A stretch of DNA of 64,000 bases from Candidatus Poribacteria bacterium. Lineage in GTDB: Bacteria > Poribacteria > WGA-4E > WGA-3G. The notes under the pieces were generated by a model. It saw only the letters and a program-made list of their open reading frames with translations. It searched no databases and was not told the DNA's origin. Where the stretch lies: positions 2,688,001 to 2,752,000 of the forward strand of contig OZ240248.1 of the NCBI GenBank assembly GCA_965198235.1. Reading direction: 5' to 3'. Below are positions 1 through 64,000 of the stretch, piece by piece; the first letter of the stretch is position 1, and each line of letters starts with the position of its first letter. The position numbers and the translations under genes are program-made.

Positions 1-372
1 GGACGCTATCCGATACCCGATGGCGGCGGCACACACGGTGTCGAATATGACCACTACGATGAAGGACATCTGTGGGTCCAGACGCTTAAGAATCAGGTCA
101 CACATAAGGTCAGAATTTCGGACTGGTCTATCCAAAAGACGCTTCCGTTGCCTCATGGGCGTGGACACGGTATGGTTCGTGTTGAAGATGGACTTTGGTC
201 AACGCATACCTCTGACAGGGTCATCGTCAAACTTGATCTTGAAGATGGCACACCGCTTGATGTGATTGAGGTCCCTGAGGATTACCCTGAACCCCATGGA
301 CTCTCCATCTACGATGATGATTTTCTTTATTGTGATGCATCTTCGGGATGGGTAGCAAAGATTACATGGTAG
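1..372 (+). CDS. 5'-truncated beta-propeller-like protein (Vgb/glutamine cyclotransferase-like repeats)
   Basis: Frame 1 is open from base 1 (GRYPIPDGGGTHGVEYD...) to TAG at 372; repeated (T/G/P)HG-x-x-x-D/G-x-LW blades. Confidence 0.55.
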   Translation, partial: GRYPIPDGGGTHGVEYDHYDEGHLWVQTLKNQVTHKVRISDWSIQKTLPLPHGRGHGMVRVEDGLWSTHTSDRVIVKLDLEDGTPLDVIEVPEDYPEPHGLSIYDDDFLYCDASSGWVAKITW

Positions 373-574
373 TAGGGATAGGTCTTGTGCCTACCCGCAT
401 ACGCCGTTGTACCTCCTTTCATGTAGGGGCAGGTTTTGTGTCTACCCGCACATGCCGTATGCCGTCACAACTTAAAATGATGGCAGCCTGCAACAACGGC
501 GCAGGCGGTGGGTACCCAAAAATCGTTATTAAACCAACCCCTTCATTTAACGCCTTGCGAATTATTAAAAAAAG

Positions 575-1987
575 ATGATACACATTCCAATTCTACGCGC
601 CGGACGTTCTTACAGAAGTTTGAACACCGTCCGCGTGTCGCATATCAAAACGGGCGAGCCTTTGGTCGAGGTGAGCCAAGCCAACCGTGGATTGATAGCG
701 AAGGACCTCGTTGACATCGCTCTCCAAAGAGAGGTGCTTGGACAACGTTCTGTCGCCGAATTAATCTCCATCTGCAAGAAGGCAGCGCGCCTCTTCGCAA
801 CGGAGACGCTGCCACTTGACGGAACGGTTCAATCACCGACAGACTACATCCAACAGGTCTCCGGGACAACCGGCATGCCTGAAGTACTCTGTCAGCAGAA
901 TCTATTCAAGATTCAAGGGGTTTTGGAAAATATAGATACGGTTTTGGATGGACTCACCCGTGGCTTGGATTTACGAGTCCTTGACACCGGATGGGGAGTC
1001 CAAAACGGACGCACGTTGAGTTACGTCTGTGAAACAGATTCGCTGGGTGCCGTGTTACCGAGCAATTCGCCGGGCGTTCATTCGTTGTGGGTGCCTGCCA
1101 TCCCTTTGAAAGTACCACTCGTGCTGAAACCGGGACGCGAGGAGCCGTGGACTCCCTATCGAATTGCGCAAGCGTTTATCGCGGCAGATGCTCCCGCAGA
1201 AGCACTCAGTTTCTATCCGACCGATTACGCCGGTGCCAACGAAATCCTCGTCCGATGTGGGCGTTCTATGCTTTTCGGTGGCGGTTCAACCGTCGCACCG
1301 TGGGTGAACACACCTCGTGTCGAAATCCACGGACCCGGACGTAGCAAAATCATTGTCCATGAAGAGGAGCAGAACAATTGGGAACAGTACCTCGATCTCA
1401 TTGTGGAATCGGTTGCTAAAAACGGTGGAAGATCCTGCATTAACGCCTCTGGCGTGTGGGTAACGGCGCATGGACGTGAGATTGCCGAAGCATTGGCGGA
1501 ACGTTTGGCACATATTAAACCGAAACCACTGGATCATCCAGAGGCGGGAATCGCAGCGTGGGCGAACCCGAAGTCTGCACACGGTATCTCATCGCTAATC
1601 GACCGCCACCTCAAAGAGCCCGGCGCAACGGAGTTGACAACTGGGGACCGAGTCATCGAATTGGATGGATGTACCTTCCTCAGACCCACTGTTATCTGGT
1701 GTGAGGATGCAGAACATCCGTTAGCAAACATAGAATTCCCGTTCCCATTCGTGAGTGTTGTGGAAGTGCCATCGACGCAGTTAGTTGAGGCTATCGGCGC
1801 GACACTGGTTGCCACCGCGATTACGGAAGACGCAGTGCTCACACGAGATCTCATAGCGACGCCGCTCATTGATCGGCTGAATTTAGGCGCGATCCCGACG
1901 AATCAGATCTCTTGGGATAGTCCGCATGAGGGAAATCTGTTCGAGCACCTCTATAGGCAACGCGCATTCCAACGTAGCATTAAGTAG
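575..1987 (+). CDS. Aldehyde dehydrogenase family protein
   Basis: 470 aa; LPSNSP, LKPG, HGPGRS, catalytic-Cys motif NGGRSC, EFPFPF. Confidence 0.85.
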   Translation: MIHIPILRAGRSYRSLNTVRVSHIKTGEPLVEVSQANRGLIAKDLVDIALQREVLGQRSVAELISICKKAARLFATETLPLDGTVQSPTDYIQQVSGTTGMPEVLCQQNLFKIQGVLENIDTVLDGLTRGLDLRVLDTGWGVQNGRTLSYVCETDSLGAVLPSNSPGVHSLWVPAIPLKVPLVLKPGREEPWTPYRIAQAFIAADAPAEALSFYPTDYAGANEILVRCGRSMLFGGGSTVAPWVNTPRVEIHGPGRSKIIVHEEEQNNWEQYLDLIVESVAKNGGRSCINASGVWVTAHGREIAEALAERLAHIKPKPLDHPEAGIAAWANPKSAHGISSLIDRHLKEPGATELTTGDRVIELDGCTFLRPTVIWCEDAEHPLANIEFPFPFVSVVEVPSTQLVEAIGATLVATAITEDAVLTRDLIATPLIDRLNLGAIPTNQISWDSPHEGNLFEHLYRQRAFQRSIK

Positions 1988-2120
1988 GTTGGGTTGAACC
2001 AGTGAAACCCAACTCTATCGATATCAGCATTTGTTCTTCTATTCTTTAGTCCCGTAGGGACGGCATGTCTATAGAAATACGATGCCTCCCGCCTCTTCAG
2101 CCCCGTAGGGGCGGCATGTT
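1985..2120. repeat. REP-like cluster: GTAGGTTGGGTTGAAC...GAAACCCAAC and CCCGTAGGGGCGGCATGT families
   Basis: First family recurs near 14546-14646, 22220, 54046, 57110; second near 17069, 17119, 53920, 58782. Confidence 0.7.
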
Positions 2121-2214
2121 TATTTTTAAGTCGTTTTGCTTGCAGATTGGAGAAACAGTTCATCATGCTTTCTTCGACAGAAATTTTAAGGGTATTTCAC
2201 TTGGTATCGTAGTT

Positions 2215-2697
2215 ATGACGGATAACCCGAATGTCATTCTCATCTACGGTGACGACCTCGGACGCGGCATGCTGAGTTGCTATGGACAGCAACATTTCGA
2301 GACACCGAATATCGATCGCCTCGCAAACTACGATGTGATGCCAACTCTTGCTGACCTCATCGGCATGGAATTGCCGCAAGCCAAAGATGGTGTGTCGTTC
2401 TTACCGACTTTACTTGAACAGCCTGATGTTCAACAACACCGCGAGTGGGTTGTATATGCCTCTCGACTCGGTCCTGCCTTGATAACGACAGATGGTTGGA
2501 AACTACGGTATATCAATAGCACGGACAGTTTCCAATTATATCATCTCCCCCACGACTATCGCGAGGAGAACGACGTTTCATCGGATCATCCCGATCTTGT
2601 TGCCCAACTCAGCGGATGGATGCTCAATGCTTGTGACGGCAATTATCAAAATGGCACGCCGCAAGCACATTTCGCCGCGTATCCAGATAGCAATTAA
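2215..2697 (+). pseudogene. Arylsulfatase remnant with large in-frame internal deletion
   Basis: N-terminal [12 protein letters not shown]...TPNIDRLA is joined directly to C-terminal DVMPTLADL...DGVSFLP...GWKL...LYHL..D..E; no C/SxPxR motif. Confidence 0.75.
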
Positions 2698-2834
2698 CTC
2701 GGTTCTTCCAATTCCAACACATCACAAGACTTACGCGTTTCGCTGGCGAGGTTACAAACCTCGCCGGTAAAATACCTATAGGAAAAAGTTTATCGTTAAA
2801 TTGCGTAAACGCTAACATCAAAGAAGGATATTTT

Positions 2835-3923
2835 ATGCTTATTGTTGATGCTCATCTTGATCTGTCAATGAATGCGTTACAAGGCAACCGGGACTTGTTG
2901 AGTTCCGCCTATACAATTCGGACCCAAGAGGTAGGGATGCCCGGTAAAGGGCGTACTCAAGGCACTGTTGCTTTCCCGGAGATGCGTCAGGGACGGATTG
3001 CCCTAAGTTTCGTCACCCTGTTTGCTCGTTCAACCGGCAGACCTGCCCCCCATTTCGATTTTGCTTCATCTGTTCAAGCCTACGGCATCGCCCAAGGGCA
3101 ATTGGCTTACTATCACGCGTTAGCAGAAACAGGTCCCGTCCGCATCATCACGATGCCAGAAGACTTAGACAGCCACATCGCTGACTGGCGGGCATGGGAA
3201 AACGAAGTGACAACTGATCAAAGCGACCCCGATAATACGCCTCCCTTGGGATTTGTGATTAGTATGGAAGGTGCCGACCCGATTCTTCAACCCGATCAAT
3301 TAGAGGCTTGGGTTAATAATGGATTGCGTCTGATCGGGCTAACGCACTATGGCCCCGGACGCTACGCCGGTGGAACGGGCACAGAAATCGGATTGACTGA
3401 ACTCGGTCCACCCTTATTGGCTGAGATGGAACGTTTGGGTGTTATCCTTGACCTCACCCACTGCTCGGATCAGGCATTCTGGCAGTCATTGGAACACTAC
3501 AGTGGATTAGTCCTCGCCAGTCATAATAACTGTCGCGCATTGGTGCCGCATCAACGCCAATTCAGCGATGCGCAATTACGTGCGATTTTTGAGCGAGATG
3601 GGGTCATCGGTGCGGCTTTTGATGCATGGATGCTTCAACCGGGCTGGGTTGCTGGTGAAAGTCGCAACGATGGAGTTACCTTGAACACCGTCGTTGATCA
3701 TATTGATTATGTCTGTCAATTGGCAGGCAACAGTCGTCACGCCGCTATCGGCACGGACTTAGATGGCGGTTATGGACGTGAGCAGTCCCCCAGCGACTTG
3801 GATACCATCGCTGACCTGCAGAAGTTAACGGGGTTGTTGGAGGCGCGTGGCTATAGTGCCGATGACATCACCGCTATTATGCACGGCAACTGGATTCGGT
3901 TCTTACACGAGGCATGGGATTAG
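2835..3923 (+). CDS. Membrane dipeptidase (peptidase M19, amidohydrolase fold)
   Basis: DAHLD, SMEGAD, DLTH, ASHNN, HIDY, IGTDLDG motifs. Confidence 0.9.
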   Translation: MLIVDAHLDLSMNALQGNRDLLSSAYTIRTQEVGMPGKGRTQGTVAFPEMRQGRIALSFVTLFARSTGRPAPHFDFASSVQAYGIAQGQLAYYHALAETGPVRIITMPEDLDSHIADWRAWENEVTTDQSDPDNTPPLGFVISMEGADPILQPDQLEAWVNNGLRLIGLTHYGPGRYAGGTGTEIGLTELGPPLLAEMERLGVILDLTHCSDQAFWQSLEHYSGLVLASHNNCRALVPHQRQFSDAQLRAIFERDGVIGAAFDAWMLQPGWVAGESRNDGVTLNTVVDHIDYVCQLAGNSRHAAIGTDLDGGYGREQSPSDLDTIADLQKLTGLLEARGYSADDITAIMHGNWIRFLHEAWD

Positions 3924-3928
3924 AAAAA

Positions 3929-5263
3929 CTACTCCGTATACCCTGTCCTATCCGTATTACCACCATATTTCAGCGCATAAATCAGTAGATTTGACATAAA
4001 CCGATAGACATCCGTAGAACGTCGGAGTCGTAACATCGTGCGGCTCTCAATCTCTGCGGTTTCCATCGCACACATGTAATCCTTACGGTTATAAACCACC
4101 GCTAACCGATTGTCGATGGTAATCCCTTTCTGAAAACGGAACTGCGTTGGCTGCGCGTTGTTCTCGTTTCCCCAGAACACATCGCCACCTGTGGGGGGTT
4201 TCGGCAGGTCGTAATGGATGCTATACAACTCGTGTTCATGGGGAAGTATCTCAAGCGGATACTCTGGAAAAATCTCTTTGAGTTCATCGGCGACAATGTG
4301 TGCGAAAAGCCCATTGAAACCACAGTCATCGAAAAACAGCATCCCACCCTTTTCAACAATATACTTCCGAAGTGCTGCGCGTTCTGCGGGTGTGAAGCCT
4401 GTCTGCAGAGGACCATCTTTCGCAAGCCCGCGCCCGACGGTAATGTCTTTATCGTGTCCTGTCATAATGATGAGCGGGGCATCCATAATCTGGGGGTCGG
4501 TCAGCCGTAGCGCGCCGCCAGCGAAATTCATATCTGCCCGAATCGGGGTGTATTCCTCCAACCACTTGATGAGCGCAGGAATAGCGGTCGGATCCTGCCA
4601 CCAATCCGAAAGCGAATGTTTGAGTCGAATCAATCGAATGTGCCCGCGAATCTCGTTTCCTGTCCCTTCAAGGATACCGCCCAATTTCTTTTTCGGAACT
4701 TTTACAAGGTTCCGAAACGCAGTATCGAACCCATCTCCCAGACCGCTTGTGGGTAAGGATCCATCCAGAAATTCCGAAAGCCCTGTTTTAGTTGCACCGG
4801 TTCCTCTGCTCCTAACAGCAGAAGATGCACCTTTTTCAATTACAGGTGCCTCTTCTCCAGGAGCGACAGATGGATGTACGGATGAAGTGTTCGGTGTCTC
4901 ACTACTGGGCAGTGTGGGTGCTACCGCAACCTCCGTAGGATTCAGCATATCAGTTTCGATGTCTAACGGTGGCACTTGTCGCACAACCTCCGATTCGCTT
5001 CTCGAAAGTTGGCTTATCTGTGATGCCTGTGTCGGTATGCGAGCCGTAGAAGTTTCTGTTACAGGCGTGGTGTTCGTCGAGATAGGACGCCGGGTTGGTC
5101 GAATTTCCACATCTGTCCTTGCCGAATTAAGCGTAACGAATGTCGCCTCAAACGCGTCTTGGTTCAGTTCCCTTTGCCCTGAAAACAGCAACGCCGCAAT
5201 TATGACAAAGAGCAGATGCAACCCGATTGAAGCGATAACCGCGTAAAAGCGTCTCTGTTTCAT
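3929..5263 (-). CDS. DUF4159-like protein with N-terminal membrane anchor and P/S/T-rich linker
   Basis: N-terminal SIGLHLLF anchor; C-terminal WWQDPTA, MTGH, LRKYI..GGMLFFDDC, N-x-x-x-YAL. Confidence 0.75.
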   Translation of the reverse strand: MKQRRFYAVIASIGLHLLFVIIAALLFSGQRELNQDAFEATFVTLNSARTDVEIRPTRRPISTNTTPVTETSTARIPTQASQISQLSRSESEVVRQVPPLDIETDMLNPTEVAVAPTLPSSETPNTSSVHPSVAPGEEAPVIEKGASSAVRSRGTGATKTGLSEFLDGSLPTSGLGDGFDTAFRNLVKVPKKKLGGILEGTGNEIRGHIRLIRLKHSLSDWWQDPTAIPALIKWLEEYTPIRADMNFAGGALRLTDPQIMDAPLIIMTGHDKDITVGRGLAKDGPLQTGFTPAERAALRKYIVEKGGMLFFDDCGFNGLFAHIVADELKEIFPEYPLEILPHEHELYSIHYDLPKPPTGGDVFWGNENNAQPTQFRFQKGITIDNRLAVVYNRKDYMCAMETAEIESRTMLRLRRSTDVYRFMSNLLIYALKYGGNTDRTGYTE

Positions 5264-5271
5264 TGGTATCT

Positions 5272-5841
5272 TTAGAGATGCCGTTGAATTTGTTGATAAC
5301 TCTCTGCATCCAGGTCTCGGTAATCCGGAATATCGTATCGATTTCCTCGGACATCCGTCACAAAAAGTCGCGCAGGCGGCATCTGTTTGATGTTCTGATT
5401 CAACCCACGCACCGAGAAAGTCACACGACCCCGCTCCGTTTCAACTTCCCACTCATGGATGCCGAATTGTTCCTTCACCCGATAAATCTTCTGAATTGTC
5501 GGCGTAAAGTATCGTTTATCCAACTCTTCCTGCAGGATTTTGAGACTTTCCGGCGCGAGTTCGGATGGGTTCACGAGGATCCCAATTTCCGTATCCTCAT
5601 CCGCGGCAAGCGAGATATAAGTGTCGGGATTGCTGAGTGGCATAAGCCTTCGGATTACCACGCGCAGATGGCAGGCTTCATTCCGAATTTCAAGCCGCGC
5701 CGTTCCTACCTCTGAACGCGTGAGTGTAAGCTCAGTGGTGTCCAGGTAACGCGGCGTGAAGTCGTCTGATTCAGGGGGTATAGGCTTCGCTGTGGGTGCC
5801 GCAGCGAGAGTGGCTTGTTTCTCTGTGTTTTCGTTCTGCAT
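5272..5841 (-). CDS. DUF1854-like protein
   Basis: R-x-x-PLS-x-P, RYFTP.I, WEVETERG, DV.GNRY.I.D; start placed at MQNEN after GGAG RBS. Confidence 0.75.
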   Translation of the reverse strand: MQNENTEKQATLAAAPTAKPIPPESDDFTPRYLDTTELTLTRSEVGTARLEIRNEACHLRVVIRRLMPLSNPDTYISLAADEDTEIGILVNPSELAPESLKILQEELDKRYFTPTIQKIYRVKEQFGIHEWEVETERGRVTFSVRGLNQNIKQMPPARLFVTDVRGNRYDIPDYRDLDAESYQQIQRHL

Positions 5842-5843
5842 GT

Positions 5844-8165
5844 TTATCTCTCCACTGCTTGCGCTTCTGCGCGGACGTTGGCGGCTTCGCGCTGGGTTTC
5901 TACGAGTTTGTAATAGATACCCTGTTGCTCCATGAGTTCCCCGTGTGAACCACACTCAACGCCTTTTCCCTTTTCAATCACGAAAAGCCGATCGGCATTT
6001 CGGAGCGTAGAAAGCCGGTGGGCAATCGCGAACGTCGTCCGGTTCTGCACGAGCCTGTCGATCGCCTGTTGGATTTTCTTCTCAGTTTCCACATCCACAG
6101 ATGAGGTGGCTTCATCGAGAATCAGAATCCGCGGGTTGTGTAAAATCGCCCGTGCGATGGAGATACGTTGTCGTTCGCCGCCAGACAAGCGTCCGCCGCG
6201 TTCACCGACTTCCGTGTCGTAGCCGTCGGGGAACTTGATGATAAATTCGTGGGCGTTTGCCGCCTTCGCCGCTGTGATAATATCCTCCATAGTCGCATCG
6301 GGATGCGCGTAGGCGATGTTTTCGGCGATAGTCCCACTGAACAGATACGGCTCTTGTAACACGACCCCAATCTGTCGGCGCAAATCCTTGAGGTCAATCT
6401 GTTTGATGTTCTCGCCATCGATTTCTAAACGTCCAGCGTCCGGCGTATAGAACCGACAGATTAAATTGATGAGCGTCGATTTCCCCGCGCCCGAATGCCC
6501 AACGAGCCCAATCATCTCGCCGGGTTTCACATGGAGATTAATGTCCCGAAGCACCGGTTTATGCGAATCGTAACCGAACGTCATGTTGTGGAATTTGACT
6601 TCTCCCGTGATGTTCGGCATTGCTTTAAGGTTGCCATCATCCAACTGTTCCGGTTGTGAGTCGATGACCTCGAAAAGCCGTTCCGCCGCCGTCATCGAGC
6701 GGGAAGCCCAGTTAATCAGCGGGCTGATATAGCGTAACGGTTCGTAGAACATCATCAGGTATGCGTGGAAAGCCATCAAGGTACCGAACGTCATTGTCCC
6801 ACCGATAATGTTGAGACCGCCGACATACCAAACGATGAGAGAACCTAACTGGACGGCGAACATCAGAGGTGGGTAATAGGTTGCCCAAATCATCTCAGCG
6901 TGGGTTTCGTAGTCTCGGGCATCTACATTTGCCTCGCCGAACCGGTTGACTTCATTCCGTTGTTGTCCGAAAGCACGAACGACCCGAATACCGGATACCG
7001 AATCGTTGACGACATCGAACAATTTTGAGCGACGGCGCCACGCGCGGTGCCAAAGGCTTCGCACTTTTTTCCAGAACCAACCTGCTCCAAAGACGATTAT
7101 CGGAATCGGGATTAAGATGAAGCATGCCAGTTTCCAGTTCATCAAGAAAAGCACCCCTCCAATCCCGAAGAAGAGCAACAGTTCTACCGCGAGAAACGAG
7201 AGTCCCTCTAACATGAAGTCCTGGAGTCGTTCACTATCCTCTGTGATATGCGAGATGACCGTTCCGGTTTTCCGTTTGTCAAAAAATCGGATAGACAAGT
7301 TGTGTAAGTGCTGATAGACGTGCGCTCGGATATTCGCCGCGACGCGGAACGTCAGCCAAGCCCCCAAACGTAACCGAAAAATTGTGAAAATTTCACGGAC
7401 GATTTGTATCCCTAAGAGGGTGCCTACAGCAATGGACAAAGCTAACGCCGCCGATTGAATGTCGCGGAAAATATTTCCTAACCATGTTCTCGATGCTTCC
7501 GAGGCAGCAGTATCGACCTCACTCGGCATCAGGATATCGTCAATCAGGATACGAGAAAAATACGGCGGTGCTAAGGAGATAAGTGTTCCGACAATCACGA
7601 AGAGCATGAAGAGGATTGCCCTACCGCGATACGGTTGGATATAGGACAGAATCCGTAACATCACCTTGTGTTTTTTGGTACATGCCGGGCAAGGCGAAAA
7701 CTCATCTGGCAACGGTAAACCGCAGGACTGACAAAATTGCTCCTCCGGTTTGTAGTCCCATATTGGTGCCTCGTCCCGTTTTCCGGCACGGAACTCGATT
7801 TCGTCACCGATAAATCGAGCAACAAATCCGAACTTCGCCGCGCAGCCGTTGGAGTACCGAATGAGATCGATAGTGCCTTCTTCTGTTTCCAGGACCAGGA
7901 TTCCAGCATCCACGACGATCTCGGCACGGATGCCAAGCACACTCTTATATGGGATATAGTGAAGCACCTCACCCTCACCTGTTACGGTGAAGATCGCGGT
8001 GTCCGTTAGCACAAACCATTCTGTACCGTAACTACCTGCTGAACTTATATCACTTTGCACGGCAAATCGGATCTGTTCTGGACGGATATCTAATTTTTTC
8101 AGTGTTTCTTCAACTAAATTGGGTATCGGGTCAAGCGTACCCGTTGGCGTCTCTGCAGTTGCCAT
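5844..8165 (-). CDS. ABC transporter, fused permease/ATP-binding protein with N-terminal extension and Zn ribbon
   Basis: Walker A GHSGAGKS, LSGGERQR, ILDEATS, AHRLST; CQSC...CPAC. Confidence 0.92.
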   Translation of the reverse strand: MATAETPTGTLDPIPNLVEETLKKLDIRPEQIRFAVQSDISSAGSYGTEWFVLTDTAIFTVTGEGEVLHYIPYKSVLGIRAEIVVDAGILVLETEEGTIDLIRYSNGCAAKFGFVARFIGDEIEFRAGKRDEAPIWDYKPEEQFCQSCGLPLPDEFSPCPACTKKHKVMLRILSYIQPYRGRAILFMLFVIVGTLISLAPPYFSRILIDDILMPSEVDTAASEASRTWLGNIFRDIQSAALALSIAVGTLLGIQIVREIFTIFRLRLGAWLTFRVAANIRAHVYQHLHNLSIRFFDKRKTGTVISHITEDSERLQDFMLEGLSFLAVELLLFFGIGGVLFLMNWKLACFILIPIPIIVFGAGWFWKKVRSLWHRAWRRRSKLFDVVNDSVSGIRVVRAFGQQRNEVNRFGEANVDARDYETHAEMIWATYYPPLMFAVQLGSLIVWYVGGLNIIGGTMTFGTLMAFHAYLMMFYEPLRYISPLINWASRSMTAAERLFEVIDSQPEQLDDGNLKAMPNITGEVKFHNMTFGYDSHKPVLRDINLHVKPGEMIGLVGHSGAGKSTLINLICRFYTPDAGRLEIDGENIKQIDLKDLRRQIGVVLQEPYLFSGTIAENIAYAHPDATMEDIITAAKAANAHEFIIKFPDGYDTEVGERGGRLSGGERQRISIARAILHNPRILILDEATSSVDVETEKKIQQAIDRLVQNRTTFAIAHRLSTLRNADRLFVIEKGKGVECGSHGELMEQQGIYYKLVETQREAANVRAEAQAVER

Positions 8166-8187
8166 TCTTTACTTTATACCTCCGTCT

Positions 8188-8715
8188 TTACTTTCCAAGC
8201 GTGCGTTCGTCAGGATGCCTCCAAGGAACTTTGCGGTCTATAGACTTCCAACGTGTTGAATCGACGCGTTGGGCAACAAATATCTTCTGACCACACCTGC
8301 ACCAGAGGTCATGCACATGCCGGTTTGAGCAGGTCTTTTTCTCAATAAAGTCAACGCTTTCCTGGTGAACGCGATAGCCGCGTCTGCATGAATAACAGAC
8401 CAAGTACATGCGGTATATCTCCTCTATTTGCTCCATTTCCAAATACAGGTAACTCTTAATGTCGTGGCATTTGGCAGTTGCGCGCAAAAAAAGCAACCTA
8501 TATAAACGGTGTTCCGTTCTCTCGTTTCTTTTAACCCATTTCGACGAATACAATTCAGTTTTTAACCTATTAAATCTGAGTTCCTCTATAGACATGACTC
8601 TCCGCTGGAGAGCTTCAAAGGAATTCCTTTGAAGCACCCCTACAGGGTTCAGTCCCTGTTGAAATTGATCAAAAAACCGTTGTGAAACGAAGTGGAACAA
8701 CGCCCAGATTCCCAT
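8188..8715 (-). CDS. Hypothetical protein with Cys/His cluster (possible Zn finger)
   Basis: 175-aa ORF with CYSC...C..RH.H..WCRC; co-oriented with neighbours; start uncertain. Confidence 0.45.
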   Translation of the reverse strand: MGIWALFHFVSQRFFDQFQQGLNPVGVLQRNSFEALQRRVMSIEELRFNRLKTELYSSKWVKRNERTEHRLYRLLFLRATAKCHDIKSYLYLEMEQIEEIYRMYLVCYSCRRGYRVHQESVDFIEKKTCSNRHVHDLWCRCGQKIFVAQRVDSTRWKSIDRKVPWRHPDERTLGK

Positions 8716-8788
8716 AGTTAGAAAATCGTTTCACAGTGGTTTCTGGTGAGGTCGAATGCACACAGGGCAGTAACGCTTTAAGATCATC

Positions 8789-9907
8789 TTAAACGGCAAT
8801 GGAATGTTTCTCCAAAACTGCCTCGTCCAGTTCAACACCAAGTCCTGGCTTCGTTGACGGAATAATGTATCCATCTTCCCACTGCAAGGGCTCTTTGAGG
8901 ATATCAGCGTGGAAACCGTCCCATGTATGGATACCTTCCTGAATCAGGAAATTCGGGCTACAGACATCCAACTGGATATTCGCCGCACCTCCAATCGGAC
9001 CGCCGTACAAGTGCGGTGCGATCTGGGCGTAGTGCGCCTCGCCCATAGACGCAATCTTCTTCGCTTCAAGGATACCGCCTGTGATTGTCAAATCCATCTG
9101 CAGAATAGATGCTGCCTGTTGTTCCAGCAGATCTACGAATTCATATTTCGTCAACAATCGTTCGCCGGTGGCAATCGGGATGCTTGTTGATTGTGCGACG
9201 CGTGCCATCTCCTTGATATTTTCGGGGGGTAGCGGTTCCTCGAACCAGAGCGGGTCGTATGGCTCAACACGTTTCGCAAAACGGATTGCGCTGTTTGTAT
9301 TGAACTGTCCATGCGTGCCAATCAGAATATCACACCTATCGCCAACGGCATCGCGGATGCCTCGGATGACACTCTCTGCGTAGTCGAGCGTTTCCAACCT
9401 ATCCGCGGTGCTCGGATCGACTGGGTCAAACTTGACAGCAGTAAAGCCTTTTTCGACGTAAGAAAGCGCGAGTTCCCCTGTTTTTTCTGGAGAATCACCG
9501 CGTCGCCATTGCAACAGATACGAGTAGGCGCGCAGTTTCTCGTGGAACATACCCCCTAACAGATTGTAAATCGGCTGGTTCAGTGCCTTTCCGACGATGT
9601 CCCAACACGCCATCTCAATCGCACTCATCGCCGGACTCGTCAGGGGACCTGAATGCCGTACACACGGTCCCTCATAAAGGGTAGACCAGATCCTTTCAAT
9701 CCGAAATGGATCCACACCAATCAGGTAGCGTTCACCCCAGTCTTTAATCAGCTCAATGACGACATGGTTCAATTGCGTGTGATACGTACATTCACCTACG
9801 CCCTCAATCCCTTCGTCAGTCACCAATTTGACGAAAATCCAACGCCTTCCACCCCAGTGTGGCGGCGGCACATCAACGAGATAAGTTTTCACATCAACAA
9901 TCTTCAT
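8789..9907 (-). CDS. Mandelate racemase/muconate lactonizing enzyme family (enolase superfamily)
   Basis: SAIEMACWDI.GK, KFDP, WFEEP, ATGERL, PGLGVELD. Confidence 0.9.
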   Translation of the reverse strand: MKIVDVKTYLVDVPPPHWGGRRWIFVKLVTDEGIEGVGECTYHTQLNHVVIELIKDWGERYLIGVDPFRIERIWSTLYEGPCVRHSGPLTSPAMSAIEMACWDIVGKALNQPIYNLLGGMFHEKLRAYSYLLQWRRGDSPEKTGELALSYVEKGFTAVKFDPVDPSTADRLETLDYAESVIRGIRDAVGDRCDILIGTHGQFNTNSAIRFAKRVEPYDPLWFEEPLPPENIKEMARVAQSTSIPIATGERLLTKYEFVDLLEQQAASILQMDLTITGGILEAKKIASMGEAHYAQIAPHLYGGPIGGAANIQLDVCSPNFLIQEGIHTWDGFHADILKEPLQWEDGYIIPSTKPGLGVELDEAVLEKHSIAV

Positions 9908-10120
9908 TCTTTAAACTTTCCTTGTGGTTCGTTGAGAGTGAGTTTGTGGTTTGACACCCTTTCCGTAGAGCCGTCTTCCACTTCGTTTCAGACTACAATT
10001 TTGATGCTAATTTTAAGTTGGTCACTCGAAGACCGTCGCAAACACGATCCCGTGAATCCTGATCCATTTCGGGCGACAGTTTTCTACCGAATAGTAGAGA
10101 AGAATCGCAATCGGGAAACA

Positions 10121-12373
10121 TTACGGATTCCACCAATAGGTTACTTTGCCAACCACGGTGGTATCCAGCAAGCCCGATGTTATACTGTCTGTTCCATACG
10201 TCTGGTTGAAAACGAAATAGAAATCGCTACCGGGTTGGTAGATGTAATTGACTAAGAAATTCGTGGTAACCAGATTCCGGTCACTGTTCCATTGTACATA
10301 AAGTTTGGTAAAGAGGTCGGTGGAAAAGGAATAAACAACACGCCCACCAAAGACGTTTGTATCAAAGGAAGTCTTTTTATCAGGAGCATCTTGGTGTGGC
10401 AGTGTGACGCGGTTAAACTCGTATCTCGGTTCCAAACTGAAGCGTCCACCGAACCGAAGGTCGAGGCGGAGGTCAAATCCGCGTCGAGTGCCGTTATAGA
10501 AATCTCCAACATTGAACCCAAAGCGACCGTTGAAGACCTGGCCTTGAGTGTTGAGCATGAGGTTGTAGTTATTGTAACTGTATTTGCCTCTCGGAATGAT
10601 AATTCCTTCCCGAATTTCAAAGTCGTTGGTAAGGTTCTCAAAGTTTCGGTAGATTCGGAGACCACCAAAACCGTTCGTTTCCAGTTCAAGCCACGTGCTC
10701 CAGATAAAAGTTCGCGTTTCCAGCTGATTGTCTGAATCGAGAATAATATCAATCTCCGGTCCAGCCCATAACCGACGAAACCCGTTCCAATGGAGATAAG
10801 GCGTGGCTCGCATTTCGCCCCGAAACCCTCGGCTGCCTGTCCGATAGACGTAACCGACTTCGGGGTTGAAATCATCACCGATGTCCGTATAGGAGGCGTT
10901 CACACGTGCGATTTCGCTCTGCCAATTCCCGCCGAAGTACAACGCATTCGGGTTTCCTATGGTGCTTTCATTGGGTGAAATGCTGTTCCCTGGGGAGGTT
11001 TGTCCGTTGATTTCGTTTGATTCAAACGTACGTGCCCAAAGGCCCCGAAAAGTCATCTTGTCTGTGGGACGATAGATAAAATCAACGCCAGTCGCGCTAT
11101 TGTGTGTGTCGAAATCTTGCTTATTAATTGCAATCATACCAAGGCTTGACCCAGTGAAAAGATCGCGCTTGATACGCAAAACAGAGTAGTTCGTCCTGTT
11201 AACATCAACCGCGTCCAAATTTTCCGTAGCATCTGTTGCATACTTATTCGTGAGAACGTTCAGCAACCCCACGCCGAAACCTCCGACTTTACCGGTAACT
11301 TTCCCGCCCCCCAAAATCGGGATGGCGTGTCCTTCTTCTATACCGATGCGACGACTATAGAAGAGCAGGAGCGGTGGCGGTGCATTGAAACTCGTACGGG
11401 GGATACCGAAATCGAATAAGCCTGCGCCCTCCAAGAAGAATTGGCGTTTCTCTGGGAAAAAGAGGCTAAACCGCGTTAAATTCGCTTGCTCCTGGTCCGC
11501 CTCAACCTGTGCGAAATCTGTGTTGACGGTGAGATCGGCGGTTAGGTTTGAGGTGATACCCACCTTCATGTCCGCCCCGAAATCCAACACACCAATTGTC
11601 TCGTCCGTCTCTGTTCGAGCGACACCGGGGAGGAGGTAGGGTAGAAACTCAATATTCCGACGTTGTGAGACCCCAGATAAGCCCGTGAGAGTCCCTAAGT
11701 GTGTTGTCCGATAGCGTGCCAGAAAGGTATAGGCTGCTGGCACTGGTGCCCATGTGCCTTCCTCCTGATTTTTTTGTATTGTGCGTCCAAGGTTCAAACC
11801 CCATGTCAGTATGTCTTCCTTTTTAAACCGGAGTTGACTGAACGGAATGGCGATTTCTGTCGTCCAATTATCACCGTTAATTTTTGATCGAGAGTCCCAG
11901 ACGGCATTCCAGTTCTCGTTTCGGCTGTCGCCGCTGTCCATGAGCGCAACATCTTCCCGCGCTCCCAAGGGATTGACTCGGAAGAAGAACCCGCTTCGGC
12001 GGTCGTTATAAGTATCCAACAGCACAAAGACGTTGTCTTGGTCCCACATCATTGCATCGCGCCGCATCTTATTGGCAATAATCTTAGAGCGGTCGGGTTC
12101 GCTACAGACGAAACCGAAATAGATGTGTCTGTCGTCGTAAAGGATGCGAACCTCTGTTGATTCTGTCAGCGGTTCGCCTGCATCGGGTTCAAATTGCGTA
12201 AATTGACGGATAGGTGTTGCTTTTTGCCAATCAGACTCTGAAAGTTCCCCGTCGATTTCGATGCTCTGGTAGGTGCGGGATGCCTCTGCTCGAAGTTCGT
12301 CAGTTTCGGCATGCACACCAGCACTCATGCAAAGGAGAAGTAGAATTAATAGCCATCTACATAGATAATCCAT
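10121..12373 (-). CDS. Secreted CBM9-like/DUF5916 protein
   Basis: Signal peptide; IDGEL.E..W, LDTYND.R, N.DFAQVEAD, FFPEKR.FFLEG, FYSRRIG. Confidence 0.85.
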   Translation of the reverse strand: MDYLCRWLLILLLLCMSAGVHAETDELRAEASRTYQSIEIDGELSESDWQKATPIRQFTQFEPDAGEPLTESTEVRILYDDRHIYFGFVCSEPDRSKIIANKMRRDAMMWDQDNVFVLLDTYNDRRSGFFFRVNPLGAREDVALMDSGDSRNENWNAVWDSRSKINGDNWTTEIAIPFSQLRFKKEDILTWGLNLGRTIQKNQEEGTWAPVPAAYTFLARYRTTHLGTLTGLSGVSQRRNIEFLPYLLPGVARTETDETIGVLDFGADMKVGITSNLTADLTVNTDFAQVEADQEQANLTRFSLFFPEKRQFFLEGAGLFDFGIPRTSFNAPPPLLLFYSRRIGIEEGHAIPILGGGKVTGKVGGFGVGLLNVLTNKYATDATENLDAVDVNRTNYSVLRIKRDLFTGSSLGMIAINKQDFDTHNSATGVDFIYRPTDKMTFRGLWARTFESNEINGQTSPGNSISPNESTIGNPNALYFGGNWQSEIARVNASYTDIGDDFNPEVGYVYRTGSRGFRGEMRATPYLHWNGFRRLWAGPEIDIILDSDNQLETRTFIWSTWLELETNGFGGLRIYRNFENLTNDFEIREGIIIPRGKYSYNNYNLMLNTQGQVFNGRFGFNVGDFYNGTRRGFDLRLDLRFGGRFSLEPRYEFNRVTLPHQDAPDKKTSFDTNVFGGRVVYSFSTDLFTKLYVQWNSDRNLVTTNFLVNYIYQPGSDFYFVFNQTYGTDSITSGLLDTTVVGKVTYWWNP

Positions 12374-12642
12374 GGTATATAAAATTGGGAAACGTAACCT
12401 CCGTGATTATCTTAAACTTTTTTCTATTATACCACATTTATCGAAATTCTGCATATCTAATCAATACTCCATCCAAAATCATTCAGTTCTTTTGTAGGAA
12501 TGCTTTCCTGATCGCTTCAGAGGCAAAATCAACCGATTTTTAGGGCATTTATCCGTAAAATGACAACTTTCAGAGATCCATTTGGATTTTTCAAACAAGT
12601 ACTTAGGGGGATTACATCGTAGAACACGATTGGAGGAAATTA

Positions 12643-12994
<352 letters not shown>

Positions 12995-13171
12995 TAACCA
13001 ATGATAATCAACATCTACCCCTTCCACGCTTCCCTCTTCTTGTAGGAGCGAGTTTTACTCGCGACGCATACTGACAGCCGACCGCTCTAAAGAATCTTAT
13101 TGATTTCCTTCCCGAAGTGTGGGAAAATACAAGGGAAATCCCAGCCTGATCACTTTGCAGACAGGAGAACC

Positions 13172-14482
13172 ATGAAAAACGATAAGAAAACAATCTTCGG
13201 TTGGTGTATGTACGATTGGGCGAATTCAGCCTACATCACGACCGCTGCTGTCGCGTTGCTACCCAATTATTTCGCACAAGCCGTTGTCGGCGAAGCCGGT
13301 GTGGACATCCTCGGCATGAATATGAGTGCTACAGCGTTGTGGGGGTTTATGTTGGCTGCTGCGGCGTTCTTAGTCTTCCTCTTTGCTCCCGTGCTTGGAG
13401 CGATTGCCGATTTCTCCTCAGCAAAAAAGAGGTTTCTCGCAGGCTTTGCGTATATGGGCAGTCTCTTCGCAACGATGCTCTATTTTTGCGGGTCTGGCGA
13501 TGTAGGATTGACGATCGTGCTATTCATAAGTACCCAAGTCTGCTTTGTTGGCGGCAATGTCTTCTACGACGCATTTTTGCCAGAGATCGCCTCTGAGGAC
13601 AAACTGGATTCTGTTTCTGCCAAAGGATATGCATTTGGATATGTCGGGGGCTCGCTCCAATTTGGTATCGCTCTTGGACTTGTCGCTATGCACGAGACGG
13701 TAGGCGTTAGCCTAACAATGGCGGCACGTATTGGGATGGCGATGACGGGGATTTGGTGGGCAGGCTGGACCCTGTTGACGATGAAGTATCTAAAAGAGGT
13801 GAAAACACCGTACGAACTTCCTGAAGCGTACCGCAATCGACCGAAGGGTTTGGCGTATCTCGCCCTCGGCATCAGCCGAACAGTCGCGACAGCGAAAAGG
13901 GTGGGACGTTTTAAGCATCTCACGCTCTTCCTCGTTGCCTATATGATCTACAATGACGGTATCCACACCGTTACCAGTATGGCGACGATTTACGGCACTG
14001 AAGAATTAGGGCTTTCGACACCAGAACTCATGGTGACGCTCCTGCTGGTGCAAGTTGTCGCAATAGGAGGTGCGCTGATCTTCAGTCGTCTCGCAAACCG
14101 TATCGGCGCGAAACGCTCCGTGATGTGCGCTTTGGTTCTATGGAGTGGTGTCGTCACCTATGGGTATTTCATCCACACCGCGGCAGAATTCTTCGTTTTG
14201 GGAATGATTGTTGGCATTGTGCTCGGTGGGACACAGGCGTTGAGCCGTTCCTTCTATGGGGCAATGATTCCAGAACAGGCAAGTGCGGAATTTTACGGAT
14301 TCTATTCTGTCTTTAGCAAATTTTCGTCGATTTGGGGACCCATGACCTTTGGCGTTATCAAGCAGATCACGGGCAGCGCGCGTCTCGCTATCATTTCATT
14401 GATGGTTTTCTTTGTCGTCGGGTTGGTTCTGTTACGGTTTGTAGATGAAACAAAGGCGAAAGCGGATAAACTTGCATTCTAA
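13172..14482 (+). CDS. MFS transporter, UMF1/Atg22-like
   Basis: WCMYDWANSAY, P.LGAIAD, FYDAFLP, QALSRS, EFYGFY; AGGAG RBS before 13172. Confidence 0.88.
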   Translation: MKNDKKTIFGWCMYDWANSAYITTAAVALLPNYFAQAVVGEAGVDILGMNMSATALWGFMLAAAAFLVFLFAPVLGAIADFSSAKKRFLAGFAYMGSLFATMLYFCGSGDVGLTIVLFISTQVCFVGGNVFYDAFLPEIASEDKLDSVSAKGYAFGYVGGSLQFGIALGLVAMHETVGVSLTMAARIGMAMTGIWWAGWTLLTMKYLKEVKTPYELPEAYRNRPKGLAYLALGISRTVATAKRVGRFKHLTLFLVAYMIYNDGIHTVTSMATIYGTEELGLSTPELMVTLLLVQVVAIGGALIFSRLANRIGAKRSVMCALVLWSGVVTYGYFIHTAAEFFVLGMIVGIVLGGTQALSRSFYGAMIPEQASAEFYGFYSVFSKFSSIWGPMTFGVIKQITGSARLAIISLMVFFVVGLVLLRFVDETKAKADKLAF

Positions 14483-14944
14483 ATTAACGGGATTCTCTGA
14501 TGTTTTGCTTGCCGTTCTCTTGTTTCTGAATGAAAGAGTAGGTGTGTAGGTTGGGTTGAACGGATAACCCCAAATGCTAACGGTTCACAAAAAACTGACA
14601 CTCCGTTCATAAGCCGCTATTGCAAACATACCAAGTGAAACCCAACACTCACTAAAGGCTTTGAATACACAGAAAACCCTAAAATCCGCGAAATCTGATA
14701 AATCCGCGATGATCCGCGATTCAGATTCATATTTTTGCAAATAATCTGTAGGAATTTTCAGTTATCAGTTATCGGTTATCCGTTAAGAGATTATCGCCCT
14801 TGTAGAAGCGAGTATTTTTGCGGATTTCCCCATGTTCGCGACGCGCTGATTGCTGGCAGTTGCTTGGCTTTTCTCTTGATATTTTCGCCTATAAGTCCTA
14901 TAATAATTGAGCATACGTTATTCGATTGTATGGAAGGTAAATTG

Positions 14945-15517
14945 ATGTTAGGCGAGTTGCTTCGGAAAAGCATTCATTTGTCAGGACTTGTCCTACCGGT
15001 TATCTATCTCTTCTTGGATCAACCGACGATGTTAATCCTCATCGGAGTGCTGACCGGATTTGCACTTACCGTGGAATTGATGAAATGGCTCTTCCCTCGT
15101 TTTGGCGAGTTCTTTTTCCAAATTTTCGCTTCACTCCTCCGCACGCACGAGCGCAAGGGCGCAATGACAGGCGCGACCTACTATCTCATCAGTGCTTTCT
15201 TGTGTATTTTCTTTTTCGCCAAGACGCTTGCCATTGTTTGTATCCTTTTCATGGTATTAGGAGACCTGGCAGCCGCACTCGTGGGTAAAAAGTGGGGTAG
15301 GACGAAACTTCTCGGCAAAAAGAGTTTAGAAGGCAGTGCCGCCTGTTTCGTTGTTTGCGTTTCGATTGCTTTAGTGAAATTGAATCCTGTTATCGCAATC
15401 ATTGGTGCCTTGGTCGCTACAATCGTGGAGCTTATTCCATTTCCGATCGATGATAACCTCACGGTGCCGCTCGTTTCCGGTGCAGTGATGCACCTTCTGA
15501 TGCAGATTTTTTTTTAA
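14945..15517 (+). CDS. Phytol/dolichol/diacylglycerol kinase-like membrane protein (SEC59/DGK1/VTE5 family)
   Basis: RKSIH, GDLAAALVG, KSLEGS, DDNLTVP. Confidence 0.82.
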   Translation: MLGELLRKSIHLSGLVLPVIYLFLDQPTMLILIGVLTGFALTVELMKWLFPRFGEFFFQIFASLLRTHERKGAMTGATYYLISAFLCIFFFAKTLAIVCILFMVLGDLAAALVGKKWGRTKLLGKKSLEGSAACFVVCVSIALVKLNPVIAIIGALVATIVELIPFPIDDNLTVPLVSGAVMHLLMQIFF

Positions 15518-15546
15518 ACTATGGGTCTCCTGGGCAAAGAAACACC

Positions 15547-15600
15547 GTTTTTGCTTGGGGTGTTTTTGCTTGGGTGTTTCTGTGGATTTCTGCGGATTTC
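15547..15600. repeat. Self-nested micro-element B (GTTTTTGCTTGGGTATTTCTGCGGATTTC family)
   Basis: A complete 29-nt variant copy (15562-15590) lies between the two halves of another copy. Confidence 0.65.
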
Positions 15601-15752
15601 TTAAGCAAAAACCCTCCACTGTGGGAGGGGTTTGTAACCCCGATTTCTTTCGGGCGACTCCCATTAAAGAAGGGTTTGTGGCGGAAAAAGCGTTTGCAAC
15701 TGTCACGTCTTAACCGACTACTGAAAACTGACAGCCGACAACCAGTAAAAAA

Positions 15753-16880
15753 ATGGCACACATCAAACTTGAGAATATTGTAAAACGCTTCGGTGATTTC
15801 GTGGCGGTTAAGGATTTCAATCTGGAGGTTGAGGACAAAGAGTTCGTCGTTTTTTTGGGACCTTCCGGGTGTGGCAAAACCACAACGCTCCGCCTCATCG
15901 CAGGTTTAGAAAATCCTGAAGAGGGTGATATCTTCATCGACGGACAGCGTGTCAACGATTTCTCTCCCGCCGACCGCGACATCGCCTTTGTCTTTCAATT
16001 CTATGCCCTTTACCCACATCTGAGTGTCTACGATAACATCGCTTTTCCACTCAAGGCGGTGAAGGTCTCGAAATCGGAGATCGATGCCCAAGTTAAATGG
16101 GTTGCGGAAATCTTGCAAATATCTGGTATGCTCAATCGGAAGCCGAGTGTCCTCAGCGGTGGCGAGATGCAACGCGTTGCGCTCGGACGCGCGATGGTGC
16201 GTCAGCCGAAGGTTTATCTCCTTGATGAGCCTATGGCGAATTTAGATGCGAAGATGCGCGTTGACACCCGTGCCGAGATTAAACGACTCCAACACGAAAT
16301 CGGGGCGACGACCATCTTCGTAACGCATGACCAGGTTGAAGCCATGTCCCTCGCAGATAGGATTGCTGTTATCCACGAAGGTGTCCTACAGCAAATTGGC
16401 ACACCGCATGAAATCTACAACAAGCCGGAAAGCCTCTTTGTGGCGGGATTTATGGGGATGCCCGCCATGAACCTCCTTGACGCAGAAGTCACCGGACAGG
16501 AAGGGGAATCCGTTCTACGACTGAGTCACACCGACATCTATTTTCGCCTCTCTCCAGAACGACAAGCAAATATCACGTCAGGCGCGGTGGAAAATGGTTG
16601 GGTGTTCGGGATTCGTCCTGAACATATCTCGGTTTCCGCGAGTCAGTCGGGTGGACAACAAATTCCTGCGGATGTGCATCTCGTTGAACCGCTCGGTCCG
16701 GTAAATATCCTTGACATCCGTCTCGGCACGCATTCAGAGACCCAGGAGCCTATTCTGCTTCGAGTCAGGACACATCCAACATTTCAGGTTACGGTTGGGG
16801 ACACTGTCTGGTTAAATTTTGACGAAGCGGAAATGCATCTCTTTGACCGAGAAACAGAACAAGTTATCTGGGTAGAATAG
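15753..16880 (+). CDS. Sugar ABC transporter ATP-binding protein (MalK/UgpC family)
   Basis: GPSGCGKTT, VFQFYALYPH, LSGGEMQR, LLDEP, FVTHDQ, TOBE-like C-terminus. Confidence 0.93.
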   Translation: MAHIKLENIVKRFGDFVAVKDFNLEVEDKEFVVFLGPSGCGKTTTLRLIAGLENPEEGDIFIDGQRVNDFSPADRDIAFVFQFYALYPHLSVYDNIAFPLKAVKVSKSEIDAQVKWVAEILQISGMLNRKPSVLSGGEMQRVALGRAMVRQPKVYLLDEPMANLDAKMRVDTRAEIKRLQHEIGATTIFVTHDQVEAMSLADRIAVIHEGVLQQIGTPHEIYNKPESLFVAGFMGMPAMNLLDAEVTGQEGESVLRLSHTDIYFRLSPERQANITSGAVENGWVFGIRPEHISVSASQSGGQQIPADVHLVEPLGPVNILDIRLGTHSETQEPILLRVRTHPTFQVTVGDTVWLNFDEAEMHLFDRETEQVIWVE

Positions 16881-16917
16881 CCGTCAGCGGTCAGCAGTCA
16901 GAGTCGGGGATCGAAGT

Positions 16918-17043
16918 GTTTTTGCTTGGGGTTTTTGCAATGTAATACAAGGAATGGAAATGTAATACAAGGAACGGATTTAGTCTATTCCCAGACTAAA
17001 TCCAGTCTATTCCCAAACTAAATCCGGTATTTCTGCGGATTTC
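16918..17043. repeat. Nested micro-elements: A inside A inside B
   Basis: 45-nt unit at 16959-17003 splits a sister copy (16939-16958 + 17004-17025), which splits a B unit (16931-16938 + 17026-17043). Confidence 0.7.
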
Positions 17044-17187
17044 AATAAGGTTCTTCAGGCACTCCCCACCCCGTAGGGGTGGTATGTCTATAGAAAACGG
17101 CGTATTCCAGCAACCGCACCCCGTAGGGGTGCCATGTCTATAAATAGGTGGCTTACGGGATAATAAAAATGGAGGAAAAGGTTATAT

Positions 17188-17988
17188 ATGAAGATACCGT
17201 GTCGTTTCGCGGCTTTCGACTTGGATGGAACACTGCTTAATAGTGAACACACATTATCACCGAAAAACCGGGATGCGCTTCGAGCACTCGCGGCAAAAGA
17301 TATTCTTGTGGTATTAGTCTCTGGGAGGATGCACCGGTCTATCAAACCTGTCAGCGATCAGATCGGGCTTGAAAATCCGATTATCTCTTACAATGGCGGG
17401 ATGGTACAACACGCTACGACGGGTGAGGTGTATCATCATACACCTGTTCCAGCGGATTATGCAATGGCGGTCGTCAGTGACTGCGTTGCGCAGAATTTGC
17501 ATCTCAACTTCTGTTTGAATGACGAACTTTACGTCGCTGAACGCAACGCATGGAGCGACCTCTACGAGGAGCGAACAGGCGTTCCGGCTACATCTGTAGG
17601 GGACCTACGCGAGTTAGCCGGAGAAACGCCTACAAAGTTACTCATCATCCACAGACCCGAAAAATTAAAACCGCTCTTAGACAATTTTCAAACCAATTAT
17701 GCGAAGAAGCTTTACGTCACGCAGACCCAGGCAGAATATATTGAGTTTATGAATCCGGGAGTCGCTAAGGGACGCGCGCTCACAGCCCTCGCCAATCGAT
17801 TTGATATTCCAATAGAGACAGTTGTTGCTTTCGGTGATAGTTACAATGATGAAAGTTTACTCAAGACAGCGGGTTTCGGCATAGCGATGGCAAACGCAGT
17901 ACCACCAATCCGGGCTTGTGCCGATCATATTACGACGACGAATGACGATGACGGAGTTGCAAAAGCCATTTGGGAATTGATTCTCTGA
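17188..17988 (+). CDS. Cof-type HAD-IIB hydrolase
   Basis: DLDGTLL, SGR, KG.AL, FGDSYND, MANA, DGVA. Confidence 0.92.
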   Translation: MKIPCRFAAFDLDGTLLNSEHTLSPKNRDALRALAAKDILVVLVSGRMHRSIKPVSDQIGLENPIISYNGGMVQHATTGEVYHHTPVPADYAMAVVSDCVAQNLHLNFCLNDELYVAERNAWSDLYEERTGVPATSVGDLRELAGETPTKLLIIHRPEKLKPLLDNFQTNYAKKLYVTQTQAEYIEFMNPGVAKGRALTALANRFDIPIETVVAFGDSYNDESLLKTAGFGIAMANAVPPIRACADHITTTNDDDGVAKAIWELIL

Positions 17989-18049
17989 AACGTTGGATTG
18001 TGTTCCCTCAAGTTGCTCTCCAATCGGGTGACCACTTTGCTGATAGTTA

Positions 18050-18319
18050 TTATCTGACATTGACCTCGTGAAACTTTTTGTAAGGAATATCCGCAACGAG
18101 TACGTAGGAGTTTCCTTCCTGTTTCAACGACATCTGAACGGAGTTAACGGAAAATTCAAAATACTTTGCCAGAACTTCTGCTAACTCATGATGCAACCTT
18201 GTCATAAAGCGGTCGTCTACATCGAGTCGGTCTTGTGTAATGACAAGTTTCAGACGCTGCTTAGCGATGCTACTCGACTTCGGCTTGCGCCCGAATAACT
18301 GTTTTATGCTAATGTTCAT
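18050..18319 (-). CDS. minE: Cell division topological specificity factor MinE
   Basis: SSIAKQRLKLVI.QDR; downstream of minD. Confidence 0.9.
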   Translation of the reverse strand: MNISIKQLFGRKPKSSSIAKQRLKLVITQDRLDVDDRFMTRLHHELAEVLAKYFEFSVNSVQMSLKQEGNSYVLVADIPYKKFHEVNVR

Positions 18320-18331
18320 TAGGAAGACTCC

Positions 18332-19126
18332 TTATCTATTTCTGGTGAACCAATTGACAATATTTGAAAGAAAGCCTTTCTGCTCTAAGTCAGGTATCGG
18401 GATTCGCTGTCCGGTGAGCCGTCGCGCAATGCGCATATAAGCTTGGGAACCGAGGGAAGCGTCTTCATACACTAAAGGAATCCCGCGATTCGTGGAAGTA
18501 ATCACACCGATGTCTTCAGGAACAATGCCGATCAGGTCGATATTGAGGATATCCAGTACATCGGCTTGGTCCATCATGCTCCCATTCCCTACGAGTTGTG
18601 GCGAGAAGCGATTTAAAATGAGGTTGATCGGTTCAATTCCGGCGTGTTGCAGCAACCCTATAATCCGGTCGGCATCCCGAATTGCTGAGACATCCGGTGT
18701 CGTGACAACGATGGCTTCGTCAGCCCCTGCGGAAGCATTACTGAAACCGCGCTCAATGCCTGCCGGCGAGTCAACCAACACGAAATCGTGGGCCGTCTTC
18801 AACTTGGCACACATTGCTTTCATCTGCTCTGGTTGGATGTCGTCTTTGTTGTTTTTCTGCGATGCTGCGAGTAGTGTTAGCCCATCAACACGTCGGTCTT
18901 TCACGAGGGCTTTGCTGAGTTCGCATTGCTTATCAATGACATCCATTGAGGTGTAGACAATCCGACTCTCAAGTCCCATCACGATATCGAGGTTTCGAAG
19001 CCCGACATCTGCGTCAACAACCACGACGGTTTTGCCAAGAAGTGCGAGTGCTGTTCCTAAATTGGCGGTAGAGGTTGTTTTTCCTACACCTCCTTTTCCT
19101 GACGTTACTACGATTACTCTTCCCAT
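18332..19126 (-). CDS. minD: Septum site-determining ATPase MinD
   Basis: SGKGGVGKTT, DVGLRNLD, DSPAGIE, RDADRIIG, C-terminal amphipathic helix. Confidence 0.96.
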   Translation of the reverse strand: MGRVIVVTSGKGGVGKTTSTANLGTALALLGKTVVVVDADVGLRNLDIVMGLESRIVYTSMDVIDKQCELSKALVKDRRVDGLTLLAASQKNNKDDIQPEQMKAMCAKLKTAHDFVLVDSPAGIERGFSNASAGADEAIVVTTPDVSAIRDADRIIGLLQHAGIEPINLILNRFSPQLVGNGSMMDQADVLDILNIDLIGIVPEDIGVITSTNRGIPLVYEDASLGSQAYMRIARRLTGQRIPIPDLEQKGFLSNIVNWFTRNR

Positions 19127-19143
19127 AACCCGAACCTCCTATG

Positions 19144-19815
19144 TTAAAACTTAACAAATTTTTCAACAATAATTACATCTTCTACCCCGATGCGCGCAAT
19201 TTCTGGATACCCTCGGGGTTTTTGGTTAATGGGTCGGCGATTTATAAAGTTGCCGATTTGGAGTTGTACAGGCACTAAATCCATAGCGATAACCACAGCG
19301 GATAGCCTACCGTTTATGCCGGCGTGCGCGTTCCCGCGCAACGCGCCAAGGACAACAATATCTCCACCGGCTTTTACTTCGGCACCCGAATTGACGTCCC
19401 CGTAGATAATGAGACTTCCTTGTGGGAAGTTTTCTGTCTGTCCCGAGCGAATTGTGTACGGTACAATCCTTGAAGGTTCGCTATCACGGCTGTTCTGCAT
19501 GTCCGTTCTTTGCTGAATCGCGTGCGTCGTTGGCGCGGCAGCGATGGGTGGGGATGCCTGTTCATCAAGGGCTTCAATGCTCCGTACCGTCAGGTTGTAA
19601 GTCTCTTGAAGCTTAGATTTTAAATACGACATCTCCTCCTCTTTCAAGATTGGACACTTCAGATCAATCTGCACAGATGCCCCAATGAGAGGTTGATTCA
19701 TCCGAGACATTTCCTGTTGAATCGCCTCTTCAACTTCTTCGATGGACAGATGGGGCCTGATAATCAGGTGCAAGCCGTCCCTATACGCTCTGAGAGCTAC
19801 AATAGAGTTTGCCAT
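19144..19815 (-). CDS. minC: Septum site-determining protein MinC
   Basis: IRSGQ, GDVNSGAEV.AGGDI.V.G.LRG.AHAG. Confidence 0.92.
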   Translation of the reverse strand: MANSIVALRAYRDGLHLIIRPHLSIEEVEEAIQQEMSRMNQPLIGASVQIDLKCPILKEEEMSYLKSKLQETYNLTVRSIEALDEQASPPIAAAPTTHAIQQRTDMQNSRDSEPSRIVPYTIRSGQTENFPQGSLIIYGDVNSGAEVKAGGDIVVLGALRGNAHAGINGRLSAVVIAMDLVPVQLQIGNFINRRPINQKPRGYPEIARIGVEDVIIVEKFVKF

Positions 19816-19832
19816 TTTGCTATTTTCTTTAT

Positions 19833-20015
19833 GGCAGTTAGCAGAATAGCCATCAGCCGTCGGCTATCAGCCATCGGTTACCCTCCTCGACAGGTTACGC
19901 CCTTGCGAGAACGATAACCGCCGTCGACGGGTTACTGACTGCTGACTGCTAACTGCCAATTTGCTGAAAGCCGATAGTTTCCGATATGGTTGCCCCGCTG
20001 ATAGCCGATGGCTAT
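19833..20015. repeat. Heptamer-based (GCTGACT/GCTGATA-type) repeat tracts in inverted arrangement
   Basis: Degenerate 7-mers on both strands; the same family occurs near 14759, 15715, 16880, 21604. Confidence 0.55.
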
Positions 20016-21283
20016 TCCAACTGGGCTAAAACATAAGGTCCCTCAGGAATCACTGCAATTTGAGCATCTTCCCCGTATCGGGTTAGAAGTTCTTCGATAC
20101 CTTCCTGTGCACTTTTCAGAGGATGCACAAACAACTTTACACGTTGATGATACGGAATACCATCGGTGTAGAAATAGATATCTGCCTTCCTCGCAACCTT
20201 TGCCAACTCTTCTAATTGCCACTGATCGATGACGAAGTTTGCTGGGTTGTAAAGCCCTTGCACAAAGGCAGTTAAATCATCGGTTTTGAAAATCAGGTCT
20301 GTAAACGGCTTGCTACCGATACCTTCACTGCATGCCGCAACGAGCAAGATACTGCCTCCCTGCTTCACAATCTCAACGGCGGTCAGCAAGCCTTTGACTG
20401 CTTGATAGAACGTTGCATCTAAAGGGTAACCCGCGCTGGAAACAACGACGGCATCTGCTGCTGCGGGTAGCGTAACCCTGGCGTGTTTCTCGACAAACTG
20501 CGCGCCAACACGGTGAGACGCAACCATGTCACCCGCGAAAACCCCTGTGATTTGGCGGTGCTTGTCAATGGCAACGTTCAGATTAAAGTCAACACCCGCC
20601 ATCAGCGCAATTTCTGTAGCTTCTAAGTGAAACGGATTTCCTTCCAAGATACCGACAGCTGATTTTGGATGTTCCATCAGTTCGGGACCGTGCATCACCT
20701 TCATTGTCTCAATCGAGGCGATTCCTGGACAGATAGCCTTTCTACCACCAGAGTAACCTGCCATCAAGTGTGGCTCAATCAGACCGGTGATAATTTTCAA
20801 ATCCGCTTCAAGATAGGTTTTATTGATCTGAACAGGGGTGCCCTTCTGTGTTGTGCCTAAATATGCGTGGGTCTCTGGTTTCTGCGAAAAATGATTGACG
20901 ATACGATACCTTTCCATGAGGTCGCGTCCAACCATCGTTTCGAGTTCTTCCGCGTTATTAGGACGGTGGATACCAGTCGCAATGAGAATCGTAATTTTCT
21001 CGCGTGGGATGCCGGTCTGTTCAAGTGTTTCCAGTAGTGGAGGGAGAATCACTTTGTTCGGCACGGGTCGAGTTATGTCGGAGATCACGATACATGCTGA
21101 CTCGCGCCCTTTTGCAAGCTCAGCCAAGGGGGGTGAGGCGATAGGCTGAGCGAGTGCCTCTTGTACAACTCTGTCCCCATCCGACAGCGGAACGCTTTCC
21201 GAGATTTCAAGAACCCCGGCTACATTTTTGTCGGGAATCTCAATCGGTAATGTTCCACTTCCGTATCTCATTTCGACTCGCAT
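20012..21283 (-). CDS. larA: Nickel-dependent lactate racemase family protein
   Basis: SDITRP.P, ATGIHR, NH, EPH.MAGYSGGRK, GYPLD..FYQ..K, CSEG.G. Confidence 0.88.
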   Translation of the reverse strand: MRVEMRYGSGTLPIEIPDKNVAGVLEISESVPLSDGDRVVQEALAQPIASPPLAELAKGRESACIVISDITRPVPNKVILPPLLETLEQTGIPREKITILIATGIHRPNNAEELETMVGRDLMERYRIVNHFSQKPETHAYLGTTQKGTPVQINKTYLEADLKIITGLIEPHLMAGYSGGRKAICPGIASIETMKVMHGPELMEHPKSAVGILEGNPFHLEATEIALMAGVDFNLNVAIDKHRQITGVFAGDMVASHRVGAQFVEKHARVTLPAAADAVVVSSAGYPLDATFYQAVKGLLTAVEIVKQGGSILLVAACSEGIGSKPFTDLIFKTDDLTAFVQGLYNPANFVIDQWQLEELAKVARKADIYFYTDGIPYHQRVKLFVHPLKSAQEGIEELLTRYGEDAQIAVIPEGPYVLAQLE

Positions 21284-21362
21284 ATCGAAGTTTCCCTTCA
21301 GGTTGGCTACACGGGCAGCAATGTTGGCAAGTCGCTCAATAGAAAAACTAACCCCTGTAAGT

Positions 21363-21391
21363 ATTATACCCTTTTTTCATAAAAAATGCAA
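21363..21391 (-). promoter_or_regulatory. Putative sigma70 promoter for larA
   Basis: TTGCAT-17-TATAAT on the minus strand. Confidence 0.65.
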
Positions 21392-21643
21392 ATTAATTCT
21401 GTTTTTGTCATAATTTTCTCATATCTTGCCGGTTTTTTTGTCATATTTTGCTGACTTTATGCAAATTCTGCACGATAGGAGCGATCTGACGCGGGCTCTT
21501 TGTCCAAAATTGGAAGTGGATATGTAAATATTTTGTCAAAGGTCGCGATTCGGAGATCATCCCTAAATCACCTCAACTAACGCAACCGCCAGCAATTTCT
21601 CTTACTGACTGCTGACTGCTGATGGCTGATTGCTATAAAGCAC

Positions 21644-21672
21644 TTGACTTTTTTGACGCGATATGTTAAAAT
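21644..21672 (+). promoter_or_regulatory. Putative sigma70 promoter
   Basis: TTGACT-17-TAAAAT with TGn extension. Confidence 0.65.
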
Positions 21673-21757
21673 CTTTTAATAAAACTTTGTCTATCTAACC
21701 AGTGGAATTCTTAAACGGATTGCGGGCAAAATTTACAAACAGAACGGAGAGACTGAC

Positions 21758-22138
21758 ATGCATCGCATTGAAGTTACCACCAAACCGAACGGTGCGGGAC
21801 GTAATTGGCTGGAAGTTGGATATTTTGAAACAGATGCGCTCGATCGCAGACAGTGGATTAAAAAGAACGTGCCGCATCAGGAATCAAAGTTAACCGTTGA
21901 TAGGCAATACTCCGCCCGCGGTGAAACGATTGACTGGATAGTTATTATTCCTGAAAACTATCCGTTCACGCTTGTCAAAGTTAACTATGACCGGCTCAAT
22001 CCCAAGGAGCTTGAAGTGCTCTGGGATCCAGATGGCGCATCGCAACCCGACACTGCCCGTGAAGACAAAATTAAGCGCATCTTTGAACTCGCCGATGGCA
22101 ATGATGAACTCACCCAGTTGCTAAAAGAGATTCTCTAA
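21758..22138 (+). CDS. Hypothetical protein
   Basis: 126 aa; GGAG RBS and upstream promoter; no recognised motif. Confidence 0.7.
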   Translation: MHRIEVTTKPNGAGRNWLEVGYFETDALDRRQWIKKNVPHQESKLTVDRQYSARGETIDWIVIIPENYPFTLVKVNYDRLNPKELEVLWDPDGASQPDTAREDKIKRIFELADGNDELTQLLKEIL

Positions 22139-22297
22139 TCTTTTTTAACGTGAGTTTGACTTTACGTAAATCAGACTTCTCCGTATCAACGAAATAGACC
22201 TTTCTCTTTTACCGCGCAACCCAACCTACATCAACTCTCAACCGAAGTGTTGAGGCGTAAGCACAGGTAACTGGCGGCTTCCTTAAAAATGACTCGC

Positions 22298-23698
22298 CTA
22301 CCATCCATATCGTTCCGGTCCCCAAGGTTTCGATACCAATTCCTGTTTTGCCATTATCATCGTTTTGCTCGGCACATCGTCGTATAGAATGACTCCCGGT
22401 CCTACCACACTATAAGATCCGATACGTCTACCCGGCATGATAATCGCATTGACACCGGTACGACAGTAGTCCCCCATATATGTCGCATTTGCTCCGTAAG
22501 GCGGAACTTCGTAACGCCCCTCCACCCGCATGGGTGTATCCCCATCATCAAATCGGAGGGTTCCGCACACCGTCGCGGCACCGATATCGGTGGCGCATCC
22601 GAAAACGCCGGACATCTCACAATAGTGATAGAGATAGACTTTATCAAACAGGACCCCCGCCATCTCAGCACCGTGACCGATGATACACCGATTTCCGATG
22701 GCAGTACTGCCGACATCGCAGTAATCGCTAATCCTGCACTGATCTCCGACAAAGATATTTCCGTGCAAAATCGCACCGTTCGTTATATTGTTGTTCGCAC
22801 CTGCGATGAGCGTCCCATTGATAACGACACGCGGTCCGATTACAGAGTTTTTCCCGAGAACGACGTGTCCGTTAATTTCAGCGGCATCTGAGATTTTGGC
22901 ACCCGCCGCAATTTGGTCTTCCGTGACCTGTGTGGCGAGGTAATCGATCCATCGGCTGTTCGCTTCCAGTACATGCCACGGCTTATCGACATCGACAAGA
23001 AACCCCTCTGTTTGAACCGCCAACACCTCTCTATCGTCATCCACCATGAGTTGCATGGATTGCGCGATTTCAGATTCAGGTGGCGGCATCCCACCGACAG
23101 GCACCCTTGTAACAATTCCAGGGTTCCTTAAGAGGTAAGCAACTGCTGTCCGAGCGAAGGCATAGACACCGCAGAGCCGATAGGAACCCCCGCGTGGATG
23201 TCCCTCAATACCCGTAAGTTTTCTGACGCTTTTGCCCTCTACTTCTTTTGTGTCAATACTGCTACATAGCCAGTCGCTTGCGTCTTCGTTACCGAGCGGT
23301 TGCACGAGTGCTGCCGCTTCCACGTTGTGGATACAAAATTCCTTGATTAAATTACGAAAATTGTCAGGAATGGTTACAATATCCCCATAAACGACGAGGA
23401 ACGGTTCATCTTCGACATGCGCTAATGTGCTCAACACAGCACTTGCGGTGCCGTCAATAGGGTGTTGTGTAACGAAAACGACGTTTGGTATATCGGCAAG
23501 GACACCACGTACCTGTTGCGCGTAGTGTCCCACGACAACGACGATCCGTTCACATCCGACCTCAATCAGATTCTCTACGACCCGTCGAACGATTGGGGTG
23601 TTGGCGACGGGAATAGTGCATTTCTGTCGAAATTCCCCGTAGGGCCACACCTTGCGTCCTGATCCTGCGGCGAGTACAATCGCCGTTTTTATCTCCAT
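22298..23698 (-). CDS. Sugar-phosphate nucleotidyltransferase with left-handed beta-helix (GlmU-like)
   Basis: VLAAGSG, YGD, DVDKPW, hexapeptide repeats. Confidence 0.85.
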   Translation of the reverse strand: MEIKTAIVLAAGSGRKVWPYGEFRQKCTIPVANTPIVRRVVENLIEVGCERIVVVVGHYAQQVRGVLADIPNVVFVTQHPIDGTASAVLSTLAHVEDEPFLVVYGDIVTIPDNFRNLIKEFCIHNVEAAALVQPLGNEDASDWLCSSIDTKEVEGKSVRKLTGIEGHPRGGSYRLCGVYAFARTAVAYLLRNPGIVTRVPVGGMPPPESEIAQSMQLMVDDDREVLAVQTEGFLVDVDKPWHVLEANSRWIDYLATQVTEDQIAAGAKISDAAEINGHVVLGKNSVIGPRVVINGTLIAGANNNITNGAILHGNIFVGDQCRISDYCDVGSTAIGNRCIIGHGAEMAGVLFDKVYLYHYCEMSGVFGCATDIGAATVCGTLRFDDGDTPMRVEGRYEVPPYGANATYMGDYCRTGVNAIIMPGRRIGSYSVVGPGVILYDDVPSKTMIMAKQELVSKPWGPERYGW

Positions 23699-23699
23699 C

Positions 23700-24452
<753 letters not shown>

Positions 24453-24513
24453 TCAAGCCCATACCTCTACCGCTAATAAGCGCACATTTTGTCATGGCTA
24501 AATTCCTTTCTGT

Positions 24514-25266
24514 TTACCAACCATTCGACTTCAGGTCTCCCCATGTAGTAGCGAGTTTACCTTCAGGTTGGACCGCAAGTCCATGTGGATCAAAATTGTC
24601 AGCGAAGATCTCCGCTTCATGTTCAGGCGTGGCAACGACCACATTATCAACACCATAAATACCGAATTTCCAGCAGTCAAAACTGATGTTTCCTGACTTG
24701 TAAGTATCGTCCTTAATTTCCCACTCGGCGATCTGTTCTTTTTTCTCTGTGACATCCCATATATGAATGGTCACCCGTTTCTCCTGCGTCATTAACGCCG
24801 CTTTCAGTATAAAACGGTCAGACGCCGCATTGTAATTAGACGACGCTGGACCGCCCTTCGCTGGGAAAGGTTGCCACGCATTAACAGGTCCAGCTTTATT
24901 TGTTGTCACTTTGACGCTGTTGCGGCCCCACCAACGCATCCAATAAGAACCATCTGGTGTCTGCCGCAACGCACCACCACCGTCTCCCTGTCCGCTCCAT
25001 TCTATGATGAACCATTCGTAATAGATGATGACATCGTTGAAGTGTTTAACAGACCGGAGACTCACGTAGTCCCCACCGGATTTCCCCTGGTTCAAATAGA
25101 GGATACCGTCTTTGGGATAAACAAATTTGGGATGACCTGTCTGCCATTTAGTTGTTAAGTCCAAGTCGCCTTCAAAATCTTCCTGTAACAAGATTTCCGC
25201 TGAGGCATTAAACGCCACAAGCGCGAGTATTGTTAGAATCAAGATACATCTAATAGCGAGTATCAT
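24514..25266 (-). CDS. Secreted beta-sandwich-like protein with Poribacteria-type C-terminal tail
   Basis: Signal peptide, EDFE start, C-terminal AVQPEGKLATTWGDLK. Confidence 0.75.
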   Translation of the reverse strand: MILAIRCILILTILALVAFNASAEILLQEDFEGDLDLTTKWQTGHPKFVYPKDGILYLNQGKSGGDYVSLRSVKHFNDVIIYYEWFIIEWSGQGDGGGALRQTPDGSYWMRWWGRNSVKVTTNKAGPVNAWQPFPAKGGPASSNYNAASDRFILKAALMTQEKRVTIHIWDVTEKKEQIAEWEIKDDTYKSGNISFDCWKFGIYGVDNVVVATPEHEAEIFADNFDPHGLAVQPEGKLATTWGDLKSNGW

Positions 25267-25677
25267 TTTTCAAACTCCTTTGTTAGGTTCCATTAAGTTG
25301 GAAAGTAACCTACGGAAACCGAGGTAAATTGCGGTTTAACAGCATAATTTGTCTCGATCACGATATTACAGAGACAAGGGAAATTCACCTATTCAAGTGA
25401 CATCGAATCAATCAGGGCAGTATATCAGAGAGAAATAAATATCTCAAGGAAAAACTGCTCAATAGATAGGGGCATTTATGGTAGATTTTAGAATTACTTT
25501 TCATTGGGGTTGGTGAGGTTACGGGCACCCACAAGGGATGCCCCTACAAGATGTAAACTTATTTCCATAATTCACCATAAATAGCCGTATTCGGATGATG
25601 TTTTGACTTGATTTTTTCTTGAAATCTGTTATTATTTTAACCCATTCAGAAATAGTATTACAAAGAGAAGGAAGCGC

Positions 25678-27423
25678 ATGGCGAATTATCAAGAGCTGGC
25701 AAATCTGGTTTGGAATGTGGCGGATGATGTGCTCCGAGGACTGTTCAAACCGCACGAATACGGCGACATCACCCTCCCGTTTCTGGTGCTGCGCCGATTG
25801 GATTGCATCTTAGACGAGGACGGACGCAAAGAGAAAGCCATCAATACCTACAATCAATACAACGGTCAAGTATCTGAAGACCTGATACCGCCGATTATCC
25901 TGAAAGAGACAAACACCAGTTTCTACAACACCTCCCAATACGACCTCTCTCGACTGAAAGCAGACCCGAACAACATCCGCCTTAACTTTGAGAACTACCT
26001 CAACGGATTCAGTCAGGACGTGCGCGACATCATCGAAAACTTCAATCTCGGTGGGTTTATTGAGCGACTGGACAAAAATAACCGACTCTTCATCTTCTGC
26101 GACAAATTCACCGAAATCGACCTGCACCCCGATCAGGTAGACAACCACACGATGGGACAGGTCTTTGAGGAACTGCTCCGCCGATTCTCGGAGATGTCCA
26201 ACGAAACCAGTGGGGAACACTACACGCCGCGGGATGTCGTGCGGTTATTGGTCTCCTTGTTGTTTGCGGAACACCGTGAAGATTTACGCGGGCAGGGGGT
26301 TATCCGCAGTATCTTCGATCCGTGTTGCGGAACGGGCGGTATGTTGACGATTGGGAAGGAATACTTCCGTGAACAGATTAATCCGGAGGCTGACATCCGG
26401 CTGTTAGGTCAGGAACTGAACGCCCAGACCTACGCGATTTGCAAGTCGGATATGCTCATCACCGGAGAGGACCCCGACAATATTCGACATGGCTCCAGTC
26501 TCTCCGAGGACCAGTTTCAAGGGCAACGTTTCGATTATATGATCACAAATCCGCCCTTTGGTGTCAGTTGGAAATCCGATGAAGGGACGGTGAAAGCGGA
26601 TGCCCAGACCGCCAACGGCAGGTTCGCAGCGGGTACGCCTCGCTCCTCCGATGGTGCGTTGCTGTTCCTACAACACATGCTCTCCAAGATGGAGGACAAT
26701 GGGAGTCGCGTTGGTATCGTCTTTAACGGGTCGCCGCTCTTTACGGGGGATGCCGGTAGCGGTGAGAGTGAAATCCGACGTTGGATTATCGAAAACGACT
26801 GGCTGGAGTGTATTATCGCGCTGCCTGAAAAGTTGTTCTTCAACACCAGTATCGCCACCTATATCTGGATCTTAACGAATCGAAAATCGGCGGCACGACA
26901 GGGTAAGATCCAACTCATCAACGCCGTTGACTTCCGCGGCGAGATGAAAAAGAATCTCGGGGACAAGAACGTTTTCATTTCCGATAGCCATGTCCGTCAT
27001 ATAGTGGAACTCTACACCGACTTTGAAGAGACTGAACACTCTAAAATCTATCCAAACGAGTTTTTCGGCTACACGAAAGTGACGGTTGAGAGACCGCTCA
27101 TCGAAAGACAGGAGATTCTCGGAGAGGAAAAGGAATTCGTTGTCACGGACAAGAAAGGCAATCCGAAACCGGATACCAAGCTGCGAGACTATGAGCGCGT
27201 TCCGCTCATGGAGGACATTGACGATTACTACCAACGAGAAGTGAAACCGCACCTGCCGGATAGTTGGATAGACAGGAAAAAGGATAAGGTGGGCTATGAG
27301 ATTAACTTCAATCGGTATTTTTACCAATACACGCCGTTGCGCTCACTGAAGGAGATTGCTGATGAATTGTTGGCACTGGAGCGGAAAAGTGAAGGCTCGC
27401 TGAATGAAGTGTTGGGGGTATGA
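25678..27423 (+). CDS. hsdM: Type I R-M methyltransferase subunit
   Basis: GEHYTPRDVV, DPCCGTGGML, GQE, TNPPFG, YEINFNRYFY. Confidence 0.95.
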   Translation: MANYQELANLVWNVADDVLRGLFKPHEYGDITLPFLVLRRLDCILDEDGRKEKAINTYNQYNGQVSEDLIPPIILKETNTSFYNTSQYDLSRLKADPNNIRLNFENYLNGFSQDVRDIIENFNLGGFIERLDKNNRLFIFCDKFTEIDLHPDQVDNHTMGQVFEELLRRFSEMSNETSGEHYTPRDVVRLLVSLLFAEHREDLRGQGVIRSIFDPCCGTGGMLTIGKEYFREQINPEADIRLLGQELNAQTYAICKSDMLITGEDPDNIRHGSSLSEDQFQGQRFDYMITNPPFGVSWKSDEGTVKADAQTANGRFAAGTPRSSDGALLFLQHMLSKMEDNGSRVGIVFNGSPLFTGDAGSGESEIRRWIIENDWLECIIALPEKLFFNTSIATYIWILTNRKSAARQGKIQLINAVDFRGEMKKNLGDKNVFISDSHVRHIVELYTDFEETEHSKIYPNEFFGYTKVTVERPLIERQEILGEEKEFVVTDKKGNPKPDTKLRDYERVPLMEDIDDYYQREVKPHLPDSWIDRKKDKVGYEINFNRYFYQYTPLRSLKEIADELLALERKSEGSLNEVLGV

Positions 27424-27444
27424 GGTTCAGACGGACCCCATTAA

Positions 27445-28141
27445 TCTGAATCGCGGATTTTCGCGGATTAGACGGATTGCGCGGATTATTGAATCTGTTC
27501 TATTACGCCCTAAGGCGTTAGAATCTGCTTGTTTAACGCTTGATAGGTGATAATATAAGGCGCGATTGATACAGACAGGGACATCGAGAAAGGAAATTAC
27601 AAATGAACACTAACCTGAAACATAAAGATATAACTCAAAAGATCATTGGAGCGGCGTTTGAAGTACATACGTTTTTGGGAAATGGCTTTCAAGAGGTGAT
27701 TTATCAGCGTGCGTTGGCGGTTGAGATGCGAAAAGCGGGGTTAGAGTTTGTCAGAGAAATTGAGCAAGATATTTACTACAAAGATTTTCCAAAGCCCATC
27801 GGAACACGTAGAGCAGATTTTGTGGTAGCGCAGAAAGTGTTGGTAGAACTGAAAGCAATTAGCGCGTTGGAAAATGTCCATGAAGTACAGACATTAAATT
27901 ATTTGAGAGCATATCGATTAGAGGTAGCCTTATTAATCAATTTCGGTGAGAAAAGTTTAAAATATAAGAGACTGATTCTATCCCAACGCAATGCCGCTAT
28001 TCGTAATTGAAAGTATGTTCGTGAAAGTGAACCTTGAATGGACGGTAACAAAATCCGTGATTCAGACATGAAAGTGAATTTAAGATGGACGATAACAAAA
28101 TCCGCGAAATCCGTCTAATCCGCGAAAATCCGCGATTCAGA
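27445..28141. mobile_element. GxxExxY cassette bounded by 43-bp inverted repeats
   Basis: 27445-27487 and 28099-28141 are reverse complements with 1 mismatch. Confidence 0.65.
27603..28010 (+). CDS. GxxExxY protein (PD-(D/E)xK-like)
   Basis: LGNGFQEVIYQ, RADFVV, VELKA, Q.LNYL, LLINFG. Confidence 0.92.
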   Translation: MNTNLKHKDITQKIIGAAFEVHTFLGNGFQEVIYQRALAVEMRKAGLEFVREIEQDIYYKDFPKPIGTRRADFVVAQKVLVELKAISALENVHEVQTLNYLRAYRLEVALLINFGEKSLKYKRLILSQRNAAIRN

Positions 28142-29377
28142 CGTTATCCTGAATATAAAGAGAGCGGCGCGAAGTGGATTGGAGATATGCCGGTGCATTG
28201 GAACCTGTCTATGTTGAAGTATATGGCTCGTTTAGTCTACGGTGATACTTTAACTTCCGAAAATAGGGAGAACGGTGTCGTGCCTGTGTATGGATCTAAT
28301 GGCATTATCGACACTCATTCTTTATCAAACACCTTATCACCCGCAATTATTGTTGGACGTAAAGGTTCTCTGGGTAAAATACAATATTCTGATGTTCCCT
28401 GTTTTGTTATTGATACCGCATACTTTATTGACAGACGTACTGCTAATGTAGACCTCCGTTGGCTACACTATGTCTTTCAAGCTCTTAAACTGGAAAGATT
28501 TCGGAATAGTGTACTTCCAGGTTTGAATCGTGAATCTGCAGAAAGCCAATATATTCCTTTAATCAGGAAGGAAGAGCAAACGCAAATCGCCAACTTCCTT
28601 GACCGCAAAACCGAACAGATTGACGAGCTCATCCGCATCAAAGAACGACGGATAGAACTGCTGCAGGAACAACGCACTGCACTGATAAATCAGGCAGTAA
28701 CGACGGGACTTGATCCGAATGTAGAGATGAAATCGTCGGGGGTGGAGTGGATTGGGGAGATACCAGCGCATTGGGAATCAAAAAGGTTAGGGCATGTTTC
28801 AACTATTTTCAAGGGTGGAACTCCAAAACGAAATGTTGATAGATACTTTCAAGGTGACTTGCCTTGGGCAAGACCTGTTGACATCACAGCACTACGGGGT
28901 GCTTTATACATTCACGATACTGAAATCCATATATCAGAAGAAGCTCTGGGCAACAGTGGGGCAAGACGACTGCCCGCCGGGACGGTCTTGCTTACAAGTC
29001 GTGCAACAATAGGTGAAACCGCAATTGCGACAGTACCAATGGCAACAAATCAAGGTTTTGCAAATTTTGTGTGCAATAAGCAGTTGCTTAATATTTATCT
29101 TGCTTACTATCTCCGAGCAATAAAGGAGTTGCTGATTTCTCTTGGAAGTGGTAGCACATTTTTGGAGGTAACAAAAGGAACTCTGGTAGGTGTAGGGATA
29201 CCACTCCCATCACTTTCTGAACAGAAACAAATCGTCAACTTCCTTGACAGCAAGACGGAACAGATTGATGACCTAATAGCAACAGAACAACGGAAAATCG
29301 AACTCCTCAGAGAATACCGTCAATCCCTCATCTCCGAAGCAGTGACCGGCAAGATAGATGTCCGACACGAGGTGTAG
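28085..29377 (+). CDS. hsdS: Type I R-M specificity subunit
   Basis: YKESG..WIG..P..W, EQ.QI..FLD, two TRDs, SLISEAVTGKID. Confidence 0.93.
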   Translation: MDDNKIREIRLIRENPRFRRYPEYKESGAKWIGDMPVHWNLSMLKYMARLVYGDTLTSENRENGVVPVYGSNGIIDTHSLSNTLSPAIIVGRKGSLGKIQYSDVPCFVIDTAYFIDRRTANVDLRWLHYVFQALKLERFRNSVLPGLNRESAESQYIPLIRKEEQTQIANFLDRKTEQIDELIRIKERRIELLQEQRTALINQAVTTGLDPNVEMKSSGVEWIGEIPAHWESKRLGHVSTIFKGGTPKRNVDRYFQGDLPWARPVDITALRGALYIHDTEIHISEEALGNSGARRLPAGTVLLTSRATIGETAIATVPMATNQGFANFVCNKQLLNIYLAYYLRAIKELLISLGSGSTFLEVTKGTLVGVGIPLPSLSEQKQIVNFLDSKTEQIDDLIATEQRKIELLREYRQSLISEAVTGKIDVRHEV

Positions 29378-29380
29378 ACC

Positions 29381-29461
29381 ATGCCGACCTATACAGAAGA
29401 AAATTTTGAAGAGCACATCGAACAAGAATACATGACCCCGGGAGCACGGAGGCGAACATGA
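29381..29461 (+). pseudogene. Relic hsdR 5' end (26-aa mini-ORF)
   Basis: MPTYTEENFEEHIEQ versus the HsdR start MQTYTEQNFEDHIEH; its stop overlaps the ATG of the next ORF. Confidence 0.7.
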
Positions 29462-30679
29462 GAAGTTTTGGAACATACGGACGTGTATATCCTGACCAGC
29501 ATTATGTTGTGCCTCGCACTGCGGAGATTGCCGATTTCATCAATCGCCTCAAAGCCGGTAGGTATGTTGTACTCTTTGCACCCCGCCAGACCGGTAAAAC
29601 GACTTTCTTTCGATTCGCGATGGATGCGCTCACAAAGCAAGACCCAACCTATTTCCCCATCCAATTAGATTTCCAAACGATGCGCACTGCTGCGCCTGCT
29701 GTTTTTTATCAGCAGCTTTATTATATGCTTCGGAGACAAATTCAGAGTGTTTTCCAAAAACGCGGCGGCACGCCTTCTGAAGCACTCCTGCAATTTCTGG
29801 AGAACACAACACTGACGGATCATTTTTCTATGGAAGCGTTCTTTGAGGAGCTTGGAAGTTTGTTGGACAGCGATTCTCATCAGGAGGTTCCTGCTTTCAA
29901 GAAGGTTGTCCTCTTGATTGACGAATTTGATGGTATTCCGCAAGCTGTCCTCAGCGATTTTCTATATACCCTTCGCCAGATTTATCTCTCTGATGAGATG
30001 CGATGTCCGCACAGTGTCGGGATCGTGGGGGTCAGGAGCATTGCACAACTCGACTATGATAGGTCGGTTTCGCCGTTCAATATCCAAGATGAATTTCATT
30101 CTCTGCGAAATCCTGAATCCCATCTATCTCTATTGTATCATACAAACTTTCAAACCGCTGATAAACGGATTAGAACACCAATATCTCTCTGAGGACACCG
30201 ATAGCGGTTTCCGCGATTATCTCACACCCTCTGGACACATTGATATCATTCCATTACTTGATAACTTCCGGGATTTCATCGGGCGTGCGGGTTTCCAGAT
30301 TTTGCAGGTGCCAGATACACCGCAGGAGTCGGTCGGAAGGTATCTCTTGTTTGCTTATCTGGACCAATTCGTCAGGATTGTGGGGGGTGTGATGCACATC
30401 GAAGTGCAGACTGGACGCGGGCGATTGGATATGCTTATCACGCACAACCAGCGAAAATATATTGTTGAGACGAAGGGATGGAGAGGACAGAATTACTATG
30501 CGTCAGGGAAAAGACAACTCGCCGCGTATCTTAAATTAGAAGGCGTAGCGGAGGGATATTATATTGTGTTCGATCATCGAAGGACACCAGAGCCACGTGT
30601 AGAGACTGAAACGGTTGAGGGGGTGACGGTCCGGAGTTACGTGATTCCTGTGATACAGGAGCAACCCTCATCTATCTAA
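29458..30679 (+). pseudogene. AAA-like ATPase with C-terminal PD-(D/E)xK nuclease, split by deletion/frameshift near 30100
   Basis: APRQTGKTT, LLIDEFD, SPFNI in one frame; GRGRLD...IVETK...QLAAYL...FDHR in another. Confidence 0.75.
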
Positions 30680-30692
30680 CGAGGTTCGGAGC

Positions 30693-33662
30693 ATGCAGAC
30701 CTATACAGAACAAAATTTTGAAGATCACATCGAACACCACCTAAATCAGTCGGGCTACCGGTCGTTACAATCTACTGACTATGATAAATCCCTCTGCCTG
30801 GTCCCCAATGAGACGCTGCAATTTATTCAGGACACGCAACCGGAAATCTATCGGAGACTGGAACGTCAGTACGGCGGGGAGACACCGCAGAAACTTCTTG
30901 ACCGTGTGAGCAAACAGATTGCGAGTCGTGGGGTGCTGGACGTGCTTCGAAAAGGCGTTAAGGATCGGGGGTGTGATTTTAAGCTAACCTACTTCCGTCC
31001 ATCGAGTGGCATGAATCCCGACCATCAACGGCTCTACGCGCAGAACCGATTCTCCCTGATCCGACAACTGCATTACTCACAGCGGAACGAGAAATCGCTC
31101 GATATGACCCTGTTCCTCAACGGGTTGCCGCTGGTGACGATGGAACTGAAGAACAGCCTCACCGGTCAGGTTGTCACGGATGCGGAAAAACAGTACCGAA
31201 CAGATCGGGATCCGAGAGAGCCGTTGTTCCAATTTAAGCGGTGTCTGGTGCACTTTGCGGTGGGCAACGAGAAGGTTTCAATGACGACCCACTTGCAAGG
31301 GGACGGGACACGCTTCTTTCCGTTTAACAAGGGGATCGAAAACCCGGTGAACCCGAAGGGGCACAAGACCGCTTACCTGTGGGAGGACATCCTACAACCC
31401 GATAATCTGATGGAGTTGATTAACAACTTTATCCATGAGCAGGAGACCGCAGAAAAGGTCTACGACTCCAAAATTGATGCGGTGAGAGATGAGAAGCACC
31501 GAGTGCTCGTTTTCCCGCGATACCATCAGCTTGATGTGATTCGTGAATTGGAAGCGGCTATCGTGAAAGAGGGGGTCGGACATAATTACCTCATCCAACA
31601 CACCACAGGGAGCGGCAAGTCGAACTCCATCGCATGGTTAGCGCATCTGCTAACGCATCTGTATCGCGCTCCGACGGATACAGATCGGATCTTCGACTCC
31701 ATCATCGTTGTAACCGATCGGCGCGTGCTTGACAAGCAGTTGCAGGACACCATCAAGCAGGTAGAACAGGTTGACGGCGTGGTGCATCCCGTTGATGCGA
31801 CTTCGGCGCAACTCAGGGGTTACCTCGAATCCGGCAAAGACATCATCATCTCGACGATTCAGAAGTTCAGTGTGATTGCTGAGGAGATTGGCAAACTCAA
31901 AAGCAAGACCTTCGCCGTGATTATCGACGAAGCACACTCCTCGCAGAGCGGTGAATCTGCAAGGAATCTCAGGATTTCGCTCTCGCAAGGGATTGGGTTA
32001 GGCGTAACGGAAGATTATGCCGATGAAGTATCCGATATGGACGCTCGGATCCTTGAAAAGATGGAACAGCGCAGAATGCAGGATCATATCTCCTATTTCG
32101 GTTTCAGCGGCACACCGAAAAACAAGACCTTAGAACTGTTCGGACGGAAGGACGCAGATGGAAAATTTGTCCCGTTCCACGTCTATTCCATGCGCCAGAG
32201 TATCAGCGAAGGTTTTACACTGGACGTGCTGCAAAACTACACCACCTTTAAGAGGTATTTTGAACTCGTTAAAAGTGTGCCGGAGGATAAAGAGTACGAG
32301 AGGGCGCGGACGCTCCGGACACTGACCGATTACGTTGACCTGCAGCACCACAGTATTGAGACCAAGACCCGGATTATGCTCGAACACTTCACCGCACGAA
32401 CCGCAAAGACGATTGAAGGGAAGGGGCGGGCGATGTTAATCACGCCGTCCCGACTGCACTGCGTCAAATACAAGCAGGAATTCGATAGACAGATGCGGGA
32501 AATGGGGCTTTCCTACGGCTGTCTCGTCGCGTTCAGCGGCACGGTGCACGACACCGACAACGGGCAGGACTATACGGAAAACGGGATGAATGCGTTACCG
32601 CCAAGCGTTTCCATTGCGGACAGCTTCAAGAGTCCTGAGTATCGGATTCTGATTGTGTCGAATAAGTTCCAGACGGGTTTCGATGAACCGCTGCTACAGA
32701 CGATGTACGTCGATAAGCGGTTAGACGGGCTGCAATGTGTCCAGAGTTTGAGCCGCTTGAATCGCGTCGCCACCGGTAAGACGGATACCCTGGTACTCGA
32801 CTTCGTGAATGAACCGAAGCAGGTACAAGAAGCGTTTCAGCAATACTACCAGACCACGATGCTCGCCGAGGAGACCGACCCGAATCGGTTGTATGACCTA
32901 CAGAGTCAGTTGGACGGTTTTGACCTCTACGATGAGCGGATCATTGATGAATTCTGTGAGGTCTTTTATGATACTGATAAACCCGACGAACTTCTACAAG
33001 GCATTCTCGATGGCGTTGTTGAGAGGTGGTCAGAGCTTGAAACAAATGACAGGGAGGAGTTTCGTTCTACCTTGCAAAGTTATATTCGGCTCTACGGGTA
33101 CATCTCACAGTTGATTACCTTCACCGATGTAGCGTTGGAGAAGTTGTATATCTTCGGTCGCAGTCTCAACAAGAAGCTCCCGAAACGGGATCACCCCGAC
33201 CTGCACGATGTCCTCGCGTCTGTGGATTTGGATTCGTTTCGTGTGCAAAGAACCCATGACAGTCTACAACTCTCCCTTGAAGCGCAGGATAGCGAGGTCG
33301 AAGGCATCGGCAGCGGTATCGCTATCATCAGGGACCCTGAGCAGGATTTCCTCTCCAATATTATTGACGCGCTGAACAATGCCTATCAGACAGATTTCAC
33401 AACAGAAGATAAAGTTGACATTGCGACCCTTCACCAAAAAGTGCACGAAAACGAGGAACTTCGGCAGGTGATTGAAGGGGATAATTCGGAGAGCAATAAA
33501 AGGTATAAGTTTGATCGGGTAATTGATGAAATTTTATTGGATTTCGTCAATAATAAACTTGAACTCTATACGAAATTATCGAAACCGGAGATCAACGCGG
33601 ATCTCAAACGTCAACTCTATCAAGCCTACCTTGATCAACCGTCCTCCGCCGTGCGAGGGTGA
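30693..33662 (+). CDS. hsdR: Type I R-M restriction subunit
   Basis: D..LFLNG.P....ELKN, QHTTGSGKS, IIDEAH, FSGTP, TGFDEP, Q.LSRLNR. Confidence 0.95.
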   Translation: MQTYTEQNFEDHIEHHLNQSGYRSLQSTDYDKSLCLVPNETLQFIQDTQPEIYRRLERQYGGETPQKLLDRVSKQIASRGVLDVLRKGVKDRGCDFKLTYFRPSSGMNPDHQRLYAQNRFSLIRQLHYSQRNEKSLDMTLFLNGLPLVTMELKNSLTGQVVTDAEKQYRTDRDPREPLFQFKRCLVHFAVGNEKVSMTTHLQGDGTRFFPFNKGIENPVNPKGHKTAYLWEDILQPDNLMELINNFIHEQETAEKVYDSKIDAVRDEKHRVLVFPRYHQLDVIRELEAAIVKEGVGHNYLIQHTTGSGKSNSIAWLAHLLTHLYRAPTDTDRIFDSIIVVTDRRVLDKQLQDTIKQVEQVDGVVHPVDATSAQLRGYLESGKDIIISTIQKFSVIAEEIGKLKSKTFAVIIDEAHSSQSGESARNLRISLSQGIGLGVTEDYADEVSDMDARILEKMEQRRMQDHISYFGFSGTPKNKTLELFGRKDADGKFVPFHVYSMRQSISEGFTLDVLQNYTTFKRYFELVKSVPEDKEYERARTLRTLTDYVDLQHHSIETKTRIMLEHFTARTAKTIEGKGRAMLITPSRLHCVKYKQEFDRQMREMGLSYGCLVAFSGTVHDTDNGQDYTENGMNALPPSVSIADSFKSPEYRILIVSNKFQTGFDEPLLQTMYVDKRLDGLQCVQSLSRLNRVATGKTDTLVLDFVNEPKQVQEAFQQYYQTTMLAEETDPNRLYDLQSQLDGFDLYDERIIDEFCEVFYDTDKPDELLQGILDGVVERWSELETNDREEFRSTLQSYIRLYGYISQLITFTDVALEKLYIFGRSLNKKLPKRDHPDLHDVLASVDLDSFRVQRTHDSLQLSLEAQDSEVEGIGSGIAIIRDPEQDFLSNIIDALNNAYQTDFTTEDKVDIATLHQKVHENEELRQVIEGDNSESNKRYKFDRVIDEILLDFVNNKLELYTKLSKPEINADLKRQLYQAYLDQPSSAVRG

Positions 33663-33863
33663 TTGTCTGAATCAGGATTTTCAGGCTTCTTCGATCTTTG
33701 CAGGATCAAAGAACGCGCACTCTCTAAATCCTTCAGCCTTCTTCGCATTGGATTTTAGCGTTTGCGGGGCGATAGGTGTATAGCAGCAGAGTATCCACAC
33801 ACGTCTAAGCCCCAGCGGAGCGAAATGTGTGTAGTGTCTTTCTTAACATAGTTGTATCTAATT

Positions 33864-33985
33864 TAGGACTTACGCATGCTGCTCTTTTGTAGCATAAACT
33901 GTTAGTTTGTGCCAGCAGACCGTCTGTTTTTTGGGGGAATTCCCATCTAATAGAACGTGCTACCGTCAAAACTGCGTAAGTCCTA
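33864..33985. mobile_element. MITE-like element with TAGGACTTACGCA terminal inverted repeats
   Basis: Perfect 13-bp TIR; the same TIR core bounds 45045-45243. Confidence 0.6.
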
Positions 33986-34039
33986 TAATTGTTTGTTTCC
34001 ATTTGGACGGGATCTTTCACCAATTCACAAGGGGAAAGT

Positions 34040-35077
34040 ATGGGCTATAGCGATGGCAGAAAACAGGTGCAGCGTATCTTGAAAATAATAGATCGCCTCC
34101 AGAAATCAAACGGCATTAGAGTCCGCGATCTGGCGGATTTCTATGACGTTGATATCACCCGCATCTATGAAGACCTGAAAATTATTAAGGAGCTCTACGA
34201 GCTGAAAAAAGATAAGGGGGCTTACTGGATTGAGTCAGAACGTTTGCTACGCTGGCCCAGGATCACAGCCGAAGAGAGTCGCGCCCTAGAACTAGTAATT
34301 ACTGCTTCACCGCTTGCAAAAGAACCGCGTTTTGAGCAATCTCTCAAACGCGTTCTGGAAAAACTCGACACGTCGCTTGCGGAACACATCCAATCGAAAT
34401 TGGAGCAAAATACGCCAATTCAACTCCACAAAGTCGATACAGACGACGAAATTGAGGGACCTCTTCACCTTTCAGAGGATGCACCACCCTATAGTGCCGA
34501 TAGCAATGCTGTTGAGCAGCACTTTCGCGTTTTAGAGGAGGCACTTTACGAGCAAAAGGCGGTGCGGGCGAGTTATCAACCGGGTGGAAAACCGGAGCCT
34601 GTTGTACACCTGCTCCACCCGTATGCCATCTTCTTTCGGAAGGTGGATTGGTATCTTGAGGCGTACTCTAATCTATCAGAACACGCGTCGCTCACCTTCA
34701 AGATCCTCCGTTTTCAAAAGGTTGAATTGACAGAGGAAACGTTTGAGCCCCCTCCGGATTTTTCGTTGGCAGAGAATTTGGATTCTCGATGGGAGCTCTT
34801 TAGCGGTGAACCGCTCAACATCACGCTCAGAATCGCGGCGCACAAAGTGTATTTGGTTGAGGAAAAGCAGCGTCATCCCTCACAAGAGATTGTAGAACGG
34901 TGTGCAGATGGTGCGGTGATTGTCCGTTATGAGGTACCCAAAGAAGAATTCACATTTTGGGTATTGAGTTTAGGGGATGCGGCGGAGGTCTTGGATCCAC
35001 CTGAATTTCGGGCAGAGTTTCAGGAGATTGTCCAGCGGATACATGCGATCTATTCTAACCCAAGTTACTACTTATAA
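34040..35077 (+). CDS. HTH-WYL-WCX transcriptional regulator
   Basis: N-terminal HTH (VRDLADFY.V....IYEDL), HPY....K..WYL.AY, FK..R, LG..AEVL.P...R. Confidence 0.92.
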   Translation: MGYSDGRKQVQRILKIIDRLQKSNGIRVRDLADFYDVDITRIYEDLKIIKELYELKKDKGAYWIESERLLRWPRITAEESRALELVITASPLAKEPRFEQSLKRVLEKLDTSLAEHIQSKLEQNTPIQLHKVDTDDEIEGPLHLSEDAPPYSADSNAVEQHFRVLEEALYEQKAVRASYQPGGKPEPVVHLLHPYAIFFRKVDWYLEAYSNLSEHASLTFKILRFQKVELTEETFEPPPDFSLAENLDSRWELFSGEPLNITLRIAAHKVYLVEEKQRHPSQEIVERCADGAVIVRYEVPKEEFTFWVLSLGDAAEVLDPPEFRAEFQEIVQRIHAIYSNPSYYL

Positions 35078-35131
35078 GATTTTCGGCATCCAGAGTCCCT
35101 GTTTCATTGAAAATCGTTGCTGATCGGCAGG

Positions 35132-35262
35132 GTTTTGTAGCGTATCCTGTTAGGTTGCGCACTAAGGCTTCTAACGCCGCTAAGGTTGACGTACTGCAGT
35201 TTTGTAGCGTATCCTGTTAGGTTGCGCACCCTTATGCACAAACTAACAGTTTATGCTACAAA
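35132..35262. repeat. Two identical 31-bp direct repeats plus an inverted diverged copy (REP-like)
   Basis: 35132-35162 = 35199-35229; inverted relative at 35235-35262; another family member near 33885. Confidence 0.75.
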
Positions 35263-35485
35263 GGTGGCAACTTGCGTTATTCTATCTAGAAGATTGAAAG
35301 AGTCATAGAAACTGATTGCATAGGGCTATTTATAGTAAAGTTTACAATTATGTTTACATGCGGCCTTTACTGTCTGGTCGTTTGTAGTAGGGAAATCTCT
35401 TTCCTTTCACCTCCGGGGCCTCGTCCTATGGAATACATATAAATAGGGCGGGACACCGCAGCCCCACCCTATTGAGCACTTTACA

Positions 35486-35721
35486 CAGAAAACCACCTCG
35501 GTGAGAGATGGGCAACCTATCCTGTTGACCGGACAACAGGCATCTCGGCATACGCAACAGATTTCGGTTGCGATTTTACTTCTGATTCTCTGCTAATGTT
35601 TGTAATGCCTTGGTTATTCGGGCAGAAAACCACCTTAGTGGGAGGTGGGCAACCTATCCTACCGACCGGTCGGTAGACAGCTCAGCATACGCAATAGTCT
35701 TCGGCTGCGATTTTACATCTG
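35486..35721 (-). ncRNA. Putative structured ncRNA: two tandem 99-nt units separated by 38 nt
   Basis: Ungapped alignment with 19 differences, including a triple compensatory change; minus-strand promoter directly upstream. Confidence 0.55.
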
Positions 35722-35724
35722 CTG

Positions 35725-35752
35725 ATAATAACCTACCCTATTTCGCTTGCAA
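35725..35752 (-). promoter_or_regulatory. Putative divergent sigma70 promoter for the ncRNA
   Basis: TTGCAA-16-TATTAT on the minus strand; predicted TSS about 35718, at the start of unit 2. Confidence 0.55.
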
Positions 35753-35783
35753 AATCAAGAAATTTGCGAAATATCTGGATTTT
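35751..35783. promoter_or_regulatory. Inverted-repeat operator candidate
   Basis: AAAATCAAGAAATTT-GCG-AAATATCTGGATTTT; 13 of 15 arm positions complementary. Confidence 0.5.
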
Positions 35784-35857
35784 TTTGGAAAAAAGACCGA
35801 ATTTTCTGCATTTTTAGGTCGAATTTTTTGGCTTTTGTGTAAAACGCCAATTTTATA

Positions 35858-35866
35858 TGGTATAAT
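35858..35866 (+). promoter_or_regulatory. Extended -10 promoter of the cas operon
   Basis: TGGTATAAT followed by AAGGAGG RBS and ATG at 35895. Confidence 0.65.
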
Positions 35867-35894
35867 TAAGTATAAACCAAAAGGAGGGAAACGA

Positions 35895-38120
35895 ATGGTT
35901 GACATTGAGGGACACAAATCGAAAATTTTAGCAGCTCACATCGCAGCGACGATGGAAACATCCTCACCTCCAGAGGAACTCGAGGTATTTATACGCTCTC
36001 ACCGCGCCGAAGGTCAGCGTCTCAAACAGTGGTGGGATGATATGGATGCTTTACGCGTCATCCGATACGCCGAACGCCAGTGGAGAATTCACCCTCCAGA
36101 AACCGACCCGAATCCGAATTCAATTGGCAAACCCTCTATGGGGGTAGATGAGGTTGTTCTCTTCGCGGGCAAGGAAATTGGCAAAGTTTACAACTATTAC
36201 CGTACCGTGCTTCCGCAAGAAATGCAGATTCGGCTCGCTTATGACACCTTAATTGAGCGGTTCATAGAATTCCTACAAAGGAAGAAATGTGCTATTCGCC
36301 TTTCTGAAAACCAATTGACGTGTGTCTTATTTATTCCGGATACAGACTTTCCACTCGTAGATGAATGGCAACGGTTCGTCGAATTTGCTTATTCAGAAGA
36401 GGAGTTGTATAAGTCTTTTACACTATTTGTGAACAGCATGAAACTAACTAACAGAGGTTTTGGCTATGTCCACTTTCCATCGGTTACTGAAGCGATGAAG
36501 CTTTGGCAAGCTGCTTTTTATATCGCTACGCTTCGGGAAAGAGTTGTTCGGTACCCTGACAACTATAAGAAAGCCAAAACTGATAAGGAGCGCAGTGTTG
36601 CTGGGAACGCAAATCGCGAAGAGTTAAAATGCCTTTTAACCGAATTACGTGCTGAAGTGCCGAGTCACGCGCGTAGGTTTGATAAGGCGGTAGTGCTTTC
36701 TCACCAATTCAACCGAACTGGTTCAAGCCAATTTTCTTATGGCACAGTAAAGCCTCGCTCAAAGAAAGGGAAAATTGAAGATAAGATTGTTGAAATTCTG
36801 AATGAACCTCTTAGATTCCTAACTTGTCCTCTTGCTCCTGTTGATGAAATAGCACACGATTACGTCCATAGTGCTGGTGATACGGTAAAAAACCGTTGCT
36901 ATGGTTGCGGTAGGCATTTGCCTTCAAAAAGCGAAACTCGCGACTTTAAAGGCAAACTGGAGGCAAACCGATTTGTCTTCTCAGATCCTTCGCAAAGGTT
37001 GCAATCGGGGGGTGGGCAAGCCCAACCCGCTATATGCCTCGACTGTCTTTCAGTCGCTTTTGGTTGCCCCATTAAACTGACAGGGGGTGCGATTATAGTT
37101 CATTTGTCGCCACGAACTGTTGAAGACAACAATCCATTGTCGCGTGAGAAATATCTCCGGATGCTCACACTCGGGGAACTGAATCTGATTGCTGGGCGGT
37201 ATCTACTGATTAAATGTAATGACTTTATGCGCTCAACACCTGTATCCGAAAAAATAGGGCAGGTTCAATATGCACTCTGGCGTATTGCCCAAACACTTCC
37301 AACTGAAGCACTAAGTAAGATGCACTTTACCCTCTTCGCTGATGAATCGAAAATATCGTTGGAAACTCGCCATCTGGTTTGGCTTAGTCACCTCTATGAG
37401 TGTTTTTCACCTCGTATTATCGTGAACGGTAAAGACAATATTCCATTGGGGCAAGCGATCCGGCTCATTCAGAAAGATGAAGTGATTTTAGCTATCTATA
37501 AACTTGTGACAGCAGAGTCTACAGAAGCTAAACAACTCAGCAATTGGTCATACAATGAAAAACGGAGTCTTGAGGAACTCCGCGAAAAGCATTGTACCTT
37601 ACTTGAACAATCCTCAAAAGGAAATAAATTGATGTCGAAACAAGCAGACTTTTATCGGGACATCGCTGCCCTCACTGGGTTAACTTATGCTTATTGCGAC
37701 TACCTCCGCCGTGAGTTAAGAAAAAAGGAGAATACTGGCAAAGTCCAGCCAGGTACTGTCCAGCGAGAAGTCAAAAAACTTATTGAGAAAGTTGTAAATC
37801 CCAGTTTTTTCAACTACGAAGCCTCTGATGTTCTTCCCGGCACACGCGCTACGATGTACTGCAGCGATGATAACTATTTCTGTTACGCAGAGGCGAAGCA
37901 GTTGTTGGAAGGAACACTCAAGTTGGATCTATCCGACCGCGAGGGGCGCACCGACAAAGGACAAGAGTCGATGACTATCTTTTTTGATGACATTCTGAAC
38001 GCCTATGCCGCCTTATCTCAGAAGTACTGCAGGAAGGCACAGCAAAGGAAGTTGTCTTATCAACTCAAACTGAACCTTCACGCGAAGTTCGCATCCCTAT
38101 TCAATCAGAAAGGAGATTAA
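35895..38120 (+). CDS. CRISPR large subunit, Cas10d/Cas8-like, with no recognisable HD nuclease domain
   Basis: First gene of the cas operon, 741 aa; CYGC...CLDC Zn finger; helical C-terminus; strong RBS; no HD/HH motif set at the N-terminus. Confidence 0.7.
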   Translation: MVDIEGHKSKILAAHIAATMETSSPPEELEVFIRSHRAEGQRLKQWWDDMDALRVIRYAERQWRIHPPETDPNPNSIGKPSMGVDEVVLFAGKEIGKVYNYYRTVLPQEMQIRLAYDTLIERFIEFLQRKKCAIRLSENQLTCVLFIPDTDFPLVDEWQRFVEFAYSEEELYKSFTLFVNSMKLTNRGFGYVHFPSVTEAMKLWQAAFYIATLRERVVRYPDNYKKAKTDKERSVAGNANREELKCLLTELRAEVPSHARRFDKAVVLSHQFNRTGSSQFSYGTVKPRSKKGKIEDKIVEILNEPLRFLTCPLAPVDEIAHDYVHSAGDTVKNRCYGCGRHLPSKSETRDFKGKLEANRFVFSDPSQRLQSGGGQAQPAICLDCLSVAFGCPIKLTGGAIIVHLSPRTVEDNNPLSREKYLRMLTLGELNLIAGRYLLIKCNDFMRSTPVSEKIGQVQYALWRIAQTLPTEALSKMHFTLFADESKISLETRHLVWLSHLYECFSPRIIVNGKDNIPLGQAIRLIQKDEVILAIYKLVTAESTEAKQLSNWSYNEKRSLEELREKHCTLLEQSSKGNKLMSKQADFYRDIAALTGLTYAYCDYLRRELRKKENTGKVQPGTVQREVKKLIEKVVNPSFFNYEASDVLPGTRATMYCSDDNYFCYAEAKQLLEGTLKLDLSDREGRTDKGQESMTIFFDDILNAYAALSQKYCRKAQQRKLSYQLKLNLHAKFASLFNQKGD
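37632..38120 (+). CDS. Putative internally translated Cas11-like small subunit (162 aa)
   Basis: In-frame ATG preceded by AAAGGAAA; matches the known internal Cas11 start in types I-B/I-C/I-D. Confidence 0.55.
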   Translation: MSKQADFYRDIAALTGLTYAYCDYLRRELRKKENTGKVQPGTVQREVKKLIEKVVNPSFFNYEASDVLPGTRATMYCSDDNYFCYAEAKQLLEGTLKLDLSDREGRTDKGQESMTIFFDDILNAYAALSQKYCRKAQQRKLSYQLKLNLHAKFASLFNQKGD

Positions 38121-38125
38121 CCAAA

Positions 38126-39100
38126 ATGGCAATTAACGTGAAATCTGGGCTTGAAGATTATTCGGACAAACCGCGCTTCAACTTTGACATTTACGCAATC
38201 CTCGAAGGCGGTCAAGAACTCTTTTTCGGGCACGAAACGCAGGTGAATGTTAACATAGTTGAAACAGTCACTATCGCTTTACCTGATGGTGCCGGTGATG
38301 GTGGCGAACTTGAAAAATGCTATCTCTCTCCAACAAAGCGCCGTGGTGTTGAACGCCGTGCATTGATTTGGGCACCTACCGGAAATGGGTTGTTAGGAGA
38401 TTCCTTGAACTGTGGCATTCCGCATACGTGTAGTAAGGCAGAGTGCCCGATTTGTCGCGTTTTTGGAGGTCTCATCACAACTGCGACTGAAGTCAAGGGC
38501 GAATCCGAAAAACGTCCCGCAACAACCCTCATCGGACGCCTTACCCATAGCGGCGGTGTCGCGATTCAGGAATTGGGACCAGAAGAAAAGCAGCGTGCAA
38601 TGCACCCTTCAATGATACGGAAAGCACCCGAAGCCGATCCGACACCGACTCCCTTTAAGCGAGAATACAATCAACCAGGTCTCCTCTATCCAGTCTACAA
38701 TCACTGTTTGAGTATGACAGAAAGCGAATTCTACGCTGTGGCTTACGCATTCATGAGTGCGCTGGCGCGCTTAGGGGCAGGCAATCCTAAAGGTGTCAAA
38801 ATTCATGATGCCCCGCTTACAAAAGATGAAGATGAACCCTGGATAGTTGTTGACAAGTATCTGTCGCCACTTGGCAAACGGCCTATCATTTCACCCGCTA
38901 TTACGGATGTTGAAACAGCGAAAAGGCAGTTTACAAACGCTATCTTTTCAGTCGCGGGCGTTGAACAAGAACCTGCCAGCGAATTGACTCAGGGAAATTT
39001 CCACCGTTACGTCGGTGATGCCGCCATTGCCAAGTTATCAGAGTATTTGGTCAAGTTTGAAAAGGAGAAACTCAATGTGGATGCTGGAAATGGTGATTAA
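38126..39100 (+). CDS. cas7: Cas7 backbone subunit (Csc2-like)
   Basis: K-R-R-G-V-E-R-R, C...C...CPIC.VFG, LGAG; position in operon. Confidence 0.8.
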   Translation: MAINVKSGLEDYSDKPRFNFDIYAILEGGQELFFGHETQVNVNIVETVTIALPDGAGDGGELEKCYLSPTKRRGVERRALIWAPTGNGLLGDSLNCGIPHTCSKAECPICRVFGGLITTATEVKGESEKRPATTLIGRLTHSGGVAIQELGPEEKQRAMHPSMIRKAPEADPTPTPFKREYNQPGLLYPVYNHCLSMTESEFYAVAYAFMSALARLGAGNPKGVKIHDAPLTKDEDEPWIVVDKYLSPLGKRPIISPAITDVETAKRQFTNAIFSVAGVEQEPASELTQGNFHRYVGDAAIAKLSEYLVKFEKEKLNVDAGNGD

Positions 39101-39857
39101 ACCGACATCAGGGTTAACATTCCGACGGATGCCTTCGTCTATCTTGCATATCAGTACGTACCCGTTTCTACCACCGACGACGATGTCTGGATTTTTACGT
39201 CGATTGAAGATGTTGGAAGTTGGGCATCTACCGGAAACCGCTGTCAAAGATCCAGATTACTATGCCTTGCCTCCCCAACTTTGCACCCTTGGTGCGTATC
39301 CAAAAGTGAATGACTATCGCATTCATACAACAAAGCGTCAAGGAATCAGATCTTTCAACCATAACGCCTTCTCGCGAATTGTTAGGTACCAATCCAAGAA
39401 TGAAGTCTATCAACTTCATACATGGGAATACCTTTTCACGGAACAGCTCATCGGTTATGTGGTTTCGGAAGATGAGGAACTCTTAGGTCAATTGAGAACG
39501 ATTGAAAACTTTGGTTGTAAGATTGGCAAAGAGGGGTACGCTTTTGTAGATCAAATTTGTGGACCTACTCAACTCATTTTGGAACAAGTTAGAGCAAAAC
39601 CCGATACACTCCTCCCTGGAACAGCACTCATTGGAGTTCCATGCGAGGCATTTCCACTGTACCGCTATGCTTGGGAAATAGATGCCTCCGAACACACCAG
39701 CCTTGCACATCCAGAACCGAGTGCTATTGAAGGATTCATCCCATTTGTTGCTGGAGAAATTCGCGGTGAAATTGAACTCGATTATTATACCGATGGGAAC
39801 GTTCATCTTCCGAAGCCCTTCATTGATGAATTGCAGGAAGGAGAGTCAGATGGTTAA
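39075..39857 (+). CDS. cas5: Cas5 subunit
   Basis: TFRR...TYPFLPPTT.SG.L, G.K.GKEG; AAGGAG RBS. Confidence 0.8.
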   Translation: MWMLEMVIKPTSGLTFRRMPSSILHISTYPFLPPTTMSGFLRRLKMLEVGHLPETAVKDPDYYALPPQLCTLGAYPKVNDYRIHTTKRQGIRSFNHNAFSRIVRYQSKNEVYQLHTWEYLFTEQLIGYVVSEDEELLGQLRTIENFGCKIGKEGYAFVDQICGPTQLILEQVRAKPDTLLPGTALIGVPCEAFPLYRYAWEIDASEHTSLAHPEPSAIEGFIPFVAGEIRGEIELDYYTDGNVHLPKPFIDELQEGESDG

Positions 39858-40641
39858 TGCAATGGATATTGTAGAGGTGGGACGGGTTTTCTTTCAATCT
39901 GATAGTGGACCTGATGTAAAAAAAGTAATAGTTCTTACATTAGATAGCCACGTTGAAAATGTCGTCACATTGGTGAAAAATTTTAAAAGAGATTTCTATC
40001 CAGCCTTCAAACAGAGTCAGAAATCGACTCGCGACCTTCTAATACGCGCTGCCGAGAAGCACGACGACGCAAAACCTGAGACCTTTCGCGTAACCTACCG
40101 AAGTTACAAGGAAAACGGACATAAATCTCTCGGTTATTCCTTTGCAGGACACCGCTTTAGAGTTTCCGATCCTGATCGTTATGTTGAACTTCTAATCCGT
40201 CTACATCACGAATTCTCCGTTGAAGGTATTGTCAAAGCACAAGCGGAACTCAAGGCACAAACGGGATCCGCCAATGAAAAGTTTAAAAACTTTCCTTTTG
40301 ATCTTTACATCTTAGAGATGTGTGATCAGATAGAGGCAGAACTTGAGACTTACGCTTTCACAGACGATGTTCAACCGCGGGTTTTTATGGATTTTCACTC
40401 CCGCCAGCGTGAGGATAGAATAATTGAAGTCAGCCCTTATCCATTTGATAGCGAGGATATCCCTCTATCGCTTGCATATTATGAATTCGATGTGTGCGAA
40501 GAACATTGTGGTCAAATATCTAAGGCTTTGATAGAGGATAATCACGGGAAAGGAGTTAACTTTCTCCGTGAAATGATTGTTAATGCACACAACAAAGCGG
40601 AATGTCAACGAAAGGAGATGATTCTATGCAAAGCGCAATAG
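39850..40641 (+). CDS. Stand-alone Cas3'' HD nuclease
   Basis: Ordered metal-ligand set: SH-V..V, KHDDAK, GHRF, LHHE, MCDQ; own RBS. Confidence 0.75.
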   Translation: MVNAMDIVEVGRVFFQSDSGPDVKKVIVLTLDSHVENVVTLVKNFKRDFYPAFKQSQKSTRDLLIRAAEKHDDAKPETFRVTYRSYKENGHKSLGYSFAGHRFRVSDPDRYVELLIRLHHEFSVEGIVKAQAELKAQTGSANEKFKNFPFDLYILEMCDQIEAELETYAFTDDVQPRVFMDFHSRQREDRIIEVSPYPFDSEDIPLSLAYYEFDVCEEHCGQISKALIEDNHGKGVNFLREMIVNAHNKAECQRKEMILCKAQ

Positions 40642-42413
40642 AGGCTTATCAAAATCTTGCAAAATTCAAGCCAAATCCGATGCAAGAAGAACTTTTCTCT
40701 CGCATCGCAAACGAATATCTGAATCCTGCGCTTCTGCTCAAAGCACCCACAGGGAGCGGGAAAACGGAGGCGGTTCTCATTCCGAGCCTTAACGCCGAAC
40801 GTAGGCTTTTCCTCATTTTTCCTTCACACAGCCTCGTTGATGATCAGATTGAGCGGTGTGAAAAGTATCTCCAGTGTGCCTCCGAAAAAACAGGCAGGTC
40901 TTATGCCCTTGTAATTGACACCGGCGCGGAATCTGTTCGCACTGTTTTTAAGGATGGCGAAGCATTAGAAAAAGGGAGACGTCATCTCTACGATGGCGAT
41001 GTAATTCTCACAACATTTGACAAATTCCTGTACCGATTTTTCGGGTTTGGTGAACCTAAAAAATCTTATATTTTCCCCTTCCGTATTCACCATAGCCAAC
41101 GTCGAAATCTTTTCTGTTTTGATGAAGTACATGCTTACGATCAAGTTGCGTTTGTCAATTTTCAACGTCTTGTCAAAGCACTCTACACAGCAAATCTGGA
41201 TATGGTTGTTATGACAGCAACAATGCCTGACACCTACCAGAAGGAGTTAAATTTCTTGGATAGGGTTGATTACATTACAGGGGAAAATCAACTGAAACTG
41301 GAAAGGTGGCAGGAAAAAGAACAAAATCGACAGTATCCCGATAAGAAAATTAAACATATTGCTGCAAAGCCAAAAGAGGTTAGAAACGAAATCTGTGCCT
41401 ATGTATCTCAGCAGTATGAGTCAAGTAAGCGGACTATTGTCACCATTGAAACGATTGAGAACCTCATTCCGGTTTACCAGTATATGAAAGAGCGGAATCG
41501 CGGGGAGAACATTTTTCTTTACCACGGTCGGCTTACCAATCCACAACGCAAGAAAATTTATTGTAAACTAAAGGAGCGTGAAAACAACGATAAAGGGTAC
41601 TTGCTTTTCACAACGAGCGCTATTGAGGTGGGATGTGACCTTGACGCACATCTGCTTATCACGGAATTGTGCAATCCTGATTCGCTCATCCAACGTGCAG
41701 GAAGGTGCAATCGCAAGGGGCAGATTCCTAACGCTGAAATCGTCATTGTAGGTAACAAAATTCCCTCTTTTCTCTCTATCCTTTCTAAGGAGAAAACAGA
41801 AAAATATCTTGAGAAATTGCAGCAGCAGAGTGGAGGCAACTTCAACCCGGACGACATCCTTGTACTCATGAAATACGCGCCACACTCCGACTATAGAGCG
41901 GAAGTGCTCTTTGACATGTTATATGAATACGTCTACGAAGCCCGATTGGAGAACAAACCTTTGCACGATAGAGGGCTTGTGATTACACGGAGTTTTGAAC
42001 CCTCACTAACCCTCACAACCAAAGTGCTACAGGAGTCTGATAACCACCGACCGGAAAATGCTGTAAGTGTCTCTATTCAAAGTTGCATCACTAAGGGTGG
42101 AGAAGGTGAGTCTGTTAATCAAGATTTTAAGGTATACCAGCGATTTTATGATGAGCATCGCGAGGAATTCAAATTTGTTCAGCTTAATAGGGGCGGAAGT
42201 ATTTATTTTAAAGAACTCTTTGTTGAGGTGCCTGAATGTTACTTTTCTGAAGAGTTAGGCTATGTTGAACCGCCCAAAGTGTTTGAAGACCGCAGCACTC
42301 GGGGGTACCGGCGGAATTTTGTTTATCACAGAACTGAAGATGGCAAGCCTAAAGATATCTGGTTACACTATTTGAAAGATTTAGAGAAACCTCAGTCTGA
42401 AGATGAAGCCTAA
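40626..42413 (+). CDS. cas3: Cas3' helicase (no HD domain)
   Basis: APTGSGKT, DEVH, MTAT, YHGR, EVG.D, QRAGRCNR; AAGGAG RBS before 40626. Confidence 0.9.
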   Translation: MQSAIEAYQNLAKFKPNPMQEELFSRIANEYLNPALLLKAPTGSGKTEAVLIPSLNAERRLFLIFPSHSLVDDQIERCEKYLQCASEKTGRSYALVIDTGAESVRTVFKDGEALEKGRRHLYDGDVILTTFDKFLYRFFGFGEPKKSYIFPFRIHHSQRRNLFCFDEVHAYDQVAFVNFQRLVKALYTANLDMVVMTATMPDTYQKELNFLDRVDYITGENQLKLERWQEKEQNRQYPDKKIKHIAAKPKEVRNEICAYVSQQYESSKRTIVTIETIENLIPVYQYMKERNRGENIFLYHGRLTNPQRKKIYCKLKERENNDKGYLLFTTSAIEVGCDLDAHLLITELCNPDSLIQRAGRCNRKGQIPNAEIVIVGNKIPSFLSILSKEKTEKYLEKLQQQSGGNFNPDDILVLMKYAPHSDYRAEVLFDMLYEYVYEARLENKPLHDRGLVITRSFEPSLTLTTKVLQESDNHRPENAVSVSIQSCITKGGEGESVNQDFKVYQRFYDEHREEFKFVQLNRGGSIYFKELFVEVPECYFSEELGYVEPPKVFEDRSTRGYRRNFVYHRTEDGKPKDIWLHYLKDLEKPQSEDEA

Positions 42414-42530
42414 CTCCCACCCTCGGAACCGCTTGAAACAGAAAACCGTAAAACGGCGGAATCAGTCCTTTCGCCTCCAGAAGAGGGTGAACAGTTGAGC
42501 CTATTTGAGCATTGATTAAGGAGACCATCC

Positions 42531-43361
42531 ATGCCCATCAGCACACTCATCTCACTCATACCGGAAACCGATGTAACACTCCGCCCAACGATGGGACACC
42601 ATGCACACGCCGCGTTTCTCGCGATCATTCGGAAAAGCGACCCGAACCTCGCAAAAACGCTCCACGCACAATCGGCGCAAAAACCGTTTACGGTTTCACC
42701 ACTCATCGCAGCCGCAAAAAAGCGCGATAATCAGCTGCACATCATGGCAGGCACCGAGTGCAAACTCCGATTCACGTTTCTTGAGGATACGCTCTTTACA
42801 GCCTTCGGGCGCGCTTTTTTAACATTTGAATTGCCCACGATTCGACTCGGAGAAGCGACCTTTCAGGTGAAGCAATGGGTTTCACACGCCACGGAGGAGC
42901 GGAGTTGGAGCGGGAGCGCAACGTACGCAGAACTCATCCAATCCGCAAAAACCGATACACAAATGTCTTTCCGATTCTATTCACCGACAGCCTTTCGACG
43001 GCTGACACCGCGCGGGCAGCAAACCCGTAGCGACGCGTACCCCGATCTCGTGCGCTGCTATCAGAGCTGGGTCAATAAGTGGAATGCCTTCGCACCCATA
43101 AAACTTGACAGAACCGAAATCCTCGCCTTCATTACGGAGTATGGACAGGTGACGAGCATAACAACGAAATCACGAGCACTTAACTTCGGAAAGCATACCG
43201 AGATCGGGTGGGTTGGCACGTATGCGTGTGTCTTCTATCCAGAAGATTCGCTTGACCCCGATCTGCGCCGGGCAGTCAACTGCTTAGCAGCTTTCGCTTT
43301 CTACTGCGGCACCGGCTACAAAACCACCATGGGAATGGGACAGACGAGGCGGGTTGATTGA
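42531..43361 (+). CDS. cas6: CRISPR RNA processing endoribonuclease Cas6
   Basis: KPFTVSPL, F.SPTAFR, G-loop CGTGYKTTMGMGQ. Confidence 0.92.
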   Translation: MPISTLISLIPETDVTLRPTMGHHAHAAFLAIIRKSDPNLAKTLHAQSAQKPFTVSPLIAAAKKRDNQLHIMAGTECKLRFTFLEDTLFTAFGRAFLTFELPTIRLGEATFQVKQWVSHATEERSWSGSATYAELIQSAKTDTQMSFRFYSPTAFRRLTPRGQQTRSDAYPDLVRCYQSWVNKWNAFAPIKLDRTEILAFITEYGQVTSITTKSRALNFGKHTEIGWVGTYACVFYPEDSLDPDLRRAVNCLAAFAFYCGTGYKTTMGMGQTRRVD

Positions 43362-43381
43362 GACTGAAGGAGCACTGAACG

Positions 43382-45019
43382 ATGTCAGAAACCTATATAC
43401 CACTTTCACAGATAAACACTTACGTCTTCTGTCCTCGGCGATTCTACTATGAATCTGTTGAAGGGCATCAGGTCGTTAATGACCACATCGAAGAAGGCAA
43501 AATCAAGCACGAACATGTCCATACAGCAGTGACAGACCGGAAAAAAGGAGATAAGACTATCTCTCGACGGCAATACCTTGCTTCGGATACACTCGGCGTG
43601 TCTGGCTACACCGACCTCGTTGAGGAGAAAGACGGCATCCCATACCCTGTTGAATTCAAAAAGGCGGGTATGGGGAATTGGCGTAATGATCAGGTTCAAC
43701 TCTGTTTGCAAGGACTCTTACTGGAGGAGAAAACAGGGATTTCAATTCCGCACGGCTATGTCTTTTACATCGGCTCAAAACGGCGGCGGAAGGTTCCGTT
43801 TGACAAGGAACTCCGTGAGGCAACACTCCGGTATGTAGCGGAGGCACACTCGCTACTTGACTCACGTAAAATTCCGAAACCCATTCACGATAATCGATGC
43901 AATGGCTGTAGCGTCCGCCCGATTTGTCTACCTGATGAGATCGCTTATCTCCACGAATTAGATGAGCGACCAAAACGTATCAAACCCGCGCTCGGCATTG
44001 ATAATGTCCTATACATCGATGAACAGGGGTGTGCTATCAAAAAGACCGGAGAACGCATCCTCGTCGTTAAAGAGGACGAAATTCTCCGTGATATTCCATT
44101 AATCCATCTCGGTCAGGTAGTCATCTCTGGCAACGTTAACCTCACCACACCAGCAATGCAAACACTCTTGCACGAAGGGATTCCAGTTGTTTTCCTCTCC
44201 GCCTATGGACGATACCATGGCGCATTGACACCACAAGTGTCTCGGAATTCTCTTTTACGGAGCGCGCAGCATAGAGTTGCAAATAGTCCGGACGCGTGCC
44301 TTGATCTCTCAAAAGCGTTTGTTCATGGGAAATTGGCGAACATGCGGACGATGCTGCAACGTCGGAAATGGCAGGCGACAGACGCTACAGATTCGGCATT
44401 GGAACCTTTGTTGACTAACATTAAAGCGATACAAGCAATGGAAAAGCGTATTGGTAAGTCAACTGAACTTCCAGAGTTATTGGGAATCGAAGGAAACGCT
44501 TCTGCGGCGTATTTTGGAGCATTCGGTTTCATGCTGAAAGAGGAAATGGGTTTTGATTTCCAGCGGCGGAGTCGGCGTCCACCAGCGGATGCGACGAACG
44601 CACTACTGAGTTTCGCTTATTCATTACTGACAGCCGATCTCATGTCTGCAATCCAGACGGTCGGGTTAGACCCTTATGTCGGTTTCTTTCACCAGATCAA
44701 GTATGGTAAACCGTGCCTCGCACTTGATTTGATGGAGGAATTCCGTCCCATTATTGCGGATTCAGTTGTGATTACACTCATCAACAACCGCCGTATCAAG
44801 CCTACAGATTTCACGCAATCCCACGGGGGCTGGTATCTAAAGGAGAATTGTCGGAAAGTGTTTTACGCCGCATACGAGACGCGGAAAAATGAGACCATTA
44901 CACACCCTGTTTTTAAATATAAGCTCACATTTCGCCGGGCAATGGAATTACAGGTACGCTTGCTGGCGAAATATCTCACAGGCGAAATTGAACAGTATAC
45001 ACCGTTGACGGTTCGGTAG
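43382..45019 (+). CDS. cas1: Cas4-Cas1 fusion
   Basis: Cas4: CPRR, D.VE...PVEFK, QLC.Q, CNGCS...IC; Cas1: GIEG, NALLSFAY, GFFH, LALDLMEEFRP..AD. Confidence 0.93.
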   Translation: MSETYIPLSQINTYVFCPRRFYYESVEGHQVVNDHIEEGKIKHEHVHTAVTDRKKGDKTISRRQYLASDTLGVSGYTDLVEEKDGIPYPVEFKKAGMGNWRNDQVQLCLQGLLLEEKTGISIPHGYVFYIGSKRRRKVPFDKELREATLRYVAEAHSLLDSRKIPKPIHDNRCNGCSVRPICLPDEIAYLHELDERPKRIKPALGIDNVLYIDEQGCAIKKTGERILVVKEDEILRDIPLIHLGQVVISGNVNLTTPAMQTLLHEGIPVVFLSAYGRYHGALTPQVSRNSLLRSAQHRVANSPDACLDLSKAFVHGKLANMRTMLQRRKWQATDATDSALEPLLTNIKAIQAMEKRIGKSTELPELLGIEGNASAAYFGAFGFMLKEEMGFDFQRRSRRPPADATNALLSFAYSLLTADLMSAIQTVGLDPYVGFFHQIKYGKPCLALDLMEEFRPIIADSVVITLINNRRIKPTDFTQSHGGWYLKENCRKVFYAAYETRKNETITHPVFKYKLTFRRAMELQVRLLAKYLTGEIEQYTPLTVR

Positions 45020-45044
45020 AATTATGGTGAATTATAAAAATAAT

Positions 45045-45243
45045 AGGACTTACGCATTCTCTCTTAAAGTCCCCCTGATAAGGGGCGGGGAATGCCATAC
45101 GGGGAATGCCATACGGCATTCATACCGTTGATTCGCATTCATACCCGGGGAAGCCCACATGGGCTTCATACCGTTGATTCTGATTCTTTAGGGGGTTAAA
45201 TACAACGAAATATGCCCTTTTCTGTTCAATTTGCGTAAGTCCT
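45045..45243. mobile_element. MITE-like element between cas1 and cas2 carrying nested 35-nt micro-element C
   Basis: AGGACTTACGCA...TGCGTAAGTCCT TIRs; three copies of CGGGGAA...ATACCGTTGATTC at 45086-45186. Confidence 0.65.
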
Positions 45244-45415
45244 GAAATAAATAGACACTTCAGCGAACGATGGATGAGAATGCGTCCTTGCGCCCCTGTC
45301 TCTCCTCCCTTCTACCCTTCCGTTGGATGAGAGTATACGGGCGTAGAGAAGCATATTCTCTTTCATCCTTGTCACTATGTGAATTTCAGGAAGGAAAATT
45401 AATGAGGAATCACTA

Positions 45416-45688
45416 ATGCATTACACAGTTGCTTACGATATTACAAATGACAAACGACGGAATAGGGTTGCTAAAATACTGAAGGATTTTGGGACCCGCA
45501 TCCAATATAGTGTTTTTGAATGTGACACGGATCGGCGCGCACTACTACGCTTGCAGGACCGATTGAAAAAGACAATCAATTTGGGAGAGGATACAATCAC
45601 CTTCTACCATCTCTGTGCGGCGTGTGAAAAACAGATTGACCGGATAGGCATAAAAAAAGGGCTTGACAAACAGTCGTATATCGTGTAG
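45416..45688 (+). CDS. cas2: Cas2
   Basis: VAYDI..DKRR, G.RIQYSVFEC. Confidence 0.95.
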   Translation: MHYTVAYDITNDKRRNRVAKILKDFGTRIQYSVFECDTDRRALLRLQDRLKKTINLGEDTITFYHLCAACEKQIDRIGIKKGLDKQSYIV

Positions 45689-45886
45689 AGTTAGGTATCA
45701 ACAAATTTCTGTGCGCGAAAGCGGACCGAAAAACCTGTAACCCTCACAGAAAGGCGGGAAACCTTATGATTCGTGCTTTCACGCTTTCCTTAGAATATTT
45801 CTGGCGGCTGGGGTTAGGACAAAATACCTCGCTCGCGGAAATACCCATAATTGAGGCACGTCTGGTATGGCTTCCGGTGGGGCGGA
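45663..45886 (+). promoter_or_regulatory. CRISPR leader with promoter
   Basis: TTGACA-17-TAGAGT overlapping the cas2 3' end; non-coding up to repeat 1. Confidence 0.7.
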
Positions 45887-48800
45887 CTTGAAACGAAAAG
45901 CATCTCGATTACGAGATTGAAACATGTTCTGGTCAATTGCCCATCGTAGCGAAACCCGTAAGGACTTGAAACGAAAAGCATCTCGATTACGAGATTGAAA
46001 CTGAAAAAGGATTCTGTACTCTTAATTCTGGAGAGAAATCGCTTGAAACGAAAAGCATCTCGATTACGAGATTGAAACTAAGTTTAAGTGCCTTCTGCCA
46101 ACCGGGGAATTGGCTTGAAACGAAAAGCATCTCGATTACGAGATTGAAACCTTCATGGGACATGTGATGCATATAGTGACGTATGTGCTTGAAACGAAAA
46201 GCATCTCGATTACGAGATTGAAACAAAAGCATAATCAAAAGTATCATAAGGAAACGGAATTTTCTTGAAACGAAAAGCATCTCGATTACGAGATTGAAAC
46301 AAGATGTGATGTTGATTCAAATAGACGAATTTCCCTATGCTTGAAACGAAAAGCATCTCGATTACGAGATTGAAACATGTGTATCCTACAGCACCACCAT
46401 AAGGAGTAGGTAGACTTGAAACGAAAAGCATCTCGATTACGAGATTGAAACAAGAAAATATCAAAAAATGGGGCGAGTGCCCAATCTCACTTGAAACGAA
46501 AAGCATCTCGATTACGAGATTGAAACAATGAGGTATTCAAGACCGGGTGTTTCTGAGACGATAACCTTGAAACGAAAAGCATCTCGATTACGAGATTGAA
46601 ACGAGACGATAGCAACTCCAGTCAGCGACAACCCGTTAGGCTTGAAACGAAAAGCATCTCGATTACGAGATTGAAACTGAAACCGACTTGTCTGCGTTGC
46701 GGACGTTGAAACCCGCTTCCTTGAAACGAAAAGCATCTCGATTACGAGATTGAAACTAAGAATAACTTCTACGTCAAGACAAATACTCAGTTCCTTGAAA
46801 CGAAAAGCATCTCGATTACGAGATTGAAACAAGATGATATGAGTATTCGCCGGAAATTGCGGGCGGGCTTGAAACGAAAAGCATCTCGATTACGAGATTG
46901 AAACAATATCATATTTCTGATGATACAATCGTCATCAGAAAACTTGAAACGAAAAGCATCTCGATTACGAGATTGAAACAGGGTACTGAACGCAGTGTCC
47001 GACTTCGCTTCGTATTCTTGAAACGAAAAGCATCTCGATTACGAGATTGAAACCCATATACTTCTATGTCGCTGAAATTGGCATTGCGATCTATACCTTG
47101 AAACGAAAAGCATCTCGATTACGAGATTGAAACGAAGGATTAGGACGGGTAGGGGACAGCGTAAATATACGCTTGAAACGAAAAGCATCTCGATTACGAG
47201 ATTGAAACTGAACACTACGTGCCAGCGTCACGATTGACACTAAAGGAGCCTTGAAACGAAAAGCATCTCGATTACGAGATTGAAACTCGATCGTCGTTAT
47301 CCGAAAGCATGCTTGCCGGCGGTTTCTTACTTGAAACGAAAAGCATCTCGATTACGAGATTGAAACATTGGAATGATGCCGCGACGGAGTTGTTGAAATC
47401 TCTTGAAACGAAAAGCATCTCGATTACGAGATTGAAACACCCGTAATGCTTCAATGACCCTATGGGGTCATCCCTACTTGAAACGAAAAGCATCTCGATT
47501 ACGAGATTGAAACTTGATTTTGACTTCAGGTATCGGTTTGGTTCGGATTTCTTGAAACGAAAAGCATCTCGATTACGAGATTGAAACTCTTGCTAACTTC
47601 CCATCATGGGAGCAGTTTTTGCGGACTTGAAACGAAAAGCATCTCGATTACGAGATTGAAACTTGGGAAAAGCAGGCAGCGTTACAGGGGAAGACTTTAC
47701 TTGAAACGAAAAGCATCTCGATTACGAGATTGAAACCTGAATCGGGGATCACTTTATCATCAAAGCCTCTTTTTCTTGAAACGAAAAGCATCTCGATTAC
47801 GAGATTGAAACGAAGCATTTGGAACACTAACGAAATGGGATGCATTGCGCTTGAAACGAAAAGCATCTCGATTACGAGATTGAAACATGCTAATGATACG
47901 ATCATGCTACAACGAAACCAACTTGAAACGAAAAGCATCTCGATTACGAGATTGAAACGATTACTGCTGCGAGGTCTATGTATTGGTTGTTTTTGTCGCT
48001 TGAAACGAAAAGCATCTCGATTACGAGATTGAAACTACAGTCAACTCTATGCGGTAACTCACGCCAAAATCGACTTGAAACGAAAAGCATCTCGATTACG
48101 AGATTGAAACCTCAAGGTATCGCAGGAAGTCGGTGTCGGTGTCAAGCTTGAAACGAAAAGCATCTCGATTACGAGATTGAAACAAAACCGGTAGCGACAT
48201 GGAAGCGGAAGCGGACGAAACTTGAAACGAAAAGCATCTCGATTACGAGATTGAAACTGGTAAGTTACCCGATACGTGTCCAACTGATACGACTCCACTT
48301 GAAACGAAAAGCATCTCGATTACGAGATTGAAACCCCGCGTCAATATCCGCCGCGCTTGCCATGCTGTCCTTGAAACGAAAAGCATCTCGATTACGAGAT
48401 TGAAACAAAAGAAAGAAATAACCTCATCAATGAGATGGCAGACTTGAAACGAAAAGCATCTCGATTACGAGATTGAAACAAACACGGGGAAAAGGCTCTC
48501 CCAGTGGCGGCCGTCTTCTAATCTTGAAACGAAAAGCATCTCGATTACGAGATTGAAACACTATTGAGTTCGGGTCTGAGGGGTGGAATATCATCTCACT
48601 TGAAACGAAAAGCATCTCGATTACGAGATTGAAACTATGGCAAGATTTAGAGATTCAGATAGACCCTTATACGCTTGAAACGAAAAGCATCTCGATTACG
48701 AGATTGAAACGACAGAGCGATAAACTTGATACCTTCCCAAGCGATTTGTCTTGAAACGAAAAGCATCTCGATTACGAGATTGAAACACATCTTCAGTCTG

Positions 48801-50140
48801 CGTCTGTGCAGCGACACTGCCCGTTCTTGAAACGAAAAGCATCTCGATTACGAGATTGAAACCCGGATAGCACCACCGTCGGTATATCAAACTTGCCTAC
48901 TTGAAACGAAAAGCATCTCGATTACGAGATTGAAACGAAATATATGCTGGCGATACGTCTGATAGAATTGCTAACTTGAAACGAAAAGCATCTCGATTAC
49001 GAGATTGAAACGTCAGTTATATCGTCATGATGGGAAAGGTATCTGCTGACCTTGAAACGAAAAGCATCTCGATTACGAGATTGAAACCCGTCAGGTTCTC
49101 AAGTCGTTTCTCAAGAGATACCCCTTGAAACGAAAAGCATCTCGATTACGAGATTGAAACTAAAATAAGCGCGCCCGCAATCATTATCGTTTCTTGTACT
49201 TGAAACGAAAAGCATCTCGATTACGAGATTGAAACCCTTGTGTCCCGCGCCTTCACGCCTCGTTACCCCAGTAATCTTGAAACGAAAAGCATCTCGATTA
49301 CGAGATTGAAACAACCCTAAAGACGAGGGGCTTGATTTCGGACCCCGTGCGCTTGAAACGAAAAGCATCTCGATTACGAGATTGAAACAATTTGCACGCG
49401 AAACCCCAGTGGAGAGTGCCGTCGCTTGAAACGAAAAGCATCTCGATTACGAGATTGAAACACCGCATCTGAAATTAAGCGATCGACGTTTTGCGCGACT
49501 TGAAACGAAAAGCATCTCGATTACGAGATTGAAACCGTCTATCATACTGTTCGCACATTCCAAAACCCCGCAAACTTGAAACGAAAAGCATCTCGATTAC
49601 GAGATTGAAACTGCGGTGATATTCACTTGAACGGCTGAAATCCGTTCAACTTGAAACGAAAAGCATCTCGATTACGAGATTGAAACGCATGAGGAAGGGA
49701 ATGACGAAACGAATCTGTCGGCGCCTTGAAACGAAAAGCATCTCGATTACGAGATTGAAACTCTTTTGGTTGCGAATTGGCAAGAGATAAAGCCATAACC
49801 TTGAAACGAAAAGCATCTCGATTACGAGATTGAAACGATATTGCCAAGCGGGTTCTGATGAATCAGTTAAACTTGAAACGAAAAGCATCTCGATTACGAG
49901 ATTGAAACTCTACCTGTTCAATGAAACCAACAACATTTTCTACAAGGTCGATCCTGACTTGAAACGAAAAGCATCTCGATTACGAGATTGAAACGCTTGT
50001 GACGACCACGGATGGCACGGTTGTTTTGCCTTGAAACGAAAAGCATCTCGATTACGAGATTGAAACCTTACGAAACGGGCACTCGCCAGACTGCATCCAT
50101 GCCTTCTTGAACCAACAAATACTCGATTCCGATATAAAAC
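45887..50140 (+). CRISPR. CRISPR array: 56 identical 37-bp repeats CTTGAAACGAAAAGCATCTCGATTACGAGATTGAAAC plus one degenerate terminal repeat; 56 spacers (35-43 nt, one of 49 nt)
   Basis: Counted by eye; hairpin ATCTCG-ATTA-CGAGAT and ATTGAAAC 3' end; the degenerate copy at 50106-50140 fixes + orientation. Confidence 0.98.
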
Positions 50141-50214
50141 TCACCAATTTTCCAATCTTCTCCCTTCCATCCAACAACATTCGTCCAAAATGCGCGAAAG
50201 AAGTCAAAAAATAT

Positions 50215-50243
50215 TTGCATTCAACCGTTTTTTATGATATACT
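50215..50243 (+). promoter_or_regulatory. Putative sigma70 promoter
   Basis: TTGCAT-17-TATACT with TGn extension. Confidence 0.65.
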
Positions 50244-50319
50244 TAAAATAGTTATACTTAATAGAGTTTGTCTACATAATCGGAAGCGTTATACTTTCCC
50301 TAATAATGGAGGGTAGAAA

Positions 50320-51249
50320 ATGGCTACAGAAAACGCGAACACGCCACGCAAGACATCGCTGCTTGAATATTTTTTGCCGGAGAGGGCCGCGGAGATGCGT
50401 TCAGATTTGGAGAACTTGTTCGCTACCTTGCAGGGTGATGAACTTCTGGAAGCGGTTATTGAACGGCTCCAGCGGTATGCAATCGAAGGATTAGATGAGT
50501 CTGCTCTCTTGAATTTCAGACGTTACAAATCACCGCATATCTTAGGAACAATCAGAGAGACCGTCTCTGAAGAATTGATGGAATGGATCTCAAATTTTAT
50601 CTCGGACGTACACCGAGAGTTTATTGTCCGTTGTCATGCACGAGGGCTCTCTACTTCCGAGGCAGTTTGGGCGTTGATGCAGGAAGACAAGACGCTGAGT
50701 CGCTTGGCACAGGAAGATGTGATGGGGTCGAGGAGTCTCCGGCGTACATTAGTTACACGGTTGGCATATCTGAAACCGGGCACCGCACGGTGGCCTGAGA
50801 GAAAATACGGCGCAATCTGGCGCGAGGCGCGGGAACAGCATAAACAGGAAATACGTGATATTCCACTCACATCGCCAATGGAACAGGTTGCATTATTAGC
50901 CAAGCACGCAGATTATATTAACGAAATGTTAGATGATAGTAATCATTCTGTGAAAGATTTTCAATTGTTGACGGATGCGTTGGTTAAAACGGTGGAAGCT
51001 CTACAGAAGTTGTCTTCGATTGAACAGCAGGTACCGCCGAACTTATCTGGGACACAGCTCGTCGCTGTCTTAGAACGGTTAACACTCGCGTTGGATACAC
51101 CCGAACAATTCGCACTCACCGGCAACACTGAGGCACTTGTTGGGGTTCTGGAGCGGTTAACAGTTGCTTTGAAGTCATCTGATCACAAGGTGATTGCGGG
51201 CAAAACTGAAAGCGTGCCTATAGATACGGGTGCGGACAATCCGGCGTGA
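50320..51249 (+). CDS. Hypothetical protein, central region resembles DUF2280
   Basis: GGAGG RBS; S...R.FIV...A....SEAV...YLKP...W.E.RE.....DIPL pattern recalled from DUF2280. Confidence 0.6.
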   Translation: MATENANTPRKTSLLEYFLPERAAEMRSDLENLFATLQGDELLEAVIERLQRYAIEGLDESALLNFRRYKSPHILGTIRETVSEELMEWISNFISDVHREFIVRCHARGLSTSEAVWALMQEDKTLSRLAQEDVMGSRSLRRTLVTRLAYLKPGTARWPERKYGAIWREAREQHKQEIRDIPLTSPMEQVALLAKHADYINEMLDDSNHSVKDFQLLTDALVKTVEALQKLSSIEQQVPPNLSGTQLVAVLERLTLALDTPEQFALTGNTEALVGVLERLTVALKSSDHKVIAGKTESVPIDTGADNPA

Positions 51250-51409
51250 AACGATTCCGCTTAATTTAGATTTACTGTATCGCTGGCGAGGTTTCCTTGA
51301 GAAAAAAGAAACGCCCTATCAAAAACCCCTATCAAAAACCCCTCGCCCACATATTTCCAGAACCCATCGGAAATTTCAACGACCACGGATCACCCTTAAC
51401 TCACGAAAT

Positions 51410-51542
51410 TTTCATAGCAGTTTCATAGCAGTTTCATAGCAGTTTCATAGCAACCTTTGATGAAAACCGTCTAAAACCCAATCGTGGTCAGGGTTTATCG
51501 CCTTTCGCGACACCTATTGATTTCTCGGTTTTGCTATGAAAA
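51410..51542. repeat. 4 x 11-bp tandem repeat TTTCATAGCAG plus inverted copy
   Basis: Units at 51410, 51421, 51432, 51443; TTGCTATGAAAA at 51531-51542. Confidence 0.85.
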
Positions 51543-51930
51543 CTGTGAAATTATTCTAACCCAAGTTGCCATCTTTGTAGCACAATCTGTATGAAGTTTC
51601 ATAAAATATTTGGGTAATTCTATGTTTTCCCCAGGTCCGGTAGGTGCGGTATTTCTGCGGATTTCCCGCACCGGACATCGTTCGGAAATTACCGAATTAT
51701 AGTAAAGCCCGAAAATATGTGAACACAGGGGATTTGGGGACCTCCCGCTTCGCTGGCGAGGTTTCCGAACCTCGTCAACTCTTTAGTGTACACTTAATTG
51801 TGGATTTTGCCATAAATGACCTCTGGTAATTCGATGTTTCCCTTGACTGTTTTTGCCAAATGCACTATGATTATAGGCGTTTATTGTAGTCTACATCCTT
51901 AAATGTCAGAGATAAAAAAGGAGAATTCTT

Positions 51931-52899
51931 GTGCAAGAACTCCATGATTTGATTGAACGGCAACCCTACACGCGTCTCATCACTCCCAAACGGATTTTGT
52001 TTGCGGTTCTCGGTGTGATCGTCTTAGGGTGCTTAGCGACGAGTTTTTATACGGTTGAAGCAGACGAAATCGCGGTTGTGCTGATGTTCGGTAAATCTGT
52101 CCGACAAGCCGAGCCGGGACTCCACTTCAAGTTCCCACTCGGCATTGAGAGAGCCATTAACGTGCCTGTCCGAAAGGTCTTCAAAGAGGAATTCGGTTTT
52201 CGGACGCTGAGAGCCGGCGTTCGGACACAGTATGACACCCGTGATTACGCCGACGAATCCTTGCTACTAACGGGAGACCTGAACATAGCCGATGTCGAAT
52301 GGGTGGTTCAGTATAAAATCAAGGACCCGAAAAGTTTCTTGTTTTCTGTGAGGAATCCACGGCAGGCTTTACGCGACCTCACTGAATCAGTGATGAGCCG
52401 GATAATTGGGGATCGAACTGTCACCGAAGTGTTGACTGTCGGTCGTATTGAAATCGCGGCGGAAGTTGAAAAACATCTTCAACGACTGCTGGATCTGTAT
52501 CAGACCGGGTTAGATGTAGCAACGGTAACCTTGCAGGATGTGAATCCGCCAGAAGCGGTAAAGTCCGCCTTTAACGCCGTTAACGAGGCGAAGCAGGAGA
52601 AAGAGCGATTAATTAACGAGGCGTGGCGCGATTACAACCAATCTGTTCCGAAGTCCAAAGGGTTGGCATTACAAAAGGTTTCCGAAGCACAGGGTTACGC
52701 GCTGAAGCGGGTTAACGAAGCGCAAGGCGATGCAGATCGGTTCAAGTCGATTCGCTCGGAATATCAAAAGGCGAAAGCGGTTACCCGTCGCCGACTCTAT
52801 CTGGAAGCCATGCGAGAGGTTTTGCCACAGGTTAAAGAGATTTATGTTATTGACGGTAAAGTCAACGCACCTATCCCAATCCTGCAACTCAAAGAATAG
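51931..52899 (+). CDS. hflK: FtsH protease modulator HflK
   Basis: SPFH domain, PGLH, LLTGD.NI.DV, V.PP..V..AF, RLYLE; promoter TTGACT-17-TATGAT at 51843-51871. Confidence 0.93.
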   Translation: MQELHDLIERQPYTRLITPKRILFAVLGVIVLGCLATSFYTVEADEIAVVLMFGKSVRQAEPGLHFKFPLGIERAINVPVRKVFKEEFGFRTLRAGVRTQYDTRDYADESLLLTGDLNIADVEWVVQYKIKDPKSFLFSVRNPRQALRDLTESVMSRIIGDRTVTEVLTVGRIEIAAEVEKHLQRLLDLYQTGLDVATVTLQDVNPPEAVKSAFNAVNEAKQEKERLINEAWRDYNQSVPKSKGLALQKVSEAQGYALKRVNEAQGDADRFKSIRSEYQKAKAVTRRRLYLEAMREVLPQVKEIYVIDGKVNAPIPILQLKE

Positions 52900-52923
52900 A
52901 GCGTCTACAAAAGGAGTGTTCCG

Positions 52924-53886
52924 ATGAAGTCGACAAAAGTTCTCATACCGTTGATTGTTATTGTAGTTTTGGTGGTGCCGGTTGCGGCAGGTATGTTCTA
53001 TACTGTCTATGAAGGTGAACAGGTCGTAATTACCGAGTTTGGTCGTCCTATTGGGAAACCTATCGTCACTGCTGGGTTAAAAGTAAAAACGCCGTTTATT
53101 CAGCAGGTCCACCGCTTTGAAAAGCGCGTGCTTGAGTGGGATGGGTCCCCTAACCAGATTCCGACGAAGGATAAGAAATTCATCTGGCTTGATACGACGG
53201 CGCGGTGGCGTATTAAAGACGCTCTTAAGTTCTATCAAGCACTCGGGACGGAAGAGTTTGCGCAGTCTCGTTTGGATGACATTATTGATTCTGCGGCGCG
53301 TGATTTAGTAACGGCGCAGCTGCTGATTGAGGTTGTGCGAGATTCAAATCGGGTGTTAAGTCTTGATCTGGAAGTCCTTGAAGATGAGGAAGGGCAATCC
53401 GGCGAACCGTTGGAAGAGATTCAGATTGGCAGGGAGCGGATTACACGGATGATTCTCGAAAAAGTTCAGGAAACTGTCCCACAGTTTGGGATCGAACTCG
53501 TTGATGTTCAGGTAAAGCGAATTAACTATGTAGATGAAGTCCGTAAGAAGGTCTTTGATCGCATGATTTCGGAACGTCAACGTATCTCTGAAAAGTATAA
53601 ATCGGAGGGTGAAGGCGAAGCCGCGGACATCATGGGGCAGAAGCAGAAGGAGTTAGAACGGATCCAATCTGAAGCGTATAAGGAAGCCGAGCAGCTTAAA
53701 GGCGATGCTGATGCGGAAGCCATCCAAATCTATGCCGAAGCGCACGGTCAAGATCCGGAGTTTTTCGCCTTTATCCAAACCCTTGAAACGTATCGGCAGA
53801 CAACCGGCGAGCATACAAAACTCATCTTGACAACGGATAGCGACCTCTATAGGTATCTCAAAAGCAGTGAAGCACTCAGGCGTTGA
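52924..53886 (+). CDS. hflC: FtsH protease modulator HflC
   Basis: T.DKK.I..D..ARWRI.D, RMISER, DPEFF.F...LE.Y. Confidence 0.94.
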   Translation: MKSTKVLIPLIVIVVLVVPVAAGMFYTVYEGEQVVITEFGRPIGKPIVTAGLKVKTPFIQQVHRFEKRVLEWDGSPNQIPTKDKKFIWLDTTARWRIKDALKFYQALGTEEFAQSRLDDIIDSAARDLVTAQLLIEVVRDSNRVLSLDLEVLEDEEGQSGEPLEEIQIGRERITRMILEKVQETVPQFGIELVDVQVKRINYVDEVRKKVFDRMISERQRISEKYKSEGEGEAADIMGQKQKELERIQSEAYKEAEQLKGDADAEAIQIYAEAHGQDPEFFAFIQTLETYRQTTGEHTKLILTTDSDLYRYLKSSEALRR

Positions 53887-54074
53887 GCCTCATACAGCGG
53901 TCAGCAAGGAGATTTGTAGCCCCGTAGGGGCGGCATTTGTATAGAGTCGCTTGAAATATTTCTATTTGTGCTATGATGCTGGTTGAAGTCTGAAATCGAG
54001 GGTTTCCTCTATTGCGTGAATCGTCAACGCTCTCCTCTCAGTGCCGTAGGTTGGGTTGAACGGGAACCTACTAA

Positions 54075-54270
54075 CATTCGCAGCCTCGCCGAAGAGGGGT
54101 TCGTTGACACGGTGGAAGTCGCTATCATCCCAATCATACTTGGCGGAGGTGTTCCGCTCGTTGCCGAGCTGTCCACGCGAGTCTCACTGACGTTAAAGGA
54201 GCACACGGTGTACAAGAAGACCGGGACCGTCGGGTTGGTGTACACCGTAAACAGTGCCGGTCAGACGTGA
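54075..54270 (+). pseudogene. C-terminal fragment of a RibD_C/dihydrofolate reductase-like protein
   Basis: SL...G.VD.....IIPIILG.G.PL...G.V.L.Y; a REP-like sequence at 54046 sits where the 5' part should be. Confidence 0.65.
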
Positions 54271-54449
54271 GCACGGGACCTCGAAGGTCCACCGCTGGTG
54301 AGGTTCCCTTGGGGAAATCTCGCCAGCGGGGTGTTGGGTTTCGCTCCTCTTGAAATTGCCTCACAGTGAGAGTTATTTCTATAATTCACCATAATATTTC
54401 GACACTGAGGGTTGCTCCTCTGATAACTGAATACTGACAACTACATTCT

Positions 54450-56339
54450 GTGAAGCGTCAACTTTCTCCTCTTAGTTTAAAAGCGGTTTGCATCGGACTG
54501 CTGCTAATTCCAGCGAATGCGATGTGGCAGATGATGGGGCTGCGTTGGGACATCGCACACATGTCGATGATCTCGCTGCTCTATAACACGATCACGCTGC
54601 TGTTCGTGCTGACGATCGTGAACCGCTTCGCGAAAAAAGTTTCACCTCAACTCTCTCTTTCCGCTGCCGAACTCCTAACAATCTATGTGATGTTGTGCCT
54701 CTCGACCGCGATCGGTGGGCACATGTGCGTGCAGATTCTCCTTCCGATTATTAGCTACGCCTTCGCTTATGCCACACCGGAGAACGATTGGCAGTCCCTG
54801 TTTTGGCATTATATCCCGTCATGGGCATCGGTCACTGATAAGCGCGGACTCGCCAATTTTTTCGATGGCAGCTCTACGTTCTACCCGCACCTCGAGGCGT
54901 GGAGCACCCCGTTGTTGTGGTGGGGACTTTTTCTCGCGGCACTGTTTTCGGTGATGCTCAGCATCAACTTCATTTTCCGAAGGCAGTGGACCGAAAATGA
55001 GAAGTTGAGTTATCCGCTGATCCAATTGCCGCTGGCGATGGCGAATCCAAGAAGCGGGTTCTTCCGAAACAAGGCGATGTGGATCGGGTTCGGGGTTGCG
55101 GCTGGTATCGATCTCCTCAACGGGGTTAATTACCTGTTCCCGCAAGTGCCGCGGCTCAGTGGTATCCGTGCGTACGACATCGCCGATTTCTTTACTGTCC
55201 GTCCGTGGAACGCGATTACATGGTTCCCAATCGGCATTTACCCCTTCGCCGTTGGATTGGCATTTTTTATGCCGTTGGAGTTGTCGTTCTCTTGTTGGTT
55301 CTTTTACCTGTATTGGCAGGCACTCCGTGTGTTAGGGAGTGCGGTCGGTGTGTCGGCACCGTTCCCGTATGCGGAGGAGCAGTCTTTCGGGGCGTATCTC
55401 GGTATCGGTGTGGTTGCGGTCTGGAGTGGGCGCCGATACTTGACCCAAGTGCTCCGTAGGCTGTTTGGCACGCGCGCGACGCTCGCGGATCAGGACGAGC
55501 CGATCTCTTACCGTGCGGCGGTGCTATGGATGTTGTTGAGTGTGGTGTTCCTTGTCGGGTTCTGCTATAAACTTGGGATGTCGTTGTGGGTCATCGCGAC
55601 CTTCTTTGGGCTTTTCTTCGGGTTAGCGACGGGGATTACGCGGATGCGTGCCGAACTCGGATCACCCGTTCACGACCAGCATTATGCAGGTCCCGACAGG
55701 ATGATGTATTCAGTCTTCGGGGCAAAACGGCTCGGTGTGAGTAATCTGACGGGATTGGCGTATCTCTACTTTTTCAATCGTGCTTACGATTGCCTGTTGA
55801 TGCCGCACCATCTTGAGGGTTTGAAAATTGCGGAGCGTGCTGACATCGAAAACAAGACCTTCGCGAAGGCGGTGATTGTCGCTATCGGTGTGAGTATCGT
55901 CGCGACGATCTGGGCGTACCTGCATGTCTCGTATCAGGACGGTGTCTATACAGCGTGGGCAGGCAGGGAGACCTTCAGTCGGCTCGGTAGACGGCTCGTC
56001 CAACCCGCGGGTCCCGATACCGCAGTGCTGAGCGCAATCAGTGTCGGGACAGTTGTTGCGATTCTTTTGGCTTTTTTACGCAGTCGGTGGATGTGGATGC
56101 CGTTCCATTCAGCGGGTTATGCCGTCACCAGCACCTTCACGATGAATTTCTTCTGGTTTTCGCTCCTTGTAAGTTTCATCCTGAAATGGATTATTACGAA
56201 ACATGGTGGCATCGGCGGTTTTCGGAGGGCGGCACCCTTCTTTCTCGGTCTTGTATTGGGGGAGTTTGTGGTGACGACTTTCTGGGGCACAGTGGCGATT
56301 CTGTTCCGGGTGGAGACCTACATTACGATTAATTTGTAG
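54450..56339 (+). CDS. Polytopic membrane protein, DUF6785/DUF6784-like (putative transporter)
   Basis: ELLTIYVM, RRQW.E.EKL.YPL.QLP, RMRAE.G, W.PFH..GY, P.FLGL.LGE. Confidence 0.75.
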   Translation: MKRQLSPLSLKAVCIGLLLIPANAMWQMMGLRWDIAHMSMISLLYNTITLLFVLTIVNRFAKKVSPQLSLSAAELLTIYVMLCLSTAIGGHMCVQILLPIISYAFAYATPENDWQSLFWHYIPSWASVTDKRGLANFFDGSSTFYPHLEAWSTPLLWWGLFLAALFSVMLSINFIFRRQWTENEKLSYPLIQLPLAMANPRSGFFRNKAMWIGFGVAAGIDLLNGVNYLFPQVPRLSGIRAYDIADFFTVRPWNAITWFPIGIYPFAVGLAFFMPLELSFSCWFFYLYWQALRVLGSAVGVSAPFPYAEEQSFGAYLGIGVVAVWSGRRYLTQVLRRLFGTRATLADQDEPISYRAAVLWMLLSVVFLVGFCYKLGMSLWVIATFFGLFFGLATGITRMRAELGSPVHDQHYAGPDRMMYSVFGAKRLGVSNLTGLAYLYFFNRAYDCLLMPHHLEGLKIAERADIENKTFAKAVIVAIGVSIVATIWAYLHVSYQDGVYTAWAGRETFSRLGRRLVQPAGPDTAVLSAISVGTVVAILLAFLRSRWMWMPFHSAGYAVTSTFTMNFFWFSLLVSFILKWIITKHGGIGGFRRAAPFFLGLVLGEFVVTTFWGTVAILFRVETYITINL

Positions 56340-56431
56340 GACAGATCTCCGAATCCCGACTTCTGATACATAATCCTGTGAATCCTTTTCAAGTCTGAAA
56401 ACTCCGCCCTAAAGTGCGGGAAGGAATTATA

Positions 56432-56974
56432 ATGAAAGTCTTGGTCGGTTCTGGAAATTCAGTGAAAATTCAGAGCGTGCGGGAAGGTTTTTTAACATTT
56501 TTTGAACATGTAGCGGTCGAAGGTATAAACGTTGATACAGGTGTTCCCGAGCAGCCTGTTAATTATGAGACATTTGAGGGTGCCAAAAATCGCGCTGAGA
56601 ACGTTAAGCGAATAAATGATCAACAGAACCTCAACGCGACATTTTTTCTCGGAATTGAAGGAGGCGTTCTTCAACTCCATGATAGGTGGTTTAGTTTGAA
56701 TGTCGTTTATATTTTAGATCAACACAATCGAGACAGTTTTGCCACAACTGGACTTTATGAATTGCCCAGTGCGATATCGAAAGACCTTTTGATCGAAAAA
56801 GGATTAGGACGTGCCCTTGGTGAACTTGCCAATGATAACTATGCTGCCCGTGAACATGGCACTGTTGGATTTCTGACAAATGGTAAGATGGATAGGTTCC
56901 AAAATCAGGCACAAGGCATAACTTTAGCATTAATCCCTTTTCTTAATGACAACCTTTATTTTCCTTCTTCCTGA
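56432..56974 (+). CDS. yjjX: Inosine/xanthosine triphosphatase (DUF84)
   Basis: GS.N.VK, GVPEQP...ET..GA.NRA, GIEGG, G.VG.LT.G..DR. Confidence 0.85.
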   Translation: MKVLVGSGNSVKIQSVREGFLTFFEHVAVEGINVDTGVPEQPVNYETFEGAKNRAENVKRINDQQNLNATFFLGIEGGVLQLHDRWFSLNVVYILDQHNRDSFATTGLYELPSAISKDLLIEKGLGRALGELANDNYAAREHGTVGFLTNGKMDRFQNQAQGITLALIPFLNDNLYFPSS

Positions 56975-57150
56975 TAGACGGCACGAATTTTGAGGGAAAG
57001 GTTGTGTATGAATTTTGTTAAAAGTAGTAGGGTCTTTAGAAGGTTTCTCATACGCGGAAACCTTCTCCCTCCGTGGGTTCTCCGTAACTTGGATCTTTAT
57101 TATCATCCAACCCAACCTACACGATTGCCTAGTGCGGTTAGAAACCGCAC

Positions 57151-58619
57151 CATAGGTGTCAATTTAGGGGGTTTTCAGTGGCCTCTTGGAGTCGTCTAAG
57201 GGTTGTATTTTTTCCAGTGCTTCTCTGAAAAGAGCCTCCCTTTTCAAATGAACGTCTTATGTTTTTCAAGGTTTCAAGGAGTGCGGTTTTTGAGTGATGA
57301 AAACTCATCGTTAGCAGCCTTGCATAGCCTGCGATATATTTTGCGGTCTTGATGAAACTGTGTTGTATCTGTCGGTATCCGGCGGCTAACATGACGGTGT
57401 GTTGAATCAGGAGCGCGATGAGTTTGGCATAGATTTCAGATAAGATCCGATAGGGTTTCTGACTCCGAGAGACAGTCAGTTTTCCGGTGCTTTTGAAGCC
57501 TTTAAACATCAACTCAATCTGCCATCGGATGCCGACGATGACTGCTATCTGTTTGGGAGTGAGTCGATGTTCTTCGATATTGGTGATATAAAGGTTGTAT
57601 CCAGCGAGCCGTAAGAGGGTTTTTGAGGGGGTTTGGGCTTTGCGTTTGGCACGGTATCGGATGGAGCGTCGGCGTTTATTTGTCTGTGCTTGCGAAAGTC
57701 TTTGGGCGACGAGATAAACCGGAAGTTGCTTTGTTTTTCCGATCCGAATAGACTTACGGATGAAGGTGTCTTCTTGAGTGGCTTTGAGCATCTTTTCTAA
57801 AGAGAGACGTTCCCCGTTTTGATCAGACAGATAAGAGTTGGCTTTCAAGCGAGAGATCCAGTAGATGCCGTTTTCAGTAAGTTTCTCAAACGTATCGAGC
57901 GAAAAATAAGCGAGGTCTGCGAGTTGTAAACTTCCCTGTGGGAGTGGCTCCGATGCCTTTACGGTTGTGGAATCGGCAGCCATACCCTCGGTGAGTTGGA
58001 ACTGTTGGAAGCCCCCCGTAAGCACATCAAAGCGCAGATGAAGTTTCAGTGCGGCTTTCTGCGGATGATTCTTTTTCGGGTGTCCTTTCCACATCTCATG
58101 GAGTTCATCGGGGAGCGATATCCATGTGCTGTCTTGAACATAAACACCGTTGAAATGCTGAAGTAAAGGGAGCTCTTGCGGGTCAGAAGCCACCTCAATC
58201 GTATGTGCGATAGCCGTTTCGAGAGTGATCTTCAGCATTTCAGCGGTTTCTGGGGTGAGGCGCTGCTCAATGGCTTGTCGGGAGACACTGATGCCCAAGA
58301 AACTCGCAGTTTCAGCAAGTTGCTGATAACTCGCCTCTGGATGTTCTAACCAGCCAAGGACGAGGATTTCAGCCAGCGCACTCCCCGTGAGTTTTCGCCT
58401 TCTTTGGAGCATACCGCTCTCAACGGCAGCTTTATCTGGGAGACTTCTCAGAATCTCTTGCATTTTATCGCAAACCTGTTGTAAAATGGACATTGGAAAC
58501 ACCTCTTTTGTAGAATCGATTTGAATCTCTTTTCTACATTATGTGAGAGGTGTTTCTACTTGGCAACACTTTTTTATGCTCTAAAAATACACGGATCTGC
58601 TCCTAAATTGACACCTATG
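57151..58619 (-). mobile_element. IS4-family insertion sequence (1469 bp), 18-bp perfect TIRs, 19-bp flanking direct repeat
   Basis: CATAGGTGTCAATTTAGG at 57151-57168 and its reverse complement at 58602-58619; GTGCGGTTAGAAACCGCAC on both flanks. Confidence 0.92.
57159..58502 (-). CDS. IS4-family DDE transposase
   Basis: QDST, ADLAY, RWQIEL.FK..K (the Y of the YREK motif appears as V); stop codon lies inside the TIR. Confidence 0.92.
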   Translation of the reverse strand: MFPMSILQQVCDKMQEILRSLPDKAAVESGMLQRRRKLTGSALAEILVLGWLEHPEASYQQLAETASFLGISVSRQAIEQRLTPETAEMLKITLETAIAHTIEVASDPQELPLLQHFNGVYVQDSTWISLPDELHEMWKGHPKKNHPQKAALKLHLRFDVLTGGFQQFQLTEGMAADSTTVKASEPLPQGSLQLADLAYFSLDTFEKLTENGIYWISRLKANSYLSDQNGERLSLEKMLKATQEDTFIRKSIRIGKTKQLPVYLVAQRLSQAQTNKRRRSIRYRAKRKAQTPSKTLLRLAGYNLYITNIEEHRLTPKQIAVIVGIRWQIELMFKGFKSTGKLTVSRSQKPYRILSEIYAKLIALLIQHTVMLAAGYRQIQHSFIKTAKYIAGYARLLTMSFHHSKTALLETLKNIRRSFEKGGSFQRSTGKNTTLRRLQEATENPLN

Positions 58620-58913
58620 GTGCGGTTAGAAACCGCACCATAGATATCCATTTCAAAAAGAGTGTGGAAAAAGGGATCGGACTGGAAATCTCACCAATGC
58701 ACTTGGAGATGAGCATTTTTTGTCTGAATCGCAGGTTTATCGGACGAAGCGGATTTCAAGAGTTTTTGATTGGCACTCTTAGTCCCGTACGGGTAGCATT
58801 TCCATAGCAGTTTTTCTTAAATTGACACGCATAATAGAGTGAACCCAACTGTTCAATCGAATTTACGCGCGTATTACTAAGTACTGGGTTCACTACAATA
58901 ACTGTCACTGGAA

Positions 58914-59480
58914 TTAGGTTTCCTTGGTTTTTACCAATTTCAGTTTTGTAAGAAAAGAAAGGACTTTTGCAATGTCTTTCTCAGTGAAATTCCAGCCATA
59001 CTGTTTGGCTGTTTGGCTGACTTCTTTTACACTCTTTTCTCCTTCCCAATCAACGATGTAATGCACTTTCGCTGCAATCGAGAGGAGGTTGAAATCATTG
59101 GCAATTTCTTGATTGTTGATTTTCTTAAGTGCTCTGTCCCACTTAAGGAAATCGTTTTTTTTCTGAGTGGTCTGCCAGACTCTTCTTCCTGCATCTGTGA
59201 GAAAATACGTATGTCGGCGCTTTTCACCTAAAGCATTCCGCTCAGTTGAATCTGTGGTAAAAAATTCTGTAACTTCCTTAAAGATGCCATCTTCGACTAA
59301 GCCATTTAGGTGTTCTGCAACAAAACCACTGTAAGGCCCGTAGTAGTGAGCAGAGAAGCCAAAATTTGCTTTTCGCAGGACCGATAAAAAATAAAGTTTC
59401 TTTTGAAGGAGTGTCCTACCGTGTAGGCCGTCTTTCCCTTCTCTTTTGACAACGAGTAGGAGGGCATCAATAATGTGCAT
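58914..59480 (-). CDS. YwgA/SocA-like winged-helix protein
   Basis: GRT.LQK..YFL, F..HYYGPYS, Y.LT..G; 11 bp downstream of the HD gene. Confidence 0.65.
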   Translation of the reverse strand: MHIIDALLLVVKREGKDGLHGRTLLQKKLYFLSVLRKANFGFSAHYYGPYSGFVAEHLNGLVEDGIFKEVTEFFTTDSTERNALGEKRRHTYFLTDAGRRVWQTTQKKNDFLKWDRALKKINNQEIANDFNLLSIAAKVHYIVDWEGEKSVKEVSQTAKQYGWNFTEKDIAKVLSFLTKLKLVKTKET

Positions 59481-59491
59481 ATCATCTCCTT

Positions 59492-60874
59492 TTAAACGGA
59501 TCGCAAAATGTTTTGAATTTCACGCGCCTGTTTTTCGGATACATTAGCTGGCGCGTAAACTTGAACGGTTTCTAAGGAAGAGGCTTTAGTGGCGGGTCTC
59601 ACGAAAAACAGCTCACCCGCGTACTCAGTCAGAAACTCTAGGACCTGTTGTTTTTCGTCGAAAATCATAATTGCTTCTGGATTCGGTGCCTCCGTTTGAC
59701 TGACATAATTCAGATCTCGAATTGGAGGCTTCTTGATAATGACATAATCGGCATCAATGCCAAGGTGTTCTGCGATCTCTTGTTCATATTCACCTTTCCG
59801 AATTGGATCCGCCGCCATTTCACGAAGACCTTCATGAACCATTCCATCCCTCTCGTCTTTAAACCTGATCTCGGTAATCATTTTGAAGAGTTCCCGATTA
59901 TAAAGCTGATTAAAGATCTCACGTGCTTTTTCTTGCTTGCAGTTCCTCAAAAGTTCAATCATTTTCTCATCATGATAGTCGAGATAGTTTTGAACGAAAT
60001 CTTTTTTCTTTTTTTCATAATTTTCATTGGAATCCCTTCTACTTTTTTTAGGGTATTTGTAAAGTTTGGTCATTTGCCTATTGCGACCATCAATTGCAAG
60101 CGTAATTCCACGAATAATCATCTCATTGGAAATGAGGCTGACTCGGTGCCAATAAACCTGCTGTGTCATGTGATATCGCGCGAGTAGGAGCTGTTCAAGG
60201 GCATAAATTCCTTTACTACTAATCGCAAGCGGTGTTTCTCGACGATCTACTATAAGACAGGACTCAATAAGTTTTTCCAAATCGTATTGTCCATATTTGA
60301 CACCGGCAAAATAAGAATCGCGTAAAAGATAGTCCATTTTATCCGCGTCTAACTCACTGGAGACAATATCGCGATGCCAGTCTCGGATTTTTTTACTTCC
60401 TTCAATGATTTCTACTACAAAATCAAGATCTCTGTCCAGAATTTCACTGATTTTCGGATCTGTTTGAATGATATTTACCGTGATTTTCTCGTGTATTTTT
60501 TCCAGGTTCTGCCCTGTATCGGCATCTGTCGGTGCGTATTTATCCAAAAGATGCTCGGAAACATGACTAAAAGGGCCGTGCCCCACATCATGAAGCAACG
60601 CCGCAAGTCGAATCCGATCCACGTCTTCATCCGATACTCTCGTTGAATTTAACTCCTGAAGCCTCTGGCAAATTCGTCCGGCGATGTGCATGACCCCAAT
60701 TGAATGGTCAAACCGTGTATGCACGGCACCCGGATACACCAAAAATGTCATCGCTAATTGTCGAATCCGATGAAGCCGTTGAAACACTTGGGTATCAATT
60801 AGTTGTTTCTCTTTTTCAGAAAGTTTGATAAACCCGTGAATTGGGTCTCGTATTTCGTGGGGACGTTCTGTCAT
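59492..60874 (-). CDS. HD-domain dNTP triphosphohydrolase-like protein (SAMHD1/YwfO-like)
   Basis: RDPIHG, FQRL..I.QL, HTRFDHS.G, LLHD.GHGPFSH, HE, DADKMDYL.RD, QVY.H. Confidence 0.88.
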   Translation of the reverse strand: MTERPHEIRDPIHGFIKLSEKEKQLIDTQVFQRLHRIRQLAMTFLVYPGAVHTRFDHSIGVMHIAGRICQRLQELNSTRVSDEDVDRIRLAALLHDVGHGPFSHVSEHLLDKYAPTDADTGQNLEKIHEKITVNIIQTDPKISEILDRDLDFVVEIIEGSKKIRDWHRDIVSSELDADKMDYLLRDSYFAGVKYGQYDLEKLIESCLIVDRRETPLAISSKGIYALEQLLLARYHMTQQVYWHRVSLISNEMIIRGITLAIDGRNRQMTKLYKYPKKSRRDSNENYEKKKKDFVQNYLDYHDEKMIELLRNCKQEKAREIFNQLYNRELFKMITEIRFKDERDGMVHEGLREMAADPIRKGEYEQEIAEHLGIDADYVIIKKPPIRDLNYVSQTEAPNPEAIMIFDEKQQVLEFLTEYAGELFFVRPATKASSLETVQVYAPANVSEKQAREIQNILRSV

Positions 60875-60881
60875 TGTTATA

Positions 60882-60910
60882 ATTATACCATTATTTGTTG
60901 AGTAATGCAA
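60882..60910 (-). promoter_or_regulatory. Internal promoter, probably giving a leaderless HD-gene mRNA
   Basis: TTGCAT-17-TATAAT with TGn; exactly 7 nt between -10 and ATG; no RBS. Confidence 0.7.
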
Positions 60911-60911
60911 A

Positions 60912-61691
60912 TTAATTTTCGTGATTTTCAGATTTTTCTCGGGTTACGGCATATTCATAAAATCCATACAGGACCGTGTTGCGATAATACCTAAGGAGCC
61001 TTTTATACATGTAAAAAAATAGGAAAACTAATAGAAAACTAACTCCAGTCAAGATAGTAACGGACCACTTGGTAGATTCAGACGAAATCCATAGATGAAT
61101 ACCTCGCGCCAAGAACCCAAGTGTTGCCAAGACAGATATGGACATCATCAGTTTAGCAGACTCATGCCTAGAAAACAACACAAAAGCGCGTGAATAAAGG
61201 GCAGGACTTTGCTTAATGAGAATACTACGACAAAAATCGAAAATCTCCGTGTATTCCACATCCCTTTTTATTTTATTCACCCTAATTGTGAAAATTTCTT
61301 CAATCTGATTCTTAAACTGGCATACAAACTGGTCTGAATATGGATTGAAATCTTCTGAGGAATCCCTAAACTCAGGTTTGAATAGTCCCTTCATAAACCA
61401 TCCACTATCTGTATGCAATTTTTTTAACCATTTCCATTTGGACGCAGACTTAAAGAATGCTTCGCTGCCTCCATGGATTATGAAACCCATAAGATAACCT
61501 GCAAACATGAAAAGAATACCTTGAGCCACGGTGGTTGGTAGGTAATGTGCTAAACCGTTTGTTGCATCGTTCGGTGAATGCTTCAGAATGCCAGGATTGA
61601 TCAGAATAAGGACGATAACCATCACAACGACTCCTGGTAAAGTATACCCCAAGAAATCATACAGACTAAACGGAATTCGCACCAATTTCAC
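60912..61691 (-). CDS. Hypothetical 4-TM membrane protein
   Basis: FSLYDFLGY.LPG start, 2+2 hydrophobic helices, GAGG RBS. Confidence 0.7.
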   Translation of the reverse strand: MKLVRIPFSLYDFLGYTLPGVVVMVIVLILINPGILKHSPNDATNGLAHYLPTTVAQGILFMFAGYLMGFIIHGGSEAFFKSASKWKWLKKLHTDSGWFMKGLFKPEFRDSSEDFNPYSDQFVCQFKNQIEEIFTIRVNKIKRDVEYTEIFDFCRSILIKQSPALYSRAFVLFSRHESAKLMMSISVLATLGFLARGIHLWISSESTKWSVTILTGVSFLLVFLFFYMYKRLLRYYRNTVLYGFYEYAVTREKSENHEN

Positions 61692-61731
61692 CTCTCAAAA
61701 ACGAATCTGTTTTACCAATGGGTTTTACGAA

Positions 61732-63414
61732 TCACTCGCCGAAGATGTCTTCGTGCAGATCCTCATAGACTTTCATGCCGGGTTGAATACGCGGGGCAAG
61801 TATATCCATCATGAAACTTTCCTTGGTGTTTCCTAAGTTGGCTGATTTTAAAATTTTTTGGGCAGCACCGTGAATAGGCTGAACAATAGATTTCAGATTA
61901 TCAGATGATTTTAATTTATTTTTTTGAAGGGCATCTTGTTTTGCAGCAAGTAAATCTTCAACTTTATCAGGCTCGTCGTGGTCTTCACACAACTTCGTTA
62001 GTACCTCGTCATCAAGCAGGTAACTTTCAATGGTTTTCCGTGATAAAGTGCGGATACCTTTTTTCGCGTTTCTTTTTATTTCGTCGTCCGTTGCTTTATC
62101 CCGATCTACGATCCCGATAACCTTCGCACTCTTCGCAATTTTCTCAAGTGCAAGATTCGCTGCTGTTACAGACTTGTCTACGTTGCTTCGCGCCCCCAGA
62201 GAAACAAAACGAACTTCAGGGTACTGTTCCTTAAAGATGTTCCTATAGCATTCTTCATCAAACTCTTCGCCCTCACAGAACGCCGTCCTTGCGGTTATCA
62301 CTAATTCAGCGAGGTCGCCGAGAGCAACTTCATAGGTACGTGCCCAGAAATCTGGATCTGGCGTAATAGGTCTGAGCGTTACTTGCTCATCAAAATCGTG
62401 ACTACTGAAATCAAGAAATACGACTGAATCAGGATCTTCGCGCCAGAGGTCTTGTGCCTTGCGGACCATGCCGATGGAATGCGTAGCAATCCAGAGTTGG
62501 GATTTAGGAGAAATAAGGTTGTAGAGTTCCTCAAGAAGTTGTCCCTGAAGTTTCGTATGGATATGGGCTTCTGGTTCGTCAATGCAAATTATCATCTCAT
62601 CGTCCTCAGTCTTCGTGACGATAACATCCAGAAGCAAGTCCAACGCAGCCTTCTCACCGCTTGCCAGATTCTGATATGTAAACCTCTCACTTGTCCCCTT
62701 ATCAAATTCAAAAAGGTCACCATCTGTGGGATGTCCAAGGCTTCTTAAAACTAATGGTGGATCGGTAAATAGTCTACGCATTGCGTCCCGGAGTTCACCA
62801 AGAATTTCGTTTTGAAGATCGGTTAAATTTTGGTCACTTTCTCCAATTTTTGAACTACGTTCTAGCCATTGAGAAGCCAAATACCGACAGTTTAATGCAA
62901 AAGTATCATCGTTCTCCATGAGCCGAACAAGTGGGTGTTCCTGCAATGGATCATGTCTGCTAACAACGGGACGCTGAGTCACTGAATAATTCCTATACGC
63001 AGAACGGACATGCACACTTTTTCCCCAGTCGTGGCCGCCCCTTAACTCTTTACCATGAAATTTTATAATTAAATATTCGTATAAATCGTATAACTGGTTA
63101 ATAGACATAGCATTAAAATAAGAGAACCTTCTGTCATTTGAAGTTTGATTTAAGGATCCATAGTGAGAATAACGATGTCTCTTTTTATCAGGTTTGAAAT
63201 AGTACTCCAGAAGTTGGTAATAGTCATCCGATATCCCCACTTGACGAATGACATCAGTGTCACAGTCCTGTAGTTTTAGGGCATCAAACACCGAAGACTT
63301 ACCACATCCATTCGGACCTATCATTACCACGAGTTTTGCCGTTTCAGGTAATCTTTCAACAGTCAAATCCGTAAAACGTTTGAAATCTTTTAGTTTAATG
63401 GATTTTATCTTCAT
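61732..63414 (-). CDS. ABC-type ATPase with C-terminal TOPRIM-like domain (OLD/DUF4435-like)
   Basis: GPNGCGKS, LASGE, IDEPE.H.H, ATHS; FCEG...D, VDRD, IESYL. Confidence 0.8.
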   Translation of the reverse strand: MKIKSIKLKDFKRFTDLTVERLPETAKLVVMIGPNGCGKSSVFDALKLQDCDTDVIRQVGISDDYYQLLEYYFKPDKKRHRYSHYGSLNQTSNDRRFSYFNAMSINQLYDLYEYLIIKFHGKELRGGHDWGKSVHVRSAYRNYSVTQRPVVSRHDPLQEHPLVRLMENDDTFALNCRYLASQWLERSSKIGESDQNLTDLQNEILGELRDAMRRLFTDPPLVLRSLGHPTDGDLFEFDKGTSERFTYQNLASGEKAALDLLLDVIVTKTEDDEMIICIDEPEAHIHTKLQGQLLEELYNLISPKSQLWIATHSIGMVRKAQDLWREDPDSVVFLDFSSHDFDEQVTLRPITPDPDFWARTYEVALGDLAELVITARTAFCEGEEFDEECYRNIFKEQYPEVRFVSLGARSNVDKSVTAANLALEKIAKSAKVIGIVDRDKATDDEIKRNAKKGIRTLSRKTIESYLLDDEVLTKLCEDHDEPDKVEDLLAAKQDALQKNKLKSSDNLKSIVQPIHGAAQKILKSANLGNTKESFMMDILAPRIQPGMKVYEDLHEDIFGE

Positions 63415-64000
63415 TCATCATCCTCCGCATCCTCAACACCATAAAGCAGGGACACTTCCTTATCTAATTTCTTTTTAAGGCGAGATACCTTTCTCTCAAG
63501 GCCTTTCCTCTTGACATTGAGAATCTTATCAACCAATTCAACGATTGGAGCTTGCTGTTCAGGCGATACATCCGGAATCGGCAGCCGCTTCCAGTCATCA
63601 GGGTATATATGGATATTGCTCCGCCGATTTGCCCTTAAAAAATCACAAGCAGCAGTTGAATTCATCACACCAAGCAAAAATTTTAGAGCAAATCGACGAC
63701 TTGTTTTTTCAAGTTCTTCTCGTTGAGGTAGATCCGGATGAAATTTCTCATCACGATAGCGGGCCTGCTTTTGAATGGATTGATTCTTGGTGCCAGATAA
63801 ATCGTGCCAAAGAATAAAACCAACGCTACTTGGTGTAAAAATTAGGTGCTGGTTGTCATAACAAGCTTTCGGATCCGATCCAGGGCTGCGTTGTACGAGA
63901 ATTTTCTCATCAATCTCATACATTTCCGGAAACGTCGGAGCATAGAATTTTGAAGGAGCACGTTCCGACCCCCACTCGATCCACAGATTGGTTAATGGAA
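63411..64000 (-). CDS. C-terminus of a type IIG/Eco57I-like R-M or methyltransferase protein (TaqI_C-like TRD), 5'-truncated
   Basis: Frame open to the window edge; KFLLG.MNS, LPIP....EQQ..I..LVD.IL, LD..V..LYG. Confidence 0.75.
   Translation of the reverse strand, partial: PLTNLWIEWGSERAPSKFYAPTFPEMYEIDEKILVQRSPGSDPKACYDNQHLIFTPSSVGFILWHDLSGTKNQSIQKQARYRDEKFHPDLPQREELEKTSRRFALKFLLGVMNSTAACDFLRANRRSNIHIYPDDWKRLPIPDVSPEQQAPIVELVDKILNVKRKGLERKVSRLKKKLDKEVSLLYGVEDAEDDE

Follow-up and report, generated by a model that had tools for sequence, protein, structure and literature searches.

A probable member of the Thermus 'type I-B' CRISPR-Cas family with split cas3 and fused cas4-cas1 genes in a Poribacteria-like genome

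What kind of CRISPR-Cas system is encoded at positions 35895-45688 of the 64-kb window (the whole stretch of DNA analysed), and is the separation of its HD nuclease from its helicase natural? All genes lie on the forward strand in the order originally predicted, large subunit-cas7-cas5-HD-cas3'-cas6-cas4/1-cas2. Our sequence comparisons indicate that the locus is very probably an intact, DNA-targeting type I system in a Poribacteria-like genome, with an effector module that belongs to the T. thermophilus 'type I-B' family. We compared it with 43 related loci, which come from separate assemblies and represent about eight phyla; 42 of them have cas7 and cas5 of the family. The predicted intactness of the locus agrees with the invariant HD residues described below, with 56 identical repeats, and with helicase, Cas1, Cas4, Cas2 and Cas6 model scores that are all above curated cut-offs.

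The family assignment comes from the effector trio. The large subunit (35895-38120; 741 aa), Cas7 (38126-39100; 324 aa) and Cas5 (39075-39857; ~260 aa, with a start at 39075, 39081 or 39090) each match a narrow PADLOC profile that carries an I-B label, namely PDLC01527 (388.5 bits), PDLC01388 (358.4 bits) and PDLC01389 (263.5 bits; the model begins at residue 21 of the GTG ORF). The Thermus pTT27 proteins fit these profiles full-length (1017, 473 and 465 bits), whereas the large subunit of the window fits from residue 306 only (residues 306-738), its N-terminal third being diverged. The large subunit, Cas7, Cas5, helicase, HD protein and Cas6 are all homologous to Thermus proteins, with identities of 32-49%. 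The large subunit is 32% identical to the 766-aa protein of Thermus HB8 over 401 aa (E 2e-49), Cas7 is 49% identical to its Thermus homologue and 55% to that of Picosynechococcus (tblastn), Cas5 is 45% identical (E 6e-54), and Cas3' shares 38% identity with the helicase domain of Thermus Cas3 (E 3e-105). Cas7 also has a conserved Cys cluster (C96, C102, C107, C110). Both loci have the order large subunit-cas7-cas5-cas3-cas6 and an upstream WYL gene, and the Thermus array beside cas6 has a repeat that ends in ATTGAAAC, as does that of the window. The suggestion of an unclassified mosaic is not upheld for the effector trio, which falls in a family with its own I-B-labelled profiles.

Cas6 of the pTT27 locus is identical to PDB 4c98 'CAS6B', and excerpts of PMC12102369 describe TtCas6B as Cas6-1 'at the type I-B locus'. 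Because this identity ties the locus to that study, the pTT27 locus is the type I-B system that was studied. Excerpts of PMC12102369 and PMC10989782 report the purification of this family, and assays of it, in T. thermophilus HB27. Those of PMC12102369 describe a Cascade of >400 kDa purified through Cas8b, mature crRNA of ~70 nt, binding of Cas6 to Cas5b, co-purification of Cas3 with Cascade, as in types I-A and I-G, and ATP-dependent degradation of the non-target strand; those of PMC10989782 describe interference with a TTC PAM. The 'I-B' label of the family rests on convention. We detected no similarity of the family to Cas8b (hhalign E 0.42), Cas7b (E 0.13) or Cas5b (E 0.008) of Haloferax.

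The Thermus locus differs from that of the window in its cas3 and adaptation genes. Cas3 of Thermus HB8 is fused (817 aa, HD N-terminal), whereas the window has separate cas3'' and cas3' genes; cas4, cas1 and cas2 of Thermus are separate and on the opposite strand, whereas cas4 and cas1 of the window are fused and co-directional. The free-standing Cas3'' HD nuclease (39850-40641; 263 aa) has the full H-HD-H-HH-D series that was predicted, with H34, H71-D72, K75, H101, H119-H120 and D159 unchanged across 28 sequences that are 29-78% identical. The Cas3' SF2 helicase (40626-42413; 595 aa from the ATG at 40626) scores 160.8 bits with TIGR01587 cas3_core (cut-off 102.45).

Could the locus instead have an ordinary fused cas3 that is interrupted by a frameshift error from sequencing or assembly, or by a pseudogenising mutation of recent date? 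The helicase ATG lies within the HD gene in a different frame, so that the two genes overlap by 16 nt and one indel could join both ORFs, and there is a second in-frame ATG at 40602. Relatives with a fused cas3 are known: fused HD-helicase forms occur in Thermus, Picosynechococcus and two MAG loci, and there are 12 fused Cas3 representatives of 836-959 aa. However, the HD protein has its own ORF in 41 of the 43 related loci, across independent assemblies and about eight phyla, and its 247 homologues cluster in size around 263 aa. Moreover, each gene has its own Shine-Dalgarno sequence: AAGGAG is upstream of the HD ATG at 39850, and AGGAG is 8 nt upstream of the helicase ATG at 40626, where a ribosome binding site had been predicted. 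When the two states are placed on a Cas7 tree, each of the 24 Poribacteria rows has the split, and the fused state is scattered (four changes, at least two of them forced). The 41 loci with separate ORFs effectively refute a frameshift, the probability of which we consider negligible, and the split is natural, as originally proposed. Judged by sequence, the HD protein is the N-terminal domain of the Thermus-family Cas3 in detached form. It is homologous to that domain in the fused Cas3 of both Thermus (hhalign 99.95%, E 1.4e-38) and Picosynechococcus (E 5.6e-39). A search of the PDB with its predicted model (pLDDT 76.7) yielded no significant neighbours.

The large subunit, of which we found 203 homologues, was predicted to have a CxxC...CxxC finger and no HD domain, and both features are confirmed. 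The cysteines of the finger, CxxC-x42-CxxC (C335/C338 and C381/C384), are invariant among 20 diverse homologues; the same set has no invariant His, and the protein therefore lacks an HD motif set. Pfam, NCBIfam and PADLOC give no HD match. AF2 modelled the protein poorly (pLDDT 60). The C-terminal third is helical and is possibly a Cas11-like part. There is no separate cas11 gene at the locus, and a candidate internal start, M580, is kept in 23 of 26 close relatives but in only 4 of 22 family-wide. None of 20 family large subunits matches Pfam PF09706, and the large subunit, Cas7 and Cas5 profiles match no solved structure.

Sequence similarities hint that parts of the locus are akin to type I-D. 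An alternative explanation is that the large subunit is a Cas10d without its HD domain, that the Thermus-type 'I-B' family is an offshoot of type I-D, and that the HD domain moved beside, or onto, Cas3'. We regard this as rather unlikely. Cas7 is remotely Csc2-like, as predicted: the PADLOC Cas7d model weakly matches 8 of 20 members of its family, its nearest Atlas clusters are Csc2 (score 0.96; 13 of 30 hits), and it aligns over 136 columns with a Cas7d profile built from 8 sequences (hhalign 29%, E 5.9e-4; controls E 0.17-0.65). A Rubrobacter gene annotated cas7d matches the window Cas7 (tblastn E 4e-5), and this intermediate bridges the window family and Cas7d (hhalign 98% and 96.7%). The top two Foldseek matches of the large subunit are Cas10d (7sba_I, E 0.044; 6thh_C, E 0.3), non-significant and from the pLDDT-60 model. 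All 22 family large subunits have a CxxC-x38-46-CxxC pair, as do all five non-cyanobacterial Cas10d proteins examined, and the finger gives the best hhalign local alignment to Cas10d (E 0.053; reversed control E 0.41). The finger shares its position, not significantly, with that of non-cyanobacterial Cas10d: a Clostridium plasmid variant with a free HD has a Cas10d that lacks the HD domain and carries the pair at 339/381, versus 335/381 in the window. The order large subunit-cas7-cas5-cas3' is that of archaeal and clostridial type I-D, and type I-D loci such as that of Synechocystis pSYSA likewise have a WYL regulator and a Cas3' helicase that stands alone. In one genuine type I-D locus (L050) the HD is a gene of its own and Cas10d has no HD domain, and another locus (L024) has canonical type I-D genes immediately upstream of HD-cas3'-cas6 of the Thermus-type family.

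In contrast, the window proteins reach significance with no Cas10d, Csc1 or Csc2 model. The comparisons do not establish the large subunit as Cas10d: it has no Cas10d HMM match and its hhalign values are non-significant (E 0.12 and 0.053), and the Atlas places it closest to Cst1-type CXXC_CXXC Cas8 clusters (0.96; 19 of 30 hits), with a recognition score of 1740 that is under the reliable range. Cas5 was rejected as Csc1-like (hhalign with Cas5d, E 0.056). We also rejected the HD protein as a detached Cas10d HD, to which it has no specific similarity (hhalign E 0.26); it is of the Cas3 N-terminal kind, and lies between cas5 and cas3' rather than upstream of the large subunit gene. The fusion of cas4 and cas1 is a further difference from type I-D. 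The prediction of an atypical type I-D system is borne out in part.

Two other systems resemble the effector genes in part. A variant on a Rubrobacter radiotolerans plasmid encodes a helicase, a 313-aa protein, 'Cas8b' (PDLC01203), a 149-aa protein, the product of a cas7d-annotated gene, 'Cas5b' (PDLC01198), a CARF protein and Cas6. Its trio is homologous to that of the window (hhalign 96.4% for the large subunit, 98.0% for Cas7 and 93.8% for Cas5), but its putative HD protein is only weakly similar to the window HD (66%, E 5.5e-5). It differs in gene order, in its CARF gene, and in the small 149-aa gene between the large subunit gene and cas7. Type I-A likewise has Cas3 split into helicase and HD polypeptides, and a sequence comparison with solved structures places the helicase nearest to chains 7r2k_A and 7tr8_A (E 6e-19), which belong to type I-A. 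Unlike type I-A, the window has no Cas8a and no separate Cas11/Csa5 gene, and its effector proteins match no I-A model in PADLOC.

The remaining genes raise the possibility of a chimera, in which an effector module from one lineage was joined to an acquired I-G-type adaptation module and I-D-type Cas6 and Cas2, with the non-coding gap of 396 bp between cas4-cas1 and cas2 (45020-45415; short tandem repeat at 45086-45116) as a recombination seam. Cas6 (42531-43361; 276 aa) scores 62.2 bits with TIGR01877 (cut-off 58.65), matches Pfam Cas6_N and Cas6, and has 4c98 'CAS6B' as its closest solved relative (E 1.3e-21). The Cas4-Cas1 fusion (43382-45019; 545 aa; Pfam Cas4 at residues 9-183, Cas1 at 210-499) is I-G-like, as predicted, exceeding the curated cut-off of NF049935 cas4g_cas1g (626.8 versus 560 bits). 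Nonetheless, the window is unlike type I-G in that Cas3' scores 141.3 bits with the Cas3g model (cut-off 400), the HD domain in its family is N-terminal or separate rather than C-terminal, and Cas5 and Cas6 are encoded by separate genes. Cas2 (45416-45688; 90 aa) scores 60.2 bits with TIGR01573 (Pfam 8.4e-25). Top models vary by gene, from the I-B effector to 'Cas3d' for Cas3', Cas6d, Cas4g/Cas1g and Cas2d; relatives have adaptation genes arranged otherwise, being divergent with separate cas4 and cas1 in Thermus; and the Picosynechococcus cas1 is annotated cas1d. However, the co-linear eight-gene order recurs across phyla, and any shuffling is therefore old and not peculiar to this locus. In addition, the 'Cas3d' model PDLC01196, the top PADLOC model for the window Cas3', is that of the Rubrobacter-type helicase (1181.8 bits full-length there) rather than of cyanobacterial type I-D, TIGR03158 falls short of its cut-off (63.8 versus 69.1 bits), and subtype is not defined by Cas1, Cas2 and Cas6 model labels. 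We consider a chimera improbable. The cas4-cas1 fusion is one ORF in 27 of the 32 related loci having both genes. The gap ranges from about 0 to 640 bp among relatives, and pieces of it (38-42 nt, 87-93% identity) also occur in intergenic DNA of loci L004 and L009.

The predicted WYL gene (33989-35077, forward strand; HTH, WYL and WCX domains) is present upstream, its real start possibly downstream of the TTG (Pfam WCX 7.4e-14, WYL 3.9e-11; PADLOC WYL 1.3e-29). A WYL ORF is upstream in 31 of the 43 related loci, and in the Thermus and Picosynechococcus loci. Downstream of cas2, a 198-bp leader, defined by position only (45689-45886, forward strand), precedes the array (45887-50140, forward strand). 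A promoter-like match at 45663-45691 is of a kind not enriched in the region (30 versus 24.3 expected). The 37-bp repeat occurs in 56 exact copies, with 0 expected by chance, followed by a degenerate terminal repeat of 35 nt (50106-50140). There are 55 spacers between perfect repeats, and the predicted 56 if the terminal repeat is counted; all 56 are unique and 35-49 nt long. They have no match elsewhere in the 64-kb window, and no protospacers were found. The repeat folds into a hairpin of 6 bp (-6 kcal/mol, z -2.1).

What would be the mode of action of such a system? We infer every biochemical step by homology, and the PAM. Cas6 would cleave each repeat at the base of the hairpin, generating crRNA with an 8-nt AUUGAAAC 5' handle, and would remain attached to it. 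The large subunit, several Cas7 subunits, Cas5 and Cas6 would form Cascade on the crRNA, and recognition of a PAM-flanked double-stranded DNA target would create an R-loop. The displaced strand would be degraded by Cas3, which is here divided between the HD nuclease Cas3'' and the helicase Cas3'; judging by the fusion of these two polypeptides in relatives, they may act as one enzyme. The Cas4-Cas1 fusion and Cas2 would install new spacers, and the WYL protein probably regulates transcription. The original prediction allowed that this architecture might already be known; the family is known, and we found no description of a split cas3 together with a cas4-cas1 fusion in the literature searched. 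The combination is a new architecture within a known, characterised family.

The locus in the window is an ordinary, healthy CRISPR-Cas system in the defence island of a sponge-symbiont-like genome. Eight co-directional genes on the forward strand encode, in the predicted order, a 741-aa large subunit (35895-38120), Cas7 (38126-39100), Cas5 (about 39075-39857), a free-standing 263-aa HD protein, Cas3'' (39850-40641), the helicase Cas3' (40626-42413), Cas6 (42531-43361; TIGR01877, 62.2 bits, cut-off 58.65), a 545-aa Cas4-Cas1 fusion (43382-45019) and Cas2 (45416-45688; TIGR01573, 60.2 bits, cut-off 24.5). A gene for a WYL/WCX regulator (33989-35077) lies upstream of the large-subunit gene. The helicase ORF begins inside the HD gene, overlapping its final 16 nt in a different frame, and the claim that the helicase has its own ribosome-binding site holds: AGGAG is located 8 nt 5' of the ATG at 40626. 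The ATG of the HD gene is likewise preceded by AAGGAG. The array (45887-50140) contains 56 exact 37-bp repeats, where none is expected by chance, and ends in a degenerate repeat copy (50106-50140), which gives the 56 spacers originally counted. Each spacer is unique and 35-49 nt long; compared with the rest of the window and the fetched loci, the spacers gave only 16-nt chance matches. The repeat forms a 6-bp hairpin and has the 3' end ATTGAAAC. Between cas4-cas1 and cas2 are 396 bp of non-coding DNA (45020-45415) with a 14-bp tandem repeat; pieces of this stretch, 38-42 nt long, reappear in intergenic DNA of two related loci (L004 and L009), and perhaps the stretch is a small repetitive element. 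No Rfam family reached its gathering score anywhere in the window.

The defence island is formed with a type I restriction-modification system directly upstream (25678-33662), consisting of hsdM (25678-27423), hsdS (28085-29377) and hsdR (30693-33662). An AAA-ATPase-like gene between hsdS and hsdR occupies two overlapping frames (29458-30192 and 29918-30679) and may be frameshifted. Two adjacent SPFH/Band-7 genes are found at 51931-53886, and further downstream, past the array, the reverse strand carries a gene for a DDE transposase (57159-58502; Pfam DDE_Tnp_1, 1e-24).

The effector subunits belong to a family that is already known, named and assayed, the Thermus-type “I-B” family, of which the window locus is a Poribacteria member with another architecture. 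NCBIfam and Pfam gave no match for the large subunit, Cas7, Cas5 or the HD protein. PADLOC has one narrow model per effector subunit, all labelled CAS-I-B: PDLC01527 “Cas8b” for the large subunit (388.5 bits, residues 306-738 only), PDLC01388 “Cas7b” for Cas7 (358.4 bits) and PDLC01389 “Cas5b” for Cas5 (263.5 bits). Since the proteins of Thermus thermophilus HB8 fit these three models full-length (1017, 473 and 465 bits, respectively), they are the family's own models; PDLC01388 is matched by all 20 family Cas7 proteins compared with it. In a tblastn search of annotated plasmids, Cas7 matched 15 megaplasmids of T. thermophilus at 48-49% identity and two plasmids of Picosynechococcus at 55%; it also matched a gene of Rubrobacter that is annotated as cas7d (24%, E 4e-5). 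The locus on HB8 plasmid pTT27 contains a WYL gene, genes for “hypothetical proteins” of 766, 293 and 263 aa, cas3 (817 aa) and cas6. Relative to HB8, the window large subunit is 32% identical across 401 aa (E 2e-49) and aligns in a further, N-terminal piece, Cas5 is 45% identical, the helicase is 38% identical to Cas3 (E 3e-105), and the HD profile aligns with Cas3 residues 3-237 (hhalign, 99.95%). Thermus has a single Cas3 that combines HD and helicase, whereas cas3'' and cas3' are separate in the window; conversely, cas4, cas1 and cas2 are separate and divergent in HB8, whereas cas4 and cas1 are fused in the window. These differences are architectural, and homology is kept. The annotation of Thermus cas3 itself varies: HB27 (L047:10606-13055) is given a 600-aa product and a 219-aa “hypothetical protein”, as compared to a single 817-aa gene in HB8 (L045:11606-14059).

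The system has been assayed in Thermus. The cas6 of the HB8 locus is identical to PDB entry 4c98, “CAS6B”, and passages of one study place TtCas6B, or Cas6-1, “at the type I-B locus” (PMC12102369), which together link this locus to the one studied by experiment. The same passages report a Cascade of >400 kDa purified via Cas8b, a crRNA of ~70 nt, binding of Cas6 to Cas5b, co-purification of Cas3 with Cascade without an R-loop, and ATP-dependent degradation of the non-target strand (PMC12102369). Parts of a second study report interference, and also genome editing, at a TTC PAM (PMC10989782). By homology to this system, the window locus is likely to work as follows: Cas6 would process the repeats and stay on the crRNA; the large subunit, copies of Cas7, Cas5 and Cas6 would assemble into Cascade; Cascade would bind a PAM-flanked double-stranded DNA target; and the displaced strand would be degraded by Cas3, made up of the Cas3'' nuclease and the Cas3' helicase. 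Cas4-Cas1 and Cas2 would acquire spacers, and the WYL protein would act as a regulator.

Is the separation of the HD nuclease from the helicase genuine? A sequencing frameshift, raised with the original prediction as a way in which it could fail, is contradicted by the related loci: in 41 of 43 the HD is a separate ORF, with fusion only in L032 and L036 (phmmer synteny). These 43 loci were collected by scanning one genome per species with a single HD motif pattern, and the sample is therefore biased to the HD sub-branch of the window, Thermus for example not being retrieved. Twenty-two are titled Poribacteria; 20 come from other groups, namely Armatimonadetes, Chloroflexota, Acidobacteriota, Tectomicrobia, Polyangiales, “Deltaproteobacteria” and Desulfobacterales. 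Of the 247 homologues of the HD protein, nearly all are ~263 aa long. When 1.84 billion cluster representatives were searched with a profile, 79 HD clusters were recovered, most of them free-standing and 230-280 aa long; the 12 clusters of 836-959 aa have the HD at the N-terminus and a Cas3 helicase as the remainder. The full HD motif series claimed for the separate 263-aa gene is borne out, in that H34, H71-D72, K75, H101, H119-H120 and D159 are invariant in 28 sequences of 29-78% identity. A tree of Cas7 with 46 rows places the window in a clade of 24 Poribacteria rows (SH-aLRT 100), all of them split. Fusion occurs at scattered points of the tree and requires 4 changes, at least 2 of them forced by well-supported branches. 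The split is thus natural, and from the fusion in relatives we infer that Cas3'' and Cas3' would act together. Foldseek with the HD model (pLDDT 76.7) returned nothing significant, the best HD-fold proteins having a probability of 0.25-0.33, and the HD profile had no meaningful match among PDB sequences.

The rest of the gene order is also widely shared. Family cas7 and cas5 are directly upstream of the HD gene in 42 of the 43 loci, the exception being L024. Where cas4 and cas1 are present, in 32 loci, 27 have them as a single ORF (both counts by phmmer synteny); L025, L032 and L035 have two separate genes, L009 has cas4-cas1 in two pieces, and L036 has a fragment. In 31 of the 43 loci a WYL ORF is found upstream. 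L034 has its HD and helicase divided at an uncommon position (370 + 543 aa). In the Poribacteria locus L009 (6915-9251 and 13512-16497), cas7 and cas4-cas1 are each in two pieces ~1.1-1.2 kb apart, which suggests insertions.

The window system is of type I in general: its helicase matches cas3_core at 160.8 bits (cut-off 102.45), the HD motifs are invariant, and large subunit, Cas7 and Cas5 are all present. Our comparisons did not support, for the family, a Cas8b of the Csh1/Cst1 kind or a Cas7 of the DevR/Csh2/Cst2 kind, which mark canonical I-B. None of 20 family large subunits matched PF09706 (Cas_CXXC_CXXC) at E up to 1, and DevR was weakly matched by only 4 of 20 family Cas7 proteins. Our remote comparisons used family profiles of 22 sequences each, with eight annotated I-D loci, a Haloferax I-B locus and a Rubrobacter variant as references. 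Against Haloferax, the one locus that stands for canonical I-B here, hhalign gave E 0.42 for the large subunit, 0.13 for Cas7 and 0.008 for Cas5; among plasmids, Cas5 as a tblastn query matched no canonical I-B Cas5 at E up to 10. Type I-A shares the split into Cas3' and Cas3'', but the window has no match to Cas8a or Csa5, and no small-subunit gene was found in it. With type I-G the window shares only the Cas4-Cas1 fusion, correctly recognized in the original prediction (NF049935 Cas4g/Cas1g, 626.8 bits, cut-off 560); its Cas3' scores only 141.3 bits against a Cas3g cut-off of 400, and cas5 and cas6 are separate genes. PDB sequence searches with the large-subunit, Cas7 and Cas5 profiles gave no meaningful match.

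The original prediction pointed instead to type I-D, in part on the strength of a Csc2-like Cas7. Family Cas7 matched an 8-sequence Cas7d profile (hhalign, 29%, E 5.9e-4, 136 columns), as compared to E 0.17-0.65 for cross-family controls. The Rubrobacter variant provides a bridge: its large subunit (96.4%, E 1.2e-9), Cas7 (98.0%, E 1.7e-13) and Cas5 (93.8%, E 1.7e-7) all align with the family in hhalign, and its Cas7 aligns with the Cas7d profile (96.7%, E 3.9e-10). Neither the large subunit nor the Cas5 of that variant has an I-D match. A Cas7d model is weakly matched by 8 of 20 family Cas7 proteins, and in the protein atlas the nearest clusters to Cas7 are Csc2 (0.96, 13 of 30 hits, recognition 2844), with DevR at 0.87. 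On these comparisons, family Cas7 is credibly a remote Csc2 relative, although at E up to 0.01 no Csc2 model matched the window Cas7 itself. For Cas7d, cleavage of ssDNA or RNA in a ruler-like manner has been reported. The other subunits give less. Cas5 reached E 0.056 against an 8-sequence I-D profile and matched no Csc1 or Cas5d model; Cas3' scored 63.8 bits against the I-D helicase model TIGR03158, below the cut-off of 69.1; the family HD had no specific link to the HD of Cas10d (E 0.26) or of Haloferax Cas3 (E 0.018); and family profiles found nothing when compared by hhalign with single Synechocystis I-D proteins. The best PADLOC model for the window helicase carries the misleading label “Cas3d”: the protein that it fits over its full length is the helicase of Rubrobacter (1181.8 bits). 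Hence, of the proposed mosaic between I-D and other type I systems, the remote Csc2 likeness of Cas7 survives, but the effector trio as a whole is that of the known Thermus-type family. The Rubrobacter plasmid locus (L048:1727-11069) is a sister variant with a CARF gene, and a 149-aa gene between its large-subunit gene and cas7 is possibly Cas11. Its labels disagree: PGAP calls its Cas7 “cas7d”, and PADLOC calls its large subunit and Cas5 I-B. An Armatimonadetes locus (L024:2207-13502) has a canonical I-D set (cas10d with HD, cas7d, cas5d and cas3') followed immediately by HD, cas3' and cas6 of the family, with the family's own large subunit, cas7 and cas5 missing; it represents two systems side by side or else a hybrid.

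The large subunit lacks an HD, as predicted: there is no invariant His across family homologues. Its reading as a Cas10d found no sequence support, with no Cas10d model match and hhalign E values of 0.12 against 8 Cas10d sequences and 0.053 against 5. The best local alignment to Cas10d covers the CxxC finger and is not significant (E 0.053 versus 0.41 for a reversed control). The finger, CxxC-x38-46-CxxC, is present in 22 of 22 family large subunits, in that of Rubrobacter and in all five non-cyanobacterial Cas10d proteins examined. It is missing from the three cyanobacterial Cas10d proteins, from Haloferax Cas8b and from the Chondrinema protein. In a 765-aa HD-less clostridial Cas10d it lies at 339/381, versus 335/381 in the window protein; the family profile found nothing in that Cas10d by hhalign. 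The two best Foldseek hits of the large-subunit model (pLDDT 60) are Cas10d proteins, at non-significant E values of 0.044 and 0.3, and the atlas places the protein nearest the Cst1-type CXXC_CXXC Cas8 (0.96, 19 of 30 hits, recognition only 1740). These leads, to Cas10d and to Cst1-type Cas8, conflict, and all are weak. An internally translated, Cas11-like product is a poorly supported possibility: an ATG at 37632 (M580), with AGGA ~12 nt upstream, would yield a helical C-terminal product of 162 aa, and M580 is kept by 23 of 26 close relatives but by only 4 of 22 sequences across the family. The clostridial protein comes from a Clostridium plasmid I-D locus (L050:2075-4983), in which a free-standing 188-aa HD gene precedes the HD-less Cas10d gene. 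The two products match positions 6-175 and 189-859 of one 859-position fused Cas10d model, and cas3' of that locus is likewise annotated in two pieces.

Part of a review of type I-D proposes that the HD domain left the large subunit for the helicase (PMC10212523). A tentative reading, which we regard as rather unlikely when taken as a whole, is that the family (the branch of the window, Thermus, Picosynechococcus and the Rubrobacter variant) is misfiled under I-B and is a separate lineage that keeps steps of the route from type I-D to other type I systems. Cas7 would then be Csc2-like, the large subunit would be an HD-less Cas10d remnant with its zinc finger, and the HD would occur in three states: free-standing beside an HD-less Cas10d, as in clostridial I-D; free-standing directly upstream of cas3', as in 41 of 43 loci; and fused to Cas3', as in Thermus, Picosynechococcus, L032 and L036.

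What is new here is not the family, which is known, but the co-linear form with split cas3 and fused cas4-cas1, which is widespread in public genomes. We found no literature description of this form, of a split-Cas3 form or of a Poribacteria form, so the effector family counts as already described and this architecture does not. Section 7 and the searched passages and supplements of the 2025 classification (PMC12669027) do not mention the variant; the large-subunit dendrograms in its data files may already place the family. Among the named matches listed, NCBI calls the large subunit, Cas7 and HD protein of the branch “hypothetical protein”. Given these names and the lack of NCBIfam matches for the large subunit, Cas7, Cas5 and HD, typing pipelines may miss or mislabel a widespread, unnamed branch, with 43 loci in Poribacteria, Chloroflexota, Acidobacteriota, Armatimonadota, Tectomicrobia, Myxococcota and Thermodesulfobacteriota. 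Moreover, since the Thermus “I-B” effectors have no detectable likeness to Haloferax I-B and their Cas7 is Csc2-like, mechanistic results from Thermus may not transfer to other I-B systems, nor the reverse. The natural split and fused forms of Cas3 provide a matched pair for the effect of HD-helicase fusion. If the reading of the family as a separate lineage is true, the HD-transfer proposal would become testable with living intermediates.
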